Source of the DNA: an uncultured Candidatus Saccharibacteria bacterium
GTDB lineage: Bacteria; Patescibacteriota; Minisyncoccia; Phycocordibacterales; UBA9973
DNA length: 64,000 bases
Direction: 5' to 3'
NCBI GenBank assembly: GCA_964634365.1
Contig: CAZWJU010000002.1
Coordinates: 32,069 to 96,068, forward strand
Both the position numbers and the translations under genes were made by a program. Within the stretch, counting starts at the first letter, position 1; each line of letters starts with the position of its first letter. This document shows, in pieces, positions 1 to 64,000 of this stretch. A model generated the notes under the pieces. It worked only from the letters and a program-made list of their open reading frames with translations. It was not told where the DNA came from and did not search any database.

Positions 1-1323
1 ATACAAACCAAAGAAAAAGAATACTTGCCATCTGATAACGCTATTATAATCAGTGTAGAAAGTGGAATGTCTAGTCAGTTTAGTAAAGATTTAGCGAAAG
101 CAGTAAAGAGTGGCATTGATAAAAAAATTATTAAAGGGCTAGCTCCAGTATTGGCTCCTCTTGGATACTTAAATACTAAACACGAAGTTCGTGGTGAAAA
201 TTACATAATCAAAGACCCTGAACGATTTGAACTTATTAAGAGAGCGTGGAATATGATGCTAACTGGAGAATATACAATTCCTAAACTTCTAAAAATAATG
301 AATGATGATTGGGGTATGCGTACACGAACCACACGACATCGTGGAGGTGGAAAAATAAATAAAAGTACTATGTATAATATCTTAACCAATATATTTTATA
401 CTGGTCTTTTTATCTACAATGGAGAAGTTGGGAATGGTAAACACGAACCAATGATCACAATGGATGAGTTTGATATTGTTCAAAAGATGTTAGGGAGATA
501 TGGGAAACCAAGAGCCAAGAGTCATATATTTACGTACACTGGCACAATGATATGTGGTGAATGCGGTAGCTCTGTTACAGCTTGTACAAAGACGAAACTA
601 GTAAAAACTAAAAATGAATTAAAGGACTATACATTTTACTATTGTTCACACCGAAAGAAAGGAACAGAAAATTGCTCTCAAAGAGCTTTCATTCCATTGA
701 AAAATATGGAAGATATGATAAAGGAAGAAATAGACAAGTATACGATTTCAGAAAAGTTTAGAGATTGGGCATTAAGAATACTTGCAGAAGAACACTCTGA
801 TGAAGTTCGAGAGAGGGAGCTAATTTATAAAACACAATTAGGTGATATTGAGGCATCTCAAAGAGAGTTAGATAATTTAATAACAATGCGTATGCGTGAT
901 CTCATAAATGATGAACAATACGGTTCAAGGAAAAACGAGTTAACCGAGAAAATTGCAATCTTAAAGCAGAAAATCAATGAAACTGAAAGCCGAGCATTGA
1001 ACTGGTTACAATATACCGAACAAGTATTCAACTTTGCACAAGTAGCAAAAACCAAGTTTGAAGACCCTGAAACTACGATAGAAGATAAGAAAAGTATATT
1101 TACTGCACTTGGTTGGAACTATATAGTAAAAGACCAAAAACTCTTTATTTTACCGAATGATTGGCTAGAGCCAATAGATAAGAAGCGAAAAGCTGTAGAA
1201 AGTGAAATAAATCGGTTGGAACTGGAAAAAACCTTTGCTATAAAAGGACAAAACACCCGTTTAGGGGTGCTTTGTCCAATACTGCGCGACCGACCGGACT
1301 TGAACCGGCAACCTCCCGCGTGA
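1..1323 (+). CDS. Large serine recombinase (integrase-type), 5'-truncated at window edge; recombinase domain, zinc beta-ribbon and coiled-coil present
   Basis: Frame 1 is open from nt 1; the ORF track begins at TTG 25. It has a CX2C...YYCSH...C zinc-ribbon (CGECGSS...YYCSHRKKGTENC) followed by a long heptad-rich coiled-coil, as in C-terminal halves of large serine recombinases. The catalytic Ser domain would lie upstream of the window. The last ~13 codons overlap tRNA-Asp. Confidence 0.7.
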   Translation: MQTKEKEYLPSDNAIIISVESGMSSQFSKDLAKAVKSGIDKKIIKGLAPVLAPLGYLNTKHEVRGENYIIKDPERFELIKRAWNMMLTGEYTIPKLLKIMNDDWGMRTRTTRHRGGGKINKSTMYNILTNIFYTGLFIYNGEVGNGKHEPMITMDEFDIVQKMLGRYGKPRAKSHIFTYTGTMICGECGSSVTACTKTKLVKTKNELKDYTFYYCSHRKKGTENCSQRAFIPLKNMEDMIKEEIDKYTISEKFRDWALRILAEEHSDEVRERELIYKTQLGDIEASQRELDNLITMRMRDLINDEQYGSRKNELTEKIAILKQKINETESRALNWLQYTEQVFNFAQVAKTKFEDPETTIEDKKSIFTALGWNYIVKDQKLFILPNDWLEPIDKKRKAVESEINRLELEKTFAIKGQNTRLGVLCPILRDRPDLNRQPPA

Positions 1324-1358
1324 CAGGCGGGTGCTCTAACCAGTTGAGCTACGATCGC
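1285..1358 (-). tRNA. tRNA-Asp (anticodon GUC)
   Basis: Reverse complement folds as a cloverleaf: acceptor GCGATCG/CGGTCGC (one G-U pair), D-arm AGCTCAACTGGTTAGAGC, anticodon stem CCCGC/GCGGG with loop CTGTCAC, T-arm GCCGGTTCAAGTCCGGT, discriminator G; CCA not encoded. Confidence 0.85.
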
Positions 1359-1393
1359 ATATTATTTTCCGAACACAAATACAAATGTCCGTG

Positions 1394-1466
1394 TGTCGGA
1401 GGTGGGGATCGAACCCACGACCCCAGGCTTATGAGTCCTGTGCTCTACCGACTGAGCTACCCCGAC
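1394..1466 (-). tRNA. tRNA with CAU anticodon (Met elongator, or Ile2 if lysidinylated)
   Basis: Reverse complement: GTCGGGG-TA-GCTCAGTCGGTAGAGC...loop CTCATAA...GTGGGTTCGATCCCCAC-CTCCGAC-A. The anticodon stem has one A-G mismatch at 31-39. Confidence 0.7.
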
Positions 1467-1495
1467 AAAAAGCAAACTTCTTTGCTTTTTGTCGG
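1462..1495. repeat. Perfect 15-bp inverted repeat (CCGACAAAAAGCAAA cttc TTTGCTTTTTGTCGG) overlapping the 5' end of tRNA-CAT
   Basis: Read directly; palindromic hairpin whose left arm begins inside the tRNA acceptor stem. Confidence 0.6.
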
Positions 1496-1608
1496 TGGGT
1501 ATACCACCTGGTAAAGCAGTGCGATGTTGTGAGGCTTTTGCCGAACCATCGCTATCAAACAAGCTTGCCATTATTCGACATAGAGACATTGTGTCGCTTG
1601 CCGAAGTG

Positions 1609-1680
1609 TTGCGGGGGGACGATTCGAACGTCCGTCTTCAGGTTATGAGCCTGATGAGATAACCACTTCTCTACCCCGCT
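1609..1680 (-). tRNA. Second tRNA with CAU anticodon (initiator-like or Ile2/Met; A1-A72 mismatch or 6-bp acceptor)
   Basis: Reverse complement: (A)GCGGGG-TA-GAGA AGTGGTTA TCTC A TCAGG CTCATAA CCTGA AGAC GGACG TTCGAAT CGTCC CCCCGC A. The anticodon stem is perfect, the T-arm is canonical, and pairing at 1-72 is unusual. Confidence 0.65.
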
Positions 1681-1771
1681 ATATAAAAAATCGCCTTTTC
1701 TAAGACAAAGGTATTGTACCTAAATATGGTATTTTTGCAACCTTATAAATTATGACAAATACATGGTTGTA

Positions 1772-1800
1772 TTGACTTATCTATATTTTCATAGTATTAT
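1772..1800 (+). promoter_or_regulatory. Near-consensus sigma70-type promoter (TTGACT - 17 nt - TATTAT) for the downstream unknown gene
   Basis: TTGACT at 1772-1777, 17-nt spacer, TATTAT at 1795-1800. The first plausible start ATG (1817) is only ~10 nt beyond the expected TSS. Confidence 0.5.
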
Positions 1801-1816
1801 ATGCAAAAATCGACAG

Positions 1817-2680
1817 ATGAATAAAGAAAACGTATTGAACAAAACAGTCAGCCACACAGCTGCAATATTCCCTATTTTGATGGCTTTAAAAAAGTTTGAG
1901 GAAAAGGGGATCTATTTTACCGAAAGAACAACTGTTCAAAAAGACATCATGAGTTTACTCAGAGAAGCGGACCAAGTTAAGTATTCGGAAAATGAGATCA
2001 GGAGCTTCGTCGCAGACAATGCACCTGAGCTGAACAAAATCCTCCGTGATAATGGATTCGACATTCAGCTGGATGAAAAAGCACCATTCGACTTGGGAGT
2101 TGTTACGATCATGGACCTTGTAGCGAAATGGATCGCAAAAGCAAATTCTGCGATTGTAAACTATGAAGGTACTGAATACCCTGCTGCATTGATTAAGCAT
2201 GGTGCAAGTATCGTAAATAATGATTATGGTGAACGCACACTTATTATTCGTACAACGACGGGGTTATGTGTGTTTATCCAAATCGCCGATGAAGAAAAAT
2301 CTGGATTGGATTTATTTTGTCACATATTTGAACAAGCAAGGAAGATGACACACTCCGAAACACCGTGCGACGCGATTATCCCACTGGTAGACCTGAATGA
2401 ACAACCAGATATTAGCTGGCTTATCGGCATGAGCTGTGAATCGCCAAGATTTACAATCAACCAAGCACTGCAACAAAATCGCTTGAAAATTACCCTGGAT
2501 GGTATTCATGCTGAGAGCGCAGTAGCACTTGGAGCAGCAAGAGGTATCGGGCTGGAAAGACCAAGATTCGTAGTTGACCGACCGTTCAATATTTGGCTGG
2601 CTTACGGAAATCCGGAATTACAGTATTTCCCAATTTTCTGCGCATACGTTGCGCCGGATACTTGGAAAGAATCAAAATAA
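1817..2680 (+). CDS. Hypothetical protein (287 aa from ATG 1817; the ORF-track start 1763 lies inside the promoter), no recognisable motif, visibly higher GC than surrounding genes
   Basis: Long ORF with high-complexity composition; a promoter and a terminator bracket it; no family recognised from sequence. Confidence 0.5.
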   Translation: MNKENVLNKTVSHTAAIFPILMALKKFEEKGIYFTERTTVQKDIMSLLREADQVKYSENEIRSFVADNAPELNKILRDNGFDIQLDEKAPFDLGVVTIMDLVAKWIAKANSAIVNYEGTEYPAALIKHGASIVNNDYGERTLIIRTTTGLCVFIQIADEEKSGLDLFCHIFEQARKMTHSETPCDAIIPLVDLNEQPDISWLIGMSCESPRFTINQALQQNRLKITLDGIHAESAVALGAARGIGLERPRFVVDRPFNIWLAYGNPELQYFPIFCAYVAPDTWKESK

Positions 2681-2683
2681 TAA

Positions 2684-2708
2684 AAATCCCTCACACTGTG
2701 AGGGATTT
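2684..2708. terminator. Bidirectional intrinsic terminator (AAATCCCTCAC act GTGAGGGATTT) shared by convergent genes
   Basis: GC-rich perfect hairpin flanked by A-run and T-run on both strands. Confidence 0.7.
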
Positions 2709-2713
2709 AATTT

Positions 2714-3409
2714 TTATATATACTCAAATTCTTTAAATACAGACTTATAGAGTTCTATTACTCTTTTTGCCTCATGACGAGACAGTGTGTATTCTGAACC
2801 ATCGTGCGCGATACGATTGCGCACTTTGTGTGCTTCCCAAGCATTTTGCAAAGTTTTAAAATCACTTGCTTCTACGTTCTTCAATCTCTCGCCTAAGTTT
2901 TCACCCTTGTATCCCATACGCTCTACCATCTCATCGAGTATGATATCGGCTTCAAGTATTGCCTGACGCCAATCATTTTCATTTTCTGTATCCATATGTC
3001 GCTCGATAGATTCCCAACGCTCATTTTGTTTTTGTACTACAGGCTCAGGTTCTATTCCCTCTTTTTCTAGTTCATGATGTTTATCGTCTTCAATCTCTTT
3101 GATACGTAAATATGTATACGCAATCAAAACTGCCATGAGTACTCCTATGATCCCTAAAATTATTGAAAATATTCTAAAAAGACCGCCATTTACAATCAGA
3201 TTCCATATAGCCTCTAGCAATTGAACAACTCTGTAAAAAAGAAATTCTACGTTTAGATATGTCGGAAAAGCAGAACCTTCATTTACTCTGACACCTTGTC
3301 CCAAAAATACTATAACTGCCAATATGCCCAATACAGAAATAATAACCCAAGGTATCGGACCTATTCCACTTCCACCTCCGGCTTTTGGTTTTGGTTTTGG
3401 AGCTGCCAT
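2714..3409 (-). CDS. Membrane-anchored protein with C-terminal HEPN-like domain (two N-terminal TM helices, acidic linker, Rx4H motif VRNRIAHDG)
   Basis: TM1 PWVIISVLGILAVIVFLG and TM2 FRIFSIILGIIGVLMAVLIAYTY. The C-terminal ~120 aa contain ...AWEAHKVRNRIAHDGSEY..., matching the R-x4-6-H signature of HEPN RNase domains (DUF4145-like context). Confidence 0.5.
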   Translation of the reverse strand: MAAPKPKPKAGGGSGIGPIPWVIISVLGILAVIVFLGQGVRVNEGSAFPTYLNVEFLFYRVVQLLEAIWNLIVNGGLFRIFSIILGIIGVLMAVLIAYTYLRIKEIEDDKHHELEKEGIEPEPVVQKQNERWESIERHMDTENENDWRQAILEADIILDEMVERMGYKGENLGERLKNVEASDFKTLQNAWEAHKVRNRIAHDGSEYTLSRHEAKRVIELYKSVFKEFEYI

Positions 3410-3414
3410 AATAA

Positions 3415-4848
3415 CTATTCTATCACAGGGCGAATGAAGTTAACTTTGTTTTCAAACTTTTTAGCAACTTCAAAGAGTTCTTGTTCACTAAAATGTGGCC
3501 CCATAAATTGCATACCAATTGGTAAACCTTCAGTCGTAAATCCAGAAGGCACTGAAACAGCTGGGGTTCCAGCAATGTTTGCTGGAACTGTAAAAATATC
3601 TGATAAATACATAGAAACGGGATCAGATTTCTCCCCTATCTTGAATGCACCAGTCGCTGTTGTAGGTGTAAAAATAAAATCTACTTCTTTGAAAATATTT
3701 CTTAGTTCATTTGTAATCTCTTTTTGAAGTGCTAGGGCTTTGTTGTAGTACGCATCATAATATCCATGTGAAAGTACATATGTTCCAAGCAATATGCGAC
3801 GACGAGTTTCTTTACCAAAACCAACTCCGCGAGTCTTTGAATAAACTTCTTCTAGATTCTTACCTTCACTACGAAGGCCGAAGCGGACACCGTCAAAACG
3901 AGCCAAGTTAGAAGACGCTTCAGCTGGCTGGATAATATAGTACACAGCGAGCGAATATTTTATAAGCGGAAGTGACACATCGACAATCTCATAACCAAGA
4001 GATTTTAAATGTTCAATTGATTGATTGAAGTTGTCTTCTACTTCGGGGTTTAATCCAGTTAGAAAATCTCTAGGTATACCGATCTTTTTTGTATTAGCAA
4101 AGATAGATTTACGATTTGTTTTATCGACTGAAGTCGCTTCTAAAGCGTCCGATACATTTAGTGCATCAAACAATATCTTCGTATCGTCTATGTTTCGCGC
4201 AAATGGTCCAACCTGATCAAGCGAGCTCGCAAGTGCAATAATTCCGAAACGTGAAATTGTACTGTATGTAGGCTTTAGTCCGACAACTCCACAAAAAGCT
4301 GCTGGCTGACGAATTGATCCACCTGTGTCTGAACCGAGAGTAGCCAATGCCATATTTGCCGCTACAGCTGCAGATGATCCCCCAGAAGAACCTCCCGGAA
4401 CACGAGCTGTATCATATGGATTCTTTGGGACACCGTAAAAAGAAGTTTCAGATGAACTACCCATAGCAAACTCATCCATATTTGTACGTCCTAGTATAAC
4501 AGCTCCATTTTCTTTTAAAATCTTTGCAACAGTAGAATCGTAGCTAGCAACATAGCCACTCAGTATCTGTGATCCACATGTTGCAGATTTTCCACCAATT
4601 AGCATATTGTCTTTTAGCGCAACAGGAATCCCAGTTAAGAGAGTTGCAGAATTCGCCTTAAACATTTCATCTGCTCGGTCGGCTTGTTCTAATACATCAG
4701 AAAAAACTTCGATGTATATATTGAGCTCTTTGTTTTTTTTCTCGATTTGTTCTAGGTATGCATTTGCCAAATCACGAGCAGAGTACTCTCCTGCCTTCAT
4801 GGCATTGTGTGCTTTTTCTATTGAAAGTGAATTTAAATCTATTTTCAT
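3415..4848 (-). CDS. gatA: Glutamyl-tRNA(Gln)/aspartyl-tRNA(Asn) amidotransferase subunit A
   Basis: 477 aa; amidase signature GGSSGGSSAAVAA and conserved GatA blocks throughout. Confidence 0.9.
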   Translation of the reverse strand: MKIDLNSLSIEKAHNAMKAGEYSARDLANAYLEQIEKKNKELNIYIEVFSDVLEQADRADEMFKANSATLLTGIPVALKDNMLIGGKSATCGSQILSGYVASYDSTVAKILKENGAVILGRTNMDEFAMGSSSETSFYGVPKNPYDTARVPGGSSGGSSAAVAANMALATLGSDTGGSIRQPAAFCGVVGLKPTYSTISRFGIIALASSLDQVGPFARNIDDTKILFDALNVSDALEATSVDKTNRKSIFANTKKIGIPRDFLTGLNPEVEDNFNQSIEHLKSLGYEIVDVSLPLIKYSLAVYYIIQPAEASSNLARFDGVRFGLRSEGKNLEEVYSKTRGVGFGKETRRRILLGTYVLSHGYYDAYYNKALALQKEITNELRNIFKEVDFIFTPTTATGAFKIGEKSDPVSMYLSDIFTVPANIAGTPAVSVPSGFTTEGLPIGMQFMGPHFSEQELFEVAKKFENKVNFIRPVIE

Positions 4849-5171
4849 TATAAAATCTGTTTTACTTTCAAAAATCCATCTAAACTTTCTGGTAGATTTT
4901 CTGCTATTAAATCTAGAGTTTCATCTGAAGAAGAATCTACTATGTCTTCACGTACAACATTTTGAGTGATGTTCGGCTCTATGCTTGCACCTGAAATATT
5001 AACAGAACTTATCTGATCTATGTATTCGAGTATAGAAGCAAAATCTCCAAGAAGATTTTCCTTTTCTGCATCACTCATATCTAGGCGAGCCAATTGCGCC
5101 AATTTGTCTATATCTGCCTTTTGCATTTCCTGATTATAGCGTATTTTTTGGTTTTTTTCATTTATCGTCAA
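4848..5171 (-). CDS. gatC: Glu/Asp-tRNA amidotransferase subunit C
   Basis: 107 aa, acidic, GatC-like (..LARLDMSDAEKENL..); stop/start overlap with gatA. Confidence 0.75.
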   Translation of the reverse strand: MTINEKNQKIRYNQEMQKADIDKLAQLARLDMSDAEKENLLGDFASILEYIDQISSVNISGASIEPNITQNVVREDIVDSSSDETLDLIAENLPESLDGFLKVKQIL

Positions 5172-5185
5172 ATATCACCACAAAT

Positions 5186-5213
5186 TTGACATACGAGCAT
5201 TTTCTGGTAGATT
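5186..5213 (+). promoter_or_regulatory. Candidate promoter TTGACA - 16 nt - TAGATT
   Basis: Exact -35 hexamer at 5186-5191 and TAGATT at 5208-5213, upstream of the small plus-strand ORF. Confidence 0.35.
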
Positions 5214-5228
5214 TAAGAAAAATATCAG

Positions 5229-5534
5229 ATGTTTATAAAAAATGGAGATAATATAGATAGAATTAAGAACTTTATTTATAATGTAATTATTACTTCATTG
5301 TTCTGGCTAGTCTTTACTTGCATCATTTTTTTTGTTGAGGTAATGAGATTTTTGATCAAAGATCATGCCAACATACTAGCAAAATATGATTTTCAAGAAA
5401 GACATCCGATTCTTTGTGTTTTAAATCAGATATCAATTTTCCTTATAATTATCTCTTGTGTATTATTATGGATTTTAAGATTCCAAATAACTAAGAACAA
5501 AAATAAAGATATTCCAATCGATCAGGTTAATTAG
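5229..5534 (+). CDS. Small hypothetical membrane protein (2 predicted TM helices)
   Basis: 101-aa ORF between convergent core genes with hydrophobic segments; no homology recognised. Confidence 0.3.
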   Translation: MFIKNGDNIDRIKNFIYNVIITSLFWLVFTCIIFFVEVMRFLIKDHANILAKYDFQERHPILCVLNQISIFLIIISCVLLWILRFQITKNKNKDIPIDQVN

Positions 5535-5577
5535 TCCTGTGGCCAGTTTTTATTATCCCGCTATACAAAGTGGGATT

Positions 5578-7584
5578 TTATTTTACCATTTTCAAGAATT
5601 CAGACTCCTCTATTACAGAAACCCCAAGCTTCTTCGCTTCATTGAGTTTTGATCCAGCACTCTCCCCTGCAAGCACGAAGCCTGTCGCTTTTGATACAGA
5701 TCCAGAAACTTTACCACCATTTTCAATAATTATTTTCTTTGCTTCTTCGCGAGAAAGGGTCGGGAGTGTTCCTGTTAGAACAAAAGTTTTGCCTGTAAAC
5801 TTCCCTACTGCTTTTTTATATTCTTTTGGTTTTACACCATTATCCAATAGTTTTTGTATAAACTTCTGATGATATGAGTCAGACAAATATTCCAAAATAC
5901 TCTCGGTCACAGCTGGGCCAATATTTTCTATCTCGTCCAAATCAGATTCTTTTGCATTTAAAAACTTCTTGAGTGTGCCGAAGTGTCCTGCCAAGTCCCG
6001 TGCAGTTTCTTCTCCAACATGGATTATCCCAAGCGATACAATAAATCTATCAAGTGTCGGGTTTCTCCTCTCTTTTATATTACTCACAATATTACTTGCA
6101 GACTTATCTCCAAATCTCTCAAGCCCTGACAAGTCAGCTTCGGTGAGAATGAAGAGATCTGCTCCGTCAGTTATCAATCCCTCGTCCTGAAGTCGCTCTA
6201 TTATCTTTGGACCAACAGTATAGATATCGAACGCATTTACGAAGTGAACAAGACCCCGGGAACTCTTGGCCTCACAGCGTTTGTTTGTACAGTAAAACGC
6301 CACACTTTTTCCACCCTGACCTTCTTTCTTCTCTACTTCCCCTCCACAGATAGGACACACACTCGGCATCTTAAAACTTTTTTCTTTTCCTGTGCGTAGA
6401 CTTTTCAATACTTCTACAACTTCGGGTATAACATCCCCTGCTTTTTGTATAACAACAGTGTCACCTATTTTTATATCGAGTCTTTCTATCTGATCCATGT
6501 TGTGAAGAGTCGACTTGGAAACAGTCGAACCAGAAACAAGAGTCGGTTCAAAATGTGCAAGTGGTGTCAAAACTCCTGTGCGTCCCACCTGAACTGTTAT
6601 GTCGAGAACCTTTGTGGTGGCGCGTTCTGCTGGATATTTAAATGCACACATATAGCGTGGGGCTTTGCCGACTATACCTAATCTCTCTTGCAAATCTGTC
6701 TCATCAATAGATATAACTATACCGTCTGTTCCAAAAGGTAATTTTTCTCTTATCTTTTTTATTTCTTCGATAAAAGATTCTACTTCTTTTAAGTTTTTGC
6801 ATTTCTTCTCATGAACTGAAACTGGAAAACCGAGCGAGACAAGTAGTCTATGTTCGTCTGAATGTTTTTTTATATTTTTTTCATAATCTGCCGATAGTTC
6901 TGCTATGTCATATGCAAAAAAAGATAGGTGACGCTCCTTTACTACACTAGGATCAAGCTGACGAACTGAACCAGCAGAAGCGTTGCGAGTGTTTGCAAAC
7001 TTGGGTAGGCCGAGCTTTTCATTTTGTTTGTTTAACTTTTCGAGAACGTCTTTTGACATAACTATCTCTCCGCGAACTTCTATCTTTTTAGGAGAATCTT
7101 TTGGGAGAGTAAGTGGTATGTCAGTTATCATTTTTATATTTTCTGTTATGTTTTCTCCGACAAATCCATCTCCTCGAGTTCCTCCATAAACAAGTTTTCC
7201 ATTTTCATAAAGCAAAGTAACAGCTAGACCGTCGAACTTTAGCTCGGCAAAATATGTGGGAGTTTTTCCAGGAATAAGTTTTAGTGCCCTTTTTTCCCAA
7301 TCAGCGAGTTCTTCATAAGAAAAAACATCTGCTAGTGAGGTCATGCGAGAGCTGTGAGTTATCTTTTCAAACTTGGGAAGAGGAGCGCCTGCTACACGAG
7401 AAAGCGGGTCATCTTTTACACGAAACTCTGGGAATTTGTCTTCTAGAAGTCTAAGCTCTCTGGTTAGAGAATCATAAACATCGTCAGTTACAGAAGGGTC
7501 GTTTTCTACATGATAGCGAAAACGGAGACTTTGTATCTCCTCGCGCAACTTTTCTATTCTGTTTTTTGCTTCTTTTTTATCCAT
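5578..7584 (-). CDS. ligA: NAD-dependent DNA ligase
   Basis: Adenylation-domain motifs, a CPICGGEV zinc finger, HhH region and C-terminal BRCT. The likely start is the ATG at 7584 (MDKKEAK...), because the ORF-track extension to 7605 runs into a terminator hairpin. Confidence 0.9.
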   Translation of the reverse strand: MDKKEAKNRIEKLREEIQSLRFRYHVENDPSVTDDVYDSLTRELRLLEDKFPEFRVKDDPLSRVAGAPLPKFEKITHSSRMTSLADVFSYEELADWEKRALKLIPGKTPTYFAELKFDGLAVTLLYENGKLVYGGTRGDGFVGENITENIKMITDIPLTLPKDSPKKIEVRGEIVMSKDVLEKLNKQNEKLGLPKFANTRNASAGSVRQLDPSVVKERHLSFFAYDIAELSADYEKNIKKHSDEHRLLVSLGFPVSVHEKKCKNLKEVESFIEEIKKIREKLPFGTDGIVISIDETDLQERLGIVGKAPRYMCAFKYPAERATTKVLDITVQVGRTGVLTPLAHFEPTLVSGSTVSKSTLHNMDQIERLDIKIGDTVVIQKAGDVIPEVVEVLKSLRTGKEKSFKMPSVCPICGGEVEKKEGQGGKSVAFYCTNKRCEAKSSRGLVHFVNAFDIYTVGPKIIERLQDEGLITDGADLFILTEADLSGLERFGDKSASNIVSNIKERRNPTLDRFIVSLGIIHVGEETARDLAGHFGTLKKFLNAKESDLDEIENIGPAVTESILEYLSDSYHQKFIQKLLDNGVKPKEYKKAVGKFTGKTFVLTGTLPTLSREEAKKIIIENGGKVSGSVSKATGFVLAGESAGSKLNEAKKLGVSVIEESEFLKMVK

Positions 7585-7593
7585 AATGGAAAA

Positions 7594-7614
7594 GTACAGG
7601 AACATATCCTGTAC
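7594..7614 (-). terminator. Intrinsic terminator hairpin (GTACAGGA acata TCCTGTAC) after the pilus gene block
   Basis: 8-bp perfect stem followed by a T-run on the minus strand, immediately downstream of the PilX-like gene stop. Confidence 0.5.
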
Positions 7615-7679
7615 TTATGAGTATACCCTATTATATACCGACACGAGAAATATTCACTCAAAAAAGCGAACCAGCATAT

Positions 7680-8279
7680 TTACAGAGCGCCGGTGCCGGT
7701 ACCATCTCCTTCAGCACCTCCTTCTGGTGGAGGAACCTCGCCTCCACCCGCATCACCTCCTCCGTCTACTGCAACAGCCACTGGGTTTGGATATTTTACT
7801 TCGAGCAATCTTTCGACAATGCGATTTGTATCGAAAGAATCAAGCTGTGCACAATCTATATTGTAACCCTGAGATATTATACGTGTGTAGCTAGTACCGT
7901 CTATATCAAAATTTTTATTTACCTCAACAGTCGCACAACTACGAGGAGACAGATCAAATTCAAATGTAAACAAGGTTGGAGAAATATCTTCAAAATTAGC
8001 GACCATACCATCTCTACACTCTGGGACTATTGGAGAAACTGGATTGAAAGCATTTTGTTTTAAATCATAATACAAAGCACATTCACTACCAGCGTCTGCT
8101 GCATAAAAAGCTAAGTTAGATTCTTTTGCTGAAACAGTAAGCTCGGTTTCTTTTAAGGCTATATTGAATATACCTGTTGCAAGCACTAGTACGATAACAG
8201 ATATCAAAACTGTAAAAAGCACAACAAAACCATCTTGCTTGCTACCTGTCTTTTTTATTTGTTCGATAAATATTTTCAT
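7680..8279 (-). CDS. Pilus minor component, PilX-like (N-terminal hydrophobic helix, Gly/Pro/Glu-rich C-terminus)
   Basis: N-terminal QDGFVVLFTVLISVIVLVLATG resembles a pilin-like helix without canonical Glu5; last gene of the pseudopilin block. Confidence 0.45.
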   Translation of the reverse strand: MKIFIEQIKKTGSKQDGFVVLFTVLISVIVLVLATGIFNIALKETELTVSAKESNLAFYAADAGSECALYYDLKQNAFNPVSPIVPECRDGMVANFEDISPTLFTFEFDLSPRSCATVEVNKNFDIDGTSYTRIISQGYNIDCAQLDSFDTNRIVERLLEVKYPNPVAVAVDGGGDAGGGEVPPPEGGAEGDGTGTGAL

Positions 8280-8282
8280 ATT

Positions 8283-8894
8283 TTATATTGCACTTACATG
8301 TGGCTGCCAATCCATCAAAATATTTTGATAAGTAATAGTCTGCTCTGACAAACCTTCGTACCAAGTTACTTTACTAGTAACCAAAACATCGTCTGCTAAA
8401 GTTTCATTAATCGGCAAAACAAATATTGTTCTAGTAAAAGGTGAGGCTACTGATCCACTAGGAAGATCACATGCATCACTCTGGTCGTATCCAAAATATC
8501 CAGAAGTCTCTGAGTACGGAATATTGCAAGTAGACCCAGTACATGCGCATACATCTAAAGTAGACGGGTCTATGTTGCAACCAGCTGTCCCACTACAAGT
8601 ATTAATATTTGATAAGAAAATATCCCATCCGGCACCAGAAGGGTCGGATATAACTGAAGTATCTCTAATATTACGAACTGTCTCTACACCCTCTTGGGCT
8701 AGATACGAAGCTGTAAGTCTAGACTTTGCTAGAGTTGTGTTTGATACACCACCACTTGCGACAACTATCAGAAAAACAATCGATGAAGAAAATATAGCCA
8801 AGGCCACAAGAGTTTCTACTATTGTAAAACCAGAATTTTTACTTGCTATTTTATTTATTTTAAAAAGTTTGTTTTGCATATATTTAAAAATCAA
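8283..8894 (-). CDS. Type IV pseudopilin (prepilin-type N-terminal cleavage/methylation domain)
   Basis: SGFTIVETLVALAIF class III signal (G/FTxxE). Confidence 0.7.
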   Translation of the reverse strand: MIFKYMQNKLFKINKIASKNSGFTIVETLVALAIFSSSIVFLIVVASGGVSNTTLAKSRLTASYLAQEGVETVRNIRDTSVISDPSGAGWDIFLSNINTCSGTAGCNIDPSTLDVCACTGSTCNIPYSETSGYFGYDQSDACDLPSGSVASPFTRTIFVLPINETLADDVLVTSKVTWYEGLSEQTITYQNILMDWQPHVSAI

Positions 8895-9543
8895 TTTGTC
8901 TTTGGGATATAGTAGTCTGAACAGAAAAAGGAGTAGATATATCTTGATAAACTATATCTCCTGCCAATCTAATAGTAACTTTCGGCTGCACACCATCGCC
9001 TAGCATAGGATTTGGATTTTCAGCATTCTCAATATTGAACCCAGATTTATTTGGATCTAAATGCACAGAGTATGGGGTCAAATCTAAACACCCACTACCT
9101 GTAGGCGATGTAGCACAAGTAATACCAGCACCTTTTACAAGCTTGTAAATTCCAGTACCTGAGATTTCTACAATTCTGTACACAACCTGGTCTCCATCGT
9201 CAGAAATATTACCGTTAACTTTTTCGAAAGCCATAGACTGATATGGTGTTATACCCTCTTCAAAAGGACAATCCTCTGCCTCACCCAATCCACCAATAGA
9301 TGCTCTACAGTTATATAAACTTCCTAGGCGAATATTTCTAGACATGTCTTCTAAAACAAAGTGCATACTATCTATCGCCTGTCTAGAATCTGATGTCTTT
9401 TTATGAATTTGATTTACTCTCAAAACCGCTCCGATACCTATTATCATCACAACAGTAAAAAGCCCGACCGCTATAACAATCTCTATAACTGTAAAACCAG
9501 ATTTTTTGTTTTTATGATTTTTGTATTTCATATTGTTTAACAA
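8884..9543 (-). CDS. Type IV pseudopilin
   Basis: KKSGFTVIEIVIAVGLF prepilin motif. Confidence 0.7.
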   Translation of the reverse strand: MLNNMKYKNHKNKKSGFTVIEIVIAVGLFTVVMIIGIGAVLRVNQIHKKTSDSRQAIDSMHFVLEDMSRNIRLGSLYNCRASIGGLGEAEDCPFEEGITPYQSMAFEKVNGNISDDGDQVVYRIVEISGTGIYKLVKGAGITCATSPTGSGCLDLTPYSVHLDPNKSGFNIENAENPNPMLGDGVQPKVTIRLAGDIVYQDISTPFSVQTTISQRQIDF

Positions 9544-10184
9544 GCAAAACCACCTCCATCACAAGCATCAACTGGTCCGTCAGATACACTGATCTGGCCA
9601 GTAGGCCATATGGAAATATTCATATTGGCACCTTTTGGAGAAACTATTTCTATTTTTGCACCCGATGATAATTCATATAAAGTATCAAATTTTGTGCCGT
9701 ATATTTTAGGTTCTGGAAAAGGTCTGACATAGGTAACAGACAAATCTTCGTACCCACAAGAACCATCATGAGTACAGATATCAGATATCGCATCACCTGA
9801 TTGAATTGTTGTTGTAGACAGACATTCAATACCAAGCTCCCCTGGTGTGTCGCAATCACCATCAAAAAGAAAATTTCTAGGAGAACCTAAGTCTCTAAAA
9901 TAAATAAACGACTCTGGTGTATCCATATCAAAATAAATTCCGTATGAAGGTGGCTGACCACTATCTAAACCTCCAGTAAGTCTTCCAGATATAGCGTTTG
10001 TCTGAGCTTTTTTAATATGCAAAGCTATGTCTTGAGATAGATTTTGAAGTGAAGCTTTTGTAGAAAAATCTGAAAAGTTAAAAAGTGTGACACTAGATAT
10101 AATACCAACTATAGACAAAACCACTATGAGCTCTATAAAAGTCATCCCCTTTTTGTATTTATAATTTTCTTTAAAAATTTTCAT
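9537..10184 (-). CDS. Type IV pseudopilin (Cys-rich C-terminus)
   Basis: KGMTFIELIVVLSIVGI prepilin motif. Confidence 0.7.
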   Translation of the reverse strand: MKIFKENYKYKKGMTFIELIVVLSIVGIISSVTLFNFSDFSTKASLQNLSQDIALHIKKAQTNAISGRLTGGLDSGQPPSYGIYFDMDTPESFIYFRDLGSPRNFLFDGDCDTPGELGIECLSTTTIQSGDAISDICTHDGSCGYEDLSVTYVRPFPEPKIYGTKFDTLYELSSGAKIEIVSPKGANMNISIWPTGQISVSDGPVDACDGGGFAC

Positions 10185-10991
10185 TTAGAAAAATAAACTA
10201 CTTAAAAATCTAGAGAGTGATTCGAAAGATGTTCCGAAAATATATACAAACAATGTTCCAAATACTAAAAACGGACCAAAAGGAATCTCACTTTTCATAG
10301 TATATCTAGAATGCCTAGCTATTAGAAGTATTATAGAAACGATTGCACCCACCCAAAAAGAAATCATGAGAGCCGCAATCCCGTGAGATAGACCGAGGAA
10401 AAATCCCATACCCATCATGAGCTTTAGATCGCCAAAACCCATCAGTCTACCTTTTGATAAAAGCCAGAGTATATAAAAAGGTAGTGGTATGAGTATCCCT
10501 GCAAAAGCATCTATAGGATCTGGGGTAATAATCCCATAAGCATTTGAAAACATTCCCAAGAAACTAACCAAAATAAAAGTGTAGACTAAGGCGTTTGGAA
10601 TAATCTTGTGACGAATGTCGTATACAGCTATCACTATAAGCAATGAAGCCATAAACATAGAATATATAAGTGGAGCAACAGTAACGAAAGAAACTGTTTC
10701 AGAAGATAAGAACTTATTGGCTAGAAATACAAAGATAAAAGCTGTAGATATTTCAACAAGTGGGTATTGGATAGAGATTTTTGATTTACAAACTGAACAC
10801 TTACCACGTAAAAATATGTAACTGAAAATCGGAAAAAGTTCATACCAATGAAGAGTCTTGCCACAAGACAGACACATGGATCTACCACCTAGTCCCCAAC
10901 CAGTCTGGTAACGGTATATAACAACATTCAAGAAACTTCCGATAAAGAGTCCTAGGATAAATATTATAAATATTGGTAAAAAAGTATTCAT
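10185..10991 (-). CDS. pilD: Prepilin peptidase (A24 family)
   Basis: N-terminal CxxC...CxxC zinc tetracysteine, multi-TM, conserved Asp-containing GFGDLKL block. Confidence 0.85.
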   Translation of the reverse strand: MNTFLPIFIIFILGLFIGSFLNVVIYRYQTGWGLGGRSMCLSCGKTLHWYELFPIFSYIFLRGKCSVCKSKISIQYPLVEISTAFIFVFLANKFLSSETVSFVTVAPLIYSMFMASLLIVIAVYDIRHKIIPNALVYTFILVSFLGMFSNAYGIITPDPIDAFAGILIPLPFYILWLLSKGRLMGFGDLKLMMGMGFFLGLSHGIAALMISFWVGAIVSIILLIARHSRYTMKSEIPFGPFLVFGTLFVYIFGTSFESLSRFLSSLFF

Positions 10992-10998
10992 TTATATT

Positions 10999-11511
10999 TT
11001 ATGGTACTAGGTCGTAACATTTTCCACCAGCAGGCTCTATAGCAGTACCCTTGCAAGACTGTGTATCATCGCCACGAATAGAGTCGGAATTTAAGCCGTT
11101 TAGGTTATCACATAGGTTTAGACCAGTCCCTATTAAACCTGTATTTGTAGATGTAAGGTCACGATCAGTTTGCAATACGTTATTATTTTTTTCTAAAGAA
11201 GTACCAATATGATATGAAGAACATTGACCACCAGACCCACCCAAGCCTATGTAATATACTCCAGTTGGAAGTGAGGGTATGTATGTTGGAGAGAGAGTTG
11301 CTGCTGTCTGAGGATAGTAACCATTTGCGCTGAAATATAAATTCAACGCATTGACCACAGATTTTAATTCTGTAATTTTTTTTGTATCGCGACCACCGGC
11401 ACGTGCTGATGAAACCGAAGCGAATATTACAGAAGCTATAATTCCGATTATAGCAATAACGATAAGGAGTTCCAAAAGAGTAAAACCTTTAAAGTTTTTA
11501 TATTTTTTCAT
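10999..11511 (-). CDS. Type IV pilin
   Basis: KGFTLLELLIVIAIIGIIA class III signal; 170 aa. Confidence 0.75.
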   Translation of the reverse strand: MKKYKNFKGFTLLELLIVIAIIGIIASVIFASVSSARAGGRDTKKITELKSVVNALNLYFSANGYYPQTAATLSPTYIPSLPTGVYYIGLGGSGGQCSSYHIGTSLEKNNNVLQTDRDLTSTNTGLIGTGLNLCDNLNGLNSDSIRGDDTQSCKGTAIEPAGGKCYDLVP

Positions 11512-11579
11512 GAAAAATTACCTTAATAACAATAAATTAAGTATACCATGTAGTATTCTATGGTGTAACGAATGCTGAT

Positions 11580-11619
11580 GTGCAAAACAAAAACCGCGAA
11601 AGCGGTTTTTGTTTTGCAC
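11580..11619 (-). terminator. Strong intrinsic terminator (18-bp perfect stem GTGCAAAACAAAAACCGC gaaa GCGGTTTTTGTTTTGCAC)
   Basis: Directly downstream of the major pilin gene stop; perfect palindrome. Confidence 0.7.
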
Positions 11620-11632
11620 ATTCATTACCAGA

Positions 11633-12088
11633 TTAAGAACAAGTAGTTCCAGATGCTGCCAAGAAGTTACTAGTAACTATAGCCGCACCAGTGTTATCTA
11701 CACAGAAAGACACACCTGTGTTAAGAGGAACCTGAGCTGCCCAACCTGTTGATGAGTCGTGGCATACTGGAACAGTCGCAGTTGCTACAGTTGCATCAGC
11801 TGCTGTAAATGTTGAAGTAGAACCATTCTTAGCTTTCCATGCTGCAAGTACACTGTCTCCAATAACGTTTGTTCCTGTCGCTGCACAAACCAGATCGTAT
11901 GTTCCTGCTGTATCATAGAATAATTCTGCCTCTGCACGAGCATTAGACAAGTTTGCCTTAACAGCAGCATCTGCACCCTTTGTACGTGCTGTGTTAAGTG
12001 AAGCCAAAACTACTGAAGCTAGGATACCGATGATTGCGATAACAACCAAGAGTTCTATAAGTGTGAAACCTTTGTTTTTTTGTGACAT
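11633..12088 (-). CDS. Type IV pilin, probable major pilin (PilA-like)
   Basis: KGFTLIELLVVIAIIGILASV signal; 151 aa; followed by a very strong terminator, consistent with high expression. Confidence 0.75.
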   Translation of the reverse strand: MSQKNKGFTLIELLVVIAIIGILASVVLASLNTARTKGADAAVKANLSNARAEAELFYDTAGTYDLVCAATGTNVIGDSVLAAWKAKNGSTSTFTAADATVATATVPVCHDSSTGWAAQVPLNTGVSFCVDNTGAAIVTSNFLAASGTTCS

Positions 12089-12283
12089 ATAAAATAAAAC
12101 TTTTTTTAAAATTTGTCGCTTTCATTAACCGATTGCGACGCGACCTATTTATAATACCTAAAGTATACCACGAAAGCGTTTTTACTAAGTAAACCCCCTA
12201 GGTGTGGATAAATAAGTGTTATTTGTGGCCTTATTTTATTATAAAATTAAAGATATTTTCTTTAACAAAAAAATAACGAAAAA

Positions 12284-15193
12284 ATGAAAAAGATTACTCT
12301 AACATTTTTACTGATACTTTTGATAGTATCTGCATGCCTATCACAAACAGTGGTAGATGGATTTCAATATATTCTAGGCGACAAAGGTATCGACAGTATT
12401 ACAAATACAGAATACCAAGTTGCAGAACAAATTAATCCAGCAACATACACCGTCGTTGGCTATGCTGATATTGAGATTAATGAAATGTATCCATATTTCA
12501 TAAGCTCAACACCAAACAGAGGGTCGGTGACTATATCAGACAGACATAACGACAGTGATGATGGCGACTGGTCCCCTGGTGGAATACATCCGGGGGAAGA
12601 TTGGAACTATGGAAGTGTGGGTGAAGATATTGGAATGCCTATATACGCTACAGCAAATGGAGTTATACACGATTTTCGAATGCTGTCATATCCAATCAAT
12701 AAGTCTGGGTGGTGCATGGTAATAAAACACTTCATGCCCGATGGTTCATATGTGTATAGTTTTTATATGCATATAACAAATATCGCAAATACCGACGGCG
12801 CAATATGTCTAAATGAAAGTGATTTTGGTTTTTCTATAGGCGAAGAAGTAACAAGAGGTCAAATGATTGCACGAATAGGAAATGTAACTAGTTTTGGTAG
12901 TCATTGCCATTTTGAAATCAGAAGCTTGTATGACCAAGAGTTGGACCTGTGGCCAAATGGACCAGGTGGGCGTTATCCTGAATATTCCAATTCATACAAA
13001 TATGCAATTGATATAGAAAATGTAGCTCTTGCTTACTATGAAATGCAATTAGATGGAATTTTAGATGCATCAGATTTTATTGACACACATAGACCGAGTG
13101 AATTTATTGAAACTGAACCAGTCTGTATAGACCCAGAGATTGAATGGCAAAATACTATTGGAGGAATAAGCAATGATGAACTGTATGTGGTAAAAAAAGT
13201 TTCTAATGGCTACATATTGGGAGGTAATTCTAATTCTGATATATCTATAGACAAAATAGAAATATCAAATGGCGGGATTGATTACTGGATAATAAAGACA
13301 GATGATACGGGTATGATTCAATGGCAGAATACTATTGGAGGAAGTGGCGATGATAGATTATGTTATATTAGCCAGACTACAGATAATGGTTATATATTAG
13401 GAGGATGCTCAAATTCTGGTATTTCAGGAGATAAAAATGAATCATCTTATGGTGCACAAGATTTATGGATAGTAAAAATAGACTCTATCGGGAATATACA
13501 GTGGCAGAATACTATTGGAGGAAGTGGCGATGATATATTGTCGTCTATAAAACAAACCGTAGACGGAGGTTATATACTAGGAAGTTATTCAAATTCTAAT
13601 ATATCAGGAGATAAAGCTGAAGCTAGTTTGGGCGGGATTGATTACTGGATACTTAAATTAGATTTTTCAGGTAATGTACAGTGGCAGAATACTATTGGAG
13701 GAAGTGATGGAGATTACTTGTACGATATTATTCAAACATCCGATAATCAGTATTTACTTGGTGGCTATTCAAATTCTAGTATTTCGGTAGATAAAACTGA
13801 AGCAACCAATGGCAATAATGATTATTGGATAATCAAGATAGATGATTTTGGTGATATACAATGGCAAAATACTATTGGAGGAAGTGGCGATGATATATTA
13901 TTTTCAATACAAGAAATACCAAGTAGCGGTTATTTAATAGGTGGTAAATCTGGATCTAATATTTCAGGAGATAAAAGTGAAAATAGTCTAGGATACCTTG
14001 ATTACTGGATACTTAAATTAGATTTTTCAGGTAATGTACAGTGGCAGAATACTATTGGAGGAAATTTAGACGACAATTTAACAAGTATTTCAAAAACTGG
14101 CGATAATGGAGTGCTCATTTCTGGCTACTCAAATTCTGGTATTTCAGGAGATAAAAATGAAGCTCTAATTGGAATATATGATGGGTGGATAGTAAAAATA
14201 GACTCTATCGGGAATATACAGTGGCAGAATACTATTGGAGGAACCGGATATGATTTTTTATATTGCACTCAAGAAATATCCAGTGGTGAATATATTCTGG
14301 GATTCACTTCAGGATCTACTATTTCCGGAGATAAAGATGAAGATAATCTGGGAAACTATGATTATTGGGTAATTAAATTATTTGGTACCTGTAACCCATC
14401 CACTGAAATTTGCAATACTTTCGATGACGATTGTGATGGACTTATCGACGAAGACCTGGAACCATCTATATCAATCGAAGCATTGGGGTCTACAACCTTC
14501 TGCCAAGGAAGTAGTGTCGTGCTTACAGCAACCCATACCGGAACATCAGTACAGTGGTATAAAAATGGATCAATAATTTCTGGCGCAACTTACGATTTTA
14601 TAACCGTATCTGCGACCGGAAACTATACATGCATAAGCTCCAATGAATGTGCAAGTACAACTTCAAACTCTGTAATTGTAAACGTAAATAAAAATCCATC
14701 TGCAAATATAACAGCGGGCGGTCCAACTAGTTTCTGTTTTGGAGGAAGTGTCACACTTACAGCAAACACTGGGGCTTCACTATCCTACCAATGGTACAAA
14801 GGTGCAACAGCCATCGCTGGAGCAACTAGTATAAATTACGTAGCTACAACTTCTGGAAACTACAAATGTAGAGTAACCAAAACTGCCACAGGGTGTTACA
14901 AGAATTCAAATACTATAACAGTATCTGTAACCTGCCGAGAAGGTGTATCGATAGATCAAATACTTAGCCCAAATCCAGCGAGCAATATCTTGTATGTGGA
15001 TTTGATGGATTTTGAAAGTGACGCTTTGGATATATACATGATCAACAATATAGGTCAAAAAGTCCTTGCCAAAAAAACCGAAGGAGGACACCTGATTGAT
15101 CTTGATATATCTTCCCTGCCAAAAGGGCTGTACTCATTTTTCATAATGAAAGAAGGTTTTATTATTTACTCAGAAAAATTTATCGTCGAGTAG
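12284..15193 (+). CDS. Secreted multidomain protein: signal peptide, M23 (LytM-type) metallopeptidase domain, seven tandem ~60-aa SBBP beta-propeller repeats, CxxxDDDCDG motif, three Ig-like repeats and a T9SS-type C-terminal sorting domain
   Basis: M23 motifs HPGED and GSHCHFE (HxxxD and HxH). Seven repeats of ..IQWQNTIGGSGDD...YILGG.SNS.ISGDK.E...G..DYWI.K.D. FC.GGSVTLTA...YQWYKNG...GNYTC repeats. C-terminus SPNPASNILYVDL...IYMINNIGQKV...IDLDISSLPKGLYSF matches the Por-secretion CTD pattern. Confidence 0.65.
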   Translation: MKKITLTFLLILLIVSACLSQTVVDGFQYILGDKGIDSITNTEYQVAEQINPATYTVVGYADIEINEMYPYFISSTPNRGSVTISDRHNDSDDGDWSPGGIHPGEDWNYGSVGEDIGMPIYATANGVIHDFRMLSYPINKSGWCMVIKHFMPDGSYVYSFYMHITNIANTDGAICLNESDFGFSIGEEVTRGQMIARIGNVTSFGSHCHFEIRSLYDQELDLWPNGPGGRYPEYSNSYKYAIDIENVALAYYEMQLDGILDASDFIDTHRPSEFIETEPVCIDPEIEWQNTIGGISNDELYVVKKVSNGYILGGNSNSDISIDKIEISNGGIDYWIIKTDDTGMIQWQNTIGGSGDDRLCYISQTTDNGYILGGCSNSGISGDKNESSYGAQDLWIVKIDSIGNIQWQNTIGGSGDDILSSIKQTVDGGYILGSYSNSNISGDKAEASLGGIDYWILKLDFSGNVQWQNTIGGSDGDYLYDIIQTSDNQYLLGGYSNSSISVDKTEATNGNNDYWIIKIDDFGDIQWQNTIGGSGDDILFSIQEIPSSGYLIGGKSGSNISGDKSENSLGYLDYWILKLDFSGNVQWQNTIGGNLDDNLTSISKTGDNGVLISGYSNSGISGDKNEALIGIYDGWIVKIDSIGNIQWQNTIGGTGYDFLYCTQEISSGEYILGFTSGSTISGDKDEDNLGNYDYWVIKLFGTCNPSTEICNTFDDDCDGLIDEDLEPSISIEALGSTTFCQGSSVVLTATHTGTSVQWYKNGSIISGATYDFITVSATGNYTCISSNECASTTSNSVIVNVNKNPSANITAGGPTSFCFGGSVTLTANTGASLSYQWYKGATAIAGATSINYVATTSGNYKCRVTKTATGCYKNSNTITVSVTCREGVSIDQILSPNPASNILYVDLMDFESDALDIYMINNIGQKVLAKKTEGGHLIDLDISSLPKGLYSFFIMKEGFIIYSEKFIVE
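13138..14400 (+). repeat. Seven tandem 180-bp intragenic repeats (propeller blades) with stretches of 57-66 nt of perfect nucleotide identity between non-adjacent units
   Basis: 13638-13704 is identical to 13998-14064, and 13467-13524 is identical to 14187-14244; read directly. Confidence 0.8.
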
Positions 15194-15202
15194 ATATAAA
15201 CT

Positions 15203-15230
15203 AAAAACTCTGCAAATTTGCAGAGTTTTT
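15203..15230 (+). terminator. Intrinsic terminator (AAAACTCTGCAAA TTTGCAGAGTTTT)
   Basis: Perfect palindrome plus T-run after the 969-aa gene. Confidence 0.65.
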
Positions 15231-15274
15231 TATATAAATAAAAGCTTTTAAATTTTGGTGATATAATTGTTGAT

Positions 15275-15853
15275 ATGAAAAACCAAAAGAACTTACTTGT
15301 GTCAATCTTAGTTATTTTACTTGTTTTTGTTTGTATATATTTACTCATAAAAGATACACACAAAGACAGCACTGTCGTTTCAAATGATTCTGAAATACAG
15401 ACAGATTACTACGCAGGTCCTTTTAGTTGCACTGCTGGAGGATACAATCAAACAGGAGAAGGTATACTCGATACTTATACTGTAAAATCAGGAGATTCTC
15501 TTCTCTCTATATCTAAAAACATATACGGAGATTCTTCTCGTATTTCAGACTTAGTTTTTCTGAACAAGCATACTTACAACTCACTTTCTACAGACTCTCC
15601 ATTTATTGAAATCGGATGGACTCTCTTACTGCCAGAAAAAGATATCAGAATCGACAGCAGAGGAATGACCGTAAGTAGTGGTCAGGTAATAAAATTAGAT
15701 ACCGATCAAATCATAATAAAAACAAGCGATTATTCAGCTTCATACCACTTCTACTCAGATCATACCTCCCTTTCACTACCAGATATAAAACCAGGTGATT
15801 GTATACATGTCTACAATTCTGGCTCTCATATATATAAAATAGAAATGCAATAA
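15275..15853 (+). CDS. Membrane-anchored LysM domain protein
   Basis: N-terminal TM helix; LysM-like block YTVKSGDSLLSISKNIYGDSSRISDLVFLN. Confidence 0.55.
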   Translation: MKNQKNLLVSILVILLVFVCIYLLIKDTHKDSTVVSNDSEIQTDYYAGPFSCTAGGYNQTGEGILDTYTVKSGDSLLSISKNIYGDSSRISDLVFLNKHTYNSLSTDSPFIEIGWTLLLPEKDIRIDSRGMTVSSGQVIKLDTDQIIIKTSDYSASYHFYSDHTSLSLPDIKPGDCIHVYNSGSHIYKIEMQ

Positions 15854-15857
15854 AATT

Positions 15858-15889
15858 AAAAACATTCTAGATAAATCTAGAATGTTTTT
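15858..15889. terminator. Bidirectional terminator (AAAAACATTCTAGAT aaa TCTAGAATGTTTTT)
   Basis: Perfect hairpin between convergent genes. Confidence 0.65.
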
Positions 15890-15903
15890 AATTAATTTAT
15901 CTT

Positions 15904-17106
15904 TTACTGTATCCCCCCTGCGATGTTGTAGATAGGCACAAGTACTGATGCGAGAAGCACACCGACGCCGAGACCCAGTGCCACGATCATGATAGGTTCG
16001 ATAAGTGAGACGAGTGTATCCACTGCATCATCAACTTCACGCTTGTAGAACTTTGCAAGAGTTTTCAGAATTGATCCTAAAGATCCAGTCTCCTCACCCA
16101 CCTTCACCATCTGCACCAAAATCGGTGGGATTGGTTCATGTTTTGCAAATGCATCAGATAGTGATGACCCACCTTTTACATCTTCTTCGGCCTTTTTTAA
16201 AATATCAGAGTAAACACGATTTCCTACAACATCCCCTGTGATTTCTATAGAACGCACGATTGATATACCAGAGGAAAGCATTGTATCTAAGTTGTCAGCA
16301 ATACGAGCAAGGTAAAGTTTCTTGAAAAGTTTACCTATGATTGGAAAAGAGATTTTTAGCCCATCTAAATATTGCTTGCCAGAATCAGTTCTAGAAAGAT
16401 GCCAAACATATACTCCTGCTATGACAAAAAATATCAATATAAACAATCCATAGTTTACAAAGAAATCACTTGCTCCGATCACCGCTTTTGTATAAAGAGG
16501 TATATCCTGACCACTCTCAGTAATAATAGAAGAAAGCTTCGGTATAACTATAGTAAACATGAGCCCCATCACAACAAAGAAAGTAAATATAACAAAAGCT
16601 GGATATATAAGAGCGTTGCGAGTTTTTGATGTAAGAGAGTAGTTTCGATCTAGATAGTCAGCTAGAAAATTAAATGTATCATTTAGTTTTCCAGATTCTT
16701 CTCCTGCTTTTACCATGTTTACATAGAAAGTTGAAAACACATCTGGGTGCTTCGCCAGAGCTCCTGAAATCGAGTACCCTGCCTGCAGGTCGTCCACTAT
16801 TTGGTTTAGATTTCTTGAAAGCAATGGGTTCTCTACGTTTGAAGCAAGAAGTGAAAAAGCTTTCAGTGCAGATACTTGGGCTTCGAAAAGAGTCGCAATT
16901 TGTCGTGAAAGTATAACCACGTCTTTTGCTGGAACATGTTCGAACACTGACATCTGCAAAAGACTTTTATCTTCCTCGCCTTTTATAGACACAACTATAA
17001 AACCACGACGCTGAAGTGCCGCGATAGCCAAGTCTTTTGTTTGAGCATCGATTGAACCTTCTTTTTGCTCGCCTGTATTTGAAACAACTTTGTATTTGAA
17101 AGTCAT
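15904..17106 (-). CDS. pilC: Type IV pilus inner-membrane platform protein (GspF family)
   Basis: 400 aa, two GspF-type repeats, 3 TM segments. Confidence 0.85.
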   Translation of the reverse strand: MTFKYKVVSNTGEQKEGSIDAQTKDLAIAALQRRGFIVVSIKGEEDKSLLQMSVFEHVPAKDVVILSRQIATLFEAQVSALKAFSLLASNVENPLLSRNLNQIVDDLQAGYSISGALAKHPDVFSTFYVNMVKAGEESGKLNDTFNFLADYLDRNYSLTSKTRNALIYPAFVIFTFFVVMGLMFTIVIPKLSSIITESGQDIPLYTKAVIGASDFFVNYGLFILIFFVIAGVYVWHLSRTDSGKQYLDGLKISFPIIGKLFKKLYLARIADNLDTMLSSGISIVRSIEITGDVVGNRVYSDILKKAEEDVKGGSSLSDAFAKHEPIPPILVQMVKVGEETGSLGSILKTLAKFYKREVDDAVDTLVSLIEPIMIVALGLGVGVLLASVLVPIYNIAGGIQ

Positions 17107-17116
17107 GGTTTAAAAA

Positions 17117-18175
17117 TTAAAGTAATCGCTCTAAAGCTTTTGGGTTAAGTGAATATAGGTAAGCGTTGTCCATAGTGATCTGTCCTGCACGCACAAGCTC
17201 AACAAGAGAGCGGTTCATATCTATCATGCCATGTTCATATCCAGTTTCTATTACTACATCTATCTCGTGAGTTCGCTTTTCACGAATTAGATTTTGTACT
17301 GCATTGTTGTTCACAAGAAGCTCATAAGCTGGGACGAGTCCACCAGTTATACAAGGTATAAGTCTCTGAGAAAATATTCCAATCAAACTCGAAGCAAGTT
17401 GTATACGAATCTGATCTTGCTGACCAGGTGGAAATGCGTCGATTATACGATCAATAGTCTGAGAAGCATTGTTTGTGTGTAGAGTAGAAAAAACCAAGTG
17501 ACCAGTCTCAGCAGCTGTAACAGCAGTAGATATAGTTTCGGCGTTGCGCATCTCACCTATCAGTATTACATTTACATCTTCACGGAATACAGATTTTAAA
17601 GCTGAGTTGAAATCTTTTGTATCTATACCAACTTCACGTTGATCTATAATAGAGTGTTTTGGTGTATACATATATTCTATCGGGTCTTCGATAGTAACTA
17701 TGTGTTCTGCGCGTTCGTTGTTTATGAGATTCACCATAGAAGCGAGTGTTGTAGACTTACCCTGACCAACCGGTCCTACTACTAGGAAGAATCCTTGTTT
17801 CTTTCTGCAAAAAGTTTCGATGATTGGTGGAAGTCTAAGTTCAGCAAGAGTTTTAACTTGTGGTATAAGTCTTAGAGCAATCCCTGCTATACCTTTTGAA
17901 AAGAAAGCGTTACCGCGAAGTCTCGCCTCCCCTTTGAAGTCGTATGAAAAATCAATCTCCTGATCTTCTAAAAATTTCTTGTATTTAACGTCATCCAATA
18001 ACTCTTTTAGGATTCCTAGTGAGTCTTCTTTTGTGTATACACTATGTTTAACTAAAAAGTTCAATTGTCCTGAAACACGTATCGCAGGATAACGCATCCC
18101 AGCAATATGAAGATCGGACCCGCCTTCGCGGATTAGGGTAGTCAATAAATCTTCGAGTTCTTTTGCGTAATCCAT
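17117..18175 (-). CDS. pilT: Type IV pilus retraction ATPase
   Basis: 352 aa; Walker A GPVGQGKST; PilT-length hexameric ATPase. Confidence 0.85.
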   Translation of the reverse strand: MDYAKELEDLLTTLIREGGSDLHIAGMRYPAIRVSGQLNFLVKHSVYTKEDSLGILKELLDDVKYKKFLEDQEIDFSYDFKGEARLRGNAFFSKGIAGIALRLIPQVKTLAELRLPPIIETFCRKKQGFFLVVGPVGQGKSTTLASMVNLINNERAEHIVTIEDPIEYMYTPKHSIIDQREVGIDTKDFNSALKSVFREDVNVILIGEMRNAETISTAVTAAETGHLVFSTLHTNNASQTIDRIIDAFPPGQQDQIRIQLASSLIGIFSQRLIPCITGGLVPAYELLVNNNAVQNLIREKRTHEIDVVIETGYEHGMIDMNRSLVELVRAGQITMDNAYLYSLNPKALERLL

Positions 18176-18177
18176 AA

Positions 18178-18579
18178 TTATCTTGGTAGTTGTTTTGTAA
18201 CAATTTCAGTTACCTTAGTAATAACTTCACTTGGTGTACTAGAAGCCTTAACAATATAACCAGCTACTCCCAAGGTGGCACCGCGTTCTATATCAGATTG
18301 CTGACCACGATTTGAAAGTATTATTTTCATTACACCCTCGGCAATTTTTTCATCTCGCAACTTTTCAAGCAGCTCAAATCCGTCCATCCCAGGCATAACA
18401 ACGTCCATCAACATAACATCCGGAGAAGCACCTGCTTTTAGTTTTTCATAAGCAGCCATAGAGCCGAGTGCAGTGTCTACAGAAAACTTAGGCTCCTGAG
18501 AAAATTTCATCGCATACATATCGAGTAGAAAATTGTCGTCGTCGATAATTAAGATTTTGTATTTTTTACTGTCGTCCAT
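18178..18579 (-). CDS. Stand-alone response-regulator receiver domain protein (PilH/CheY-like)
   Basis: REC fold with DDD...D...T...K positions (ILIIDDD...LMDVVMPGMDG...); sits between pilB and pilT. Confidence 0.7.
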   Translation of the reverse strand: MDDSKKYKILIIDDDNFLLDMYAMKFSQEPKFSVDTALGSMAAYEKLKAGASPDVMLMDVVMPGMDGFELLEKLRDEKIAEGVMKIILSNRGQQSDIERGATLGVAGYIVKASSTPSEVITKVTEIVTKQLPR

Positions 18580-18622
18580 AATTGCTTCTAATTATACTAT
18601 AAAGCCACTTACTTTTACCAAT

Positions 18623-20359
18623 TTATAAATCATTGTAAATCTCCTGGAAAGGCAGCTCCCCTCTCAGACTCTTTATAATCGCATCTTCTTTCATGGTAAG
18701 CATGCCGTTTGCTCTAGCAACTTTGTATATCTCTGCTTCTACTGGATTAGTCAGGATTACGTGTTGCATTTCTTTGTTTACTTCAAACATTTCAAATACC
18801 GCCATGCGACCACGAGTTCCGTTTGGACATTCGGCAGAAGGCACAACTTCATACATTTTGTCTTGTTTAGGTAGCTGTGCTCTGTATTTTTCAGGAAGAT
18901 CTTTGAACTGCTTGTCTAGAAGTTCTTTCATTGCTTCATCCATAGGAACTTCTTTGCGTGAGTCTTCACACACAACACGCGCAAGACGTTGAGCTATAGA
19001 GAGTATGAGTGTTGGCGCAATCAAGTATGGATCAACTCCCATATCTACTAGACGAGGGACTACACCAACAGCAGAGTTTGTGTGTAGAGTAGACAAAACC
19101 AAGTGTCCAGTAAGAGCCGCCTGTATCGCGAGCTGAGCTGTTTCTTTGTCGCGTATTTCCCCCACCATTATTATGTTCGGATCTTGACGCAATATTGAAC
19201 GTAAACCTGAAGCAAAAGAGTATCCGATCTCTGGCATAACCTGAGACTGGTTCACATCTGGAATCTGATATTCAACTGGATCTTCTAGAGATACTACGTT
19301 TGATTTTTCTTTATCGAGTTCGTTTAACATCGAGTATACAGTTGTAGACTTACCGGAACCTGTTGGACCCGTCATAAGTATAAGACCGTATGGTTTTGCC
19401 AATGCATCTTTTATGAGCTTGTAGTTGTGTTCGGACAAGCCTAGTTCTGAAAGTTTCTTCACACCACGAGAAGAATCGAGGATTCTCATTACCACTTTTT
19501 CACCATAGTAGGCTGGAAATGTAGATACACGAAATTCTACTTTTCTACCAGCAATCTTTGTAGCAAAGCTTCCGTCTTGTGGCTTGCGTTTTTCGTCTAG
19601 ACGTAGTTTTGCCATTATCTTTATGCGAGCAACTATACCTGCATATACGTTCAAAGGCAGAACTAGACTTGTGTGCAGTACGCCGTCTACACGAAAGCGA
19701 ACCTTGACCTTATATCCAGTATTTTCAATGTGTATATCAGAAGCGTTCCCTTCTGTTGCGTGGCGCAATATAACCGCTACGACTTTTATAATCGGAGCAT
19801 CTTCAACTATGCGCTCTTCTTCACCTGGTTTTAATTTTGCTTGAATATTTCTATCTTCTATTACAATATCGCCAGTATTTACAGACTCCATCTCTTTATC
19901 GATTTCAGATATTGCTTCGTCGACTTCTCCGGTTAGGCCTTCGTAATTTTTCAAAATACCTTCAAATGCCTTATTTGATATCAAAAATATCTTATAAGGA
20001 ATATTCATTTTTGAAGTTATAAATTGTATAGCATCTATCGCACCTATATTATCAGGATTTACTATACCCACCTCAAGCACTCCGTCTCTTATACCAAGAG
20101 GTACAAACATATAATGCTTTGCTGAATCTTCTGGAATATATTTCAAAGTTTCAGAAGTGATTTGTTTTATATCAACATCTTTTGTAGGAATTTTGAAAAA
20201 GCCACCTTTCATTTCCAAAAGCTTTTTTTCATCTAAACCTAGCTCCACAAGCATGTCGTCGATGTTGCCGCCGTGTTTTTCATCGGCTAGTCTAACTACC
20301 TCACTTATTTGATTGTCTGTAATAATACCCTGACCTGCAAGGTGTTCTAAAAAAGTCAT
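18623..20359 (-). CDS. pilB: Type IV pilus assembly ATPase (GspE family)
   Basis: 578 aa; Walker A GPTGSGKSTT; GspE N-domain. Confidence 0.9.
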   Translation of the reverse strand: MTFLEHLAGQGIITDNQISEVVRLADEKHGGNIDDMLVELGLDEKKLLEMKGGFFKIPTKDVDIKQITSETLKYIPEDSAKHYMFVPLGIRDGVLEVGIVNPDNIGAIDAIQFITSKMNIPYKIFLISNKAFEGILKNYEGLTGEVDEAISEIDKEMESVNTGDIVIEDRNIQAKLKPGEEERIVEDAPIIKVVAVILRHATEGNASDIHIENTGYKVKVRFRVDGVLHTSLVLPLNVYAGIVARIKIMAKLRLDEKRKPQDGSFATKIAGRKVEFRVSTFPAYYGEKVVMRILDSSRGVKKLSELGLSEHNYKLIKDALAKPYGLILMTGPTGSGKSTTVYSMLNELDKEKSNVVSLEDPVEYQIPDVNQSQVMPEIGYSFASGLRSILRQDPNIIMVGEIRDKETAQLAIQAALTGHLVLSTLHTNSAVGVVPRLVDMGVDPYLIAPTLILSIAQRLARVVCEDSRKEVPMDEAMKELLDKQFKDLPEKYRAQLPKQDKMYEVVPSAECPNGTRGRMAVFEMFEVNKEMQHVILTNPVEAEIYKVARANGMLTMKEDAIIKSLRGELPFQEIYNDL

Positions 20360-20379
20360 ATAAAAATTTGAACAAACAA

Positions 20380-21000
20380 CTAATTACTTGTACCTAGAGT
20401 CTTCCAAGATACAACTGAACCGTAGACAGTCTGTCCATTGATTTTAGCGGCAGCTTTATAGAAATATGTTGTATTCGCAGTAAGACCAGAAATTGTAGCA
20501 GTATAAGGACTTGTACTGCCTAGCAATTTTGTTGTACTAGCACCAAGAGATTCTGTTAGACCCCATTCAAACCATCTCTCAGTAGCTACAGTTCCAGCAA
20601 GCAAAGCTCCTTGGAGAACTGTGCTAGAAGTAGATATAGACGTAGGTGTGTTTGTTATGACACTAGGACTTGAGACAACACTTGTAGGAGACAGGTCTGA
20701 GCCTATAGGAGCAAAAGGATTCGGACGACCTTGATTGCCAAGCTGAACAAGAGTTATAGAAAAATCTTGTAGACCTGTGAACGTATTTGCATTGAAAATA
20801 TCTCCATCGAGTTTTAGCACTTGAAGGTTCAATAGAGTAGCTAGAAACTCGTCACCCACTTCGTTTGTAGAGTCTGTATTTGCGCCGACAGTAGATAGAG
20901 TTTGATCACCTTGTTTTTTATTTGATACTAGAGAATAACCGATTGCGATTAGTGCAACCACCACTGCTACTGTTATTAGACGTTTAATAATCTTACTCAT
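20380..21000 (-). CDS. Membrane-anchored pilus-operon protein with FN3/Ig-like C-terminal domain (occupies the PilP position)
   Basis: Single N-terminal TM helix, GRPNPFAP motif, beta-rich C-terminus ending ...YFYKAAAKINGQTVYGSVVSWKT. Confidence 0.35.
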   Translation of the reverse strand: MSKIIKRLITVAVVVALIAIGYSLVSNKKQGDQTLSTVGANTDSTNEVGDEFLATLLNLQVLKLDGDIFNANTFTGLQDFSITLVQLGNQGRPNPFAPIGSDLSPTSVVSSPSVITNTPTSISTSSTVLQGALLAGTVATERWFEWGLTESLGASTTKLLGSTSPYTATISGLTANTTYFYKAAAKINGQTVYGSVVSWKTLGTSN

Positions 21001-21004
21001 ATAT

Positions 21005-21586
21005 CTAATTCTTTAACCAATATGTTTTAATCTTAATATTGTACTTGTAAAAATCTTTACCTTCTGAAGCAGTCGAATCAAAAGTGATACCCTGGATATC
21101 AACAATACGCAGACTACTTTCCAAGTCAGCCAAAAATTTTTGAAAATTATCATAAGAAGCTTGTGTAGAGAAACTCAAATCAAAAGTTCCAATATCTCTA
21201 TTTGTCATATTTAGACTAGCCCCACCTTCGGCTATAGCGTTTTCTGCACCCGCTGCTTCTTTGTTGTCGACATCAAAAGCTACGTTCGTAACTGACATAC
21301 CGTATCTAGAAGCTATATAATCAATCTCTAAAATCAATCGGATATTGTCTACGTTGTCTGGCAAAAGCTTGCGTAATCGCTCAACATCACTTGGAGCAAA
21401 TTCGTTGTACTTGGCTACTAACTCATCTCTTCTCTCTTCAAGTTGTTTTGAGTTTGCCAAAGCTTCAGTGTAAGTTGCTACTTCAGCTTTAAGTTCTTTT
21501 GTAGTTTTAAATATAGGATTTGTAAAACCCAAAAACAATCCTATGGAAGCTACAAACAAAATAATTGGAAAAATAAATCTCATCAT
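21005..21586 (-). CDS. pilO: Type IV pilus assembly protein PilO-like
   Basis: N-terminal TM plus coiled-coil, 193 aa, position after pilN. Confidence 0.55.
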   Translation of the reverse strand: MMRFIFPIILFVASIGLFLGFTNPIFKTTKELKAEVATYTEALANSKQLEERRDELVAKYNEFAPSDVERLRKLLPDNVDNIRLILEIDYIASRYGMSVTNVAFDVDNKEAAGAENAIAEGGASLNMTNRDIGTFDLSFSTQASYDNFQKFLADLESSLRIVDIQGITFDSTASEGKDFYKYNIKIKTYWLKN

Positions 21587-21590
21587 AAAA

Positions 21591-22283
21591 TTATGGGTTT
21601 AATTGGGTGCTATTAGTAGTACCTGCAGGCAATGTTGTATCTACTGTTTCTAGGTCGACCGTTGCACTTTCTGATGAATCGGACACAGCAGATCTGTTTA
21701 CGAATTCTGTATATGAAAGATATGTAGGATCAACTGTAAATTCTAAATCGAAATTTACCTTACCGCTCGCGTCAACCAACAAATTTGAAAAGATAGGATC
21801 TTTTATGTATTTATTTTGCAAAAACATATCGGATTGTAGAGCTATAGGTGTATACCCGCTTGAAGATTGGCCTCGAAGTTTTATATTTACCACTCCTCCG
21901 TTTTCTTTGTCGATTTCATAATCCATACTTGTATAGCGAATAGTCTTCAGAGTAAGTGTCTCAAGTGTTTCAAATATTGGACTTATAACTGTGTGACTAG
22001 ATATAACACTCTCGGCTGCAGACAATCTACGATCTAGATTTTCAAGATCAGTGATAAGTGAAGGCTCAAAACGAGCCTTAGCTTTATCTAGCTGACTAGA
22101 CATACTGTCTACTTGCTTTATGAGTGAAGCTCTATAAAAATACACACCTGCTGCAGAAGCTAGAGATGCAAAAAAAACTAGTGTTGCAAAAAACACAAGT
22201 AAACTCGCAGGTCTACGTGTGGTAACACGCTCTTCTGCAAGAGATTTCTTAGGTATAAAAGATGTTTGAAAGTCTTTATCCAT
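21591..22283 (-). CDS. pilN: Type IV pilus assembly protein PilN-like
   Basis: Short cytoplasmic N-terminus, single TM, coiled-coil; follows pilM. Confidence 0.55.
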   Translation of the reverse strand: MDKDFQTSFIPKKSLAEERVTTRRPASLLVFFATLVFFASLASAAGVYFYRASLIKQVDSMSSQLDKAKARFEPSLITDLENLDRRLSAAESVISSHTVISPIFETLETLTLKTIRYTSMDYEIDKENGGVVNIKLRGQSSSGYTPIALQSDMFLQNKYIKDPIFSNLLVDASGKVNFDLEFTVDPTYLSYTEFVNRSAVSDSSESATVDLETVDTTLPAGTTNSTQLNP

Positions 22284-22365
22284 TTACATAAACGAAGCAC
22301 AAGCTTCTAACATTCTTATATTGTAATACGAACTAGCTAGTATGTATAGAAAATAATGTGTAAAA

Positions 22366-23511
22366 CTATGCAGATTCTTGTAAGCGACGCAGAGCAAGTC
22401 CTGCTGCAACAGCAAACTCAGGTCCAGCAGTCTCAAGTACATTGTCTAAAAATGCAGGTGCTTCTACTTTATCAAAAGGCTTAGCCATCACAACCTCTGA
22501 TCTCAATTGTTCTGTTGCTCTCTCTTTGAAACCTTTCAACAAAACTCCCCCGCCAGTTAGTATCACCTTGCTTATAGTTTTACCGTATTGTCTTTCGTAA
22601 TTTAAAATAGCGCTATTTGTTTCACTCAATATATAGTCTACAGACAGAGAAATAATTTCTGGCATACTCTGATCTTTTTGATTGCCAAACATTCCAAACT
22701 CTCTTTTCATTTGCTCTGCTTGCAAAAAAGTTACACCCAAAGATTTAGACAGTGCATTTGTTATGTCTTGACTTCCTCTGTCTATACTGTGGAACTTTCT
22801 TACAATCCCGTACTCTATGATAGATAATTTGGTTTTTAGTGCACCCATATCGATTATGAGAACAGTTGAAAGCTCTCTACCAAAACTACTTCGTATACTA
22901 GAAAAAAGTTCGATTTCAAAAAAATCTACTGATAGATTTGTCTTTGCGATTATATCTCTATATTTTTGTATAGTGTCATTGTGAATAGCAGCGACCAAGA
23001 CTTCTGTTTTTGGAGACTCTTTTATAGGCTTACCGTCTGGTCCAACAGCTCCATCTAACGCAGAATCTTTTTTAGGAATCGGCCACCAATCAAGTGAAAC
23101 TTCAGATATTGGAACTGGAATATATTTTCTAGCTTCAGTCGGTATAATAGAAGCTAACTGACTTTCATCTATAACTGCAGGTAGTTCAATCAAAAAAACT
23201 AAACTAGAAGAAGCAGGTATAGAAACTGCACCCTGTTTTGTAGTTATACCAGCCTCGCGCATAACATCTGTAAGTGCCTGGGCAACTTTCTCTATAGGTA
23301 GGTTTGTTGTCTGTCCCACTACGCCACCTTCTAAGTATGGACCGAGCGAAAGAGCGCCGTATGTCTCCAGTACTGCCTTTGCGCCTTTTTTCTTTAGCTG
23401 GACAACCTTGATAGCCGATGATCCAATATCAATACCAACAACACTGTCAGTAGAGCTCTTTTTGAAGACTGCTAGGCTATCGCTTAATATCTTTGAAAAT
23501 GGGTTTGCCAT
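22366..23511 (-). CDS. pilM: Type IV pilus assembly ATPase-fold protein PilM (actin-like)
   Basis: 382 aa from ATG 23511 (MANPFSKIL...GIDIGSSAIKVVQL). The ORF-track extension to 23847 overlaps comFC and is not coding. Confidence 0.8.
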   Translation of the reverse strand: MANPFSKILSDSLAVFKKSSTDSVVGIDIGSSAIKVVQLKKKGAKAVLETYGALSLGPYLEGGVVGQTTNLPIEKVAQALTDVMREAGITTKQGAVSIPASSSLVFLIELPAVIDESQLASIIPTEARKYIPVPISEVSLDWWPIPKKDSALDGAVGPDGKPIKESPKTEVLVAAIHNDTIQKYRDIIAKTNLSVDFFEIELFSSIRSSFGRELSTVLIIDMGALKTKLSIIEYGIVRKFHSIDRGSQDITNALSKSLGVTFLQAEQMKREFGMFGNQKDQSMPEIISLSVDYILSETNSAILNYERQYGKTISKVILTGGGVLLKGFKERATEQLRSEVVMAKPFDKVEAPAFLDNVLETAGPEFAVAAGLALRRLQESA

Positions 23512-23557
23512 ATATAAAATTAGTGTCTGTATTATATCATATATACATATTTTAGTT

Positions 23558-24208
23558 ATGAATATACTATCATCGATACTTGAATACGTATTCCCCACCA
23601 AATGCATAGGGTGTAAAAACATAGGCGACATATTGTGCGAGCAGTGCCTACAAAAAATCCCCGAGCCTAAACATCCTGTAGATAGTTTTATACACGCATG
23701 TTTTTCATATAAAAACGGAACAGTGAAGTACGCACTCTGGCTTCTAAAATACCACGGCAAGTTTCCTATTGCGAAGATATTTGGCAATACACTGTATGAA
23801 TACAATATAGACATATTAAGTGAAAAAAATATGTTCGACTCTGGCAAGGAAACTTTAGTTGTACCTATACCAATTACAAAAAATCGTAAACGTGTGCGCG
23901 GATATAATCAATCAGCTCTACTCGCAAGAGCTTTTGTAGAAAATCTTGGAGAAAAAGAATTCAAATATGGAGGAGATATCATAGAAAAAATTCGTGACAC
24001 AATCGCTCAGGCAAAAATTCGCAACCGTACAGAAAGATTGAAAAACTTGCAGGGTGCTTACAAGATTAAATCTAATGCAATTGTAAAAGGAAAAAATATA
24101 ATTTTAATCGACGATGTTTCAACTACCGGAGCAACATTAAAAGAAGCTCGCAGAGTTCTGCGTGAAGCTGGTGCAAGGAACGTAATCGCACTGGTCGTAG
24201 CGCATTAG
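23558..24208 (+). CDS. comFC: ComF-family phosphoribosyltransferase (competence protein ComFC)
   Basis: 216 aa from ATG 23558; N-terminal CxxC...CxxC zinc finger and PRTase motif ILIDDVSTTGAT. Divergent from pilM with a 46-bp intergenic region. Confidence 0.75.
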   Translation: MNILSSILEYVFPTKCIGCKNIGDILCEQCLQKIPEPKHPVDSFIHACFSYKNGTVKYALWLLKYHGKFPIAKIFGNTLYEYNIDILSEKNMFDSGKETLVVPIPITKNRKRVRGYNQSALLARAFVENLGEKEFKYGGDIIEKIRDTIAQAKIRNRTERLKNLQGAYKIKSNAIVKGKNIILIDDVSTTGATLKEARRVLREAGARNVIALVVAH

Positions 24209-24255
24209 AAAATGCTAGAAAAAACAGCTTTATTATGCTATTCTCATTTCGATAT

Positions 24256-24342
24256 GGAGACGTGTCTGAGTGGTTTAAGGTACCTCCTTGCTAAGGAGGC
24301 GAGCTGTAAAAAGCTCCGTGAGTTCGAATCTCACCGTCTCCG
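24256..24342 (+). tRNA. tRNA-Ser (anticodon GCU), type II with long variable arm
   Basis: GGAGACG...anticodon loop TTGCTAA...variable arm CGAGCTGTAAAAAGCTCCG...T-arm GTGAGTTCGAATCTCAC...CGTCTCC-G. Confidence 0.85.
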
Positions 24343-24362
24343 CCGTTTCCGTTTCAATATAT

Positions 24363-24449
24363 GGAGGATTGGGTGAGTGGTTGAAACCAGCAGTTTACTA
24401 AACTGCCGACCTGTAAAAAGGTCCGTGAGTTCGAATCTCACATCCTCCG
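24363..24449 (+). tRNA. Type II Ser-like tRNA with unusual anticodon loop TTACTAA (apparent anticodon ACU)
   Basis: GGAGGAT acceptor, 3-bp D-stem, anticodon stem GCAGT/ACTGC, long variable arm, T-arm identical to tRNA-Ser(GCU), discriminator G. Confidence 0.6.
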
Positions 24450-24453
24450 CAAA
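24432..24453 (+). repeat. att-like direct repeat copy 1 (tRNA 3' end, cgaatctcacatcctccgcaaa)
   Basis: 22-nt sequence repeated exactly at 24573-24594 and with one deletion at 26275-26293. An inverted 11-mer TGCGGAGGATG lies at 24473-24483. Confidence 0.7.
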
Positions 24454-24572
24454 TTTGAACGTAGTGAAAAACTGCGGAGGATGAACGAGTAAACTGCTTT
24501 GCTCGTGTTGAGATTCGAAAGTTTTTTCCGTACGAGTGAAACGAGGTGGAAAAATACCAGCCGTAGTATCGG

Positions 24573-24594
24573 CGAATCTCACATCCTCCGCAAA
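24573..24594 (+). repeat. att-like direct repeat copy 2 (exact 22-nt duplicate of tRNA 3' end, without the 5' half of the tRNA)
   Basis: Read directly. Confidence 0.7.
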
Positions 24595-24721
24595 GACATT
24601 TTATCATGGGAGTAAATACGTTTTCATACAGTAAATGTGCGACCCGGGTGCATAAATTGTGAACAAAAATACACGAATTATTCGTGTATTTTTGTTTGTA
24701 TCAAAATGGTAAAATATAGTC

Positions 24722-25687
24722 ATGAGAAAAGTCGGATCAGTTAAAAATGAATTACTTCAAAAATCCAGAGAATCTATGCTGGCTGCTGTCCAAATTTTTA
24801 ATAATCCAAATGTGAATTTCAAATCTGAATCATTTATAGTTTTGGCTATTATTTCGTGGACTTATCTACTACATGCTTACTATAGAGAGAAAAAGATTGA
24901 ATATCGTTACTTTGATCAGAAAGAACAAAGAAAGAGGTTTCATTTAACAAAAAATGGGGCTTATAAATATTGGGAATTAGAACGTTGTTTAAATGAAAAG
25001 AAATGTCCCATTGATAAGACTACAGTAGCAAACTTATTATTTCTGATTGGATTAAGACATGAGATTGAACATCAGATGACTACTCGAATTGATGATCTTC
25101 TTAGTGCAAGATTTCAAGCTTGTTGTTTAAACTATAATAAATATCTCAAATCACTTTTTCCACAACAAGATAGTATTGAAAAATACCTCTCTTTTAGTTT
25201 ACAGTTCTCATCTTTAAGTGAAAAACAAGTTGATCAATTAAATGATTATAAGGATTTACCTAAAAACATATCTCTATTTATTGAACAATACGATGAGAGT
25301 TTAACATAGGATGTTTTTAATGATAGTAAATTTTCCTATAGAGTTTTATTTGTTCCTAAAACAGCAAATAGAAAAGGTCAGGCTGACAAAGTAATTGAGT
25401 TTGTTGATCCAAAGTCAGAAATAGCAAAAGGTTTGAGTAAGGAGTATTGGGCTATTAAAGACCGAGAAAGACCAAAGTATCTACCTAGTAGTCTTTGTAA
25501 AGAAATACAAAAGCTTGGATATAAAAAATTTAGCATGCCACAACATACAAAATTATGGCAATCTCAAGATGCAAAAAATCCAACAAAGGGTTTCGGGGTT
25601 CAACTAGAAAAAACATGGTATTGGTATGAAAATTGGTTTGAGTTTGTAAAGAAGCATTGCGAAGATAATAAGGCTATGTACTCTTAA
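24722..25687 (+). pseudogene. DUF3644-like (Abi/HEPN-associated-type) gene split by a single in-frame TAG at 25307-25309
   Basis: The ORFs 24722-25309 and 25433-25687 are in the same frame; translation across the TAG is continuous (..EQYDESLT*DVFNDSKFSYRVLFVPKTANRKG..). N-terminal block MLAAVQIFNNPNVNFKSESFIVLAIISWTYLLHAYY. Confidence 0.55.
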
Positions 25688-26274
25688 TCAGGAAGAGTTA
25701 GTTTTTTATCTTATCTATAGCGATTGTGAATGAGTAGGTATAGCTTATACCTATGATACTTTGTATACTTACTAAGTACATATGTAGCTACCCCTGGCTA
25801 GAGGGATAACTACAAGATTCATCTTAAAGAGGAATCTTGCGAACTTCACGAACACATAGATTTGGATACCTATTTGCATAGGCTTCTGTTACTATTTGTC
25901 CATTATCGACACGACGATAAATTATCTGTGTGCGATATTTACTTTGTTTAGGCATATTAAATATGATTAACTTAGTTCTAATAATTCGACCTTTACGGCT
26001 GTAATTTACAGCCAGTTTTCATCTGTGTTACAAGACCATAAAGGGAGTGCCTTTCGCTAGAGATAGCTGCACATATACTTAGTTGTAAAAGATCTACTTA
26101 ATACTCTTAATATATCAAATTACAATACCTTTTGATACAAAACAGCGTAGGTGTCTCATTTTTTACAAAATACCTTTATTTTCAAATACAGTGACCCCGA
26201 ATCACTTACCTAAATGAGACACTCTAAAAAGTGCCGTAATAGTCCTATCAACATTAAGAGCGTAAGTACTTAAA

Positions 26275-26293
26275 TCACACCTCCGCAAATTTT
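26275..26293 (+). repeat. att-like direct repeat copy 3 (tcacacctccgcaaatttt; 1-nt deletion relative to tRNA 3' end)
   Basis: Read directly; abuts the kinase promoter. Confidence 0.6.
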
Positions 26294-26319
26294 GTAGTAC
26301 ATACCTCACAAGGTATAAT
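26292..26319 (+). promoter_or_regulatory. Promoter TTGTAG - 16 nt - TATAAT; the -10 ends 6 nt before the ATG (probable leaderless mRNA)
   Basis: TATAAT at 26314-26319, ATG at 26326. Confidence 0.45.
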
Positions 26320-26325
26320 GCTTTC

Positions 26326-27078
26326 ATGACCGAATCTGAACAAATCGAACAACTTAAAAAAGAGAACGAGGAACTCAAGCAACAAAACGCACTAAAAAGT
26401 AATTGGATTTCGATATCTGCTCACCAACTCCGCACTACCCTATCTGCTGTAAAGTGGATTTTGCGAATGTTTTTAGATAAAGATTTTGGCGAACTTACAC
26501 CAGAACAAGCAGATTTTATGAAACGCGCTAGCGATTCGAACGACCGTATGCTCGCACTTGTAAATGAAATGCTGTCACTAAACCACGCAGACACAACATC
26601 TCTAACCTACAACTTCGAAGAAGTAGATATGGTTAAACTTATAGATGAAACTTTGTTTGATTTTTCTAGTGAAGCTTTCAAAAAAGGTATCGAGACAATC
26701 TTCTTGAAGCCAGAAATTTCAATAGAAGAGATAACCTGCGACAAAGAAAAAATAAGAGTTGTTATCCAAAACTTAATCGAGAATGCAATAAAATACAGTA
26801 ACCCAAAAGACAAGGTGCTTATATCTATCCACGCAAATGAAAAAGAGGTGGGGGTTTCAATAAAAGATACAGGAATAGGAATACCTACAAGCGAACAGGA
26901 GCAAATCTTTGGAAAATTCTACAGAGCGACGAATGCAAAGGTAAAAGATTCTATTGGATCAGGATTGGGGCTATATACAATCAAACATATTATTGAGCAT
27001 CATGGGGGTAAAATAAGTTTCAAGTCCGTAGAAAATGAAGGCACAACATTCACATTTTCAATACCCTTGCACAGATAA
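26326..27078 (+). CDS. Cytoplasmic sensor histidine kinase (HisKA + HATPase_c, N-terminal coiled-coil, no TM)
   Basis: H-box ISAHQLRTTLSAV, N-box NLIENAIKYS, G-boxes DTGIGIP and GSGLGLYTIK. Confidence 0.85.
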   Translation: MTESEQIEQLKKENEELKQQNALKSNWISISAHQLRTTLSAVKWILRMFLDKDFGELTPEQADFMKRASDSNDRMLALVNEMLSLNHADTTSLTYNFEEVDMVKLIDETLFDFSSEAFKKGIETIFLKPEISIEEITCDKEKIRVVIQNLIENAIKYSNPKDKVLISIHANEKEVGVSIKDTGIGIPTSEQEQIFGKFYRATNAKVKDSIGSGLGLYTIKHIIEHHGGKISFKSVENEGTTFTFSIPLHR

Positions 27079-27102
27079 GAAGTCGCGAGTACAATACAAC
27101 AT

Positions 27103-27471
27103 ATGCCAAAGAAAATTCTTATAATTGAAGACGATTCATTCCTTCAGGGACTTGCAGCAGGCAAGCTTTCAAAAGATGGATTCCAAGTGCTTACTGCTTC
27201 CACAGGAGAAGATGCAGTAAAAATTGCTGATAGTGAAAATCCTGATTTTATACTATTGGACTTGGTCCTCCCTACTATGGACGGTTTTACTGTATTAGAA
27301 AAAATCCGTTCCAATGCAGCTCTAGCAAAGACACCAGTGATAGTTTTTTCTAATCTATCAGAAGACAAAGACATCTCACGCGCCCGTGAACTAGGTGCAA
27401 ATGACTTCATGATCAAATCGAACTTCACACTAGACGAATTGTCAGACAAGATTAAAGCTATAATCGGATAA
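27103..27471 (+). CDS. Single-domain response regulator (CheY-like receiver)
   Basis: KILIIEDD...LLDLVLPTMDG...KTPVIVFS...K receiver signature; 122 aa. Confidence 0.85.
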   Translation: MPKKILIIEDDSFLQGLAAGKLSKDGFQVLTASTGEDAVKIADSENPDFILLDLVLPTMDGFTVLEKIRSNAALAKTPVIVFSNLSEDKDISRARELGANDFMIKSNFTLDELSDKIKAIIG

Positions 27472-27498
27472 CAAAACAGGCTAGAAGCCTGTTTTGTT
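27470..27498 (+). terminator. Intrinsic terminator (AACAAAACAGGC tagaa GCCTGTTTTGTT)
   Basis: Hairpin plus T-rich tail after the receiver gene. Confidence 0.65.
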
Positions 27499-27542
27499 AT
27501 TGTTTATGTAAATTATTAGTTATAAAAAATTAATTAAAATAT

Positions 27543-28031
27543 ATGAGTAAAACATCTGCAATATTAGGATTGATCGCACTTATCGCGGTTGGTGGGTTTA
27601 TTATATTTGAAGAAGAAAAAAATATTGAGACAAACGAAATTGAAACTGAAAACTTAGCAGCAGAAAACTCTATTGAAAATAGTAGTACTGAATCTTCATC
27701 AACCAACACAGAAAAAGAAGAAGTCTCTGGTGAAGAAACCATAGTGAATCAAACTACAGTGGTTACATATATGTCGTCAGGCTTTAGCCCAAATATATTA
27801 AATATAAACATAGGAGATACTGTAAAATTTATAAACGACTCATCGGGCAATATGTGGGTCGCTTCAAATCCACATCCGCAACACACAGAATATTCAGATT
27901 TTGATGCACAGAGAAATTACACTAGCGGAGAGTCCTACTCGTTCACTTTTACTGAAAGTGGAACTTATGAATACCACAATCACGTAAACCCTAGTATGCG
28001 CGGAACGATTGTAGTTTTAGGAGATAAGTAA
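27543..28031 (+). CDS. Membrane-anchored or secreted cupredoxin-like domain protein (Cys ligand replaced; Ser/Thr/Glu-rich linker)
   Basis: N-terminal hydrophobic helix; C-terminal ..IGDTVKFINDSSGNMW..HPQH..GTYEYHNHVNPSMRGTIVV resembles a plastocyanin/EfeO-type beta-sandwich but with YHNH instead of the Cys-containing loop. Confidence 0.4.
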   Translation: MSKTSAILGLIALIAVGGFIIFEEEKNIETNEIETENLAAENSIENSSTESSSTNTEKEEVSGEETIVNQTTVVTYMSSGFSPNILNINIGDTVKFINDSSGNMWVASNPHPQHTEYSDFDAQRNYTSGESYSFTFTESGTYEYHNHVNPSMRGTIVVLGDK

Positions 28032-28041
28032 AATCAATAAA

Positions 28042-28067
28042 AATCCCCTATGTAATTAGGGGATTTT
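28042..28067 (+). terminator. Intrinsic terminator (AATCCCCT atgtaatt AGGGGATT)
   Basis: Hairpin plus T-run. Confidence 0.65.
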
Positions 28068-28098
28068 TATTATTGCTCTAAAAAGTTACAATGCTTAG

Positions 28099-30279
28099 AT
28101 GCAGACTACCGATCCGTTAAAAAAACACTTCAAACTACAAGCAACAGAAGAGAAGGCGCTCGCGCGTCTTGGTATAAATACAGTTCATGACCTGCTATAC
28201 CACTTCCCGTCGCGCTATAGCGACATATCCGAACTGCATTTTATCCGTGATTTAAATCCTGGTGAGATTGCCACAATCCACGGCACTATCACGCGTGCAA
28301 AAACAAAAAAATCTTTTCGCACAAAAGTACCCATGGGCGAAGCGACAGTCGAAGACCAGACTGGGACGATTGGTATAGTCTGGTTCAATCAGGCATACCT
28401 CGCAAAAATGTTTCAAGTTGGAGACAGTGTAAAAGTAACCGGCAAAGTTAGTCAGACAAAAAACGGACTCACTATTACCAATCCTGAAATAGAAAAAACA
28501 CCTACCCTTCCAATCGATATACATGACACACTCTTTGTAAAAGACGGCGAGGTTAATTCAGGAATTAGATATCCTATATACCCCGAGAGTCGTGGAGTAA
28601 CATCCCGATTTATATTTCATGCAATTGATAAAATATTTAAGTCTGGAATTCAAAACTCCATAATTGACCCTATACCTAACGGAATTTTAAAAAAATATAA
28701 CCTCCCAAAGCTTGGCACCGCACTAGTCTGGATACACACTCCGCGAAATGAAAATGACGCAGAGGCTGCGAGAAAGCGTTTTGCTTTTGAAGAAGTCTTC
28801 TTGATTCAATTGAAAAAACAACAAGACCGCCATATATTCAAAAGCTCTTATGCGTATGAAATAAAAATTGAAAAAGAAGACTTACTCGAGTTTACAAACC
28901 GATTCCCTTTCCCTCTTACAGAAGGCCAGAAAAATGCAATCGAAGGAATCCGAACTGACATAACCAAAGATCATCCGATGGCGAGACTACTCGAAGGAGA
29001 TGTCGGTAGTGGAAAAACTGCCGTCGCTGCGAGCGCAAGCTTCGGGATTATTACAAACAGGCCTGCTAAACAAACTTTTGGATCACTTCAAGTTGCATAC
29101 ATGGCGCCAACTGAGATACTAGCGACTCAACTTTTTGAAAACTTCATATCTTTTTTTGAACACACAGGTATAAATATAGGACTTATCACAGGAAGTGGAT
29201 GTAGAAAGTTCCCATCTAAAGTTGCTTCAAATGTTGGCAATTGGACCAACATATCTCGTACACAACTACTAAAATGGGTGGAAAATGGTGAGATACCAAT
29301 ACTTATAGGCACGCACGCACTAATTCAAAAATCTGTAAAATTTAAACACTTGGCTTTGGCTATCATAGACGAACAACATAGATTTGGAACAATACAGAGA
29401 AGTAAACTAGCTCACAAAGAATCAAATGGAAAAGTAATCGCTCCACACCTTTTGTCTATGACAGCAACACCTATACCTAGAACACTTGCTCTAACAATAT
29501 ATGGAGATCTAGATCTAACTGTACTAGATCAAATGCCGGCTGGTAGAAAACCAATCCATACTGAAATTATCCCTTCAAACAAGCGTGATGATGCTTATGA
29601 AAAAATCCGCCAAGAACTAAAGAGTGGGAGACAAGTATATATCATATGTCCACGTATCGATGAACCTGATCCAGAAAAAGAAATGGCAGTAATCGCAAAA
29701 TCTGTAACAGAAGAAGCCAAACGTTTGAAAAAAGAGGTGTTCAAAGAATACGAAATCGGTATATTGCATTCTAAAATGACGAAACAAAAAAAAGAGGAGG
29801 TTATGGAATCTTTCGGAAACCACGAAATAGATATACTTTGCGCAACTTCAGTAGTTGAAGTTGGCGTAAATGTACCGAACGCAACCGTGATAGTAATCGA
29901 GGGTGCTGAGCGTTTTGGACTAGCTCAGCTCCACCAGCTCCGAGGACGCGTGATCAGATCAAACCACCAAGCATACTGCTACTTGTTTGCTGACGCAAAA
30001 TCTGAAAAAACAAGAGATCGACTGAAGGCGCTTGTTAGTGCGAAAAGCGGTTTTGAACTTGCTGAACTAGACCTGAGCCTACGCGGAGCCGGAGAACTAG
30101 GCGGAGGAAAACAGTGGGGCATAACAGATCTTGGCATGGAAGCCATACGAAATATAAAAATGGTTGAGGCAGCACGCAACGAAGCAAAAGCTATAATAGA
30201 AAAAGATTGCGCACTGAGAGACTACCCTACTCTCGTTGAAACTATACGAGAAAAATATAACGATCTACATTTTGAGTAA
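28099..30279 (+). CDS. recG: ATP-dependent DNA helicase RecG
   Basis: 726 aa; N-terminal wedge/OB region, Walker A DVGSGKTAVAA, DEQHRFG box, helicase C motifs. Confidence 0.9.
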   Translation: MQTTDPLKKHFKLQATEEKALARLGINTVHDLLYHFPSRYSDISELHFIRDLNPGEIATIHGTITRAKTKKSFRTKVPMGEATVEDQTGTIGIVWFNQAYLAKMFQVGDSVKVTGKVSQTKNGLTITNPEIEKTPTLPIDIHDTLFVKDGEVNSGIRYPIYPESRGVTSRFIFHAIDKIFKSGIQNSIIDPIPNGILKKYNLPKLGTALVWIHTPRNENDAEAARKRFAFEEVFLIQLKKQQDRHIFKSSYAYEIKIEKEDLLEFTNRFPFPLTEGQKNAIEGIRTDITKDHPMARLLEGDVGSGKTAVAASASFGIITNRPAKQTFGSLQVAYMAPTEILATQLFENFISFFEHTGINIGLITGSGCRKFPSKVASNVGNWTNISRTQLLKWVENGEIPILIGTHALIQKSVKFKHLALAIIDEQHRFGTIQRSKLAHKESNGKVIAPHLLSMTATPIPRTLALTIYGDLDLTVLDQMPAGRKPIHTEIIPSNKRDDAYEKIRQELKSGRQVYIICPRIDEPDPEKEMAVIAKSVTEEAKRLKKEVFKEYEIGILHSKMTKQKKEEVMESFGNHEIDILCATSVVEVGVNVPNATVIVIEGAERFGLAQLHQLRGRVIRSNHQAYCYLFADAKSEKTRDRLKALVSAKSGFELAELDLSLRGAGELGGGKQWGITDLGMEAIRNIKMVEAARNEAKAIIEKDCALRDYPTLVETIREKYNDLHFE

Positions 30280-30283
30280 AATT

Positions 30284-30309
30284 AAATCCCTCGCAATTGC
30301 GAGGGATTT
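30284..30309. terminator. Bidirectional terminator (AAATCCCTCGCAATTGCGAGGGATTT)
   Basis: Perfect palindrome between convergent recG and the hydroxylase gene. Confidence 0.7.
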
Positions 30310-30313
30310 TTTA

Positions 30314-31204
30314 TTATTTAGAAACACTGTCGCTGTGAGACACTATTTCTTCAGCAACTTTCGGCAGATACTTGGTTATCATCTTGTAGTAAAGATCGAA
30401 ACTCTCTACCTGAAAGTACTCAATCTGGAGTTTCGTAATATCATACTCTGTATACATCGCTTGGCGAATAAAATTCTTCATCGCAAGCGGACTATCTCCA
30501 CACGAGTGTATCGTAGGCTTCGAACTTGTCGCTGCATAAAGCGTTTCGCCAACCGAAGAAAGGATACCCGGGCCAGCAATACGACGATCACCATGACCAC
30601 GAACAAGTATGAATTCCACCAAAAACCAAAATGCGGGTGGAAGCAACTTCATAACTTCTGGTGAGAAATTATATCTCTTTGCGACAATACCAAACATCTG
30701 AAGACATTCTCCATATTTCTTGAGAGTGAGCATCGGTAGATGCCCAAAAACTTCATGAAACATGTCTGGAGCTGGTGTGTATTGCCAGTCCTTCAGACTA
30801 CGAAAAAAGTTTGTAACCGGAAACATCTTTTTCATGAGTCCGTAATACAAAATATCGTCATCGAGAGTTCCGTCGCAGATATATATCTGCCACCCGGTAA
30901 GTTTTTTTAGACGACGATTGATTTCTGAAAATACCGGGATCTTGTCCCCTGTAATACCAAGCTTCTTCAAACCTTTGAAGAAAGCTCTGTGTGCAATATA
31001 CTCCAACTGCCTAGTTTGATTCTCCCAAAGGAGCCTCCAGGTTTTTTGGTCATCTTCGGTGTATTTTTCGTACTGCTGAACCTCATCGAGATTTCGACGA
31101 GCAAGTTTATTGAAACGCGACTTAACGCTCTCTTCTAAGGCTTTTTTCATTGTGCTATTTTTCATCACTCTACACTGAAAAAGAGATAGTGGCAAGTGTG
31201 CCAA
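30314..31204 (-). CDS. phhA: Aromatic amino acid (phenylalanine-4-) hydroxylase-like, biopterin/iron dependent
   Basis: Iron-binding block PDMFHEVFGHLPML (H-x4-H) and downstream GPGILSSVGE (GAGLLSSxGE-like), characteristic of PAH/TyrOH catalytic domains. True start is probably an internal Met (MKNSTMKK.. or MKKALEES..). Confidence 0.6.
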   Translation of the reverse strand: MAHLPLSLFQCRVMKNSTMKKALEESVKSRFNKLARRNLDEVQQYEKYTEDDQKTWRLLWENQTRQLEYIAHRAFFKGLKKLGITGDKIPVFSEINRRLKKLTGWQIYICDGTLDDDILYYGLMKKMFPVTNFFRSLKDWQYTPAPDMFHEVFGHLPMLTLKKYGECLQMFGIVAKRYNFSPEVMKLLPPAFWFLVEFILVRGHGDRRIAGPGILSSVGETLYAATSSKPTIHSCGDSPLAMKNFIRQAMYTEYDITKLQIEYFQVESFDLYYKMITKYLPKVAEEIVSHSDSVSK

Positions 31205-31257
31205 AAACTTTGAAAAAATTCTCTAAATAAGCTAATATCAAAGTCTAGCCGATATAT

Positions 31258-31331
31258 CCACCCTTAGCTCAGTTGGTTAGAGCACAGAGCTTATACCTCT
31301 GGGGTCCTTGGTTCGAATCCAAGAGGGTGGA
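31258..31331 (+). tRNA. tRNA-Ile with UAU anticodon
   Basis: CCACCCT-TA-GCTC AGTTGGTTA GAGC A CAGAG CTTATAC CTCTG GGGTC CTTGG TTCGAAT CCAAG AGGGTGG A; perfect cloverleaf. Confidence 0.8.
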
Positions 31332-31339
31332 CATGACAG

Positions 31340-31366
31340 AAAAATGCCAACTGCTTGGCATTTTTT
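31340..31366 (+). terminator. Intrinsic terminator (AAAAATGCCAA ctgc TTGGCATTTTT) nested inside an outer GGACATG/CATGTCC inverted repeat
   Basis: Read directly after the tRNA-Ile. Confidence 0.65.
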
Positions 31367-31453
31367 GGTACATGTCCAAGGCGCAGTGATGTTTTGCGAG
31401 CACGCAAAACCACGAGCCGGGCGATCAGCAGATTCGTGCCGTGAGGCTTCGCG

Positions 31454-31513
31454 GAAAAATACGACCCAGTAGGTCAATGTGCTCATTGAGCGACGGCGAG
31501 TATTTTATCCGTG
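31454..31513 (+). ncRNA. Conserved ~60-nt structured intergenic element, copy A (candidate small RNA or cis-regulatory element)
   Basis: 55/60 identical to 36417-36476. Contains the hairpin GTCAATG tgct CATTGAG, whose single mismatch sits at a different position in the two copies. Confidence 0.4.
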
Positions 31514-31569
31514 ACGACAAACAATATGCTAATATGTTTATATATTTATAAAATAATTTATTTAAACCT

Positions 31570-32040
31570 ATGAACGAATTTGGAGCTAAAAAATTAGGAG
31601 AAGTACTAGCGTTTGCAATCGTGGGTGAAGAAACAATAGAAAAAGGAAGAGGGGTGCTATCCCCTGTTTTAGGCGAAAACGAAATCGCAGACATCCTAGA
31701 GAAAAATCGTATTTATGGAGACGAGCTAAAAAAACTCGCGAGCGAACTTGGTGTAAGCGATATAGTAAATACTAAACTCGAAAAGACTGGTGCTAAGCTT
31801 CGAGAGATGCGAGAGCTCTATATCGGAGATCAGTGGGAGAACCCAACTGAAATACTCGAGTGGTCAGGATTCTTTGAGGGTGCAGCATTTGTACACTGGG
31901 GACTTGTAAAAGGTGTGGCAGAAACTTTAAATCACGAATTACTCATGTCACTTGCAAATGAATGCATGAACTTCCACCATGATCTACTAGACACAATATC
32001 TTCCGAACTACAATCAGTCGGACAAAATAAAGCAGAATAA
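31570..32040 (+). CDS. Hypothetical protein (156 aa)
   Basis: ORF with good coding character, preceded by copy A of the conserved element; no family recognised. Confidence 0.5.
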   Translation: MNEFGAKKLGEVLAFAIVGEETIEKGRGVLSPVLGENEIADILEKNRIYGDELKKLASELGVSDIVNTKLEKTGAKLREMRELYIGDQWENPTEILEWSGFFEGAAFVHWGLVKGVAETLNHELLMSLANECMNFHHDLLDTISSELQSVGQNKAE

Positions 32041-32042
32041 TA

Positions 32043-32065
32043 AAATCCCCCAGTCAGGGGGATTT
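32043..32065. terminator. Bidirectional terminator (ATCCCCC agtca GGGGGAT)
   Basis: Hairpin with flanking A/T runs. Confidence 0.65.
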
Positions 32066-32070
32066 TTGTT

Positions 32071-32508
32071 TTATTCAATGTAATATATTGCCAAAATTTC
32101 TAGCGTAGATTTATAAGCCTCTAATAATGAAAAATCTTCTAGATCATTTAGTGATTTTAGAGGAACAAAAGGAAATAGTTTCTGTCCTTCGGTATTTATT
32201 CCATATATTTGAGGAGAAAAAAACACCAAAAGATCATCTTCTAAACCATAAGGCAGAACCCAGACACCATGCATGTCTATATTGGATGGATCTATACAAT
32301 CATATGTACAAGCAAGACTATCAGGTAACCAATAATAAGCCAAAAAATTTCCAGTATTTGAAACTTCAACAAAAGAAGAGTCAGTTGGAGTCTTTATTTT
32401 TTTGAATTCTCCTTGTGTAGATATGATGTATGTTATTTCTGTTTGTGCAAAAACTATATTATTCGAAAATGAAAAGTACAAAACCAAGATGAAAAAAAAC
32501 TTCTTCAT
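32071..32508 (-). CDS. Secreted hypothetical protein (signal peptide MKKFFFILVLYFSFSNNIVFAQ)
   Basis: N-terminal signal peptide; 145 aa. Confidence 0.5.
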   Translation of the reverse strand: MKKFFFILVLYFSFSNNIVFAQTEITYIISTQGEFKKIKTPTDSSFVEVSNTGNFLAYYWLPDSLACTYDCIDPSNIDMHGVWVLPYGLEDDLLVFFSPQIYGINTEGQKLFPFVPLKSLNDLEDFSLLEAYKSTLEILAIYYIE

Positions 32509-32582
32509 AGTATATTTTTCTTCAACTTAACACACACCAAACAACAAAGCAAACAAAAACCATCCAATGGATGGTTTTTGTT

Positions 32583-33092
32583 TTATGTTGATTTTTGAGT
32601 AAAAATACCTGACGTTTTTACTTGCTTCCCTTTTTTAAAAAGAAGTACTAAACCAAATATAGAATTAGCAAGACCGATTAGTGCAATAGGCAAACCAAGC
32701 AATGCAATATTAGGACTTGTTAAACTCGATATATTTAAACCTCTGCTTGTAGGATTAATCAAGCTAAGCACAAGTCCAGATAAAGGTATGAGAAGCCAGT
32801 AAACAGCCTTTGGATTAAGCGTAATATCACGCAATCTTTTATATGCAACAACAATCTTTACAACACCAAGCAAAAGAAGAATTGGTAAAATCTCCAACAT
32901 CTTTTCATTGGATAAAATTGCTCTTCTGCTACCGCTTCCAAGTATTAAGTACATTGCACCCATGGCAACCACCCCAATAAAAATATTTGCTAAAAGATAG
33001 TCGAAACGCCCTATTGGTTTTGTGAAAATATCTGAGTGCATATTATAGAGGCTTATTTGTGTTATTTTTATTATCAAGCGCCTGTGAAGCAA
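32583..33092 (-). CDS. Hypothetical integral membrane protein (4-5 TM)
   Basis: Hydrophobic profile; 169 aa. Confidence 0.45.
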   Translation of the reverse strand: MLHRRLIIKITQISLYNMHSDIFTKPIGRFDYLLANIFIGVVAMGAMYLILGSGSRRAILSNEKMLEILPILLLLGVVKIVVAYKRLRDITLNPKAVYWLLIPLSGLVLSLINPTSRGLNISSLTSPNIALLGLPIALIGLANSIFGLVLLFKKGKQVKTSGIFTQKST

Positions 33093-33255
33093 CCACTACT
33101 ATAAGAGATCCAAAAGCTACCACGCCAATAGTCGACAAAGACTTTCCGAGCACCTCCTTTGATAACACATCCCATATTGATAGAACTGCTATCAAGGTGA
33201 GGACTGCGACTGCGGTTACAAGTGTATATATTGCTATTTGTTTTAAATGTGACAT
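33043..33255 (-). CDS. Small hypothetical membrane protein (two TM helices; start probably at the internal Met MSHLKQ)
   Basis: Overlaps the downstream gene start; hydrophobic. Confidence 0.35.
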   Translation of the reverse strand: MSHLKQIAIYTLVTAVAVLTLIAVLSIWDVLSKEVLGKSLSTIGVVAFGSLIVVVASQALDNKNNTNKPL

Positions 33256-33300
33256 AAGTTTATTGACTAAAATACTAATACTTATATTATAACATGCAAC

Positions 33301-33328
33301 AAAAAAACCGGACATTCCGGTTTTTTTA
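33301..33328 (-). terminator. Intrinsic terminator (AAAAAAACCGGA catt CCGGTTTTTTT) after ftsH
   Basis: Read directly. Confidence 0.65.
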
Positions 33329-33329
33329 T

Positions 33330-35246
33330 CTATTTACTTTCTTCTGCTTTCTTTTTTAGACTTATTCCGTGAGCTTTAATAATCTCTTCGTATTCAGGCT
33401 GTTCTAGAGTTTCAACTTCTATAAGCTTGTCTGCGACAGCGTCTAGACACTTTCGATTTTCTGTTAATACCTTGCGAGCTTTTTCTAGAGATTCGTTCAT
33501 TATACGTTTTACCTCATCGTCAATTCTTGTAGACATAGTCTCAGAATATTCACGGTCTTCTACTCCGCGACCAAACATAGTTCGCCCTCCATCACTCTCT
33601 AGTGCTACAGGACCTATAAGATCACTCATACCCCAGCGTGTAACCATAGCACGAGCAAGAGAACTTGAAACTTGAAGATCGTTCGATGGACCGGTCGTAA
33701 TATCTCCAAATACCATCTCTTCAGCAACATATCCACCGAGAGACATGGCGATATCATCTAAAAATTCTTTACGTGATTGAAGCTTTCTATCTTCTAGTGG
33801 AAGTTTAAGTGTATAACCACCAGCTCTACCACGCGCAACTATGGAAACTTTGTGGACCGGGTCAGCATAAGGTAGAACACTTGCTACAACAGCATGACCT
33901 GCTTCGTGGTATGCAGTAATTTTCTTTTCGATTGGAGACAACAGATGACTCTTGCGTTCAGGACCCATCATGACCTTTTCTATTGAACGAATAAAATCAA
34001 ACTGAGCAACTTTCTTGCGATCTTCACGAGCAGCAAGTATCGCACCTTCGTTCATAAGTGAATATAGGTCAGCACCAGAAAATCCTGGCGTACGCTCTGC
34101 TATAACCTTCAAGTTAACATCTTCTGCGAGTGGCTTCCTGATTGCGTGAATAGCTAAAATCTCTTCTCGATCTGCTCTGTCTGGTAAATCTAAAACAACT
34201 CTTCTGTCGAAACGTCCTGGGCGCAATAGTGCAGGATCGAGCACATCAGAACGGTTTGTAGCAGCCATAACAATTACCTTCTCGTTTGGTTCAAACCCAT
34301 CCATCTCAACAAGAATTTGGTTTAATGTTTGCTCGCGTTCATCGTTTCCACCACCAACACCAGTACCACGGACACGTCCAACAGCATCTATCTCATCTAT
34401 AAATATAATTGACGGTGCTGTGCGTTTAGCAAGTTGGAAAAGATCACGCACACGTGAAGCACCAACACCCACAAACATCTCTACGAATTCTGAACCAGAT
34501 AAATGGAAAAATGGAACACCAGCCTCCCCTGCAACTGCGCGAGCAAGCAAAGTTTTACCTGTTCCTGGAACTCCAGTAAGTAAAACACCTTTTGGTATAC
34601 GTGCTCCTATATCAAGAAACTTTTTTGGATTGCGAAGAAAATCTACGATTTCTTTCAACTCCTCTTTTGCTTCTTTTGAACCAGCAACATCCTTGAAGGT
34701 TACACGATTGTTCTTGTCATTTGGATCAGTTATTTTTGCTTTTGATTGACCGAAAGAAAATGCTTGCATACCTGCGCCTTTTACTTGGCGAGACATAAAC
34801 CAAAAGAATAAAACTATAAAAGCAATCGGTATAAGTATAGGCAAGATTGTAACAAGCCAATATCCAAAACCTGTCTGACTCTTTATATTGATTGGAGTAG
34901 CAGAAATCTTATCGCTAGAAACGCCATAGTTTGCCAGAGTCTGAGAAAGAGAAGACTCTACTTCTTTCTTGGATTTCTTGAAAGTTCCATCGTTGAGCTC
35001 TATGTTTAAAACATCTCCTTCAACTTCAATATTTTTAACCTGACTTGTTTCAATCAGAGAAGCAACTTCAGATAAAGTAACTTCTTGTACTTCTTTTTTG
35101 TTTTCCTTGATAACAGTATATAGAGCTGAAATCAGCATAAATATCAAGAACGCAGTAATAATGTGGCTTCCAAAAGTAGTAGGTGCGCCACCTTGTTTTT
35201 TACCTTTCTGGTTAATATTTTTTAAGTTTTTTATTGGTGATTTCAT
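33330..35246 (-). CDS. ftsH: ATP-dependent zinc metalloprotease FtsH
   Basis: N-terminal TM pair, AAA Walker [19 protein letters not shown] zinc site; 638 aa. Confidence 0.95.
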
Positions 35247-35499
35247 ATATTTAAGTGTACTTTACTATACACTAATAAATTTCACTCGTCTATAATTCTC
35301 TGGAGATCGCTGGGTGGTTAGACGAGTGAAATTATTTTTGAGAACCTCTCGGTTCTCAACGTTTCACTGCTCTCCTCTACGGTGAAAACTAAAGTTTTCC
35401 CCGACCCCCTTTCCTCGCCCAATCATTCTAAAATCAAGAAAAATTTAAGATATTCTGGGCTAGAAAAAACACAGAAAATAAATGTGCTACAATCTCCGT

Positions 35500-35943
35500 A
35501 TGGCAACTTTTGCAGAAAACCGAAAAGCACATTTTAACTACGAATTCCTAGAAAAAATAGAAGCCGGAATCGAGCTTTTTGGTCTTGAAGTTAAAGCTAT
35601 ACGAACAGGTAAAGCCACTCTCGAAGGGGCGAGAATAATAATACGCGGAGGTGAAGCTTATGTGCTAGGTATGAGCATATCTCCATATCAACCCAACAAC
35701 ACAAAAGATGAGTACGATCCGCTCAGAACAAGACGCCTCCTCCTAAAGAAAAAAGAAATCGAAACTCTAGCAAAAACTGAATCTACTAAAGGTTTGACAT
35801 TAATCCCTATATCGTTGTATAATAAGGGTCCTAAAATAAAGGTTTCTGTTGCGGTCGCACGTGGTAAGAAAAAATTTGATAAACGTGAGACAATCAAAAA
35901 ACGTGACTTAGATCGTGAAATAGGCAGAACATTGAAAAAATAA
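35500..35943 (+). CDS. smpB: SsrA-binding protein SmpB
   Basis: MATFAENRKAHFNYEFLEKIEAGIELFGLEVKAIR... canonical SmpB; probable start at 35500. Confidence 0.85.
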   Translation: MATFAENRKAHFNYEFLEKIEAGIELFGLEVKAIRTGKATLEGARIIIRGGEAYVLGMSISPYQPNNTKDEYDPLRTRRLLLKKKEIETLAKTESTKGLTLIPISLYNKGPKIKVSVAVARGKKKFDKRETIKKRDLDREIGRTLKK

Positions 35944-35946
35944 AAT

Positions 35947-36330
35947 GGGAATGTAAGGCATCGACAAGGAATCAGTTTTGTACAGTGCGTGCCGAGCTCG
36001 CGCGAAACGCTCGTAAAACATCGCGCAAAACTCAAATGCAAAAACATTTGGTAAGGTAACATCACCATACTTCGGTATGGCTGATCTTGCTCTCGCTCGA
36101 GCTTAAGCTCGCGAGTGTCTCTGTGTTCGACTTCCGATAAAATACAGAGGCAACATATATCGGGATAGAAAAATATCACGTCTCAGATAATTTTCGAAAC
36201 AATTGAGAATCGAGTAAATATTATTTTGTTCATTTTATAGATACCTACTCTAAACAAATAAAATAAACTATGCATGTAGATTCTATATGAAACCTTCTTT
36301 GCACGGGGGTTCAACTCCCCCCATTTCCAC
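35947..36330 (+). ncRNA. ssrA: tmRNA (ssrA)
   Basis: Starts 4 nt after the smpB stop. 5' GGGAATG pairs with 3' CATTTCC; conserved GTGCGTGCCGAG...CTCGTAAAACATCGCGCAAAA near the resume region; 3' tRNA-like end GCACGGGGGTTCAACTCCCCCCATTTCCA. Predicted tag frame ends ..GMADLALARA-TAA (36104-36106). Confidence 0.85.
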
Positions 36331-36343
36331 TAGTAAAATATTT

Positions 36344-36370
36344 GCGCCCAAAAGGCGCTTTTATTTTTTT
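36344..36370 (+). terminator. Intrinsic terminator (GCGCC caaaa GGCGC + T-run) within a long hairpin that includes the tmRNA 3' end and an inverted copy TAGTGGAAATG at 36371-36381
   Basis: Read directly. Confidence 0.6.
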
Positions 36371-36416
36371 AGTGGAAATGAGTGAAGTGTCTGCACACTT
36401 CAGAGGAAGAAGTGAA

Positions 36417-36476
36417 GAAAAATATGACCCAGTAGTTCAATATGCTCATTGAACGACGGCGAGTATTTTATCTGTG
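36417..36476 (+). ncRNA. Conserved ~60-nt structured intergenic element, copy B
   Basis: 92% identical to 31454-31513; located after the tmRNA terminator and ~68 nt upstream of an unrelated small gene. Confidence 0.4.
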
Positions 36477-36543
36477 GCCAACTCCCTCAAATCCCCTTTG
36501 ACACTCCCCTCTTTTTATGATTAAATAAAAAAAATGTTAAAAT

Positions 36544-36963
36544 ATGATACTCGAACACACTTTAAAAACCCTAATAGAAAAAAAGGAAGGGAGTGAAATT
36601 ATTTTAGAATTTTGGCATAAAGGAAAAGTTTTTCGTGCCTGTCTTGAACAGTGTCATATGGAAAGAAAAACAAAGATAGTATTTTTAAAATTCAAAGATG
36701 CTATCTTTTATGAGAAGCAGCGAAAAGAGTGGGTGCAAGCGGGGCGAGATATGTTTTCCTGTATGTGTTTCAATACAGAAGAAGATACATGTGAGATCGC
36801 AAAAAGCGGCACGGTGAATTTAAACTCAAAAATTTTTGGGAAGGTTACAATATTCCCAAATGGGCAAATTCACAACAAAGATGTCTCTGGTGGGTACTAC
36901 CGACAAAAAAGCACAAACCAGCAAATACTGGCAGAGACAACAAAAAACCTCTGTCAAAACTAA
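36544..36963 (+). CDS. Hypothetical Cys/His-containing protein (139 aa)
   Basis: ORF preceded by copy B of the conserved element; no family recognised. Confidence 0.45.
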   Translation: MILEHTLKTLIEKKEGSEIILEFWHKGKVFRACLEQCHMERKTKIVFLKFKDAIFYEKQRKEWVQAGRDMFSCMCFNTEEDTCEIAKSGTVNLNSKIFGKVTIFPNGQIHNKDVSGGYYRQKSTNQQILAETTKNLCQN

Positions 36964-36989
36964 CAAAAAGCGCAAAATATTTTGCGCTT

Positions 36990-37733
36990 TTATATTTTAT
37001 AGTCCCCTACGGTCGTGCGCTTGAGTGAATACACAACTGCACCAGTTTTAAATTTACGACCTATATCATCGACAAAAGTACGAACATAGAACCCAGAGCC
37101 AACTTTTATAGAAAATGTAACCAACGTAAAATTCCCCCAATTTTTTAAAATATTTCTCCAGGCTAAAAGTGTCTCGGCTTGTCTAAAATCTCCCTTAACT
37201 AACTTGCATATCTCCTCTACTCTATCGGCAATCTCTATGCTTGATACTTTTTTTATAGATTTCAAATCTCCTTCATACAATTCAACTTTATGTCTCGGGC
37301 GGATAATTTTTGCACCAGCTCTGGCTAAAGTTATGAGGGATTTACCTTTTATTGTTTTTGAAGAAAAGATTGGATACTTTTGGTTTATGGTTATTGGCGT
37401 ATTTTGAAATATTTTATCCAACTCCTGTTTTATAAAAACATCATCTATTGGGGCTTTATTTTTACCAGCACTAGGAATACCCAAAAGGTCGTATGTGTCA
37501 GTGGTAAAACCCAAAAGCATAGAAACCTCGTATGTTTTAGGGAGTTTGGTATACACCTCCTTTTCCTTGCACAATTCACCACCCAAGAGCACCAAAAGCC
37601 CCTCGGCTGCTGGATCAAGCCTACCCGCATAAGTCATGGGTATATTCTTGTAGAGTGGGTTTATAAGCCTAAAGCGCTCTATGGCCTCAAGCGGGGTTTC
37701 CCCTAGCCTTTTTTGGAAAAGTATTGGTCCCAT
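36990..37733 (-). CDS. truB: tRNA pseudouridine(55) synthase TruB-like
   Basis: Catalytic Asp motif context YAGRLDPAAEGLLVLLGG. Confidence 0.7.
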   Translation of the reverse strand: MGPILFQKRLGETPLEAIERFRLINPLYKNIPMTYAGRLDPAAEGLLVLLGGELCKEKEVYTKLPKTYEVSMLLGFTTDTYDLLGIPSAGKNKAPIDDVFIKQELDKIFQNTPITINQKYPIFSSKTIKGKSLITLARAGAKIIRPRHKVELYEGDLKSIKKVSSIEIADRVEEICKLVKGDFRQAETLLAWRNILKNWGNFTLVTFSIKVGSGFYVRTFVDDIGRKFKTGAVVYSLKRTTVGDYKI

Positions 37734-37854
37734 ATATTGAATAGATTAGCACGAGACAGGGCCAAGTCATTTATTGACTTTTCATATATAAAAGGCTATT
37801 ATATGGACCAAGGTATTCGAACTAAATTACCTATTTCTTAACAATACTGAACGC

Positions 37855-38373
37855 TTGCGAGAACGCATAAACAACCAAATAAGGGCTAAAGAACTAAGAG
37901 TCATAGATAGTGAAAATGGCAATTTGGGTGTACTCTCGTTCAAAGAAGCTCTAGATATGGCGATAGAACGCGGTATGGACCTGATTGAAATATCTCCAAA
38001 CGCCAATCCCCCAGTCGCAAAGATAATGGACTTTGGGAAGTATCAGTATGAACAGAACAAGAAACAGAAGAAGGCAAAAGCAGGGGCGAAACCTACAGAA
38101 ACAAAATCAATACAGGTTAAAATAGCCACCGGCGAACATGATCTAGAGCTAAAAGCTAAACAAGCTTCAAACTGGCTAAAAGAAGGTCACCGTATAAAAG
38201 TTGAACTATTCCTATCTGGTAGAGCAAAGTTCATGGCCGATGCATTTCTAAGAGAGAGATTGGACCGAGTACTACACTTGATAACCGAAGAATACAAAGT
38301 TAGCGAATCTTACAAAAGAGGCCCTAAGGGTATCACAATAACAATCGAACGTGATACTAAAAAAACAATTTAA
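37855..38373 (+). CDS. infC: Translation initiation factor IF-3
   Basis: RINNQIRAKELRVIDSENGNLGV...PPVAKIMDFGKYQYE...; classic infC-rpmI-rplT operon. Confidence 0.9.
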   Translation: MRERINNQIRAKELRVIDSENGNLGVLSFKEALDMAIERGMDLIEISPNANPPVAKIMDFGKYQYEQNKKQKKAKAGAKPTETKSIQVKIATGEHDLELKAKQASNWLKEGHRIKVELFLSGRAKFMADAFLRERLDRVLHLITEEYKVSESYKRGPKGITITIERDTKKTI

Positions 38374-38403
38374 CCATTACAAGCAAAAATATTTAAAAAG
38401 ACT

Positions 38404-38592
38404 ATGATAAAAACAAACAAATCATACGCAAAGCGTTTGAAAAAGACAAAAAGCGGAAAACTTTTGGCTCGAAAGCCTGGGTTCAACCATTTTAATGCAA
38501 AACAAAGTCGCACAGAACAACTTGCAGGCCGAAAGATGAAAGAGTTTATTATGAAAAATAAAATAAGAAGCCAAATGCTTCCAAATATGTAA
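38404..38592 (+). CDS. rpmI: 50S ribosomal protein L35
   Basis: 62 aa, basic, MIKTNKSYAKRLKKTKSGKLLARK. Confidence 0.85.
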   Translation: MIKTNKSYAKRLKKTKSGKLLARKPGFNHFNAKQSRTEQLAGRKMKEFIMKNKIRSQMLPNM

Positions 38593-38593
38593 T

Positions 38594-38938
38594 ATGTCAC
38601 GAGTAAAAAGAGGAGTAATAAAAAATAAGCGTCGTAAAAATGTACTTTCTAAAACTAAAGGTTACCGTTTTGGAAGAAGTACAAAAGAAGCTCAAGCAAA
38701 AGAAGCTATTGCACACGCTGGAACACATGCTTTTGCACACAGAAAAGATAAAAAAGCAGATCGCAGAGCAAGTTGGCAAGTAGATATCAATGCTGCAACT
38801 AGAGAGCTTGGAATGTCATACAGTAAATTCATAGACAAACTAAAGAAAAAGAATATCGGTTTGGATAGAAAAGTTTTATCTCAAATCGCAATAGAAAATC
38901 CTGAAAGTTTTGAAAAAATATTCAAACAGGTAGCATAA
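38594..38938 (+). CDS. rplT: 50S ribosomal protein L20
   Basis: MSRVKRGVIKNKRRKNVLSKTKGYRFGRS... canonical L20. Confidence 0.9.
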   Translation: MSRVKRGVIKNKRRKNVLSKTKGYRFGRSTKEAQAKEAIAHAGTHAFAHRKDKKADRRASWQVDINAATRELGMSYSKFIDKLKKKNIGLDRKVLSQIAIENPESFEKIFKQVA

Positions 38939-38940
38939 TA

Positions 38941-38964
38941 AAATCCCCCACTCGGGGGATTTTA
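38941..38964. terminator. Bidirectional terminator (AAATCCCCCACTCGGGGGATTT)
   Basis: Read directly. Confidence 0.7.
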
Positions 38965-39600
38965 TTATGCTAGCGGGTCAGATTTTAATTTAAATTCCTG
39001 CACCTTGTCTTCTTGGACCAATTTCATAACCTTCCTTACTAGCTCTTTAGGATCAGAATCAAAAACAATTTTCGCGTTTGGTCTATGGCCGTCTTCAAGT
39101 AGTTTCTTGATGTCTTTCGCCGTATCCCAATCCCCTTCAAGTATTCCAATAGGCTTGTTATCTTCAAAAGCAATAGTAAACTCGTGGATTGTACCTATAC
39201 GACCACAACCTATAAACACAGCATCGCAAGTTCTAGTAAACAACAGATCTCGTCCAGGATAACCAAAACCTGTATAGATAATCAAATCCATATAATCTAA
39301 AGGCAACCTATAAGTATCTACATGCTCTCGCTCATTTACTGCTGGAGATAAACCAATAGACATCCCCTTCTCTTCTTTTGTTCCCATTGCACTCCAAAGA
39401 GGAAAACCGGTTGTTGCTCCGGTGACTAAAATACCACCCTGCCTAACTATCTCCTTTCCAAGCTCTTTTGCCTTGTCTAGAGCATCAACACCACAGTGAC
39501 CAGTTTCTGCTGCACCAGATACACCAAGCTTAACTTTTAAATGATTGTGTTTGTCTCCATTCCCAATCGGACCGTTGTAACATAAATATTCAGTACCCAT
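38965..39600 (-). CDS. LOG/SLOG-family Rossmann-fold protein (TIGR00725-like)
   Basis: GGILVTGATTGFPLWSAMG and GCGRIGTIHEF blocks resemble the GGGxGxMG / PGGxGTxxE motifs of LOG-type proteins. Confidence 0.5.
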   Translation of the reverse strand: MGTEYLCYNGPIGNGDKHNHLKVKLGVSGAAETGHCGVDALDKAKELGKEIVRQGGILVTGATTGFPLWSAMGTKEEKGMSIGLSPAVNEREHVDTYRLPLDYMDLIIYTGFGYPGRDLLFTRTCDAVFIGCGRIGTIHEFTIAFEDNKPIGILEGDWDTAKDIKKLLEDGHRPNAKIVFDSDPKELVRKVMKLVQEDKVQEFKLKSDPLA

Positions 39601-39610
39601 ATGATATATA

Positions 39611-40978
39611 TTAACACGCTAAGATCACGCTCTCTCCTGGTTTCGGCACAACTGCATCGATACCAAAATTATCGCGTAATTTTTGAACTAAAAATAATGA
39701 CGACTTCGGCTCTCCCATAACTACATAAACTCTTCTGACTGTTTCCTGTGTATCTGAAACGAAATTGATCAAATTGTCAGAATCTTTGTGTCCAGAATAT
39801 CCACTAATCTTTTCTATATGAGCCCTTACTGGTACATCTTCGCCAAATATCTTAACTGTCTTTGCACCGTCTTCTATAGCGCGCCCCATTGTACCGGAAG
39901 ACTGATATCCTATTAAAAGCAGTGTGTTGTTCTCGTCTGGAAGATAATTTTTCTCATGATGAACAATTCTTCCTCCATTAGACATACCACTTCCTGCAAT
40001 TATTATTTTAGGATCTGGAGTATTTAATATCATTTTAGATTCTTCTGTCTTTAGAGTTGCGTGCAGACCCTTAAACATAAATATATCGTCTCCATGATCT
40101 ATGTGTGAAAGTGCGTCTTTGTTTAAAAGTTTTTCGTAACTTCTATATATCTTTGTAAGCTTTATGGCCAAAGGTGAATCAAAAAATATAGGCATCTTTG
40201 GTATACGCTCATTTTCTACCATGTCATTTATTTCAAAAAGTAATTCCTGGGAACGTTCAAGAGAAAAAGTTGGGATTATGAGTGTACCATTACGCTTGAA
40301 GTTGTCTTGGATAATTGCCTGCAATCTCTGCTTGCGCTCCCCTCTAGATTCATGGTTTCTATCTCCATAGACAGATTCCATAATCATATAATCGGCGTCA
40401 TCAATTTTTTCAGTATCTAAAAGTATAGGCGAAGGAGAATTGCCTAAGTCACCGGTAAAAACTATGTTCTTACCATTGTATTTTATATAAAGCATACCAG
40501 ATCCAAGTATGTGACCGGCGTCTTTGTAGAAAATAGATAAATTCTCGAATTCTTTTATCTCCTCATGATAATCAACCCCTTTCCATAATTTCATTATCTC
40601 GGCCACTGCTTCTGCGGTATATATTTCGTCTAGTTTGTGTTCTACATCTCTTCCAAGTATGACTGTAGTATCCAAAAGCATTGGTAGTGCTAAATCTTTG
40701 GTAGCGTTTGTAGAATATATAACTCCTCTAAAACCATCTTTAAAAAGCTTTGGTATACGACCTATATGGTCGATATGTGCGTGTGTTATAAACAGGGCGT
40801 CAATCTGTTTTGGATCATATGAAAAATCTTTCCAGTTTATTTCATCTGCTAGCTTAGTAGATTGTAGTAGTCCACAATCGATTAGTATTTTGTGATTTTC
40901 TGCTTCAAAAAGAAAATTAGCACCAGTAACAGTGCCTGCGCCAGAGCAAAAAGTTACAACAGCTTCTTTTTTATCCAT
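39611..40978 (-). CDS. MBL-fold beta-CASP family ribonuclease (RNase J / CPSF-like)
   Basis: Metallo-beta-lactamase HxHxDH (ITHAHIDHIG) with downstream beta-CASP motifs; 455 aa. Confidence 0.65.
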   Translation of the reverse strand: MDKKEAVVTFCSGAGTVTGANFLFEAENHKILIDCGLLQSTKLADEINWKDFSYDPKQIDALFITHAHIDHIGRIPKLFKDGFRGVIYSTNATKDLALPMLLDTTVILGRDVEHKLDEIYTAEAVAEIMKLWKGVDYHEEIKEFENLSIFYKDAGHILGSGMLYIKYNGKNIVFTGDLGNSPSPILLDTEKIDDADYMIMESVYGDRNHESRGERKQRLQAIIQDNFKRNGTLIIPTFSLERSQELLFEINDMVENERIPKMPIFFDSPLAIKLTKIYRSYEKLLNKDALSHIDHGDDIFMFKGLHATLKTEESKMILNTPDPKIIIAGSGMSNGGRIVHHEKNYLPDENNTLLLIGYQSSGTMGRAIEDGAKTVKIFGEDVPVRAHIEKISGYSGHKDSDNLINFVSDTQETVRRVYVVMGEPKSSLFLVQKLRDNFGIDAVVPKPGESVILAC

Positions 40979-40986
40979 CCCGTATA

Positions 40987-41439
40987 TTATATATTATTAT
41001 TTTTATTTGCCCATATATTTCTCAAAACTAAAACATATGCGAGTAAACCTCCGGATATATCAAAAAATAAATCACTTACAGAATCTAGTGGTGTACCCAA
41101 ATCTCCAAAAGTTATGCGAGCAACTCCAAATTCATACAACTCCCAAGCAAAACCCACTGCAAAAACAAACAGGACAAACCTTATAACACTAGATCTAGAC
41201 AATATGTCTGACGGCAATGTAAAAAAACTAGATTTTATAATATGACCAAGACCAATATACAAAAAACCCAAGAACACTCCACCTAAAAAGTGCATTGGCA
41301 TATCAAACCACCAGATACTTAGATACCAAAAAAACTTCATTGCCAGCAAATTGGTAAATAAGATAAACAAAATAAGTACTAAAAGCCTGATTCTGATATA
41401 TTTTGTGGTTGTCATAGGTATATTATACTTTAAAACCAT
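40987..41439 (-). CDS. Hypothetical integral membrane protein (4 TM)
   Basis: Hydrophobic 150-aa ORF; preceded by a long structured leader. Confidence 0.5.
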   Translation of the reverse strand: MVLKYNIPMTTTKYIRIRLLVLILFILFTNLLAMKFFWYLSIWWFDMPMHFLGGVFLGFLYIGLGHIIKSSFFTLPSDILSRSSVIRFVLFVFAVGFAWELYEFGVARITFGDLGTPLDSVSDLFFDISGGLLAYVLVLRNIWANKNNNI

Positions 41440-41702
41440 AAAAAAATCCCTGCTTTGTAGCAGAGAGGCTTTTTAGGACTACCCAGAGTTATTACCGTAG
41501 CGTATTTTATGCTACGTGGGTCTCCTCGATGTAGTGTATCGGTCACCTTGCGGCTCCACCAACATTACAAAAGTTTGGAATCCCATAAACTCAAATGTTC
41601 TCGGTAATACTTATAAGTAATCCTACGGATATTATAGACTAGCGAATATTATTGCACAATCTAGACGAAATTTTTATTTGTTTTAAAACTTTTAAATAAA
41701 AC
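41440..41702 (-). promoter_or_regulatory. Long structured 5' leader with a terminator-like hairpin (CUCUGCU acaa AGCAGGG + U7) abutting the start codon; candidate riboswitch/attenuator
   Basis: ~260-nt non-coding region upstream of a minus-strand membrane-protein gene. It contains several stable hairpins (e.g. CGTAGC..GCTACG) and an intrinsic-terminator-like stem immediately 5' of the ATG. Confidence 0.35.
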
Positions 41703-41726
41703 AAAAACCCATGATCATGGGTTTTT
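41703..41726 (-). terminator. Intrinsic terminator (AAAACCCATGA TCATGGGTTTT) after ndk
   Basis: Perfect palindrome directly downstream of the ndk stop. Confidence 0.7.
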
Positions 41727-41735
41727 GTCAAAAGA

Positions 41736-42212
41736 TTAATCTTTATGTTCAGAGTAAATCAGATCTGTGTCAATTTTTGCATAAGAGAACAGCTCATCGG
41801 ATTTAAAAAATCTTTTTATTTCATTTTCTCCAGCTTCTACAGAATCAGAAGCGTGAACTAGATTTGACTGAGAGCTCATAGAAAAATCTCCTCTTATGCT
41901 TCCAGCATCTGCTTCATATCCTCGTGTTGGCCCCACAATTAGTCTTATTGCTGATACAGCATTTATGCCTGAAACTGCCATAACTATAACAGGACATGTT
42001 TTCATATAGTTCAAAATACCAGGGAAAAATGGTTTGTCGGCAATGTGTGCATAGTGTTCTTTCAATATAGTATCCTCTACTGTCATCATCTTCATGCCGA
42101 TTATTTTTAAACCCTTTCTTTCAAAACGGCTTATGATTTCACCCACAAGATTACGCTGAAGTGTGTCCGGCTTGATTATTATTAGTGATTTTTCTTCGTT
42201 TGGTCGTGCCAT
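41736..42212 (-). CDS. ndk: Nucleoside diphosphate kinase
   Basis: Active-site NLVHASDS, 158 aa. Confidence 0.9.
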   Translation of the reverse strand: MARPNEEKSLIIIKPDTLQRNLVGEIISRFERKGLKIIGMKMMTVEDTILKEHYAHIADKPFFPGILNYMKTCPVIVMAVSGINAVSAIRLIVGPTRGYEADAGSIRGDFSMSSQSNLVHASDSVEAGENEIKRFFKSDELFSYAKIDTDLIYSEHKD

Positions 42213-42275
42213 ATATTCTTTATATTAATACTAAAGTGCCCTCATAATACCTGAGAGTAGTACTTAAAGCAAGAT

Positions 42276-45005
42276 TTATTGTTGAGCTTTTTTGAACTTA
42301 GCAAAAACTTCTTCTTCGACTTCTACTCGATCACGTCCGTATTTTAGATATGAGATTTGTTTCAATTTTTCTACTATCTCTACGTTTCCTTTTCGTGGTG
42401 CCAGCGTCTCTATATTGAACGGCTTGAGTGCTGGGGCTCCGTTTATAATCATACTCATGTATGCATTGTAGTTGTCGAGTCTTGAGATATCTTGAGCTGT
42501 AAATGTTGGAGAAAATTTTGGCTCCAAGAAACTTGCGTCTTCAGGACTTATGCGGAAGACAGCCATAGACCCAACGTTACCAAATACCGCATTTTTAATA
42601 TCATCTGGAAGTTGTGATATGTATTGGTGGGCAACGTTTAGAGAAAGTCTGTACTTACGAGCCTCAGACAAAATAGATGCTATAGCCGGAGTAGTAACGT
42701 TCTGGAATTCGTCTATATAAAGATAGAAATCTGACATTTGTTTTCCATAAGAATCAACACGAGAAAGTGCCGCCATTTGAAACTTCATAACAATAAGCAT
42801 ACCGATCAAGTTTGCATTGAGTTCACCTAGTCTACCTTTTGAAAGATTCACAAGAAGAATCTTTTTGTTGTCCATAATATCTCTAAAATTCAAAGCAGAA
42901 GTCTCCTGGAGTACAACCGGGCGAGTAAATTCATTTGAAATAAATACATCGAACTTTGAAGTGATATAAGGCACAAAGTTCGCAAGCCCCTGATCCCCTG
43001 TAGTAGCCTCAGCAGACGCCCAAAATTGCTTCACTATTGGGTTTTTGCAATGCTCTAGCTTCATATCACGAAAAGCTTTATCGGCAAGCACTCGAGTGAT
43101 TTCAAGTAAAGTAGAGCCACTTTCTGGATGATCCATCACCAAATATGCACCGTTTTTAAAGTACTGTTCGAACATCGGACCCATAGATTCTTTTGAGAAC
43201 AGTTGGTTAAATATCATCATCAAGGTGTCTATAACCATAGTCTTCTGCTCTGGGTATCGTGGGTCGAACTCAAGCATATTGAGCGCCATCGGGCGAGGAA
43301 TATAAGCTGGATCAAAATATATAACATCATCTATTCTCTCTGGTGGAACATAAGACAAGATATCTTGTATGTCAGTTCCGTGAGGGTCAATAAAACAGCA
43401 CCCGTCACCATTTGCAATATCTTGAGCAATCATATTTTTCAAAATCACAGTCTTACCAGTACCAGTCTGACCAATAACATAAAAGTGTCGCATTCGGTCT
43501 TCGCGCTTCATGTGCACAGGAGTCTCCATCCCTCTGTATTTATTTATACCAAGCAATATACCATCACGAGACATCTCAAGTGGTGCTGGAGCGATACCAG
43601 CCTTGGCTTCTTTCAACTGAGGATTCCCTACTCCTACTGGGAAATGAAATATTGTCGAAAGCTCTCTTAGATTGAGAGGTAGATTTTCTGATTCATTTAT
43701 AAGTCTATAAGAATACTCATGAAATAATTCGGGTAATTTCTTTTCTGGAATTTTATTGAAAACAAATCTATTACTTCCAGGATCGTTGAATTGGTTGAAG
43801 GCACTTTCTAGTTCAGTTAAGATATCATCTGCTCTATTTTTTGTTTCAGCAGAAGAAATAAAGCGCACACTGACTTCTAAAATAGAACTTTTGATTTTCT
43901 CACTTATGTTACTTATTGCGTTGTCGTCAATTTTTTTCTCTTTATCTTTTTCTTTACCAGAACCAAACAATAGGTTTTTCGAAGCACTGATCAAGGCTTG
44001 CCCAACTTTGTATTTTTCATTGGCCTCTTTAACAGAAAGACCGTCTTTTACATCTTTTAAAATACTAGTAAAACGCTTTATAAAAGTATCTCCAGCTGGA
44101 ATAATCGTAAACTGTATAGCAGCGCCCTCGCCTTCACGTTTCATTTTAGAAAAAACATTTAAAATAGCCTGCATAGGATCATGCTCGAGTGCGTCATGAG
44201 TTTTTATAGGCATAATAGGATTCTCGGACAGGCTCGCATACGCACCAGAAGACGCACCGCCTACAGAAAAAATATTGTAGTCATCGCTAACTTCTCTGAC
44301 TTTTGCATCTGTATAGAAGGCAAGAACTTGTTTCTCAAACAACTGACCTTTATTTTTTGGAACAGCAGCATAAATAACGACTTCGTTACTAGAGCTAGAT
44401 AGTGATATTTCGAGTGTATAGTATTCTTTTGTCTTATTGTTTACATCTCCTGCAACAGACTGCATGCCTGCATAAAACTGCTCCATCGCACCCAAAAGCT
44501 CTTTGAAACCCTTTTCGTTGCCTGTTGTAGATGGAGGTAGAGTAATTTCAAATAAAGACATATTGAGCCCTTTGAACACTGGAGTGCCCTCTTTTAGTCC
44601 AGGTATATTTTGAGCTGATACAAGATACTGAACCAAAAATCTATGGAAGTCATCGTCTATATGTGGATTTTTAAACCCAGAAGCCATCTCCATAGCGGCT
44701 TTTATTCCTCTGGAAATCAAAATACCCAAAAGCTCTTCCATTTTGGAATCGTGAGCTTCTGGTTTTAGTCTTAAAACAAACTGACCTGCCTCTGATTCAG
44801 AAACTTTGTTTTTATCCGACAAAACTTGCTCTTGGGGTATATTTTTATATACATCTAGAGTTTCTTTTGCAATATTTTGTATTTCAGGTTTTGCGCCTGA
44901 CTCAACTAACTCTTGCTCTCTCTTGGCTATATGCTCTCGCAAAAATTTCAATTCCTCTTCGGGGGATTGAAATTTTGGTAGTTCCTTGAAAAAGTTTGGT
45001 TCCAT
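42276..45005 (-). CDS. TraD/TraG/VirD4-family (TrwB-like) P-loop ATPase with ~450-aa N-terminal region of unknown function
   Basis: Walker A GQTGTGKT, Walker B YIDEFQNV, C-terminal SEARKYRLSLNVAHQYISQL block typical of type IV coupling-protein / FtsK-HerA superfamily ATPases; 909 aa. Confidence 0.5.
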   Translation of the reverse strand: MEPNFFKELPKFQSPEEELKFLREHIAKREQELVESGAKPEIQNIAKETLDVYKNIPQEQVLSDKNKVSESEAGQFVLRLKPEAHDSKMEELLGILISRGIKAAMEMASGFKNPHIDDDFHRFLVQYLVSAQNIPGLKEGTPVFKGLNMSLFEITLPPSTTGNEKGFKELLGAMEQFYAGMQSVAGDVNNKTKEYYTLEISLSSSSNEVVIYAAVPKNKGQLFEKQVLAFYTDAKVREVSDDYNIFSVGGASSGAYASLSENPIMPIKTHDALEHDPMQAILNVFSKMKREGEGAAIQFTIIPAGDTFIKRFTSILKDVKDGLSVKEANEKYKVGQALISASKNLLFGSGKEKDKEKKIDDNAISNISEKIKSSILEVSVRFISSAETKNRADDILTELESAFNQFNDPGSNRFVFNKIPEKKLPELFHEYSYRLINESENLPLNLRELSTIFHFPVGVGNPQLKEAKAGIAPAPLEMSRDGILLGINKYRGMETPVHMKREDRMRHFYVIGQTGTGKTVILKNMIAQDIANGDGCCFIDPHGTDIQDILSYVPPERIDDVIYFDPAYIPRPMALNMLEFDPRYPEQKTMVIDTLMMIFNQLFSKESMGPMFEQYFKNGAYLVMDHPESGSTLLEITRVLADKAFRDMKLEHCKNPIVKQFWASAEATTGDQGLANFVPYITSKFDVFISNEFTRPVVLQETSALNFRDIMDNKKILLVNLSKGRLGELNANLIGMLIVMKFQMAALSRVDSYGKQMSDFYLYIDEFQNVTTPAIASILSEARKYRLSLNVAHQYISQLPDDIKNAVFGNVGSMAVFRISPEDASFLEPKFSPTFTAQDISRLDNYNAYMSMIINGAPALKPFNIETLAPRKGNVEIVEKLKQISYLKYGRDRVEVEEEVFAKFKKAQQ

Positions 45006-45023
45006 TAGTTTCTATTATACAGT

Positions 45024-45620
45024 ATGAAAAATAGATGGTATAGTAGCCATATGGATAAAATAAACAATTTTGATCATGCTAAGCCTCTTGAGGATATGGA
45101 TCCGAAAGAAAGCATCATATCTAATGCTGGGGGTGTGACCCAACAAAAAGCCGAGGAAATCACTCACCCTGCAGAACTAGAATACAATCAAAGAGATATT
45201 GATTATATTATTTCAACTAAACTAAAAGAAGAATTTGATAAATTAGATACATTTCAAAAATCTGTATTTAATAAATACGGACTGGATCTAAACAAAGAAA
45301 TTGATAGCAAGATATTTGACTTAATGTCTGAGCAAATGTTATTAGAAAGATTGAAAGTACTCGAAGCAACTATAGTTTTAGCAATAAATTCAAAAGAAAA
45401 AACAGAGGAAAGTAGAAGATACTACGAAAAACTACTAAAAGAATACAATGATGAAGTAATACGCTACAAGGATAGATACAAAAAAGAGCACGAACCAATA
45501 CAAAATACAGACCCAAAAGAAGCAGAGGAAATAATACTAAACTTCTTAAATCCAGAAAATAAAGAGCATCAGAAAAAAGAATTAAAACCGGAACAAGTAC
45601 TAGAAGAACAAATGTACTAA
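45024..45620 (+). CDS. Hypothetical charged coiled-coil protein
   Basis: 198-aa Lys/Glu-rich ORF; no family recognised. Confidence 0.4.
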   Translation: MKNRWYSSHMDKINNFDHAKPLEDMDPKESIISNAGGVTQQKAEEITHPAELEYNQRDIDYIISTKLKEEFDKLDTFQKSVFNKYGLDLNKEIDSKIFDLMSEQMLLERLKVLEATIVLAINSKEKTEESRRYYEKLLKEYNDEVIRYKDRYKKEHEPIQNTDPKEAEEIILNFLNPENKEHQKKELKPEQVLEEQMY

Positions 45621-45621
45621 A

Positions 45622-45650
45622 AAACACACCACGAGAGTGGTGTGTTTTTT
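45622..45650. terminator. Bidirectional terminator (AAAAACACACCAC gaga GTGGTGTGTTTTT)
   Basis: Read directly. Confidence 0.7.
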
Positions 45651-46413
45651 AGATTTTGGTTAATATTTCAGGCTCTCCATCTGTTATCAAAACTGTATGT
45701 TCAAAGTGTGCGCTTTTCTTTTTATCTCTTGTAGAAACTGTATAACCATCATCTTCAAAAATAACTGCGTCACCGCCTTCATTTACCATAGGCTCAATCG
45801 CAACAACCATACCCGCTACCAACTTTTCTCCTTTACCGAGCTTGCCGAAATTTGGTATATATGGATCTTCGTGAATCGCACGCCCTACCCCGTGTCCCGC
45901 AAGTTCACGCACGATACCGTATTTGTATGGTTTTAAAAAACTTTCTATAGCGTGCCCTATATCTCCAGTTGTGTTACCCTCGATAGCTTTTTCTATTCCA
46001 ACATAAAGTGACTGTTCGGCAACAGAAAGTAATTTTTTAGATTTTAAATTAATCTTACCTACACCCACAGTACGAGCATGGTCAGTAAACATACCTTTGT
46101 AGTTCAGGCCTAGATCTAGAGAAACAACATCGCCCTCTTTTAAAACTCTACTACTTGGAATACCGTGAACTATTTCATCATTTACTGAAATACAGATTGT
46201 CGCAGGATATGGATAAGGCGCTCCGTCAGGCTGATAGTTCAAAAAAGCAGGTTTGCCACCGGCCTTTTTGATTAGTTCATACGCATATGTATCCAATTCA
46301 TCTGTGGTAACCCCTGGCTTTACTTTCTTGATGACAGAATCCAAGATCTTACCCAAAATCTTTCCACCTTCACGTAGAATTTCTATTTCTTTTTTTGTCT
46401 TAATTATTATCAC
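45649..46413 (-). CDS. map: Methionine aminopeptidase type I
   Basis: Conserved metal-ligand blocks (D..D..H..E..E) of the pita-bread fold; 254 aa. Confidence 0.9.
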   Translation of the reverse strand: MIIIKTKKEIEILREGGKILGKILDSVIKKVKPGVTTDELDTYAYELIKKAGGKPAFLNYQPDGAPYPYPATICISVNDEIVHGIPSSRVLKEGDVVSLDLGLNYKGMFTDHARTVGVGKINLKSKKLLSVAEQSLYVGIEKAIEGNTTGDIGHAIESFLKPYKYGIVRELAGHGVGRAIHEDPYIPNFGKLGKGEKLVAGMVVAIEPMVNEGGDAVIFEDDGYTVSTRDKKKSAHFEHTVLITDGEPEILTKI

Positions 46414-47002
46414 CTTTTAAAACTGAAATCTTTTTAACTAAATCTTCGTGGACCTTTTCAATAGGTTGCTCTCCATGAACATCTATAAAATGATATCCCG
46501 AATGATTTCTAAAATACTCTATAGCTGGCAAAACATCTCTGTCGTACCAATCGAGACGAGATTCTATGTACTCTTCTGTATCGTCACTTCTACCACGACT
46601 CATCATACGTTCCTTTGACCAATTCCTAGATACATTTATAGATATTACATAAGGTCTTTCCCTTTTATAAAAAGAAATCGCAGAATCAAGTACTGGTGCT
46701 TCTGAGGCACGACGAGCTAGACCGTCTAGTATCAAATCCTCTGTTCCACCAAACTGCTCTATCAGTGAGTCTGCCCAGATCCATACAGGTAAAAAAGGTG
46801 GTAGTAATCCCCCGTCTTTCATAACCTCTTTTGTCAGATTGGCTGTATAGTTATCTTTCTGGATAAAATCTCTAAACTTTTCGCCTGTTTCAAGGTAAAT
46901 AACCTTGCGATTTTTACCTTCTAAAAGCTCTTTTAATAGTTTTGCTTGTGTTCCCTTGCCAGATCCAGATCTACCAAAGAATATAAATGTTTGTGGGGGC
47001 AT
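46400..47002 (-). CDS. adk: Adenylate kinase
   Basis: P-loop FFGRSGSGKGTQ, position between secY and map. Confidence 0.8.
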   Translation of the reverse strand: MPPQTFIFFGRSGSGKGTQAKLLKELLEGKNRKVIYLETGEKFRDFIQKDNYTANLTKEVMKDGGLLPPFLPVWIWADSLIEQFGGTEDLILDGLARRASEAPVLDSAISFYKRERPYVISINVSRNWSKERMMSRGRSDDTEEYIESRLDWYDRDVLPAIEYFRNHSGYHFIDVHGEQPIEKVHEDLVKKISVLKGDNN

Positions 47003-47087
47003 AGTCGCATCGTATCATAAAAAACACTTTTATAAAAATAAAACCTAGAACTAAGTTCTAGGTTTTATTTTTCAAATTTTTATATAT

Positions 47088-48359
47088 TTAGTATTCTCTC
47101 ATTGAAAGCTGTGCATCAATTTTTTTGATTATGTCCAAAACAACCGAAACTACGATGAGTAGTGCTGTTCCTCCAATTGCAAGCTGTGTTATACCTGTAA
47201 CTTTCTGAATAACAAATGGAAATACTGCTACTAGACCTAAGAACAAAGCTCCTAGAAATGTTATACGAGTAACTATGTTACCTACATATTCTTCTGTTGC
47301 AGTTCCTGGTCTGATGCCTGGGATAAATGCTCCACCTTTTTGTAAGTTTGTAGCCATAGCATGTGGATCAAAAGTGACAGCCGTGTAAAAGTAAGTAAAC
47401 AAGAATACTAATACAAAGTAAGCAATTCCATACCATAGTGTTCCTCTAGAAAACAACAACATAAAGTCTGAAACTTTCAAAAGAAATCCTGATGTTGAAG
47501 TAGCTAAATAGTTACCTATAAGTTGAGGGAATAAAAGTATTGATAGAGCAAATATTATAGGAATAACTCCAGCTTGGTTTACGCGTAGTGGTATATAAGT
47601 AGAAGCTCCTTGTGTTACAGCATTACCTCTTGATTGTTTTGCATATGTAACAGGAATAGGTCTTTCAGCTTCAGTAATGTATATGACTCCGATAACCATC
47701 AAAATACCAGCTAGTATAAACAGTATATAAAATGGTATTTGAGACGGATCAAAAGAAAACAATATCTGACTGATTTCTGTAGGCACAGATGCTACTATAC
47801 CAGCAAAAATTATAACTGAAACACCATTACCTATACCGAATTCTGTGATAAGCTCACCAATCCACATCAAGAGCATAGACCCTGCAATAATCACAACTAT
47901 GCTAGTTATAAGATCAAATAATCCAAGTGTAGGCAAGACTCCTTGGCGAGCAAGTATTACCAAAAGACTAAAACCTTGTACAGCAGCAAGTGGAACTGTT
48001 AATAGTCTTGAATATTGAGTGAAGCGCTTTCTTCCAATCTCCCCCTCTTCTTGGTACATCTCTTTTAGTCGAGGGATCATCAGAGTAAGAAGTTGCATTA
48101 TTATGGATGCTGTAATATAAGGCCCGACACCAAGCATTATTATAGATAGATTTGAAAGACCTCCTCCAGAGAATATATTTATTATCCCCAAAAATTGGTT
48201 ATTTGCTAGCAAAGAAGCCAAGCGAGATGTATCTATTCCAGGAACTGGAATAGCAGCTAAAACTCTAAAAGCCGCCAGCATTAACACAGTAAACAATATT
48301 CGCTTTCTTAGTTGTTTATCAGTAAATATTTTATGTATTTTTTGCCAGAACTTTGTCAT
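47088..48359 (-). CDS. secY: Preprotein translocase SecY
   Basis: 10 TM, 423 aa, conserved SecY blocks. Confidence 0.95.
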   Translation of the reverse strand: MTKFWQKIHKIFTDKQLRKRILFTVLMLAAFRVLAAIPVPGIDTSRLASLLANNQFLGIINIFSGGGLSNLSIIMLGVGPYITASIIMQLLTLMIPRLKEMYQEEGEIGRKRFTQYSRLLTVPLAAVQGFSLLVILARQGVLPTLGLFDLITSIVVIIAGSMLLMWIGELITEFGIGNGVSVIIFAGIVASVPTEISQILFSFDPSQIPFYILFILAGILMVIGVIYITEAERPIPVTYAKQSRGNAVTQGASTYIPLRVNQAGVIPIIFALSILLFPQLIGNYLATSTSGFLLKVSDFMLLFSRGTLWYGIAYFVLVFLFTYFYTAVTFDPHAMATNLQKGGAFIPGIRPGTATEEYVGNIVTRITFLGALFLGLVAVFPFVIQKVTGITQLAIGGTALLIVVSVVLDIIKKIDAQLSMREY

Positions 48360-48364
48360 ATTTT

Positions 48365-48808
48365 TTATTTGCGGATCTCTCCTCCAGTTGCAGCTATCTT
48401 AGATTTTGCTGACTCTGAAACTAGTATTTTAGAAAAGATTATTTTCTTAGTTATTTCACCTGTACCTAATAGTTTAACTTTTGGTGTAACACCACGAATG
48501 CGTTTTACAAGTTTCTTTTCAAGCAGTATAGCTGGCGTAACAATATCTCCTGCTTTGAAATTTGCCTCGATCGCAGATAGATTTACAACTGCTGGTTTAA
48601 GCTCGAAACTAACGAAACTGTTCTTGCCACGACCACGAAGTTTAGGAAGTTTTTTTATGATATCTCGAATATGAGGGCGTCTTTTATTACCTGCGCGTGC
48701 TTTCTGACCCTTTGTTCCGCGTCCAGAAGTTTTACCACGAGTACCACCACGGCCAACTTGAGCGCTTTTCTTGTTTGGTGTATTTCTTTTTAGTTTGTGT
48801 ATTTGCAT
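48365..48808 (-). CDS. rplO: 50S ribosomal protein L15
   Basis: Gly/Arg/Lys-rich N-terminus, L15 family. Confidence 0.9.
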   Translation of the reverse strand: MQIHKLKRNTPNKKSAQVGRGGTRGKTSGRGTKGQKARAGNKRRPHIRDIIKKLPKLRGRGKNSFVSFELKPAVVNLSAIEANFKAGDIVTPAILLEKKLVKRIRGVTPKVKLLGTGEITKKIIFSKILVSESAKSKIAATGGEIRK

Positions 48809-48819
48809 AAAGTTTTAAA

Positions 48820-49461
48820 TTATTGCTGTACGTATGATTGAACTTCTTCTACAGGAGCAACACGTTTCTTTGTAGCAATAAGTGACAAAGCTTTTAAAGT
48901 AGCTTGCGCGTTGTTTAATCTATTTTTACTTCCTGAATGAATTTTACCTGTAACATTCTTTAGGCCAGCTAATATTACGATATCACGAACAGTACTACCT
49001 GCAACTATTCCGTGTCTTTTGTTTGGAGAAACCTTAATTCTTGAACTTGCAAATTTAGCTTCAACTTCATGAGGGATAGACATTTCTTTAGTTGTCTTGA
49101 TTGTGATCATGTTCTTTCTAGCATTCTTTAGAGCTTTAGATATAGCAAGTGCTGTATCTGTAGCCTTTCCTGTACCAAAGCCCACTGAGCCTTTTTTGTC
49201 TCCTATAACCATAGCTACAGAAAAACTCATACGACGCCCTCCTGCTACCACACGAGTAACACGACGAATATCAATAATCTTTTGATCAAATTCTGGTTTT
49301 GGTCTAGAAAAACCTCCACTTCTTCCACCAGAGCGATTACCTCCGCGACCTCTTGGTGCTCCACGAGATCCGCCTTCCCTTTTTTGAGGAACAACAGCTT
49401 CTTTGACAGATTCTGTTGTTACAACTTCAGGTGTTATGTTTTTGTTATCTTCTGTATCCAT
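48820..49461 (-). CDS. rpsE: 30S ribosomal protein S5 (with Gly/Arg-rich N-terminal extension)
   Basis: RVTRVVAGGRRMSFSVAMVIGDKKGSVGFGTGKA core. Confidence 0.9.
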   Translation of the reverse strand: MDTEDNKNITPEVVTTESVKEAVVPQKREGGSRGAPRGRGGNRSGGRSGGFSRPKPEFDQKIIDIRRVTRVVAGGRRMSFSVAMVIGDKKGSVGFGTGKATDTALAISKALKNARKNMITIKTTKEMSIPHEVEAKFASSRIKVSPNKRHGIVAGSTVRDIVILAGLKNVTGKIHSGSKNRLNNAQATLKALSLIATKKRVAPVEEVQSYVQQ

Positions 49462-49470
49462 ATAATTAGT

Positions 49471-49821
49471 TTAAAAAATTAATCCTCCTTCTCGAGCTTT
49501 ATCAGCAAGAAGTTTTACGCGCCCAGTATATTTAAATCCATTTCTATCAAAAACAACAGTTTTTATACCCTTTTCGATAGCGATTTTAGCAATCTCTTTT
49601 CCAACATTTATTGCTCTTTCGTTCTTTGTACCCTTTTCTATTTTTACATCAGAAAAAGAAGCTAGAGTTGTGCCTTTTGTATCATCAATAAGCTGCGCAT
49701 AGATAAACTTGTTTGAACGAAAAACCGACAAGCGTGGACGTTCTGCTGTACCACTTATCTTGATTTTGATCTTTCGCTTTATGCGATTTCTCTTTTCTGT
49801 TTTTTTGTTTACTGTTTTCAT
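49471..49821 (-). CDS. rplR: 50S ribosomal protein L18
   Basis: Canonical L18, 116 aa. Confidence 0.9.
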
Positions 49822-49826
49822 ATATT

Positions 49827-50360
49827 TTATGCAGATTTCTTACCTTGTTTTCGGCGAATAGTTTCTGTGTCATAGCGGAATCCTTTACCCTTATATGGTT
49901 CAGGTTTTTTCATCATGCGAATTTTAGCTGTAAATTGACCTACGAGCTCTTTGTCTATTCCAGATACAGTAATAACATTTTTTTCAGCAGTAATAGTGAG
50001 ACCTGTTGGTATTGGAACAACTACAGGATGAGAGAATCCTAGTGCTAGGTTTAGATTTTGACCAGATACTTCTGATTTAAATCCAACTCCTTCCAGGATC
50101 AATTTCTTTGAAAACATTTCTGTCACACCAATAATCATATTCTCAACATGAGAAGCATATGTTCCCCATAATGCTCTACTGAATACCGTATCTTTTCTTG
50201 GAGAAAAAGTTATTACTCCGTCTTCGATCTTTATTTCTATATCATCTCTGAAATTTTTTGTGATAGTTCCTTTTGGACCTGTAACTGTGCAAAGACCATC
50301 AACGCAATTGACTGTTACTCCAGATACGATTTTAAGTTGTTTTTTTCCTACGCGTGACAT
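49827..50360 (-). CDS. rplF: 50S ribosomal protein L6
   Basis: [11 protein letters not shown]... start at 50360 (ORF-track extension overlaps rpsH). Confidence 0.9.
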
Positions 50361-50373
50361 AAATCTTTTGTTA

Positions 50374-50760
50374 TTACCACATTTTAAATAACACTTCTCC
50401 TCCGACCAATTGTTTCTTTGCATTTACTCCAGACAATATACCTTTTGGAGTTGATAGAACAACGATTCCAAAACCATTCTTTATTGGTCTGATATCTTTT
50501 GATCCCATATACATTCTGCGAGAAGGCTTTGAAATTCTAGAAACATCACTTATACGAGGAGAACCATCTCTGTAAGAAAGCTCTATTTCAAGAGTTGGGT
50601 GAGTTTTCTCAGTCTTCTTTGTAACTGATTTTATATACCCTTCATTAACCAAGCATTCTAAAATTGCTAGTTTTATTTGTGAAAAAGGAACACTAACACT
50701 CTCGTGCTCTGCACGATTAGCATTCTTTAACTTTATTAACATGTCTGCGATTGGATCCAT
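50374..50760 (-). CDS. rpsH: 30S ribosomal protein S8
   Basis: MDPIADMLIKLKNA... canonical S8. Confidence 0.9.
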   Translation of the reverse strand: MDPIADMLIKLKNANRAEHESVSVPFSQIKLAILECLVNEGYIKSVTKKTEKTHPTLEIELSYRDGSPRISDVSRISKPSRRMYMGSKDIRPIKNGFGIVVLSTPKGILSGVNAKKQLVGGEVLFKMW

Positions 50761-50786
50761 AGTGATTTTATTATTGAATTACTCTT

Positions 50787-50972
50787 CTACCAGCTAGATT
50801 TGCGGATACCTGGAATTTTACCTTCATTTGCAAGCTCTCTAAAGCAAATACGACAAACTCCGAAATCACCCATAAAACCTCTTGTACGACCACAACGAAA
50901 ACATCGATTTACTTTTCGAGTACTAAATTTTGGTTTTCTATTTGAGCGTGCGACTGTTGATTTTTTAGCCAT
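50787..50972 (-). CDS. rpsZ: 30S ribosomal protein S14 type Z (zinc-binding, 61 aa)
   Basis: CFRCGRTRG...CRICFRE zinc ribbon. Confidence 0.9.
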
Positions 50973-51164
50973 ATATATAAAAGCCTTAAATATAAGGGAA
51001 TATCTCGTGTCTTTTCTTAAATCAGCTCAAAAATGAGCAAACTCAAGGAGAAACACGGATTCACCAAATATCTATGGGCTTCGCCTATACTAGCAAAATA
51101 AAGATTTTGTGTCAAATAATATAAAATCCCACACGCTTTATGTAGGATTTTATATATTTTATAT

Positions 51165-51542
51165 TTATGCAGAAGCTAGATCTTTCTTTAGATCTTCGAT
51201 TTTGCCTTGCGTTACAGCATCATCAACCTCTTTAACTTGTGCCTCAAGAGCATTCATTTCTTCTTCAAAGAATTTAACGCTATTGTCTAAATCCTTTTCT
51301 ACTTCATCTATATCAGCCTCAGCCTTAGAAACAATTGATGCAACTTCAGGATTTTTTGGATCAGCGACTATTCCCGCCTCGGCAAAAGACTTATCGAGTT
51401 CACTATCAATTAACGCTTGAACCTCGTCGAGTACTGCCGGAGTAATAGCTCTTGATGTTAGCAGAGAGATTGCTTTTGCCTTTTGTTCTGGTGGAAGAAC
51501 ATCAGAATTTTTTATTTCATTTATATAATCATCTAGTGTCAT
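51165..51542 (-). CDS. Hypothetical acidic coiled-coil protein inserted in the ribosomal cluster
   Basis: 125 aa, highly acidic, heptad-rich; followed by its own terminator hairpin (51118-51150). Confidence 0.5.
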   Translation of the reverse strand: MTLDDYINEIKNSDVLPPEQKAKAISLLTSRAITPAVLDEVQALIDSELDKSFAEAGIVADPKNPEVASIVSKAEADIDEVEKDLDNSVKFFEEEMNALEAQVKEVDDAVTQGKIEDLKKDLASA

Positions 51543-51544
51543 AA

Positions 51545-52570
51545 TTATATAGCTACTTGTGAATTATTTGTTACTACGACTTTGCTTAGACCCTCTCTCA
51601 AAGAAACAAGTTTCTCAGCTTTTTCTTTTATTGCATTTAGTCTAGCCTGCTTAGCTTCTTCGAGGTTTCCTGCAACCATCGAATCTTTAGCAATTTCTTT
51701 GTCTAACTCTCTCATTTTGTAAGCTATAATCTCGTCTTTTAGTCTCATTTTTATTCTGTTAACTTCAGCGCTAGCAAAATTGCCTGCCTCAGTCATAAAA
51801 TTATTAAGTCTTCTAAACTGATTGAATATACTGTCCTGCATTCTCTCAAGCCCTTCTTTTGTTCTTTCTGCTTTATAAGCGGCAACTGAAGCTATCAAAA
51901 CAGCTTTCTCTTCTGTAAATCTCTTTGTTGCTTTTGCTTTTTCAGCAATCCAATTACCTAAACCAACTACACCACCCTCTATTTTATCAAAAGCTTTATC
52001 ATACATATTGTCTACAAAACCAATACCTTTATCTAGCTTATTTGATCCAGCAGTTAGCCCAGCTTCTATAATCTTGTCTGTAGACAAAACAGCAATGGAA
52101 ATATTTTTTGGTATTTCATATCCAAAATCTTTTATTTTTCTAAAGAAATTACCTAATTTGCTACCCACACTTGAAATACGAGTTTTTGCATTTTCTTTTA
52201 TACCGGAAATTTTCTGACTTATTATTTCATATCTTTTTTCGCCAACTGAAAGAATACTTTCTGTTTTATCTGTCGGCATAGTAGCAGATTCTAGGGCTGC
52301 ACTCGGTATTGGATTTTCTATATTTAAAGGTTCTTGAGCTTGTGTATACGCTTCTATATTTTTTGGTGACTCTTCTTCAGCCTTATTTTCGCTGATACTA
52401 GAAATGCGTTTATTTATATTTTCTAGATTTTGCTTTGCAATTAAAAGTTCGGACTCTTTTTGAGCAACTGCTTGTTCTGCGGCTGACTTCTCAGCCAAAA
52501 GAGCTTGTAGTTCAATAGGGCTAATATTTTCGTTTGTATCAACTGAATTAATATCCATATTTATATTCAT
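51545..52570 (-). CDS. Hypothetical long coiled-coil protein inserted in the ribosomal cluster
   Basis: ~340 aa from an internal Met (MNINMDIN..). The ORF-track N-terminus runs through the rplE terminator hairpin and is not coding. Confidence 0.5.
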   Translation of the reverse strand: MNINMDINSVDTNENISPIELQALLAEKSAAEQAVAQKESELLIAKQNLENINKRISSISENKAEEESPKNIEAYTQAQEPLNIENPIPSAALESATMPTDKTESILSVGEKRYEIISQKISGIKENAKTRISSVGSKLGNFFRKIKDFGYEIPKNISIAVLSTDKIIEAGLTAGSNKLDKGIGFVDNMYDKAFDKIEGGVVGLGNWIAEKAKATKRFTEEKAVLIASVAAYKAERTKEGLERMQDSIFNQFRRLNNFMTEAGNFASAEVNRIKMRLKDEIIAYKMRELDKEIAKDSMVAGNLEEAKQARLNAIKEKAEKLVSLREGLSKVVVTNNSQVAI

Positions 52571-52604
52571 AAGCAATATTGTATACCGTTTATGATATAA
52601 AACA

Positions 52605-52632
52605 AAATAGAAAAAATCCCCAGAGGGGATTT
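52605..52632 (-). terminator. Intrinsic terminator (AAAAATCCCC aga GGGGATTTTT) directly after rplE
   Basis: Read directly. Confidence 0.65.
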
Positions 52633-52649
52633 TTTCTTTCAAAATGTTT

Positions 52650-53189
52650 TTATTTCTTAAATGGAAAACCTAGGAGTGTAAAGAATTCTAGTGCTTCTTC
52701 TTTTGTTTTTGCACTTGTTACTATTGTAACAGCGAGACCAAAAACATCTTTTAGCTCTTCGTCCCCTGTTTCTGGGAAAATAGTGTGTTCACGTATTGGC
52801 AGAGTTAGATTTCCAATGCTGTCTACAATCTTTGTATCAACACCTCGAAAGTCTTTCATACGAGGAATAGCAACGTTTGTAAGCTTATCTAAAAATCCAT
52901 ACATGCGAGCTCCGCGTAGAGTAACCATAACTCCAACTGGATCACCTTGTCTAACTTTAAAACTAGCAATAGATTTCTTTGCGCTCTTTGTTGCAGGCTT
53001 TTGACCTGTGATCTTTGCAAGACGTCCGATTATAAATTCGTTACGATTTTTATCTTTTTTAATTCCACTACCTGTACCAGACGCAACTATAACTTTCAAT
53101 AGACGAGGTGATGCAAGGCGGTTTTTGTAACCACGCTTAGCTTTCATAATCTCGTATGCTTTTTCTTCTTTTATCTTTATTGGTTCCAT
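52650..53189 (-). CDS. rplE: 50S ribosomal protein L5
   Basis: Canonical L5, 179 aa. Confidence 0.9.
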   Translation of the reverse strand: MEPIKIKEEKAYEIMKAKRGYKNRLASPRLLKVIVASGTGSGIKKDKNRNEFIIGRLAKITGQKPATKSAKKSIASFKVRQGDPVGVMVTLRGARMYGFLDKLTNVAIPRMKDFRGVDTKIVDSIGNLTLPIREHTIFPETGDEELKDVFGLAVTIVTSAKTKEEALEFFTLLGFPFKK

Positions 53190-53191
53190 AA

Positions 53192-53443
53192 TTATTTTTT
53201 AGCTTTTTTAGGTTTTGCTACTGCATCACTCTTAAGCTTAACATTTGATGCATGTATTGGTAGAGAAATTTCGACTACTTGCCCTTTTGCACCTCTTGCA
53301 CGACTGCGGATATGTTTTTTCTTTTTGTTTATACCATCAACAACAACCTTGTTTTCACTAGGAATAACCTTCAAAACAGACCCGTTTTTGCCTTTGTCTT
53401 TACCTGTTAACACTATTACATTGTCTCCTTTCTTGATTTTCAT
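53192..53443 (-). CDS. rplX: 50S ribosomal protein L24
   Basis: MKIKKGDNVIVLTGKDKGK KOW motif. Confidence 0.9.
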   Translation of the reverse strand: MKIKKGDNVIVLTGKDKGKNGSVLKVIPSENKVVVDGINKKKKHIRSRARGAKGQVVEISLPIHASNVKLKSDAVAKPKKAKK

Positions 53444-53468
53444 AATTTTTTTTATTAAAAGATTCTTT

Positions 53469-53840
53469 TTATAGAACCTCTGGAGCTAGAGATATTATCT
53501 TCTGATAACCTCTCTCAGCCAATTCACGAGGTATTGGGCCGAATATACGCCCTGCTTTTGGTTCAAGCTTACCTTTTTCAAGGATTACAACTGCATTATC
53601 ATCAAATCTTATATATGAACCATCCTTTCTTCGAAATGCGTTAGTTGTACGCACTACTACAGCCTGGTGAACATCCTTTTTCTTTACAGCTTTGCGAGGT
53701 TCTGCGATTTTAACTGAGATAATCACAACATCCCCTATGCGAGCATAGCGTCTGTGTGAAGCACCGAGTACTTTGAAAATCTTCCCGATCTTTCCTCCGG
53801 CATTGTCTGTTATTTTTACAACTGATCCATCTTGAAGCAT
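53469..53840 (-). CDS. rplN: 50S ribosomal protein L14
   Basis: MLQDGSVVKITDNAGGK.. canonical. Confidence 0.9.
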   Translation of the reverse strand: MLQDGSVVKITDNAGGKIGKIFKVLGASHRRYARIGDVVIISVKIAEPRKAVKKKDVHQAVVVRTTNAFRRKDGSYIRFDDNAVVILEKGKLEPKAGRIFGPIPRELAERGYQKIISLAPEVL

Positions 53841-53866
53841 AAAATTATTTTAAAAAATTAAGGTTA

Positions 53867-54112
53867 TTATTTGATGATTTTAAAATGCTTATCCTTTGAA
53901 ATAGGAGAACATTCTTCAATCATTACTGTTGATCCGACCACAGCACTATTGTCTTCATCGTGTGCTTTATATTTTTTTGAAACTTTAATGTATTTCTGAT
54001 ATTTAGGGTGCTTATTGAAATTTGACACTGAAACAACCGCAGTTTTGTCCATTTTGTTTGATACAACTACGCCACTCAAAACCTTATTCTTTTTTTTGAT
54101 TTCTGTTTTCAT
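53867..54112 (-). CDS. rpsQ: 30S ribosomal protein S17
   Basis: 81 aa, S17 OB fold. Confidence 0.85.
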
Positions 54113-54117
54113 ATGGT

Positions 54118-54300
54118 TTATGACTTACGCAAGCGTAATTCTGTTAAAATACGTGCGATTTTTCTTCTTGTATTGCGACCTGCGCGAACATCTTTTGTCT
54201 TTGCGCCAGAAAGATTGAAATTGAAACTTGAAAGAGTCTCACGAGCATCTACGAGTTCTTTTTCAATATCTTCTGTTTTTATATCTTTCATCTTTTTCAT
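54118..54300 (-). CDS. rpmC: 50S ribosomal protein L29
   Basis: 60 aa helical, L29 family. Confidence 0.8.
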
Positions 54301-54305
54301 AAATT

Positions 54306-54728
54306 TTACAATTCGCGACTTACTACCTTAGTCTTCATAGGAAGCTTTGTTCCAGCCTTACGTAATGCTTCACGAGCAATTTTCTCATCAACACCGTCGA
54401 CTTCGAAAATAACACGTCCTGGTCTAACTTCAAAGCAGTATCCTTGCAAATCTCCCTTTCCTTTTCCCATACCCACTTCTGGTGGTTTTGCTGTTACAGG
54501 ACGATCAGGAAATATTCGGATCCATACACGACCAGTCTTACCAAGTGCACGAGTCATTGCCTTACGAGCAGATTCGATTTGGTTTGACATAACACGAGCA
54601 CTGCTTGTTGCCTTGATTCCATAAGAACCGAAGGACACAGAAGTACCTCTCGTATCACTTCCGAGCTTTGAGATATCTTTACGTGCACGTTGCCATTTTC
54701 GATGTTTTACTTTCTTTGGGACTAACAT
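54306..54728 (-). CDS. rplP: 50S ribosomal protein L16
   Basis: MLVPKKVKHRKWQR.. canonical. Confidence 0.9.
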   Translation of the reverse strand: MLVPKKVKHRKWQRARKDISKLGSDTRGTSVSFGSYGIKATSSARVMSNQIESARKAMTRALGKTGRVWIRIFPDRPVTAKPPEVGMGKGKGDLQGYCFEVRPGRVIFEVDGVDEKIAREALRKAGTKLPMKTKVVSREL

Positions 54729-54743
54729 AAATTTAAATTAAAA

Positions 54744-55409
54744 TTATTTCTTATCTTTTTGAAAAACTTGTCCGCGATAAATCCAAACCTTAATACCGAC
54801 ATCTCCATAAGGTAGATGTGCTTTTTCGCGCGCAAAATCAATATCAGCTCTGAAAGTTTGTAGTGGGATTGAACCACGCTTTATTTCTTCACTTCTAGCA
54901 ATTTCTGCTCCTCCTAATCTTCCCCCCACAACTATACGTGCTCCTTCAACACCTCTTACAGACATAACTTTTTCAATTGTCTGTTTCAATACACGTCTGT
55001 AAGGAAGTCTTTTTTCTAGACCTTCCGCAATCATATAAGCAACGATGGTTGCGTCTGCTTCTGGTTGAGCAACTTCAACTATATCAATCTTTATCTCTTC
55101 AGATGGTTTAATTCCTAGTTTGTTTATCTCTTTAATTATGTCTGCTTTTAGTTTTATTGAACCCTCTCCGTTTCTACCAATAAGCACACCAGGTCTAGAT
55201 GTTCGGATTATTATACGAAAAGCTTTTTGATTTCTCTCAACTTCGATAGATGAAACATAAGAACCGCGAAGTCTCTTTTCTAGGTATTCACGTATTAAAA
55301 CATCAACACGCAAGAAGTCTACATATTTCTTACCACTAGCAAACCAGCGAGATTTCCAATCTCTGAGTATTACTAGGCGATGTGCATATGGGTGGACAAT
55401 TTTTGACAT
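54744..55409 (-). CDS. rpsC: 30S ribosomal protein S3
   Basis: KH domain plus S3-C; 221 aa. Confidence 0.9.
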   Translation of the reverse strand: MSKIVHPYAHRLVILRDWKSRWFASGKKYVDFLRVDVLIREYLEKRLRGSYVSSIEVERNQKAFRIIIRTSRPGVLIGRNGEGSIKLKADIIKEINKLGIKPSEEIKIDIVEVAQPEADATIVAYMIAEGLEKRLPYRRVLKQTIEKVMSVRGVEGARIVVGGRLGGAEIARSEEIKRGSIPLQTFRADIDFAREKAHLPYGDVGIKVWIYRGQVFQKDKK

Positions 55410-55428
55410 AAATTATTATTTAAAAATA

Positions 55429-55830
55429 TTATTCAGTTACTTTTTTAGTCTTTTTTGATACTGCTTTCTTGACTACTGAAGTCTTAGCTTTCTTTACTTT
55501 CTCTGCCTTTTCAGATAATACAAGCAAAACGTGACTTGATCTCTTGTTTATACGAGAAGCAGAACCACGTGCACGAGGCATGAAGCGCTTCATAGTCACT
55601 CCTTTGTCTACTCTAATATCTGAAACTACAAGGTTTTCTTTTTTTATACCAGAATTCTGTGTTGCGTTTGCAATAGCTGAGCGCAATAAAACCAAAATTG
55701 GTGTTGCTGCGCGTTTAGGCAAAAAAGACAAAGCTAGTTCAGCATCTCCTACTTTTTTACCTTTAATCAAATCCGCAACTAGGCGAACCTTTCTAGGTGA
55801 TTGTCTGTAATTTGGGATTGAAGCCTTCAT
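55429..55830 (-). CDS. rplV: 50S ribosomal protein L22
   Basis: Canonical L22 with Lys-rich C-tail. Confidence 0.85.
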   Translation of the reverse strand: MKASIPNYRQSPRKVRLVADLIKGKKVGDAELALSFLPKRAATPILVLLRSAIANATQNSGIKKENLVVSDIRVDKGVTMKRFMPRARGSASRINKRSSHVLLVLSEKAEKVKKAKTSVVKKAVSKKTKKVTE

Positions 55831-55832
55831 AA

Positions 55833-56183
55833 TTATTTCTTAGTTGCTTTACTGTCTGAAGTAGCCTTTGCAGCTTTAGCCTGAGCGATTTCTGTCTCTT
55901 TTTGTTTCGCCTCAAGTTCCTTTTGCATCTTACCTCCGTGTCTAATAAACTTTCGAGTTGGAGAAAATTCACCTAATCTGTGACCAACCATATCTTCTGT
56001 AACGAGTACTTCTATGTGACTTTTACCATTATGTACACCAAAATTAAATCCAACCATCTCTGGAGATATCTGAGAAGCTCGTGACCAAGTCTTAATAACC
56101 CCTGTAGAAATAGGGTTTTTGCCCTCAATCTTCTTGAGGAGTCTTTCATCAACGTATGGTCCTTTTTTAAGTGATCGTGTCAT
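55833..56183 (-). CDS. rpsS: 30S ribosomal protein S19 (with Ala/Lys-rich C-terminal extension)
   Basis: [16 protein letters not shown]... canonical core. Confidence 0.9.
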
Positions 56184-56340
56184 GTGTTAGTAAAGAGTGA
56201 TTAGGCATAAAGGAATATGACACAGGTGTTTCCTGTTAACTATTCGCTTATTGCTACCCACTGTTCAATTAAAATAGCTCTCTAGGAGCGTTGAAACTAT
56301 ACTAGCAAATACGCCAAAAATGTCAAATTTTACATATTAA

Positions 56341-56366
56341 AATCCCCGAATTTGGGGATTTTACAA
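56341..56366 (-). terminator. Intrinsic terminator (AAAATCCCCGAATTTGGGGATTTT) after the inserted 103-aa gene
   Basis: Read directly. Confidence 0.65.
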
Positions 56367-56372
56367 GTTTAT

Positions 56373-56684
56373 TTAAATGAATTTTGCAAGATTGCTTATA
56401 TCTCCATCGAGATTTGGCAATAATTGTTCTTTGGAACTACTGTTGAAAAATAAGAAATTTGCACCTTTTTTGTTGGCCCAGGCCATCATATTTCTCACTT
56501 TATGCTCCAAATAAAGCAAGGGTTCATTGATGAAAATTATTATTTCGTCTTGATTTAAGTCACTATGACTCATGTTTTCTTCAAGATTCAACACTGCTAC
56601 AGAATGACCTTTTTGAATCAAATTCTCCTTGATTCTCTGAGTTACTTTTGACTCAACTTGTACCGGAACTAAGATTATCTTCAT
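56373..56684 (-). CDS. Hypothetical small alpha/beta (flavodoxin/Rossmann-like) protein inserted between rplB and rpsS
   Basis: 103 aa with alternating beta-alpha pattern (KIILVPV.., HSVAVLNL, EIIIFINEP, ANFLFFNSS); no family assigned. Confidence 0.45.
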   Translation of the reverse strand: MKIILVPVQVESKVTQRIKENLIQKGHSVAVLNLEENMSHSDLNQDEIIIFINEPLLYLEHKVRNMMAWANKKGANFLFFNSSSKEQLLPNLDGDISNLAKFI

Positions 56685-56746
56685 TTCGTTTAATTTTGCC
56701 TCAATCTAACACAAAACAAAATCCGGGGCAAACCCGGATTTTGTTT

Positions 56747-57592
56747 TTAACCTTTTCTATTTTTTCCTGTCTTACGACGAGATACGATGAGATGGTTTGA
56801 GTATTTTTTAGGTGTACGAGTCTTTCGTCCTCCTGTAACTTTACCCCACATAGTTTTTGGTCGGCGAGTTCCGCGTCCTTGGCGTCCTTCTCCTCCTCCG
56901 TATGGGTGATCAACTGGGTTCATCACAGATCCACGGACTGTTGGGCGAATACCCTTCCAGCGACTGCGTCCTGCTTTACCTATAGATTCTAGAGCGTGTT
57001 CACCATTTGAAACTTCCCCTATACAAGCGAAACATTCTTCTGAAACTTTACGAATTTCAGTTGAAGGCATCTTTAGGTGTGTTTGACCATCTGAGTTTGC
57101 AACTACTTGAGTAAACACTCCTGCGCCACGAGAAATTTTAGCACCACCTTTTGGTTTTAGTTCTATGTTGTAGACAAAAGTACCTACAGGTATTTTTCTC
57201 AAAGGCAGTCTGTTTCCGGTAGTTAAAGGAGCACTTTCAGATACAATAAAAGTATCTCCTACTTTCATGCTCTTTGGAGCAATAACATATCTTTTTTCTC
57301 CGTCTTTGTATACAGCAAGAGCGATAAAAGCTGTTCTGTTTGGATCGTACTCGATTGAAGCAATCTTAGCAGGAATATCAAATTTATTGTAAAGAAAATC
57401 TACATCTCTAAATAAACGTTTGTGACCTCCTCCTTTGTGGCGAGTTGTAATACGTCCTTGATTGTTTCTTCCAACAGAACGCTTGCGACCATATACGAGA
57501 GATTTTTCAGGCTTTGCGCCAGAAAGCAACTCACGATATGGAACCGTTGTCATGTGTCTGCGTGATGGAGTTGTTGGTTTATATGATTTCAT
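56747..57592 (-). CDS. rplB: 50S ribosomal protein L2
   Basis: 281 aa, canonical L2 blocks (GRNNQG, HKGGGHKR). Confidence 0.95.
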   Translation of the reverse strand: MKSYKPTTPSRRHMTTVPYRELLSGAKPEKSLVYGRKRSVGRNNQGRITTRHKGGGHKRLFRDVDFLYNKFDIPAKIASIEYDPNRTAFIALAVYKDGEKRYVIAPKSMKVGDTFIVSESAPLTTGNRLPLRKIPVGTFVYNIELKPKGGAKISRGAGVFTQVVANSDGQTHLKMPSTEIRKVSEECFACIGEVSNGEHALESIGKAGRSRWKGIRPTVRGSVMNPVDHPYGGGEGRQGRGTRRPKTMWGKVTGGRKTRTPKKYSNHLIVSRRKTGKNRKG

Positions 57593-57614
57593 ATTTAATA
57601 ATACTATTCCCTAT

Positions 57615-57914
57615 TTATATTAATTCTATACTATCGCCTTTTTTAAGATAAACATAAGCTTTCTTACCTCCACTTGTGGTTCCCTTCTTGCCTCGTACAG
57701 TAATTTTATTTTTTCTAATTGTAACTATACCCACTTTTATAGGAGTAACTTTATATTTAGCTACGATGTTCTTTATTATTTCAGGTTTAGTTGCATCAGG
57801 AGAAACATCGAAAGTGTATACATTTTTTGTAGATATAAATGCAGCCTTTTCACTTATGCGAGGTCGCTTTATGATACCCTCTTTTCCTTTTTTTGTTTTA
57901 TTTGTTGTAGCCAT
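57615..57914 (-). CDS. rplW: 50S ribosomal protein L23
   Basis: 99 aa L23; shares its first 9 codons with rplD. Confidence 0.85.
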   Translation of the reverse strand: MATTNKTKKGKEGIIKRPRISEKAAFISTKNVYTFDVSPDATKPEIIKNIVAKYKVTPIKVGIVTIRKNKITVRGKKGTTSGGKKAYVYLKKGDSIELI

Positions 57915-57918
57915 AAAA

Positions 57919-58659
57919 TTATTTTGAATTTACACGTTTTGTAAGCGCAGAAAGAGAAACTTCTGGATCAACGATAATAATGTATTTGTAGTTCAAAATT
58001 TGTGCTGGGTTTATATCCAAAACAGATTCTAGTCTAACTGCAGGAATATTTCCAAAAGGTCGTAGTGAGACTTCATCAACTTGTGGGAATATAAGTGCTG
58101 TATTTTTTCTTTTGTTTACTCCAATCTTTTCAAAACCACTGATAGATTTTAGAGCATTAATTACAGAAGCACCTTCTTTTGTCTTAGAACCAATTTTTAG
58201 ATTAGAAACAAACAACACTTGGCCACTTTTCCACTTTTCAGATAGAACAGTTGCTAGAGCTTTATTTCTCATCTTCTTATTGATCTTTCTCTTGTAGTTT
58301 TTGTCTGTAATTGGACCATGAGTAGTACCTCCACCAACCCATATTGGTGAACGACTTGAACCGTGACGAGATCGTCCTGTTCCTTTTTGCTTCCAAGGTT
58401 TGATACCTCCACCACGTACTTCACCACGATCTTTTGTGTCTGCAGTACCAGCACGCTTGTTTCCCAAGATACTTGTAACTACCTGATGAACCATGTCACC
58501 ATTCCATTTTACGCCAAAAACATTTTCTGGAAGCTTAATTGTCTCTCCAGCAACACCTTTTTGGTCATAGACAACTGCATCTAAAGAAACAGTTTTAGTC
58601 TTTGGGCCTGTTTCAGAAACTTTCTTTACAGATTTTTTTGTTTTATTTGTTGTAGCCAT
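57919..58659 (-). CDS. rplD: 50S ribosomal protein L4 (N-terminal extension)
   Basis: Core ..GGGIKPWKQKGTGRSRHGS.. canonical. Confidence 0.9.
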   Translation of the reverse strand: MATTNKTKKSVKKVSETGPKTKTVSLDAVVYDQKGVAGETIKLPENVFGVKWNGDMVHQVVTSILGNKRAGTADTKDRGEVRGGGIKPWKQKGTGRSRHGSSRSPIWVGGGTTHGPITDKNYKRKINKKMRNKALATVLSEKWKSGQVLFVSNLKIGSKTKEGASVINALKSISGFEKIGVNKRKNTALIFPQVDEVSLRPFGNIPAVRLESVLDINPAQILNYKYIIIVDPEVSLSALTKRVNSK

Positions 58660-58663
58660 AAAA

Positions 58664-59278
58664 TTATTTTGAAGTTACCTCAACAAGCGTACCACGACGA
58701 CCAGGTATGGCACCTTTTATAAATAAAGTATTTGTTTCAGGATCAATAGCAACAACAGTAAGATTCTCTACAGTGATAAAATCACTTCCCATTCTTCCCG
58801 CCATGCGCATTCCTTTAATAACACGTCCTCCAGCACGTCCTCCTCCTCCAATAGAACCTGGAGCGCGTTCTGAGTGCTTGCGTCCATGAGATCTCTTATC
58901 TCCATGGAAACCGTGACGCTTAACTACACCTTGAAAACCTTTACCTTTTGTAATACCACTAACACTTACGTTATCGCCTACTGCGAATTGATCTAAGTTT
59001 AGAGTGTCGCCACGTTTTAATGTTGGATTCTCCATTCTCCATTCACGCAAGAATCTAAAAGATCCTAAATCTTTTGTATGTCCAATTTCTGCTTTTGTTT
59101 TGCGTTCTGGCTTTTGAGTGCCGTAACCAACTTGAACAGCAGAATATCCGTCTTTGTCCTTTTCTTTAACCTGTGTAACAACAATTGGGCCTGTAGAAAC
59201 TAGAGTCACAGGAACAACCTTACCGTCTTCGGTAAAATAGTTTGCCATATGTTGTTTTGTTCCGAGAATAAATTTCAT
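58664..59278 (-). CDS. rplC: 50S ribosomal protein L3
   Basis: Canonical L3, 204 aa. Confidence 0.9.
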   Translation of the reverse strand: MKFILGTKQHMANYFTEDGKVVPVTLVSTGPIVVTQVKEKDKDGYSAVQVGYGTQKPERKTKAEIGHTKDLGSFRFLREWRMENPTLKRGDTLNLDQFAVGDNVSVSGITKGKGFQGVVKRHGFHGDKRSHGRKHSERAPGSIGGGGRAGGRVIKGMRMAGRMGSDFITVENLTVVAIDPETNTLFIKGAIPGRRGTLVEVTSK

Positions 59279-59371
59279 ATTAGTAATTTAAGTGATAAGG
59301 CAAAGAAAACAGTGAGAGTAAATTTCTTTACTCACTCTGCTTTACTTTGCGCCATTTATTATGCGCGCCTA

Positions 59372-59746
59372 TTAGAGCATCTTTACATCAATATCAACAC
59401 CAGAAGGAAGACTTAGATTCGTTAGCGCTTCGATAGTCTTTTGATTTGGATTCAATATATCGATAACACGCTTGTGAACACGCATTTCAAATTGTTCACG
59501 AGAATTTTTATATACGAATGAAGCACGGTTAACAGTATATTTCTTGATCTCTGTTGGAAGAGGTATTGGACCTACTACCGTAGCATCATAGCGCAACGCT
59601 GTGTCTATGATTTGCTTTACAGAAGCATCGAGAATCTTGTTCTCATACGCACGTACGCGTATGCGAAGCTTGATACTAGCATCGTCCTTCACTGCTTTTG
59701 TTGTCTTCTTGCGAGTTGCTTTTGGTTTTGTTGTTTTTGTTGTCAT
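59372..59746 (-). CDS. rpsJ: 30S ribosomal protein S10 (Thr/Lys-rich N-terminal extension)
   Basis: Core IRVRAYENKILDAS... canonical. Confidence 0.9.
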   Translation of the reverse strand: MTTKTTKPKATRKKTTKAVKDDASIKLRIRVRAYENKILDASVKQIIDTALRYDATVVGPIPLPTEIKKYTVNRASFVYKNSREQFEMRVHKRVIDILNPNQKTIEALTNLSLPSGVDIDVKML

Positions 59747-59787
59747 GAATGAACTTCTTTAAGTGCTTTCGCACAATAATCTTTCTG

Positions 59788-60984
59788 TTATGCAGTAATT
59801 TTAGTTACAACACCAGCTCCAACTGTCTTACCTCCTTCACGGATAGCAAAGCGCTGTTGTTCTTCTAGTGCAACTGGAGTAATAAGCTTAACTTTGAAAG
59901 TTATAGTATCTCCAGGCATAACCATTTCTACTCCATCTGGAAGTGTAACTTCTCCAGTAACGTCAGTTGTACGGATGTAGAATTGTGGCTTGTAACCCTT
60001 GAAAAATGGTGTGTGGCGACCTCCTTCTTCTTTCTTCAAGATGTAAACTTCACACTCAAATTGATCATGTGGAGTAACAGATCCAGTTTTTGCTAGAACT
60101 TGTCCACGAGTAATATCTTCTTTCTTTGTACCGCGAAGTAGAATACCAGCGTTGTCTCCAGCTTGTCCTTCGTTTAGGTTTTTGTTGAACATTTCAATAC
60201 CAGTAACAGTTGTTTTAGCTGTAGGTCTGATACCAACGATTTCAATTTCTTCTCCAACCTTTACGATTCCACGTTCGATTTTACCTGTAGCAACAGTTCC
60301 ACGTCCTTCGATAGAGAAGATGTCTTCAACTGCCATAAGGAAAGGCTTAGCTACGTCACGTTCTGGAACTGGGATGTATGTATCTAGAGCTTCTGTAAGT
60401 TCAAGAACTTTCTTTGCCCATTCATCTTCCATTGAAGTTGCTTCTAGAGCTTTTAGTCCTGATCCACGGATCACAGGAGCATTTGCACCATCAAAGCCTT
60501 GTTTTGTAAGGATTTCACGGATCTCTTCTTCAACTAGGTCGATAAGATCTTTGTCATCAACCATGTCGCACTTGTTTAGGAAAACAATGATCTTTGGAAC
60601 ACCAACTTGTTTTGCAAGAAGAACGTGTTCGCGAGTTTGTGGCATAGCACCATCAGTAGCTGCAACCACTAGGATTGCACCGTCCATCTGAGCTGCACCA
60701 GTAATCATGTTTTTGATGTAGTCAGCGTGACCTGGAGCATCAATGTGTGCATAGTGACGAGTAGGAGTTTCATACTCGTTGTGTGAAAGGTTAATAGTAA
60801 TACCACGAGCCTTTTCTTCAGGCGCAGAGTCAATAGCGTTAACGTCTTTTAGCTTAACTTTGTTACCCGCCATGTCCAAAACATGCAGTATTGCTGCAGT
60901 TAATGTTGTCTTTCCATGGTCTACGTGACCAATTGTTCCCACGTTTACGTGAGGCTTACTTCGATCGAATGCTTCTGTTGCCAT
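59788..60984 (-). CDS. tuf: Elongation factor Tu
   Basis: [19 protein letters not shown] GTPase motifs; 398 aa. Confidence 0.97.
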
Positions 60985-61186
60985 ATTTTTGAGATCACAG
61001 AGGAATAGACGAGCTATTCATGTGTAAAATTATGTAAATTAATAATACTGTTCAAATAAAAACAGCGCAAAATTGCGATGCCCTCATATTAGCAAATACT
61101 AAAATATTGTCAAATTAAAGCCTAAAAAATCAACTTTCTTGTAAAAAAACTATATAGTGGTAAAGTGGGTAAAAATCGTACAAATT

Positions 61187-61948
61187 ATGGAAAAAATCAA
61201 TCAATTTGAGCTTTTTGAAAAACACCAGAATGACCCATTGAGAATTCTATACGAACTTGGAGGGTTCTATGAGTGTCCAAAAGACAAAGAAGGAAAAAGG
61301 CTCGGCCCACTTGTTGGTTACGCAGGAAAATATACCGGAGAAGACGGCTCGGCAAGACAATATGTTGGTGATATATATGCAAATTTCTCTGTCCTTGAGC
61401 AATATCCGATATTGCTATACCGCCTAGCTAACATTATGACCATAAAAAACGACCCTATATTTTCAAAAACTGATCTTATCTGTGGTCCGCAAATGGGTGG
61501 TATTGCAATAGCACAAATGCTTGCGTATATAACAGGCAGTCGTTTTGCCTATATAGAGAAAAAAGTAACTCAACTCGCGACAGATAACATGCGCGAACAA
61601 GCAACTTTGAATTTCATCCGACATTCTATTTTCCCAGGGGAAAAAGTAATCATTGTGGAAGATGTTCTCAATAACTTCTCTACAACAAAAGAAACTATTG
61701 AAATGATAGAAGCAAGAGGCGGAGAAGTAGTCGCTATTGGTGGATTACTTAACCGCTCAGTCACGATAGATAATGAATATGATTTTAATAAAAGAAATAT
61801 TCCAGTATTTTCACTCGTGAAAAAACCTTTTGCAGAATACAAACAAGATGATCCTTTTGTGGCTTCAGATATCCAGACAGGCAATATTGTTCTCAAGCCA
61901 AAAAATGAATGGTCGAAACTTGCCTATGCAATGATTCAAAACAAATAA
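61187..61948 (+). CDS. Phosphoribosyltransferase-fold protein (OPRT/PyrE-like, degenerate PRPP loop)
   Basis: ..ICGPQMGGIAIAQMLAYITG.. and VIIVEDVLNNFSTTKET resemble type I PRTase blocks. Confidence 0.4.
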   Translation: MEKINQFELFEKHQNDPLRILYELGGFYECPKDKEGKRLGPLVGYAGKYTGEDGSARQYVGDIYANFSVLEQYPILLYRLANIMTIKNDPIFSKTDLICGPQMGGIAIAQMLAYITGSRFAYIEKKVTQLATDNMREQATLNFIRHSIFPGEKVIIVEDVLNNFSTTKETIEMIEARGGEVVAIGGLLNRSVTIDNEYDFNKRNIPVFSLVKKPFAEYKQDDPFVASDIQTGNIVLKPKNEWSKLAYAMIQNK

Positions 61949-61950
61949 AA

Positions 61951-61979
61951 ATTAAAACCGCCTACTTCTGAGGCGGTTT
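61951..61979. terminator. Bidirectional terminator (AAAACCGCCT acttctg AGGCGGTTTT)
   Basis: Read directly. Confidence 0.7.
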
Positions 61980-61981
61980 TT

Positions 61982-62707
61982 TTATTTTTCGATCATATCA
62001 AACATGTCTTTGGCTAAACTTTCAGGCTTTTGAGCGTCTTTATCCCAATCCACCTTTATTTTAGGCCTTCTGGTCTCGGTTTCATCGTTAAAATCAGCTC
62101 TCATTTTGGGAGTATCGATGATTTTCGGCTCAATAAGCAAGTATTCAAACTTTTCATCCTTATCCAAACCTCTTGAAACAGTCTGCTTTGAGAAATTCCT
62201 TTTTGAGAAGACATACCCCCACTCTGGCCAGGTAAGCAGATCTTTAAGCGGAAAAGAGGCAGCATGAGACGAAACATTCAAAATCTTCACCTTGTTTTCA
62301 GATTTGTAGCATTTTTTCATTGCATCTACGAAACGCATAGGAGCGAGAAAGTTTTGCTCCTCCAGGTCCTCGATAGCGTTCAATCTTTGCTCGTCTGTGG
62401 TCTCACCTGGATATTTGTAATCCCAGGCGAACTTGCCAGTCGAATTGATGACACAATCTACTTCATGCATCCGAGTAAATATTGTATTTAAAGCTTCTTC
62501 GATATTTATACTAGAACCAAGGTCTAGAGAAATAACATCAACACTATCTCCATGTTGATCTTTCAGGGCCTGAAGCTTTTCTTCATTTCTACCAAAAGCC
62601 ACTACTTTATAACCTCGACTCACCCCTTCGGCCACGACAAACTGACCTATCTCTCCTGTAGCCCCAGTGATAAAACATATTTTTTTATTTTCCATATTTG
62701 TGTTCAT
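61982..62707 (-). CDS. Short-chain dehydrogenase/reductase family oxidoreductase
   Basis: N-terminal ITGATGEIG Rossmann motif; catalytic YVFSK (YxxxK). Confidence 0.7.
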   Translation of the reverse strand: MNTNMENKKICFITGATGEIGQFVVAEGVSRGYKVVAFGRNEEKLQALKDQHGDSVDVISLDLGSSINIEEALNTIFTRMHEVDCVINSTGKFAWDYKYPGETTDEQRLNAIEDLEEQNFLAPMRFVDAMKKCYKSENKVKILNVSSHAASFPLKDLLTWPEWGYVFSKRNFSKQTVSRGLDKDEKFEYLLIEPKIIDTPKMRADFNDETETRRPKIKVDWDKDAQKPESLAKDMFDMIEK

Positions 62708-62791
62708 TTTTCCTAGTGTACCTTTTTATTTGTGAATATCAAATGAACAGAATGATTCCAAAAATAAAAACCCTCGCGCGGGGTTTTAAAA

Positions 62792-63229
62792 TCATCTGTT
62801 CAATTTTTGGTTCATATCCAAGTCATCACGAATCTCTTTTAAAATACTTAAGAGATTTCTCTTGTCTACTTCGTGAACCTCCGACCCCTTGAGGTCGATA
62901 TACTGCTTTACGAGATCAATCGCAAATTCTTTGTTGCGACTCTTGAAAACACCATCGAGAACACTGGTGAGTTGTATAACCCCCAAGTATTCAACATTTC
63001 TATCGATGCTTGCTGTGATACTTTTACTGGCTATTTCTTGCTTCCTCTCTGGTTTTGATTTTGAACTAGCCATCAAATCAAAAGCATAGTTCAACCTTTT
63101 GAGGTTCTCGCGACCGAGCATATACTGCTTGCCATTTACCAGTCTAATCAGTGCATTTATTGTATCTTTAGCTTTTTTATATCTATGAAAAGCTGCTGGT
63201 TTCTTGAATACTTCTATTTTTCTTTGCAT
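62792..63229 (-). CDS. Hypothetical protein (start probably at the internal Met MQRKIEVF)
   Basis: ORF with terminator hairpin downstream (62765-62790); no family recognised. Confidence 0.4.
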   Translation of the reverse strand: MQRKIEVFKKPAAFHRYKKAKDTINALIRLVNGKQYMLGRENLKRLNYAFDLMASSKSKPERKQEIASKSITASIDRNVEYLGVIQLTSVLDGVFKSRNKEFAIDLVKQYIDLKGSEVHEVDKRNLLSILKEIRDDLDMNQKLNR

Positions 63230-63319
63230 GTTACATTTATTTAAAATCAAAATACCACATAATACAAATATTGACAAGAGCGGGGTTTTAAACTAAAGTA
63301 TTTAAAAAGTTCACAAATT

Positions 63320-63895
63320 ATGGAAAGAAAAAATCTTTTTATGGTGCTGCTCGGATGCAAACCCGAAGGCAGAAATACAGAACAGCATGACATCTTTTTT
63401 GGTGTCGGAGAAAAATTATCTGATTTAAAACAACAGATGATTGATTTCTGGCCTGAAGCACAAACTACTGAAAAAAATACTCTGCATGTAGATGTATGGA
63501 AAGAAGTAAAATGTGTAAATGGATACAAAGTTGTCGCCTTCCCCTTAAGAGCTGGTGAAAAAATAAAGACAGCGAAAAATTTATACTTCATAAATTTTGG
63601 AGCCTATACTCCAAACGAATTCGAAGAAGACCATAAAAAAATATTGGTTGTTGCTGAGTCGATTGAGGTAGCAAAGGTAGAGGCACTGAAACACCCATTT
63701 TACAAAAATGGTCAAAAAGCACCTGCTGGAGCAAGATCACACGTAGACGACAAATTTGATATCGATGACGTGTTAAAAATCGAAATTCCTGGTTACAGAA
63801 TTGCTTTGGAAAAAATTTCAAAAATCCAAGCCGCTCATATGGAAATGGAAACACCTATAAATTCTGGGTATCTGCCATTGAAGCTCATAAAATAA
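63320..63895 (+). CDS. Hypothetical protein, DUF1543-like
   Basis: N-terminal ..LFMVLLGCKPEGRNTEQHDIFFGVGE.. resembles the DUF1543 opening block. Confidence 0.35.
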   Translation: MERKNLFMVLLGCKPEGRNTEQHDIFFGVGEKLSDLKQQMIDFWPEAQTTEKNTLHVDVWKEVKCVNGYKVVAFPLRAGEKIKTAKNLYFINFGAYTPNEFEEDHKKILVVAESIEVAKVEALKHPFYKNGQKAPAGARSHVDDKFDIDDVLKIEIPGYRIALEKISKIQAAHMEMETPINSGYLPLKLIK

Positions 63896-63900
63896 AGAAA

Positions 63901-63926
63901 CCCGTCCAACTGGACGGGTTTTTAAT
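63901..63926 (+). terminator. Intrinsic terminator (AAACCCGTCCA act GGACGGGTTT)
   Basis: Read directly; a second hairpin GTGGCTTAAGCCAC follows at ~63940. Confidence 0.65.
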
Positions 63927-64000
63927 TTTATTTTTTTTGTGGCTTAAGCCACTCTTTTTTAATCTTTCCCACAAGCCAAGGAGCGTTTTTGGGTTGATCT

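Follow-up and report, generated by a model that had tools for sequence, protein, structure and literature searches.

Why should the gene of a large serine recombinase (LSR) run into a host tRNA gene and end there? Serine integrases are prized tools of genome engineering, and in nature they are believed to target protein-coding genes for the most part. The use of tRNA genes by these enzymes was unreported, and would need proof, according to a 2020 survey (PMC7192596), in line with the remark of the first-pass annotation that a tRNA-targeting LSR would be unusual. At the left edge of the window (the whole stretch of 64,000 nucleotides analysed here, from an uncultured Candidatus Saccharibacteria bacterium), a plus-strand ORF (frame 1) is already open at nt 1, runs for 440 codons and stops with a TGA at 1321–1323, within a tRNA-Asp gene of the opposite strand. 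We consider it probable (about 85%) that nt 1–1288 represent the right end (attR) of a genomic island that was placed at the extreme 3′ end of tRNA-Asp(GUC) by its own LSR, with attP located within the recombinase gene.

A large serine recombinase at the left edge of the window

The part of the recombinase gene that lies in the window has the following features:

1–1323, plus strand: large serine recombinase, C-terminal 440 codons and stop (ORF call, Pfam domains, homology to P0001)
217–492, plus strand: Recombinase domain PF07508, residues 73–164 (E = 1.8e-8, 35 bits against a gathering score of 21.1)
538–732, plus strand: zinc beta-ribbon, Zn_ribbon_recom PF13408, residues 180–244 (E = 5.6e-9, 36.7 bits against a gathering score of 25.3)
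751–1062, plus strand: long helices, read as the serine-integrase coiled-coil motif (AlphaFold model of P0001, mapped as P0001 residue minus 133)
1222–1320, plus strand: coding region of the predicted disordered C-terminal tail, with the hairpin, P arm, core and tRNA overlap inside it (P0001 model)

The ORF had been assigned to the LSRs from its architecture, and the profile search proposed at that stage supports the assignment: PF07508 and PF13408 were both matched in the window above their gathering scores, and the Resolvase domain is present in full-length homologues at 85–89% identity. The cysteines of the zinc ribbon are conserved in the family alignment. Over all 440 aa, without a frameshift, the ORF is 89% identical to P0001, a full-length protein of 573 aa that comprises Resolvase, Recombinase and Zn ribbon domains; in both P0001 and P0003 (85% identity) the N-terminal Resolvase domain carries the YARKSSEGEDRQ motif. 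Full-length relatives of ~549 aa likewise have the resolvase domain in addition to what the window ORF contains. Judging from these relatives, the N-terminal ~110–133 aa of the window LSR, including the resolvase catalytic domain, would lie beyond the window edge. The AlphaFold model of P0001 (pTM 0.39, built on an alignment of only 22 sequences) has helices at residues 384–397, 399–431 and 437–487, and its residues 541–573 have pLDDT values below 50 and no secondary structure. The only solved structure related by sequence is that of the A118 integrase (4KIS; E = 4e-6).

The recombinase frame ends in a convergent tRNA across most of its family

The right end of the ORF is surrounded by the following elements:

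1284/1285–1358, minus strand: host tRNA-Asp(GUC), intact (tRNA search, full length, 69 bits)
1393–1466, minus strand: host tRNA-CAU, elongator Met-like, in the flank outside the element (66.7 bits)
1608–1680, minus strand: host tRNA-CAU, initiator-like, in the flank outside the element (62.4 bits)
1236–1277, minus strand: intrinsic-terminator-like hairpin and T tract, stem-loop 1277–1246, 13 pairs of which 7 are G-C, tail TTTTATAGCA
1259–1283, no strand: P arm, the half-site of attR on the element side (from the aligned attR, attL and intact attP sequences)
1283–1288, no strand: common core TGCGCG, putative crossover region (alignment of attL, attR and intact attP)
About 1289–1310, minus strand: B′ arm of attR, formed by the 3′ acceptor strand and T arm of tRNA-Asp, within the host gene

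The first-pass annotation described the last ~13 codons of the ORF as antisense to the 3′ half of tRNA-Asp, and the ORF and tRNA calls agree on this. The overlap with the tRNA 3′ end spans 39–40 nt, equal to 12 sense codons and the stop, so that the TGA falls in the anticodon loop and the last 11 recombinase residues, DRPDLNRQPPA, are encoded antisense to the acceptor strand and T arm (about 1289–1310). The two CAU-anticodon tRNAs that had been noted next to tRNA-Asp were recovered on the minus strand at 1393–1466 and 1608–1680. The latter, which we take to be initiator-like from textbook identity elements, has a 1:72 mismatch (its first pair was flagged as non-standard), an A11:U24 pair and a 3′ end in ...CCCCGCAA. 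The former is conserved beside tRNA-Asp in locus L009, and a more diverged tRNA-CAU occupies the same position in L008. Both are ordinary host neighbours and not parts of the element.

The recombinase has at least 510 relatives in GTDB species representatives, hosted mostly by Patescibacteria, and no description of this clade was found in the open-access papers and bioRxiv preprints searched. A total of 81 related loci were fetched, in five of which the contig stops before the ORF does. In 67 of the 76 loci that could be judged, the ORF ends inside a convergent tRNA or runs through it, and the overlap in the window is therefore not due to chance. The tRNAs concerned are Asp (26 loci), His (20), Trp (7), Asn (4), Ser (4), Gln (3), Ile (2) and Glu (1), and the target follows the clades of the LSR phylogeny. 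The proposal that the tRNA is the attachment site, made originally from the abutment alone, is strengthened by this clade-specific association and by the position of the core at the tRNA end.

The hairpin lies immediately downstream of tRNA-Asp in the sense of the tRNA, antisense within the recombinase ORF, and is supplied by the element. Most related loci have a comparable hairpin, and five consecutive pairs of its stem are changed on both sides in 9–11 of 21 sequences, a covariation of the stem across relatives.

The LSR is also the sole recombinase conserved across the 81 loci. It could be supposed that another enzyme, such as a tyrosine integrase, integrates at the tRNA and that the LSR is a passenger or a resolvase. 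Targeting of tRNA genes is typical of tyrosine integrases (PMC7192596), and a gene of the Phage_integrase family lies directly upstream of the LSR in L017, L014, L023 and L079. However, these four are the only loci of the 81 with a tyrosine recombinase; the other 77 include the closest relatives (L008, L009 and L004), in which a 396-aa neighbour has no similarity to the Phage_integrase gene. Moreover, in every locus both arms of attP are inside or abut the LSR ORF, the choice of tRNA parallels the phylogeny of the LSRs, and the core of 5–6 bp without a long repeat (see below) is expected of serine rather than tyrosine integrases. We therefore rejected a tyrosine recombinase as the actual integrase and regard a separate integrating enzyme in general as very improbable; the LSR itself would be the catalyst of the integration event. 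Upstream of it, 52 of 81 loci encode a DUF5659 protein and 59 of 81 a 60-aa protein; both are candidates for a separate recombination directionality factor that would act in excision.

Junctions of related islands point to an attP inside the recombinase gene

Both junctions were recognized in four relatives (L008, L004, L017 and L074), where the far junction (attL) lies 9.0–11.1 kb from attR in direct orientation and attL and attR have no sequence in common except the 5–6 bp core (T)GCGCG. At each attL, the core continues in frame as LRGLVDEVGTA..., which is the native tail missing from the integrated gene. In L011, L016, L030, L032 and L107, which carry an intact attP, the ORF runs into this tail without a break, and the attP of L011 and L016 likewise contains GCGCG. 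The P′ arm has the pattern of GCGCG followed by sequence similar to ..TAGTGGAYGARGTGRGAAC, encoding LR-GLVDEVGT. Elsewhere, neither the 81 loci nor the window contain a copy of the native-tail motif. Since the native tail is found in frame at the far end of the relatives' islands, attP most likely lies inside the gene and the C-terminal tail would be swapped on integration. The ORF would thus end inside the tRNA because attP lies within the recombinase gene, and not through incidental read-through.

In the window, GCGCG occupies 1284–1288 and corresponds, on the tRNA strand, to the last 4 nt of tRNA-Asp and 1–2 nt beyond. The motif CTTTGTCCAATA (1270–1281) appears to form one arm of an imperfect inverted repeat, CTTtgTCCAaTA / TAgTGGAtgAAG, in the reconstructed attP, a symmetry that was read by eye from the alignment of attR, attL and attP. 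Serine integrases depend for their polarity on a central dinucleotide that is asymmetric, and the apparent centre of dyad symmetry here, at a palindromic GC, is atypical. Every dinucleotide in GCGCG is palindromic, and any choice of the exact crossover dinucleotide is putative.

A second copy of the tRNA-Asp 3′ segment, 15–45 nt in length, had been predicted at the other end of the element. This prediction failed: searches with the junctions (BLAST-short) against L002/L008 and L004 within 10 kb and against the window returned no repeat of 12 nt or longer, and the long duplicate was abandoned in favour of the 5-bp core, which with its optional T is the only repeated sequence. A short shared core without long repeats is normal for serine recombinases, and the lack of a duplicated tRNA segment therefore does not refute integration at the tRNA.

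An attL was present within 10 kb in only 4 of the 16 Asp-clade loci that have a full 10-kb left flank; in the other 12, either the island must exceed 10 kb or the P′ arm must have diverged. Outside attL in L017 and L074, a hairpin followed by a T run directly abuts the core and is read as the displaced native terminator of the tRNA; the genes beyond it, of hydrolase and NUDIX type, are unremarkable. When metagenomes were scanned for an intact attP, two short loci were obtained; they confirm the native tail and are too short to display a circular form.

A model of integration with exchange of the recombinase tail

In the free element, the final ~25 codons of the recombinase gene would contain an attP of ~50 bp, and the ORF would read ...CPILR-GLVDEVGTAI...stop there. 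The attB site would consist of the tRNA-Asp 3′ end and the host sequence that follows it, and crossover would take place within the shared core (T)GCGCG, leaving tRNA-Asp intact. The P′ arm, with the codons for the native tail of 18–30 residues, would be moved to attL, 9–11 kb away, and the ORF of the integrated element would enter the antisense strand of the tRNA, gain a tail of 11 residues and stop with the TGA in the anticodon loop. The host terminator of the tRNA would be displaced to attL in the same event and replaced by the hairpin and T tract of the element, located antisense in the region encoding the predicted disordered tail.

In a broader form, the family might represent an undescribed serine-integrase lineage of Patescibacteria that combines repeated retargeting to the 3′ ends of at least eight tRNA species, an attP in its own coding sequence, a replacement tRNA terminator, and an exchange of tails (native LVDEVGT... 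versus tRNA-antisense) that would serve as a built-in record of the integration state and tune directionality or activity. We put this forward tentatively and regard the whole combination as doubtful.

Relation to known integration systems

Phage-type LSRs (A118/LI integrase, phiC31, Bxb1 and SPbeta) resemble the window family in the order of their Resolvase, Recombinase and Zn ribbon domains, the last with an inserted coiled coil that is putative in the window family, as well as in short att sites that have only a minimal core in common and lack long direct repeats. They differ in that their target is protein-coding, whereas the window family uses the tRNA 3′ end, keeps attP in its own coding sequence, has an apparent symmetry centre at a palindromic GC and is hosted mostly by Patescibacteria.

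The closest parallels in site layout come from tyrosine integrases that act at tRNA genes: SSV-type elements integrate there, and attB of Mx8 reportedly overlaps the 3′ ends of tRNA-Asp genes. Mx8 IntP has attP within the 3′ coding sequence of int, and recombination yields a gene with a new 3′ end that encodes an altered but still active integrase (PMC6070905). The intragenic attP is common to both systems, yet IntP is a tyrosine enzyme of a phage with a longer core and the window family consists of serine enzymes on small islands, of a different superfamily and chemistry; the window enzyme lacks the tyrosine catalytic domain that marks the IntP type, and the resemblance is functional only. 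The archaeal SSV-type 'suicidal' integrases, also tyrosine enzymes, have the recombination site inside the integrase ORF and a highly variable target specificity (PMC7253208). Their gene is split into two inactive pseudogenes, whereas in the window family only the predicted disordered tail of 18–30 residues would be swapped and the folded domains stay together.

Serine integrases at tRNA genes have surfaced before in computational surveys. TIGER (Mageeney et al. 2020) placed 14 of 297 S-Int islands at t(m)RNA genes and flagged them as needing proof (PMC7192596), and 27 of 937 tRNA-adjacent elements among the Prochlorococcus tycheposons have an LSR (bioRxiv 2020.12.28.424599). Those cases are sporadic and without att-site anatomy, in contrast to the coherent clade described here, with its at least 510 members, clade-specific tRNA targets and intragenic attP. 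A clade of this size that switches among eight tRNA targets is a natural data set on how att-site specificity is read and re-evolves, and an intragenic attP combined with an element-borne terminator indicates how tightly islands can pack integration signals. Because their target sites are conserved and essential, the elements could serve as chromosomal integration vectors for Patescibacteria.

Island content and host context

The expectation that the element extends leftwards out of the window agrees with the relatives, whose islands have 9–11 kb of cargo upstream of the recombinase; the window holds the right junction only, and its flank is also present in the Logan sample SRR12486993. Cargo varies widely across the family. 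In the closest relatives (80–85% nucleotide identity in the LSR), the islands are 10.7–11.1 kb long and contain type III methyltransferase and restriction genes, with no clear set of phage structural genes; elements of this kind transfer restriction-modification systems between Patescibacteria. A prophage, and not a small defence or cargo island, might instead be present in the window, considering that LSRs are classically phage integrases, that the cargo of the window element is out of view and that cargo is variable in the family. This is unlikely given the gene content of the closest relatives and the database matches: IMG/VR holds only distant relatives with at most 39% identity, and LSRs in the phage collection are less than 25% identical to the window recombinase. 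A phage origin of the close clade was rejected on the latter grounds. The island in the window is thus presumed to be similar to those of its relatives, with type III restriction-modification cargo, and may still be mobile.

The divergence of the element relative to its host also favours an integrated island. Nucleotide identity between the window and L008 is 84.8% in the LSR and 64.7% in the adjacent gatA, and in L004 an element that is about 80% identical is found in a different chromosomal context; by these comparisons, the element is more conserved than the host. The junction could nevertheless be an old, fixed remnant with an immobile copy in the window, for instance one with a decayed attL or an inactive N-terminus. 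Its left end is not in the window, 12 of the 16 Asp-clade loci have no attL within 10 kb, and remnant junctions do exist: L016, a tandem or nested array, includes a remnant attR with no more than the last ~90 nt of an LSR gene beside its tRNA-Asp, and L106 retains a tail fragment only. Against this, all 440 visible codons are intact, the identity of 89% to P0001 at the amino acid level versus 84.8% in DNA points to purifying selection, and the adjacent host genes have diverged far more than the element. A fixed remnant is accordingly a minor possibility beside an island that integrated through its own LSR. L011 and L016, the loci with an intact attP, have the LSR and the small upstream ORFs in common with L008-type islands and differ from them in cargo, which rules them out as excised forms of such islands.

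Homologues of the right-flank protein of the window revealed neither an orthologous empty site nor conserved synteny. The closest host relative (L088–L090) has no tRNA cluster at the syntenic place, where L088 is also devoid of an LSR, and L091 and L092 have a different arrangement at the right-flank homologue. These data bear on the notion that the recombinase acts on the tRNA cluster as a chromosomal invertase or resolvase, with the tRNA-Asp overlap a matter of conserved synteny. Indeed, L004 has the tRNA-CAU pair in the opposite orientation to that in the window, L008 and L009. Yet the split C-terminal tail lies 9–11 kb away in direct orientation, tRNA targets differ between clades, the cluster and the LSR are both missing from L088, and the divergence of element and host is discordant, all of which makes an invertase scarcely credible and favours an integrated island. 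The left-flank protein of L002 has only three homologues, with no tRNA nearby and no synteny, and an exact-match scan of JGI metagenomes with the reconstructed attB of L008 gave 0 matches. In the distant relative L093, an unoccupied tRNA-Asp carries the same core, in another context.

Recombinase gene and adjacent tRNAs

The left end of the window is occupied by a large serine recombinase (LSR) gene that runs into a convergent tRNA gene, with two further tRNA genes beyond it:

open from nt 1, TGA at 1321-1323, + strand: recombinase ORF, frame 1
residues 73-164 of the ORF: Recombinase domain (Pfam, above gathering score)
residues 180-244 of the ORF: recombinase zinc ribbon (Pfam, above gathering score)
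1283-1288: common core (T)GCGCG of the att sites
1284/5-1358, - strand: tRNA-Asp(GTC) (ARAGORN and Rfam agree)
1393-1466, - strand: CAT-anticodon tRNA (ARAGORN and Rfam agree)
1608-1680, - strand: CAT-anticodon tRNA with initiator features (ARAGORN and Rfam agree)

On the opposite strand, the final 12 sense codons (…LRDRPDLNRQPPA) and the stop cover the acceptor 3' strand of tRNA-Asp, its T arm and some of its anticodon arm; the TGA falls in the anticodon loop. The first-pass annotation had described this arrangement accurately, as the Pfam domains and the three tRNA calls show. It had also called the recombinase truncated, which holds for the ORF, open at nt 1, but not for the gene. Nearly all of the 391 homologues of its 440 residues are ~535-575 aa long with an extra N-terminal Resolvase domain, and the window ORF has neither frameshift nor stop relative to the closest, the full-length P0001 (89% identity; next P0003, 85%). 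Because the homologues are longer and the frame is intact, the truncation is, on this comparison, due to the window edge alone; some 110-133 residues are predicted to lie beyond it.

Judged by sequence, the family stands far from the enzymes studied so far: nothing in the phage collection reaches 25% identity, A118 integrase (E 4e-6) is the only solved relative, NCBIfam offers at best XisF and CcrC, both far under their cutoffs, and the relatives in IMG/VR are all distant. Open-access papers and bioRxiv preprints yielded no description of the Patescibacteria clade. The family is not confined to Patescibacteria, since the Bacteroidota loci L030 (Ilyomonas sp., 5.8-Mb chromosome, 10001-11686) and L032 encode members (48-49% identity) whose native tail is intact.

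The CAU tRNA at 1608-1680 (-) has a mismatched first pair, A11:U24 and the 3' strand …CCCCGCAA; because of these initiator features, the CAT pair is probably initiator plus elongator Met. A tRNA-CAU cluster also accompanies tRNA-Asp in the related loci L008, L009 and L004. In L004 (11786-11850 and 11876-12152) the pair is inverted relative to the window, and before it comes a partial duplicate of the initiator-like tRNA's 5' half, which may be a scar left by some other rearrangement or element. In L009, as compared with the window and L008, a ~2.7-kb insertion (11740-14500) with two ORFs (355 and 325 aa) parts tRNA-Asp from the pair.

tRNA overlap across the family

Scanning the GTDB species representatives gave at least 510 loci with relatives, 80 of which were fetched with 10-kb flanks; with L004 added, each of the 81 ORFs was extended to its stop and tRNAs were called. 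The tRNA overlap is characteristic of the recombinase family: five loci are cut by a contig end, and in 67 of the remaining 76 the ORF either stops within a tRNA gene convergent to it or crosses that gene completely (Asp 26, His 20, Trp 7, Asn 4, Ser 4, Gln 3, Ile(UAU) 2, Glu 1). Five others lack a tRNA and end in another, 'native' tail, and four were unassigned to either group. Recombinase clades match tRNA targets in a neighbour-joining tree from which the tail was left out. The C-terminal motif LRxRxDLN is what the acceptor stem and GTTCRA T loop encode on their antisense strand, and its conservation is only apparent.

Group I introns were found in L081 (11627-11903, -), L021 (11723-12084, -) and L074 (13710-13935, +). 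In L081 and L021 the recombinase tail passes out of the tRNA-Asp 3' half exactly at the intron start; the tRNA-Asp targeted there appears to hold the intron in its anticodon loop and was therefore overlooked by ARAGORN. Among relatives recovered by flank protein, L092 carries a 529-aa serine recombinase (7575-9175) ending inside tRNA-Thr(CGU), and the contig of its sister assembly L091 (17207-17423) breaks directly after the same tRNA. The window itself has a tRNA-Ile with anticodon UAU at 31258-31332 (+); distant family members (L066, L085) sit at tRNA-Ile(UAU) in other genomes.

Attachment sites and island boundaries

The first-pass annotation had read the junction as an island boundary and expected a duplicate of the tRNA 3' end. 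The boundary reading is supported, the window itself holding a single junction; the duplicate is absent within 10 kb in L002/L008 and L004, and a 5-6 bp core with a split recombinase tail is found instead. The L008 and L004 islands share ~80% nucleotide identity from the tRNA leftwards, and the last conserved block, 83 nt at the far left, translates in frame as L-R-G-L-V-D-E-V-G-T-A-I-R…. The same peptide forms the unbroken C-terminus of homologues not abutting a tRNA (L011, L016, L030, L032 and the metagenome locus L107). Each of the integrated loci L008, L004, L017 and L074 has it once, upstream of the recombinase stop by 9.0-11.1 kb; neither the window nor any other part of the 81 loci contains it.

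Junction alignment gave attR, at the tRNA, as …GGGGTGCTTTGTCCAATACT-GCGCG-ACCGACCGGACTTGAACC (tRNA antisense), attL, the far junction, as host-GCGCG-GCTTAGTGGATGAAGTGGGAACTGC…, and attP, the element's own site, as P arm-GCGCG-P' arm within one ORF. Read on the tRNA strand, the core consists of the last four tRNA-Asp bases and one or two beyond, and the tRNA is therefore untouched. Core to core, the islands measure 11,097 bp (L008), 10,739 bp (L004), 8,981 bp (L017) and 9,136 bp (L074), attL being within reach in 4 of the 16 Asp-clade loci having full flanks. Host DNA at the attL core of L017 and L074 consists of a hairpin leading into a T run, read here as the displaced native tRNA terminator, and beyond it lie ordinary hydrolase and NUDIX genes. 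A distant relative has an unoccupied tRNA-Asp with the same TGCGCG core and B' arm. Studied serine integrases require an asymmetric dinucleotide to fix polarity; here, as an oddity, all core dinucleotides are palindromic, and an apparent inverted repeat (CTTtgTCCAaTA … TAgTGGAtgAAG) is centred on GC.

Locally, this is an ordinary island boundary. What the island does we infer from sequence as follows. In the free element, attP would span the last codons of the recombinase gene; the recombinase would pair the tRNA-Asp 3' end with attP and exchange strands within GCGCG. The tRNA would stay whole, with the element's own terminator taking the place of the tRNA's, while the gene would lose its native tail of 18-30 residues to attL and gain 11 residues from the tRNA antisense strand. 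Excision would bring back the native tail.

Mobility and the responsible enzyme

Nucleotide identity between the window and L008 is 84.8% in the recombinase and 64.7% in the adjoining gatA, and between L008 and L009 it is 78.7% in the element and 65.5% in gatA; by these alignments the element is far less diverged than its surroundings. In L004 an element ~80% identical adjoins a differently arranged chromosome. The closest host relative of the window (flank protein 84% identical) has neither tRNA cluster nor recombinase at the syntenic position. Metagenome scans and flank-protein homologues yielded neither an orthologous empty site nor a circular form of the close clade.

The sole recombinase common to the loci is the serine recombinase. 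A tyrosine recombinase of the Phage_integrase family lies directly upstream of it in 4 of 81 loci (L017, 8673-9788; L014, L023, L079), and a 396-aa neighbour in L008 is unrelated to that enzyme.

Locus L016 (93-1772 and 5830-5988) has an intact recombinase with an intact attP 4 kb from a tRNA-Asp that keeps the last ~90 nt of a second, older, diverged recombinase gene. Its two hairpin copies differ, apparently through compensating changes, and the locus resembles two islands arrayed in tandem or nested.

Element-supplied hairpin and the C-terminal tail

Directly beyond the 3' end of tRNA-Asp, read in the tRNA's direction, lies an element-supplied 13-bp hairpin (window 1277→1246) followed by TTTTAT (about 1245→1236), the strongest terminator-like site within the first 3 kb of the window; most surveyed loci have a comparable one. 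Among the 21 loci compared in the Asp clade, 9-11 sequences show changes to both partners at five consecutive pairs, as in CACCC/GGGTG, GGAGG/CCTCC and GACGC/GCGTC, and the encoded peptide varies freely (QNTRLGV vs QKEAFAS). Paired change in the stem with free change in the peptide argues that selection here acts on RNA or DNA structure, not on protein. In the AlphaFold model of P0001, order extends to residue 540, and residues 541-573 have pLDDT <50 without secondary structure. Their equivalent, window nt 1222-1320, covers the hairpin, P arm, core and tRNA overlap. Because the alignment is shallow (22 sequences), the model is support rather than proof that the exchanged tail is disordered. 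Elsewhere, a perfect 11-bp hairpin flanked at both ends by T runs (2684-2708), between convergent 305-aa and 231-aa genes, is a candidate bidirectional terminator.

Comparison with known integrases

The system shares domain architecture and short-core att sites with large serine recombinases and differs from them in target class and intragenic attP. Use of tRNAs by serine integrases was stated as unreported by Mageeney et al. 2020 (PMC7192596), and Durrant et al. 2022 make no mention of tRNA; 27 of 937 Prochlorococcus tycheposons carry an LSR beside tRNAs, their att sites not being analysed there (bioRxiv 2020.12.28.424599). Tyrosine integrases whose gene contains attP are known (PMC6070905, PMC7253208), the archaeal SSV-type 'suicidal' integrases among them (PMC7253208). 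Integration of Mx8 alters the 3' end of the gene for IntP, a tyrosine enzyme that stays active (PMC6070905). In IntP the tail exchange affects activity or direction, and the exchange proposed here might do so too.

Conserved neighbours and cargo

Besides the recombinase, only two genes are widely conserved in the islands, both 1-4.7 kb upstream of it: one for a DUF5659 protein (52 of 81 loci; L008 8250-8513) and an adjacent one for a ~60-aa protein (59 of 81; L008 8518-8700). Regulation or control of directionality is a candidate role for their products. As cargo, the window's closest relatives carry a type III methyltransferase (PADLOC E 2e-73), a restriction subunit (E 2e-17) and proteins of unknown function, with no clear set of phage structural genes.

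With a search model built from four Rfam hits, the LOOT RNA motif (RF03000) was found inside islands at 13 of 81 loci (L008 6391-6520, L074 6596-6717, L021 7010-7128 and L081 6507-6628, all on the - strand, plus nine more) and not in the window. It always lies on the strand opposite the recombinase, 1.7-7 kb upstream, and, since in 6 of 13 it ends 57-65 nt upstream of a same-strand DNA methyltransferase gene, may serve restriction-modification mod genes as a leader. Within the window, two tandem type II tRNA-Ser genes (24256-24344 and 24363-24450, +) are present, the second having TTACTAA as its anticodon loop and hence the anticodon ACU, an unusual companion for a normal GCU copy.

Follow-up and report, generated by a model that had tools for sequence, protein, structure and literature searches.

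Cowpox virus CrmA, a protein of 341 aa, is described as a minimal serpin and is a picomolar caspase inhibitor (PMC7863939). The phylogeny of the serpin superfamily published in 2021 dropped sequences that fell short of the median by more than 25% (PMC8233489). Membrane-associated HEPN proteins of the DUF4145 and Swt1 types, including fusions with transmembrane (TM) and SH3 segments, were predicted to be cytoplasmic, stimulus-dependent RNases that cleave RNA at the inner membrane face; TM+SH3+DUF4145 architectures are listed for Firmicutes (Anantharaman et al. 2013, PMC3710099).

Two neighboring genes, designated gene 1 and gene 2, were analyzed in a stretch of 64,000 nucleotides from an uncultured Candidatus Saccharibacteria bacterium (GCA_964634365.1 CAZWJU010000002.1:32069-96068); this whole stretch is referred to as the window. 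A preliminary description of the DNA had regarded the pair as an accessory, horizontally acquired defence or toxin module, composed of a membrane-anchored HEPN effector and an uncharacterized partner. The analysis favors a different explanation, to which a probability of roughly 70% is assigned: gene 2 is an independent core membrane HEPN RNase behind gatCA, and gene 1 is a stand-alone minimal inhibitory serpin. No publication describing the mini-serpin or the membrane HEPN family was found in searches on serpins and HEPN proteins in Patescibacteria, short serpins, and serpin-CHAT proteins.

Features of the locus

The features of the locus are compiled in Table 1. The reading frame of gene 1, its promoter-like site, and the hairpin shared by the two genes were all recovered where the preliminary description had placed them. 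An alternative ATG at 1763 would extend gene 1 to 305 aa; 39 homologues align from the start at 1817. From the candidate promoter, the leader ahead of the ATG at 1817 would be some 10 nt long. Seven promoter-like sites were found across the region and 6.2 are expected in shuffled sequence, and because this count is not above that of the shuffles, the site is regarded as a consensus match only. The hairpin is placed between the two convergent stop codons, and transcription of gene 1 from one side and of ligA-gatC-gatA-gene 2 from the other is predicted to end there. An Rfam scan of positions 1200-3500 returned the three tRNAs (62-69 bits) and a sub-threshold PyrG_leader match at 2674-2745 (34.9 bits, the gathering score being 65), which spans the terminator hairpin and most likely reflects it.

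Table 1. Features of the analyzed locus, in window positions.
Feature	Position	Strand	Remarks
Serine recombinase, C-terminal part	25..1323	+	Pfam Recombinase and Zn_ribbon_recom, E=1.7e-8 and 5.5e-9
tRNA-Asp(GTC)	1284-1358	-	ARAGORN
tRNA-Met(CAT)	1393-1466	-	ARAGORN
tRNA-Met(CAT)	1608-1680	-	ARAGORN
Sigma-70-like promoter candidate, gene 1	1772..1800	+	TTGACT-17-TATTAT; consensus scan, 10/12 positions
Gene 1, predicted minimal serpin-fold protein, 287 aa	1817..2680	+	without signal peptide
Predicted serpin hinge and reactive-centre loop, residues 229-250	2501..2566	+	G-I-H-A-E-S-A-V-A-L-G-A-A-R-G-I-G-L-E-R-P-R
Bidirectional intrinsic-terminator-like hairpin	2684..2708	both	11-bp stem, 5 GC pairs, T-runs on both strands
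Gene 2, membrane-anchored HEPN-domain protein, 231 aa	2714..3409	-	
Gene 2, predicted cytoplasmic HEPN domain, residues ~126-231	2717..3034	-	R197-N198-x3-H202 motif encoded at 2804-2821
Gene 2, membrane anchor, residues ~17-101	3107..3361	-	TM1, ~40-aa outer loop with amphipathic helix, TM2
gatA	3415-4848	-	tblastn to loci whose counterpart carries the Amidase Pfam family
gatC	4848-5171	-	tblastn to loci whose counterpart carries the GatC Pfam family
ligA, NAD-dependent DNA ligase	5578..7605	-	upstream member of the conserved block

The tRNAs (one Asp and two Met) and the integrase reported beside the region are present, the latter as a serine recombinase. Its ORF is open at the window start, bases 1-24 being free of in-frame stops, and at its 3' end runs over the 3' half of tRNA-Asp. 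The recombinase marks an element integrated left of tRNA-Asp, across the tRNA cluster from both genes, which thus lie outside the integrated element. Paralogues of gene 1 or gene 2 were not found in the window. Direct searches with the two proteins against Pfam, NCBIfam, PADLOC, and PDB sequences returned only sub-threshold or chance matches.

Serpin fold of the gene 1 protein

The product of gene 1 had been introduced as an uncharacterized partner protein with no recognizable domain. The latter holds at curated thresholds; below them lies a match to the Pfam Serpin family PF00079 (E=0.037, 13.7 bits, with a gathering threshold of 27). Six of the 18 relatives scanned individually reach 27 bits, such as P0153 (28.6) and P0215 (34.7), and the matches in the scanned relatives are confined to the last ~70 residues. 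The predicted structure contains sheets A, B, and C and the C-terminal unit s5A-RCL-s1C-s4B-s5B, and it identifies the protein as a stand-alone cytoplasmic minimal serpin-fold protein, as judged from model and sequence. The beta-sheet core of serpins, strand s5A, the hinge, and an exposed reactive-centre loop (RCL) are kept.

The canonical serpin scaffold, with helices A-I and about 350-400 aa, is not present in the 287-aa protein, for which only about five helices are predicted. Profile position 87 aligns with approximately position 165 of the C1-inhibitor chain, and ~16 residues are deleted around helix I. Based on the order of the secondary-structure elements, and not on superposition, gene 1 appears to lack ~90-100 residues of the canonical scaffold; ~70-85 of them seem to be gone before s3A, probably comprising helices A and D, one strand of sheet A, and one helix. 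If part of sheet A or of helix F is missing, the spring-loaded mechanism might no longer work.

Residues 234-243 are the sole segment of the model with pLDDT below 50, and the loop aligns with the RCLs of PAI-1 and alpha-1-antitrypsin. Among 222 aligned family members, G229 is found in 221, the remaining row having a gap, and the hinge residues S234 (P10) and A235 (P9) are near-invariant, with Ser in 202 and Ala in 204 members, respectively. The family has A, I, or V at P14, V or A at P12, and V, A, or T at P8; gene 1 itself has I at P14, where most members have A. P6 and P4 are hydrophobic. Arg or Lys is observed at position 242 in 130 of the 222 members, and positions 243-250 are variable, with indels. 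The loop is thus exposed, with small or uncharged residues at the inward-facing positions P14, P12, P10, and P8, and this hinge sequence is compatible with loop insertion into sheet A. P11 is charged (E/K/Q) in the family, which is unusual among inhibitory serpins and speaks against an inhibitory gene 1, and the conserved Arg/Lys aligns at P2, not P1.

One relative is fused to a protease. The mini-serpin-CHAT fusion at L120:1238-4186 is 983 aa long, and its CHAT domain (E=2.9e-14) retains the His and Cys motifs. It is the single case among ~300 family members seen, and hints at caspase-like (clan CD) proteases as the target.

These data bear on whether gene 1 is a protease inhibitor. A serpin fold without inhibitory activity, serving in binding or as a chaperone (cf. 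ovalbumin, HSP47, and maspin) or as a protease-cleavable sensor or decoy, is somewhat unlikely. It would agree with the loss of about a quarter of the canonical scaffold, with the charged P11 and the basic residue at P2, and with the lack of a linked protease gene, and the covalent fusion to CHAT fits an intramolecular regulatory or sensor role. It is opposed by the conserved inward-facing hinge pattern, and by the hypervariable distal loop, which is expected of an inhibitor under target-driven selection; besides, even CrmA, described as a minimal serpin, inhibits caspases at picomolar level (PMC7863939). In the sensor or decoy version, for which the CHAT fusion may be a hint, a partner would be activated or shut down by cleavage of the loop.

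Gene 2 as a membrane HEPN protein behind gatC and gatA

The reading frame of gene 2, its two TM helices, the acidic linker, and the motif were found as previously described. Hydrophobic segments extend over residues ~12-43 and 67-104, and the AF2 model has helices at 21-38, 54-74, and 76-116; most relatives have the second TM only. The linker (residues 102-121) includes 8 D/E and 4 K/R. The sequence AWEAHKVRNRIAHDG is present, with the motif RNRIAH, and none of 47 diverse homologues, whose identities go down to 39%, departs from R197, N198, or H202. The C-terminal domain is predicted as a four-helix up-and-down bundle. The assignment of gene 2 as a protein anchored in the membrane, with R-x4-H in a HEPN-type domain at its C-terminus, is supported. 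Several HEPN families were matched, but all of the matches are below the curated thresholds: gene 2 scores 15.2 bits against 27.5 for HEPN_Swt1 and 13.9 against 23.1 for DUF4145. In the gene 2 family, sub-threshold matches were obtained with Swt1-like models for 17 of 47 members and with DUF4145 for 10 of 47, the best E-values being 0.0033 (HEPN_Swt1) and 0.00028 (DUF4145). A PDB profile search with gene 2 yielded nothing meaningful.

The 15 aa following the last TM contain on average 3.62 K+R and those preceding it 0.99, with more after than before in 73 of 78 members; this distribution suggests that the HEPN domain is on the cytoplasmic side. Some relatives (L022, L075, L073, L086, and L063) have SH3b-like repeats between TM1 and TM2, from 1 to 7 in number, for which the Pfam matches, from L086, are sub-threshold (SH3_3, E=1.8e-5; GW, E=1.6e-3). 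A cytoplasmic HEPN domain together with such outer-loop repeats leads to the reading of a membrane-tethered, possibly signal-controlled RNase. A metal-independent endoRNase activity is predicted from the invariance of the motif.

Gene 2 starts 5 nt after the stop codon of gatA. Among 80 gene 2 loci, gatA is immediately upstream on the same strand in 79, and the remaining locus has just 118 bp of DNA on that side; all 79 informative loci, from Paceibacteria-type genomes, thus have gene 2 directly 3' of gatC-gatA. In terms of ORF order, gatA is the first upstream ORF in 76 of the 80 loci, gatC is the second in 63, and ligA is upstream in 60. Annotated loci with 84% and 44% identity show the order gatC-gatA-gene 2 as well, and the DNA_ligase Pfam domains of ligA were seen in L001 and L004. 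A genome scan with the pattern HK[VI]RNxIAH revealed confirmed relatives of gene 2 in at least 581 species-representative genomes. Among the matches listed, all carriers are Parcubacteria/Paceibacteria-type MAGs; many of the MAG titles read 'Candidatus Saccharibacteria', and the taxonomic span is therefore only approximate. The composition of gene 2 is average (GC3 z = -0.05), and tblastn found no match to it in phages. Gene 2 is the last gene of a conserved, vertically inherited ligA-gatC-gatA-X operon that characterizes CPR genomes of the Paceibacteria/Parcubacteria type. It is lineage-wide core, conserved as such among its relatives, and is not the accessory gene or defence cargo that had been proposed.

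In the common gatCAB arrangement, gatB occupies the operon slot held here by gene 2. No gatB was found in the annotated gene 2 loci L001 and L004 or among the ten largest window ORFs scanned with Pfam. The strict adjacency to gatC-gatA, maintained over deep divergence (35-50% identity), together with the lack of gatB beside gatA in the two annotated loci, would suit an accessory of GatCA that handles tRNA or nucleotides and is not a free-standing RNase. This is judged quite unlikely, as ligA and pilin-like genes are also in the block, so that inertia of the operon, not function, may account for the synteny, the invariant R-N-x3-H suggests catalysis over mere binding, and no similarity to GatB domains was detected in gene 2. 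Examples of what such an accessory might do are the tethering of transamidation to the membrane and a check of mischarged Asp-tRNAAsn and Glu-tRNAGln.

Distribution and neighbors of the mini-serpin

The gene 1 family is large, unnamed, and smaller than any characterized serpin. It comprises at least 924 representatives (E<=1e-30, clusters at 50% identity). The best 150 matches align nearly all end to end with the profile and are mostly 277-320 aa long; the median length over 221 members is 295 aa. The N-terminal extensions of longer members contain no recognizable domain, nor do the small ORFs 3' of the serpin in L005 and L007.

The neighbors of mini-serpins are mostly ordinary chromosomal genes. 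After clustering with blastp, no neighboring family recurs in more than 4 of 47 distinct locus groups, and when 147 flanking ORFs were scanned with Pfam, each family was limited to 4 ORFs at most and the 25 most frequent families included no protease.

The GC content of gene 1, which had been described as visibly higher than that of its neighbors, is indeed raised (0.417, where the window ORFs average 0.375, sd 0.030), but modestly so, and several other window ORFs are as high. GC3 is 0.396 for 1817-2680, the window ORF mean being 0.278 (sd 0.052); the z of about +2 refers to the ORF at 1763-2680 (GC3 0.386).

An origin of gene 1 as mobile-element or viral cargo, for instance an anti-defence inhibitor of proteases that stayed behind beside an integration hotspot, is very unlikely. 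A GC3 about 2 sd over the window mean, the adjoining tRNAs and serine recombinase, and the patchy spread of relatives over phyla (Ktedonobacteraceae, Terriglobia, and Kaiserbacteria) are in line with such an origin, as are the identical relative in L007/L008, which adjoins tRNA-Asn or, alternatively, a recombinase/RM island, and the relatives on three IMG/VR contigs of 200-435 kb. These contigs are, however, just 3 of 2.9 million, and tblastn found no match in 50,697 phage and 72,556 plasmid records. The fold matches in BFVD are limited to serpins of eukaryotic viruses, the genomic neighbors are chiefly of the ordinary chromosomal kind, and the recombinase element is across the tRNAs from gene 1. 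Gene 1 has the look of a lineage-specific insertion, placed where synteny breaks off 3' of the operon; its position is explained by the end of the gatCA operon being a breakpoint at which lineage-specific genes gather.

Independence of the two genes

Gene 1 and gene 2 are functionally independent, merely convergent genes with a terminator in common. No relative of gene 1 is present in any of the 80 gene 2 loci, and gene 2 with gatA occurs near a mini-serpin in only one of the 47 locus groups, that of the closest relative, L001, where an extra 270-aa gene separates gene 2 from the serpin. The 270-aa gene was also considered as a mini-serpin paralogue, and was ruled out by hhalign (probability 0.3%). 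An accessory, patchy distribution is seen for gene 1 alone and not for gene 2. PADLOC gave no match for gene 1 and a chance-level match for gene 2 (E=0.012, 12.6 bits), so that neither protein has a significant defence-system match. Among the records searched, of phages for both genes and of plasmids for gene 1, none matched.

A two-gene, horizontally acquired toxin or abortive-infection module, with the membrane HEPN protein as effector and gene 1 as antitoxin, sensor, or regulator, is hardly credible: the adjacent, convergent arrangement with its common terminator, the proximity of the pair in L001, the genuine HEPN fold and motif, the raised GC3 of gene 1, and the nearby recombinase and tRNAs would be accommodated, but the co-occurrence data largely refute it, with gene 2 behind gatA in all 79 informative loci and carried by at least 581 species genomes, and mini-serpins found in 47 different contexts without gene 2 save for L001, and further objections are the unrelated gene between the pair in L001, the convergent orientation that excludes co-transcription, the translational adjacency of gene 2 to gatA, the lack of significant PADLOC matches, and the location of the recombinase beyond the 3' end of tRNA-Asp.

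Proposed functions and significance

In the preferred explanation, an independent core RNase beside a stand-alone inhibitory serpin, the HEPN domain of gene 2 would cleave RNA at the inner membrane face without metal ions. It would probably do so as a dimer whose active site is composite, like those of other HEPN RNases. An intact HEPN RNase encoded constitutively without a visible antitoxin would require a control mechanism. The activity might be gated through the anchor and the outer loop, in a sensor-TM-HEPN layout similar to that of Ire1. Gene 1 would act as a suicide-substrate protease inhibitor. Its target protease, presumably encoded elsewhere than next to gene 1, would cut the loop near the conserved Arg/Lys 242, and the cleaved loop would insert into sheet A and trap the protease.

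A wider proposal is advanced tentatively and is unlikely to hold as a whole: proteins of ~290 aa are working spring-loaded inhibitors or cleavage sensors minus about a quarter of the scaffold, and the membrane HEPN is a lineage-wide Ire1-like sensor RNase of Paceibacteria. The mini-serpins may target cytoplasmic bacterial caspase-like (CHAT) or other Arg/Lys-directed proteases, and the membrane HEPN in the gatB slot may couple the envelope state to the cleavage of tRNA or mRNA.

If the mini-serpin is a protease inhibitor, its scaffold would be the smallest known for a serpin, and a natural experiment on the dispensability of helices A, D, and F and of a five-stranded sheet A for metastability and trapping. 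Spring-loaded mini-serpins, if true, would redefine the minimal machinery of the serpin conformational trap. Serpin diversity would then also be undercounted, because length filters and Pfam thresholds exclude at least 900 clusters. HEPN RNases are usually regarded as conflict or toxin modules. A catalytically intact membrane HEPN that is core behind gatCA across a whole CPR class would mean that the domain serves housekeeping or sensing there, in organisms whose genomes are minimal and whose known RNases are few. The presence of a HEPN protein beside an integrase is insufficient on its own to call a defence island.

Comparison with known systems

Gene 1 and CrmA have in common the serpin fold, a reduced number of helices, an exposed RCL, the lack of a signal peptide, and an intracellular location. 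The cross-class inhibition of caspases by CrmA parallels the single mini-serpin-CHAT fusion. Gene 1 is ~54 residues shorter than CrmA, and judged by element order, helix A, helix D, and a portion of hE-s1A-hF seem to be missing from it; its predicted cleavage site is Arg/Lys-Gly, whereas that of CrmA is Asp. Gene 1 is bacterial, and its identity to any solved serpin is 16% or less.

Thermopin (1sng/1mtp), tengpin (2pee), miropin (5ncs), the siropins, and chloropin are also bacterial and, like gene 1, have a hinge of small residues. The characterized prokaryotic serpins are full length (~370-420 aa) and exceed the Pfam Serpin threshold, in contrast to the gene 1 family with its median of ~295 aa, most members of which are recognizable by Pfam only over the last ~70 residues. 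The length filter of the 2021 phylogeny would have excluded the gene 1 class.

The HepT toxins of HEPN-MNT systems (SO_3166 5yep; 7ae2; 8xdj) show only 7-9% identity to gene 2, which, unlike them, has no adjacent MNT antitoxin gene, is membrane-tethered, and is core rather than mobile. The layout proposed for gene 2 resembles in outline that of Ire1 and RNase L, with their eukaryotic HEPN domain KEN, and of C6orf70, which have an outer sensor, a single- or double-pass TM, and a cytoplasmic HEPN RNase activated by dimerization (PMC3710099). Gene 2 differs from Ire1 and RNase L in having no kinase module and an outer loop of only ~40 aa, and common descent with these proteins is not evidenced beyond the HEPN superfamily.

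The DUF4145-like and Abi2/Swt1-like HEPN proteins share with gene 2 the N-terminal TM anchor, the predicted cytoplasmic HEPN domain, and an intact Rx4-6H. The best Pfam matches of gene 2, all sub-threshold, are to exactly these two families, DUF4145 and Swt1; the WP signature of the DUF4145 TM group is not seen in gene 2. The families described in PMC3710099 are mostly linked to R-M or Abi systems, whereas the gene 2 family is a lineage-wide core family at a single locus, behind gatCA.

Genes 1 and 2 and Their Surroundings

Gene 1 is an accessory gene for a minimal serpin, located beside gene 2, a core HEPN gene embedded in the gatCA operon. The two fold assignments and the mutual independence of the genes are given a probability of about 0.9. 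In the preliminary description, the pair was regarded as an accessory two-gene defence or toxin islet between the tRNA cluster and gatA, a reading that the results do not support. The features on which it drew are present as described: both intact ORFs, the promoter-like site, the shared hairpin, the two hydrophobic segments and the acidic linker of gene 2, and the tRNAs and recombinase nearby.

Features of the locus, of the wider window and of repeat-bearing gene 2 relatives
Feature	Position	Strand	Remark
Gene 1	1817-2680	+	intact ORF, 287 aa
Gene 2	2714-3409	-	intact ORF, 231 aa
Promoter-like site TTGACT-17-TATTAT	1772-1800	+	consensus scan
Hairpin, 11-bp stem, T-runs on both strands	2684-2708	both	consensus scan
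tRNA-Asp, two tRNA-Met, large serine recombinase ORF	left flank of genes 1 and 2
"Terminator-like" hairpin, 9-bp stem	2804-2824		flagged by scan
Pilin-like genes	7680-11511	-	directly upstream of ligA
M23 peptidase, Ig-like domains, Por_Secre_tail	12284-15193	+	969 aa
Type IV pilus assembly cluster	15904-23847	-	PilM-like, two T2SSE ATPases, T2SSF
Biopterin-dependent aromatic amino-acid hydroxylase	30314-31204	-	Pfam E = 2e-31
Gene 2 relatives with loop repeats	L022:4417-6504, L075:5098-6492, L073:2806-4143, L086:5131-6462, L063:5134-6462		loci of relatives

The start of gene 1 at 1817 is level with the start of all 39 aligned homologues, and an alternative ATG at 1763, which would add 18 residues, sits 5' of the -35 box of the promoter-like site. 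Such sites are not more frequent in the region than in shuffled sequence, and thus this one is a consensus match only. The terminator-like hairpin corresponds, on the opposite strand, to the codons V-R-N-R-I-A-H of the HEPN catalytic motif of gene 2; the palindrome comes from codon choice inside the ORF and most probably does not act as a terminator. The higher GC ascribed to gene 1 is confirmed but moderate (0.417 vs 0.375±0.030 for the window), with a GC3 of 0.396, or 0.386 for the ORF 1763-2680 (z about +2), against 0.278±0.052. The base composition of gene 2 is average for the window.

Identification of Gene 1 as a Minimal Serpin

The product of gene 1, previously taken for an unknown protein with no recognisable domain, was identified as a serpin by profile, PDB matches and AF2 model. 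The single sequence matches Pfam Serpin weakly (E = 0.037), and 34 members of the 40-member family alignment match it at E<=0.1 (best 1.1e-6). The family profile gave 123 distinct matches to PDB sequences at E<=10; the significant ones among those listed are all serpin-fold proteins, with PAI-1 at the top (E = 1.3e-7). The AF2 model (pLDDT 88.6, pTM 0.86) has residues 234-243 as its sole disordered segment, and Foldseek against viral models retrieved serpins of poxviruses and giant viruses. The C-terminal ~100 residues align to the s2C/s6A-s5A-RCL-s1C-s4B-s5B portion of alpha-1-antitrypsin, in which P289 and N-K-P-F correspond to the invariant P189 and the D/N-[KR]-P-F motif of gene 1.

The hinge reads G229(P15)-I-H-A-E-S-A-V-A-L-G-A-A-R242-G. 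Among 222 family members, G229 is kept in 221, the other row being a gap; position 242 is R or K in 130, and positions 243-250 are hypervariable with indels. The hinge residues that face inward bear no charge and are small or hydrophobic (P14 A/I/V, P12 V/A, P10 S, P8 V/A/T). To judge from the alignment, this pattern is as expected for an inhibitory serpin.

The scaffold is reduced. Profile position 87 aligns to chain position 165 of C1-inhibitor in the HMM alignment, and hhalign indicated a ~16-residue deletion around helix I. Upstream of s3A, the model contains only a short strand, then a long helix followed by two short ones, a strand and a further helix. Compared with the element order of the canonical serpin topology, helices A and D and further elements are likely missing; based on the model, gene 1 most likely lacks helices A and D, one strand of sheet A, and one of helices E and F.

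The Mini-Serpin Family

An exhaustive profile search over 1.84 billion cluster representatives revealed 924 proteins at E<=1e-30 and 1,523 at E<=1e-10. Nearly all of the best 150 align with the profile over its full length, and their sizes are mostly 277-320 aa. Some 12% of the collected members exceed 320 aa; among the best 150, such proteins mostly carry an N-terminal extension, without recognisable domain in those scanned. Named sources include Ktedonobacteraceae, Terriglobia and Kaiserbacteria, and one JGI record is annotated "Serpin". No description of the family was found in the literature searched. A superfamily phylogeny from 2021 dropped sequences >25% below the median length (PMC8233489), a filter by which this class would fall out. 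The mini-serpins are a large, unnamed, stand-alone family.

Their gene neighbourhoods are heterogeneous: among 47 non-redundant locus groups, any one neighbour family is shared by 4 groups at most. In a Pfam scan of 147 flanking ORFs, each Pfam family was likewise limited to 4 ORFs or fewer, and protease families are not among the 25 most frequent ones reported. RtcB RNA ligase genes lie a few kb from mini-serpins at two loci (L116:1906-3282 and L091 12441-13679); the blastp family of the former occurs in 3 of the 47 locus groups, too few for an association. The only mini-serpin-CHAT fusion observed, a 983-aa protein (L120:1238-4186, +), joins an N-terminal mini-serpin to a CHAT caspase-like protease (PF12770, E = 2.9e-14) whose His and Cys motifs are apparently intact (YFYCHA, FINACES). 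This single "Rosetta-stone" case is a hint that CHAT proteases are targets or partners of mini-serpins. A 9.5-kb metagenomic locus (L105, contig Ga0074195_1000216) contains three mini-serpin-like ORFs, a local expansion.

A second mini-serpin beside an integration hotspot was seen in a pair of contigs (L007 6793-7819 versus L008 1-7819). In one, the protein P0136 is encoded just 3' of tRNA-Asn; in the other, where no tRNA was detected, the identical protein adjoins an island with a serine recombinase, two methyltransferases and an excisionase-like HTH protein. The only three IMG/VR contigs with mini-serpin relatives (L093, L094 and L095; 435, 391 and 204 kb) are very large and could be either viruses of the giant or jumbo kind or cellular DNA that was misclassified.

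Gene 2 Is a Membrane-Anchored HEPN Protein

The homology search with gene 2 found >1,560 relatives, mostly 185-200 aa and all unnamed or "hypothetical". Alignment of 47 relatives, the most distant at 39% identity, showed strong conservation over the C-terminal ~105 residues. W132, W147, D155, G169, F184, A190, W191, H194, R197, N198, I200, A201 and H202 are invariant, and R197, N198 and H202 constitute the canonical R-N-x3-H HEPN signature, in the sequence AWEAHKVRNRIAHDG. No curated profile matched above threshold; the sub-threshold matches (HEPN_Swt1 in 17/47 members, DUF4145 in 10/47, as well as Hypoth_Ymh, RiboL-PSP-HEPN and Cthe_2314-HEPN) all point to one clan. The AF2 model of the domain has a pLDDT above 95. 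Fold and motif support the HEPN assignment, as had been proposed, and catalysis is presumed from them.

In the 15 residues beside the last TM helix, K+R average 3.62 after versus 0.99 before it (n = 78), with the excess after the helix in 73 of the 78 members; by the positive-inside rule, the HEPN domain is cytoplasmic. Gene 2 of the window has an additional N-terminal TM helix with a Lys-rich tail ahead of it, which places both ends in the cytoplasm and a ~40-residue loop outside. In several relatives of 443-696 aa, this loop between TM1 and TM2 is enlarged by 1-7 repeats of the type G-x-V-x-x-GP-x-x-x-GERYWYVDFESGPDGWV. The repeats in L086 show sub-threshold matches to SH3_3 (E = 1.8e-5) and GW, which suggests that they are SH3b-like. 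The insertion is a sensor-like extracytoplasmic expansion, and its carriers remain directly 3' of gatA.

Gene 2 Belongs to the gatCA Operon

The ATG of gene 2 lies 5 nt 3' of the gatA stop, leaving no space for a promoter or terminator. The order ligA-gatC-gatA-gene 2 is shared with the closest relative (84% identity) and with a 617-kb genome (44% identity). With one genome scanned per species, relatives were confirmed in at least 581 species genomes. Among the matches listed, the carriers are all Parcubacteria/Paceibacteria-type MAGs (Nomura-, Lloyd-, Campbell-, Vogel-, Zambryski-, Kaiser- and Taylorbacteria, Paceibacterota), many with generic labels only.

In tblastn, 79 of the best 80 loci have gatA as the immediate upstream neighbour in the same orientation; the remaining one has just 118 bp of DNA upstream. 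By ORF rank, gatA is at -1 in 76 loci and gatC at -2 in 63; ligA is upstream in 60, and pilin-like genes precede it, in the window as in most relatives. Near the ligA block, the window also has a type IV pilus assembly cluster. The downstream genes are variable; release-factor-like, ftsE-like and ftsX-like families recur in ~15 of 55 loci, the first matched by length to the downstream gene of the annotated locus L004 (293 aa; PCRF/RF-1 domains). Gene 2 thus terminates a vertically inherited block, with a synteny breakpoint beyond it, and belongs to the core of the gatCA operon, contrary to the accessory islet. A functional link with GatCA, for example via tRNA, is possible; it is not required by the data. 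The ligA and pilin genes belong to the same conserved block.

Adjacency of the Two Genes

The islet predicted that homologues of the two genes co-occur, and no gene 1 relative was present in any of the 80 gene 2 loci. In the locus of the closest relative, gene 2 is followed by an unrelated 270-aa gene, a mini-serpin (72% identity) and dinB; in the window, by the mini-serpin, three tRNAs and the recombinase. The serpin was therefore at the operon-end breakpoint before these two lineages split, not earlier.

The placement had also been linked to the integrase. The recombinase ORF (25-1358 region) extends past the window start, and the last ~40 nt of its 3' end overlap the 3' half of tRNA-Asp (1284-1323). 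Overlap of this kind is the usual mark of elements that have inserted into a tRNA gene and run outward from it. This suggests an element in tRNA-Asp lying leftward, beyond the window start, so that genes 1 and 2 are outside it. Neither gene matched the phage collection searched, nor gene 1 the plasmid collection. Horizontal acquisition of gene 1 alone would be compatible with its raised GC3 and its patchy phyletic distribution.

Other Genes of the Window

The hydroxylase gene has the top GC3 among 65 window ORFs (0.428, z = +2.85) and may be horizontally acquired; such an enzyme is unusual for a small CPR-type genome. The Por_Secre_tail of the M23 peptidase protein is a sorting domain of type IX secretion, which one would not expect apart from Bacteroidota-type secretion systems.

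Possible Functions and Known Relatives

Gene 2 would be a membrane-tethered endoRNase, probably active as a dimer, and its activity may be gated via the anchor or the outer segment. The two proposed mechanisms, this one for gene 2 and protease inhibition by the serpin of gene 1, are tentative, with chances slightly under even. Gene 1 (287 aa; family median 295 aa) is shorter than canonical serpins of about 350-400 aa, and shorter even than CrmA (341 aa), which was termed "a minimal serpin" in one review (PMC7863939). Gene 2 agrees with the "membrane-associated HEPN" class that Anantharaman et al. described in 2013. TM+SH3+DUF4145 architectures are part of that class, and its members were predicted to be stimulus-dependent cytoplasmic RNA cleavers, likened to Ire1 (PMC3710099).

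Follow-up and report, generated by a model that had tools for sequence, protein, structure and literature searches.

We found that the type IV pilus locus of an uncultured CPR bacterium contains, with pilC on one side and the major pilin genes on the other, a gene for a 969-aa secreted protein that joins an M23 peptidase to a seven-bladed β-propeller, two Ig-like repeats and a T9SS C-terminal sorting domain (CTD). This gene (gene X; + strand, 12284-15193 including the stop codon, ATG start) lies in a window of 64 kb, the whole stretch of DNA analyzed, and its most likely role is to act on other cells. The specific reading that we favor, to which we give slightly less than an even chance, is that its product works as a secreted lysin-adhesin against the walls of foreign cells, perhaps in conjunction with the pilus.

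Bacteria of the CPR/Patescibacteria are dependent on other cells. The source bacterium belongs to the Paceibacterota/"Nomurabacteria" (CPR) and is tiny and probably symbiotic. To our knowledge, few factors through which CPR bacteria affect the envelope of the host have been described, least of all for uncultured Paceibacteria. Gene X provides a concrete candidate for such an effector, as it encodes an apparently intact wall-cutting enzyme together with binding modules, within a pilus locus. In Saccharibacteria, type IV pili drive attachment to the host (PMC9894109, PMC12206443).

The open reading frame has exactly the coordinates and length given in the first-pass annotation, and an identical protein is present as an NCBI record (P0001). 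Its N-terminal leader reads as a canonical Sec signal peptide: residues 1-20 (12284..12343, + strand; MKKITLTFLLILLIVSACLS followed by Q) have an MKK n-region and a hydrophobic core of 13 residues, with small residues ahead of S20-Q21. Cleavage is predicted directly ahead of Q21 or after VSA. In an alignment of homologues the signal peptide is conserved, with S20 and Q21 invariant. We considered whether "VSAC" marks a lipoprotein and rejected this reading, as Cys18 is not conserved among the homologues. Since Cys18 does not form a conserved lipobox, the leader is of the ordinary signal-peptidase-I type.

Gene X and the neighboring major pilin gene (- strand) diverge from a 195-bp intergenic region (12089..12283), within which the promoters of both would be expected. 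We infer that the promoters lie within it, although a promoter scan found no strong sigma-70 consensus there, and fewer consensus sites than in shuffled controls. A GC-poor symmetric hairpin between an A-run and a T-run (15203..15230) begins 10 nt past the gene X stop codon. This hairpin is a likely intrinsic terminator, in which case gene X would be monocistronic. A chimeric assembly or contamination was discarded as an explanation for the locus, because 11 independent assemblies (NCBI, JGI, ENA, Logan) all have the gene placed within the locus in this way.

Directly after the leader, residues 21-284 (12344..13135, + strand) form an M23 (LytM-type) metallopeptidase module of extended length. 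Residues 115-214 matched Peptidase_M23 (PF01551) with 33.8 bits, above the gathering score of 28.7. The HPGED (H102...D106) and HCH (H207, H209) motifs align with HxGxD and HLH in zoocin A and LysTt72, and H102, D106, H163, H207 and H209 are invariant in both 8 full-length homologues and a 34-sequence family alignment. H102, D106 and H209 are the predicted zinc ligands and H163 and H207 the predicted catalytic residues. AlphaFold2 run on the 8 aligned sequences gave a poor model (pLDDT 51), and the prediction was repeated with 34 diverse family members. Together, structure prediction and alignments bear out the proposed M23/LytM assignment: the N-domain is modeled as an M23 β-sheet fold carrying the complete set of metal-binding and catalytic residues, and it would be expected to act as a Zn-dependent peptidoglycan endopeptidase. 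An exhaustive profile search recovered at least 96 representative clusters containing the extended module of about 260 aa (E<=1e-30), in many architectures, and we found no description of this module in the literature searched.

The closest solved relative is LysTt72 (PDB 8s3m), the lytic M23 endopeptidase of Thermus phage vB_Tt72, to which the peptidases of Thermus phages phiYS40 and TMA are related. Identity is 22-26%, and the phage enzyme lacks the propeller, Ig and CTD modules. Its context is phage lysis, whereas that of gene X is a pilus locus. The module of gene X also ends in a helical extension with a near-invariant DG(I/L)xDxSDFID motif, which in gene X itself (DGIxDPSDFID) lies beyond the LysTt72 sequence alignment shown. 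Literature searches for LysTt72/8S3M returned nothing specific. Compared with M23 enzymes of the LytM, lysostaphin and ShyA types, the module has about 80 additional conserved residues at its N-terminal side and about 60 at its C-terminal side. Those enzymes carry SH3b or LysM targeting modules, while gene X has a propeller and Ig-like repeats.

The propeller (residues 285-705; 13136..14398, + strand) consists of seven 60-aa blades, counted from the sequence, with WQNTIGG at residues 288, 347, 407, 467, 527, 587 and 647. Its coding DNA is a tandem repeat of period 180/360, and a search of this region against the PDB returned the CylK β-propeller (E 6e-21). Thus, the seven complete blades noted in the first-pass annotation are present, but the SBBP label given to them has weak support: Pfam SBBP gave no match at E<=1, and the NCBIfam SBBP LipL53 lipoprotein model scored 54 bits against a cut-off of 400. 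The propeller is followed by a Cys/Asp-rich, MopE-like linker (residues 706-724; 14399..14455, + strand; CNTFDDDCDGLIDED) that scores below the PF11617 cut-off (17.9 versus 27 bits). The linker contains the CxxxDDDCDG motif reported earlier, as CNTFDDDCDG at residues 709-718, and the MopE-like motif is missing from two homologues (P0026 and P0101).

Two Ig-like repeats (Ig_2/CHU_C-associated Ig_7) occupy residues 725-803 and 804-884 (14456..14935, + strand), rather than the three first proposed. Both Ig_2 (43.6 bits) and Ig_7 (38.0 bits) exceeded their curated cut-offs, and the Cys and Trp pattern of the repeats is conserved in the alignment. The protein ends in a type A T9SS CTD (residues 890-969; 14951..15190, + strand), confirming the assignment of a Bacteroidota-style Por-secretion domain: Por_Secre_tail (PF18962) scored 31.7 bits against 27, and the isolated domain scored 27.1 bits against a TIGR04183 cut-off of 23. 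Homologues share the PNP and GxY motifs of the domain as well as KFIVE at the C-terminus, and P896, N897, P898, G924 and Y950 are invariant.

From the propeller to the CTD, the protein is about 50% (about 40-57%) identical to proteins of Chitinophagales and Adhaeribacter. Homologues without M23 occur in contexts typical of Bacteroidota, in arrays of CTD paralogues, one of them adjoining a TonB-dependent receptor. Since Bacteroidota T9SS cargo of about 50% identity is itself arranged in such arrays, the similarity points to a horizontal origin, with transfer presumably from Bacteroidota to CPR. The cargo of Chitinophagales and Adhaeribacter shares with gene X the order of propeller, MopE, Ig and type A CTD as well as the CTD motifs. 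However, this cargo mostly lacks M23 and is encoded in paralogue arrays by genomes that have TonB-dependent receptors, whereas gene X occurs singly, in a CPR genome and within a pilus locus. Searches with two custom CTD profiles found no CTD-bearing gene besides gene X, either in the 64-kb window or in any of the CPR loci.

Published surveys place T9SS in Bacteroidetes only (PMC4793230). When ten of the larger other ORFs of the window were scanned with Pfam, no T9SS component was detected, and we found no specific literature on T9SS sorting domains in Patescibacteria. A T9SS tag in a lineage with no reported T9SS argues for a foreign, Bacteroidota-type origin of gene X, a conclusion absent from the first-pass annotation, and in the source organism the CTD has probably lost its function as a T9SS signal. 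If the architecture does derive from Bacteroidota, it may indicate the ecological partners of the bacteria that carry gene X.

Gene X is flanked on one side by two major-pilin-type genes (11633-12088 and 10999-11511, both - strand; N_methyl 40.0 and 35.8 bits) and on the other by pilC, which encodes the T2SSF platform protein (15904-17106, - strand) and is followed by pilT, a REC gene, pilB and pilONM; these coordinates agree with the position assigned earlier. Four minor pilins are encoded at 7680-10184. No PilY1 homologue was found in the pilus locus. Immediately next to gene X is a gene for a 192-aa membrane-anchored LysM protein (15275-15853, + strand; LysM 24.0 versus 20.9 bits). While this neighbor is present as described, it is specific to the window, as tblastn detected no match in any related locus examined, and we therefore rejected a conserved LysM-gene X partnership. 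The slot adjoining the pilins holds variable, unrelated genes: LysM in the window, and DKNYY, GIY-YIG or an extra pilin in other genomes. In this respect it resembles a recombination hotspot.

We compared related pilus loci. In all 11 distinct loci that carry an M23-bearing homologue, this gene lies in the slot between pilC and the pilins, in two orientations, and in most of them it is transcribed opposite to the pilus genes. Thus, the orthologues are pilus-linked, and we found no copy outside a pilus locus in CPR. Gene X did not adjoin pilC in any of 80 related loci (PilC 55-74% identical), which have the same pilMNO-pilB-pilT-pilC-pilin-pilD arrangement. In a PilC tree all carriers fall into one clade (the trees are unbootstrapped neighbor-joining trees), and the gene is also missing from two loci within this clade. 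As it is absent from these 80 and two loci, gene X is a clade-restricted accessory insertion and no part of the pilus machine. Moreover, since the locus is rigidly syntenic in the lineage and the carriers form one clade, its position could stem from a single ancestral insertion. The conserved position is for this reason weaker evidence for coupling to the pilus than 11 separate loci would suggest.

Gene X is a fast-evolving gene within a far more conserved locus. Its product is only 49% identical in amino acid sequence to that of the closest genome, in which PilC, PilT and PilB are 90-94% identical. Between two carrier loci (L001 and L007), the first ~1170 nt of the gene cannot be aligned, while the flanking DNA is 84-86% identical. 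Another homologue, P0057, is 91% identical to P0044 in its N-domain but 82-83% identical to P0019 in its propeller and C-terminal part. Thus, the M23 cassette has been swapped between genomes with similar flanks, and the gene is a mosaic. Evolution by cassette swapping fits an interaction protein that faces other cells, and it resembles the evolution of host-range determinants.

A model that accommodates most of these data is that gene X supplies a lysin and an adhesin in one accessory protein, which would be exported by the Sec pathway. Its M23 zinc endopeptidase would cut the peptide cross-links of peptidoglycan, while the seven-bladed propeller, the two Ig-like domains and the β-sandwich CTD would bind or space the peptidase at the cell surface. 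The target may be the wall of another cell (host, prey or competitor) that the type IV pilus has drawn close. In this model, a gene with the architecture of Bacteroidota T9SS cargo would have entered a sub-clade of Paceibacteria (CPR) in a single event, at a site bordered by pilC and the major pilin genes, and would then have diversified as whole domain cassettes were exchanged. The original proposal of a pilus-associated, wall-degrading adhesin is thus retained in part: the M23 residue set, the signal peptide and the linkage in all 11 loci agree with it, while the LysM neighbor is not conserved and position counts for less than it did.

The main competing possibility is that the position of gene X is historical, and that it encodes a horizontally acquired, Bacteroidota-type surface hydrolase that works independently of the pilus, for example in general bacteriolysis or nutrient scavenging. 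We regard this as unlikely, though a serious contender. Such a passenger would be at home in a slot occupied by differing, unrelated genes, and one insertion inherited within a single PilC clade would explain where it is found; that two members of this clade lack the gene, and that it has its own likely terminator and mostly runs opposite to the pilus genes, also fit. Against it, the gene has persisted in all 11 carriers despite inversions, N-domain swaps and divergence of PilB down to 60% amino acid identity, it and the major pilin gene diverge from one intergenic region, and every copy that we found in CPR lies in a pilus locus.

The remaining explanations tie gene X to the pilus more closely. 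Because the M23 domain is intact and encoded within the pilus cluster, it could be a "space-making" endopeptidase that opens the cell's own peptidoglycan for the pilus, as specialized lytic enzymes do for other trans-envelope machines. There is precedent in Neisseria gonorrhoeae, where the M23B peptidase Mpg (NGO1686) is functionally tied to type IV pili and needed for full piliation (PMC3735123, PMC11980366). Mpg, however, is a small periplasmic housekeeping enzyme encoded outside the pilus locus, whereas gene X is a large, modular and hypervariable gene that related pilus loci do without. A wall hydrolase dedicated to the pilus should co-occur with the machinery across related genomes, and gene X does not: it is missing from 80 equally arranged loci and from two in its own clade. 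A propeller, Ig domains and a CTD would also be unexpected on a housekeeping enzyme, as would a swap of the catalytic cassette between near-identical genomes. We therefore disfavor the earlier suggestion of peptidoglycan remodeling for pilus passage and consider a role in the cell's own wall very unlikely. Gene X could also be a functional analogue of the PilY1/PilC tip adhesins, with its propeller docked on minor pilins and its peptidase at the pilus tip. These adhesins are likewise large (~1000 aa), Sec-exported and encoded among pilin genes, with a variable N-domain followed by a seven-bladed propeller, and the locus lacks a PilY1 homologue of its own. Yet gene X has no detectable sequence homology to them (no PilY1/PilC Pfam family matched at E<=1), its propeller is central rather than C-terminal, its domain order differs and it has extra Ig and CTD modules. 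Most related pilus loci lack gene X yet have four minor pilins. We judge this explanation improbable. In the literature we found nothing specific on links between M23 enzymes and pili in CPR.

A more elaborate possibility, which we consider quite a long shot, is that gene X is a host-range cassette. In an episymbiotic Paceibacterium, its product would be displayed like PilY1 on the type IV pilus or next to it, with a swappable M23 "warhead" to breach the wall of the partner and the Bacteroidota-derived propeller, Ig and CTD modules to recognize the partner surface, such that N-domain exchange would retarget hosts. If so, the modules may indicate that Bacteroidota are both host and donor, and the retained T9SS tag may be a mimic that docks on T9SS surface components of the host.

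We also note that the CTD motifs are conserved though no T9SS is expected in this organism, which we counted against the lysin-adhesin reading. Gene X clearly shows a T9SS sorting domain that is maintained under constraint although its lineage has no reported T9SS, which leads to the question of what role the CTD has there.

Gene X is an ATG-initiated ORF of 969 aa on the + strand (12284-15193), in agreement with the first-pass annotation. It matches Peptidase_M23 (33.8 bits; curated threshold, 28.7). A Por_Secre_tail match (31.7 bits; threshold, 27), together with a TIGR04183 match when the tail was scanned in isolation (27.1 bits; threshold, 23), upholds the proposed Bacteroidota-style C-terminal sorting domain (CTD). 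The CxxxDDDCDG motif is present as CNTFDDDCDG at residues 709-718, where a MopE match is sub-threshold. Residues 285-705 comprise seven 60-aa repeats, each starting WQNTIGG, which form a tandem repeat of period 180/360 at the DNA level and match the CylK beta-propeller in the PDB (E 6e-21). The complete seven-bladed propeller therefore stands, but its SBBP label is weakly supported, as Pfam SBBP gave no match and the NCBIfam SBBP match was far sub-threshold. Ig_2 and Ig_7 matches above curated thresholds occur in two stretches, giving two Ig-like repeats instead of the three originally counted. A lipoprotein leader was rejected, since Cys18 is not conserved in the homologue alignment.

The residues H102, D106, H163, H207, and H209 are invariant in eight full-length homologues that are 47-55% identical. 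In HMMER alignments with zoocin A and LysTt72, HPGED coincides with their HxGxD motif and HCH with their HLH motif, so that the M23 motifs do superimpose on LytM-type residues. We thus predict that the domain is capable of catalysis, in contrast to the LytM domains of EnvC, SpoIIQ, and DipM, which are degenerate and also among the fold matches. An exhaustive profile search with the N-domain recovered 1526 representative clusters at E<=1e-3 and 96 at E<=1e-30. In the proteins of these 96 clusters, the whole ~255-aa region is found at the N terminus, internally, or at the C terminus, so the N-domain is an extended M23 module in its own right, whose flanks are conserved and include a near-invariant DG(I/L)xDxSDFID motif (DGIxDPSDFID tail). 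No description of this family was found in the literature searched. Its members (P0121-P0267) reach 4530 aa and also have SLH, LRR, TIG, fn3, or PQQ-propeller domains; giant multi-domain surface proteins are among them. Many N-terminal instances of the module share the invariant Ser-Gln found where the leader is predicted to be cleaved; this resembles the "Q-rule" of Bacteroidota signal peptidase I substrates, a resemblance that we treat as a lead only.

Gene X is one of only two + strand genes within a long minus-strand type IV pilus cluster. Its place between the pilins and pilC was confirmed: on one side are minor pilins (7680-10184), a prepilin peptidase (10185-10991), and two major-type pilins (10999-11511 and 11633-12088), and on the other pilC (15904-17106) and, beyond it to about 23847, pilT, a receiver-domain gene, pilB, and pilO/N/M, all on the minus strand. 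The LysM gene reported beside gene X is real (15275-15853, +), with a membrane-anchored product and its own hairpin at 15854-15893. None of the related loci has a counterpart of it, and it is thus a window-specific insertion into the same variable slot, which in other genomes holds a DKNYY protein, a GIY-YIG gene, or an extra pilin. Between pilO and pilB lies a 206-aa gene (20380-21000, -) with a weak fn3-like (Pur_ac_phosph_N) C-terminal match; as it is fully conserved only in the closest genome (78%) and partially elsewhere, it is a variable component of the pilus locus. The mechanical pilM ORF (22366-23847, -) encodes 493 aa from a TTG start, compared to 364-381 aa in homologues; the true start is probably ~115-130 codons downstream.

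Whether orthologues are always pilus-linked could be answered for every M23-bearing homologue that could be placed: all 11 distinct loci (those of P0019, P0101, P0026, P0044, P0068, P0018, P0032, P0057, and P0005, the L011 locus, and the window) have the gene between pilC and the major pilins. As these loci come from NCBI, JGI, ENA, and Logan assemblies, a chimeric assembly was rejected. In most loci, gene X and the pilus genes run on opposite strands; L004, L008, and L097 are the exceptions, where they share a strand. A PilC-based metagenome scan yielded 80 loci (PilC identity 55-74%). When these were searched with N-domain, propeller, Ig, and CTD profiles, no X-like gene was detected beside pilC in any of them; in the loci that extend far enough downstream, the genes that usually come immediately after pilC are pilin(s), pilD, minor pilins, and ligA. 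In a neighbor-joining tree of PilC, the X-carrying loci all fall in a single clade, which also holds two X-less loci, L015 and L016. Thus, gene X is not part of the pilus machine. The simplest history is a single insertion, with occasional later loss, into a locus that was ancestrally compact and rigidly syntenic.

The most informative new result, beyond the first-pass annotation, is the hypervariability of gene X. Between the window and the closest genome (L005/L011), PilC, PilT, PilB, and PilD are 93%, 94%, 90%, and 86% identical, while gene X is only 49% identical; DNA similarity is 71-83% in the flanks and collapses within 12304-14216. Over about 20 kb, loci L001 and L007 share 84-86% DNA identity; the exception is the start of gene X, where the first ~1170 nt, encoding the M23 domain and about 1.8 blades, cannot be aligned (L001 10012-11182, L007 7543-8749). 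P0057 pairs an N-domain that is 91% identical to that of P0044 with a propeller and C-terminal portion that match those of P0019 at 82-83% identity; between P0019 and P0068, identity is 40% for the N-domain and 84% for the C-terminal portion. Two N-domain types occur, one with a YTVxGYxDIEIN insert and the other with a Cys-rich insert. The gene is a mosaic: between genomes with flanks 84-86% identical in DNA, the M23 cassette has been exchanged along with about 1.8 blades, and the closest relative differs from one part of the protein to another. Adhesins, receptor-binding proteins, and polymorphic toxins, which face other organisms, typically show such cassette exchange in a locus that is otherwise conserved.

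The propeller-MopE-Ig-CTD part is about 40-57% identical to many Chitinophagales, Adhaeribacter, and Pontibacter proteins. Homologues lacking M23 have Bacteroidota-type gene contexts; L012 contains six tandem CTD paralogues, and in L014 CTD proteins adjoin a TonB-dependent receptor. In a rough tree of the C-terminal part, which carries no support values, most CPR sequences, in two of their clades, fall among these proteins, and P0026 and P0101 lie on deeper, long branches. Within the 64-kb window, no gene other than gene X bears a CTD, and the same holds for its homologue in each CPR locus; a published survey found T9SS only in Bacteroidetes (PMC4793230). Together with the Ser-Gln site, these observations favor Bacteroidota-type genomes as the source from which this CPR clade received the gene, a direction that we infer. 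In P0021 (1539 aa; L013, 8001-12620), a SpoIID-type wall hydrolase domain replaces M23 before the same propeller and CTD, which suggests that wall-hydrolase "warheads" are interchangeable on this scaffold. The P0021 gene adjoins integrase and transposase genes.

The best-supported reading, which we adopt tentatively, is that gene X encodes a secreted M23 lysin-adhesin that acts on a foreign wall. The product would be exported by Sec and, once mature, kept at or near the cell surface, where the M23 domain would cut peptide cross-links of the foreign wall and the propeller and Ig domains would bind the foreign cell surface. Type IV pili would supply cell-to-cell contact, a step based on Saccharibacteria, in which pili drive host attachment (PMC9894109, PMC12206443). 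The CTD, with conserved PNP and GxY motifs, is presumably retained as a structural or binding beta-sandwich. A PilY1-like tip adhesin would be compatible with this lysin-adhesin but is without homology support, and we consider it improbable. One insertion with occasional loss weakens functional coupling inferred from position alone, and gene X could be an unrelated passenger in a hotspot, which we regard as doubtful. The same history argues against a housekeeping role in pilus passage, the alternative raised in the first-pass annotation; such a self-wall space-maker, like Neisseria Mpg, we find very unlikely, as it is disfavored by the 80 PilC loci, L015, and L016, where gene X is absent.

Each module of gene X is already known singly, and modular M23 lysins are common. 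What is new is their combination within a CPR genome, for which no published description was found in the literature searched, a constant position in the pilus locus combined with evolution by cassette swapping, and an orphan T9SS tag under constraint. Although its function is entirely one that we infer, gene X is a good experimental lead on CPR-host interaction.

The window belongs to the core chromosome of a CPR/Patescibacteria bacterium, as the flanks of the pilus cluster encode gatCA, ligA, comF, recG, FtsH, SecY, EF-Tu, ribosomal protein L2, and tmRNA, GC content is about 37%, and homologous loci occur in MAGs of Candidatus Paceibacterota and Candidatus Nomurabacteria. A large serine-recombinase-like ORF with Recombinase and Zn_ribbon_recom domains (25-1323, +) lies directly against a cluster of tRNA-Asp/Met/Met genes (1284-1680, -), its called 3′ end running into tRNA-Asp; an integrated element may have its edge here. 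ARAGORN identified tRNA-Ser with anticodon ACT (24363-24450) and tRNA-Ile with anticodon TAT (31258-31332), both unusual for bacteria. A 909-aa protein (42276-45005, -) with weak matches to TrwB/VirD4 coupling proteins and HerA-type ATPases may belong to the monoderm-type T4SS reported for Patescibacteria (PMC12102498). Finally, a biopterin-dependent aromatic amino-acid hydroxylase homologue (30314-31204, -; 109.7 bits) is an unexpected enzyme in a metabolically reduced CPR genome.
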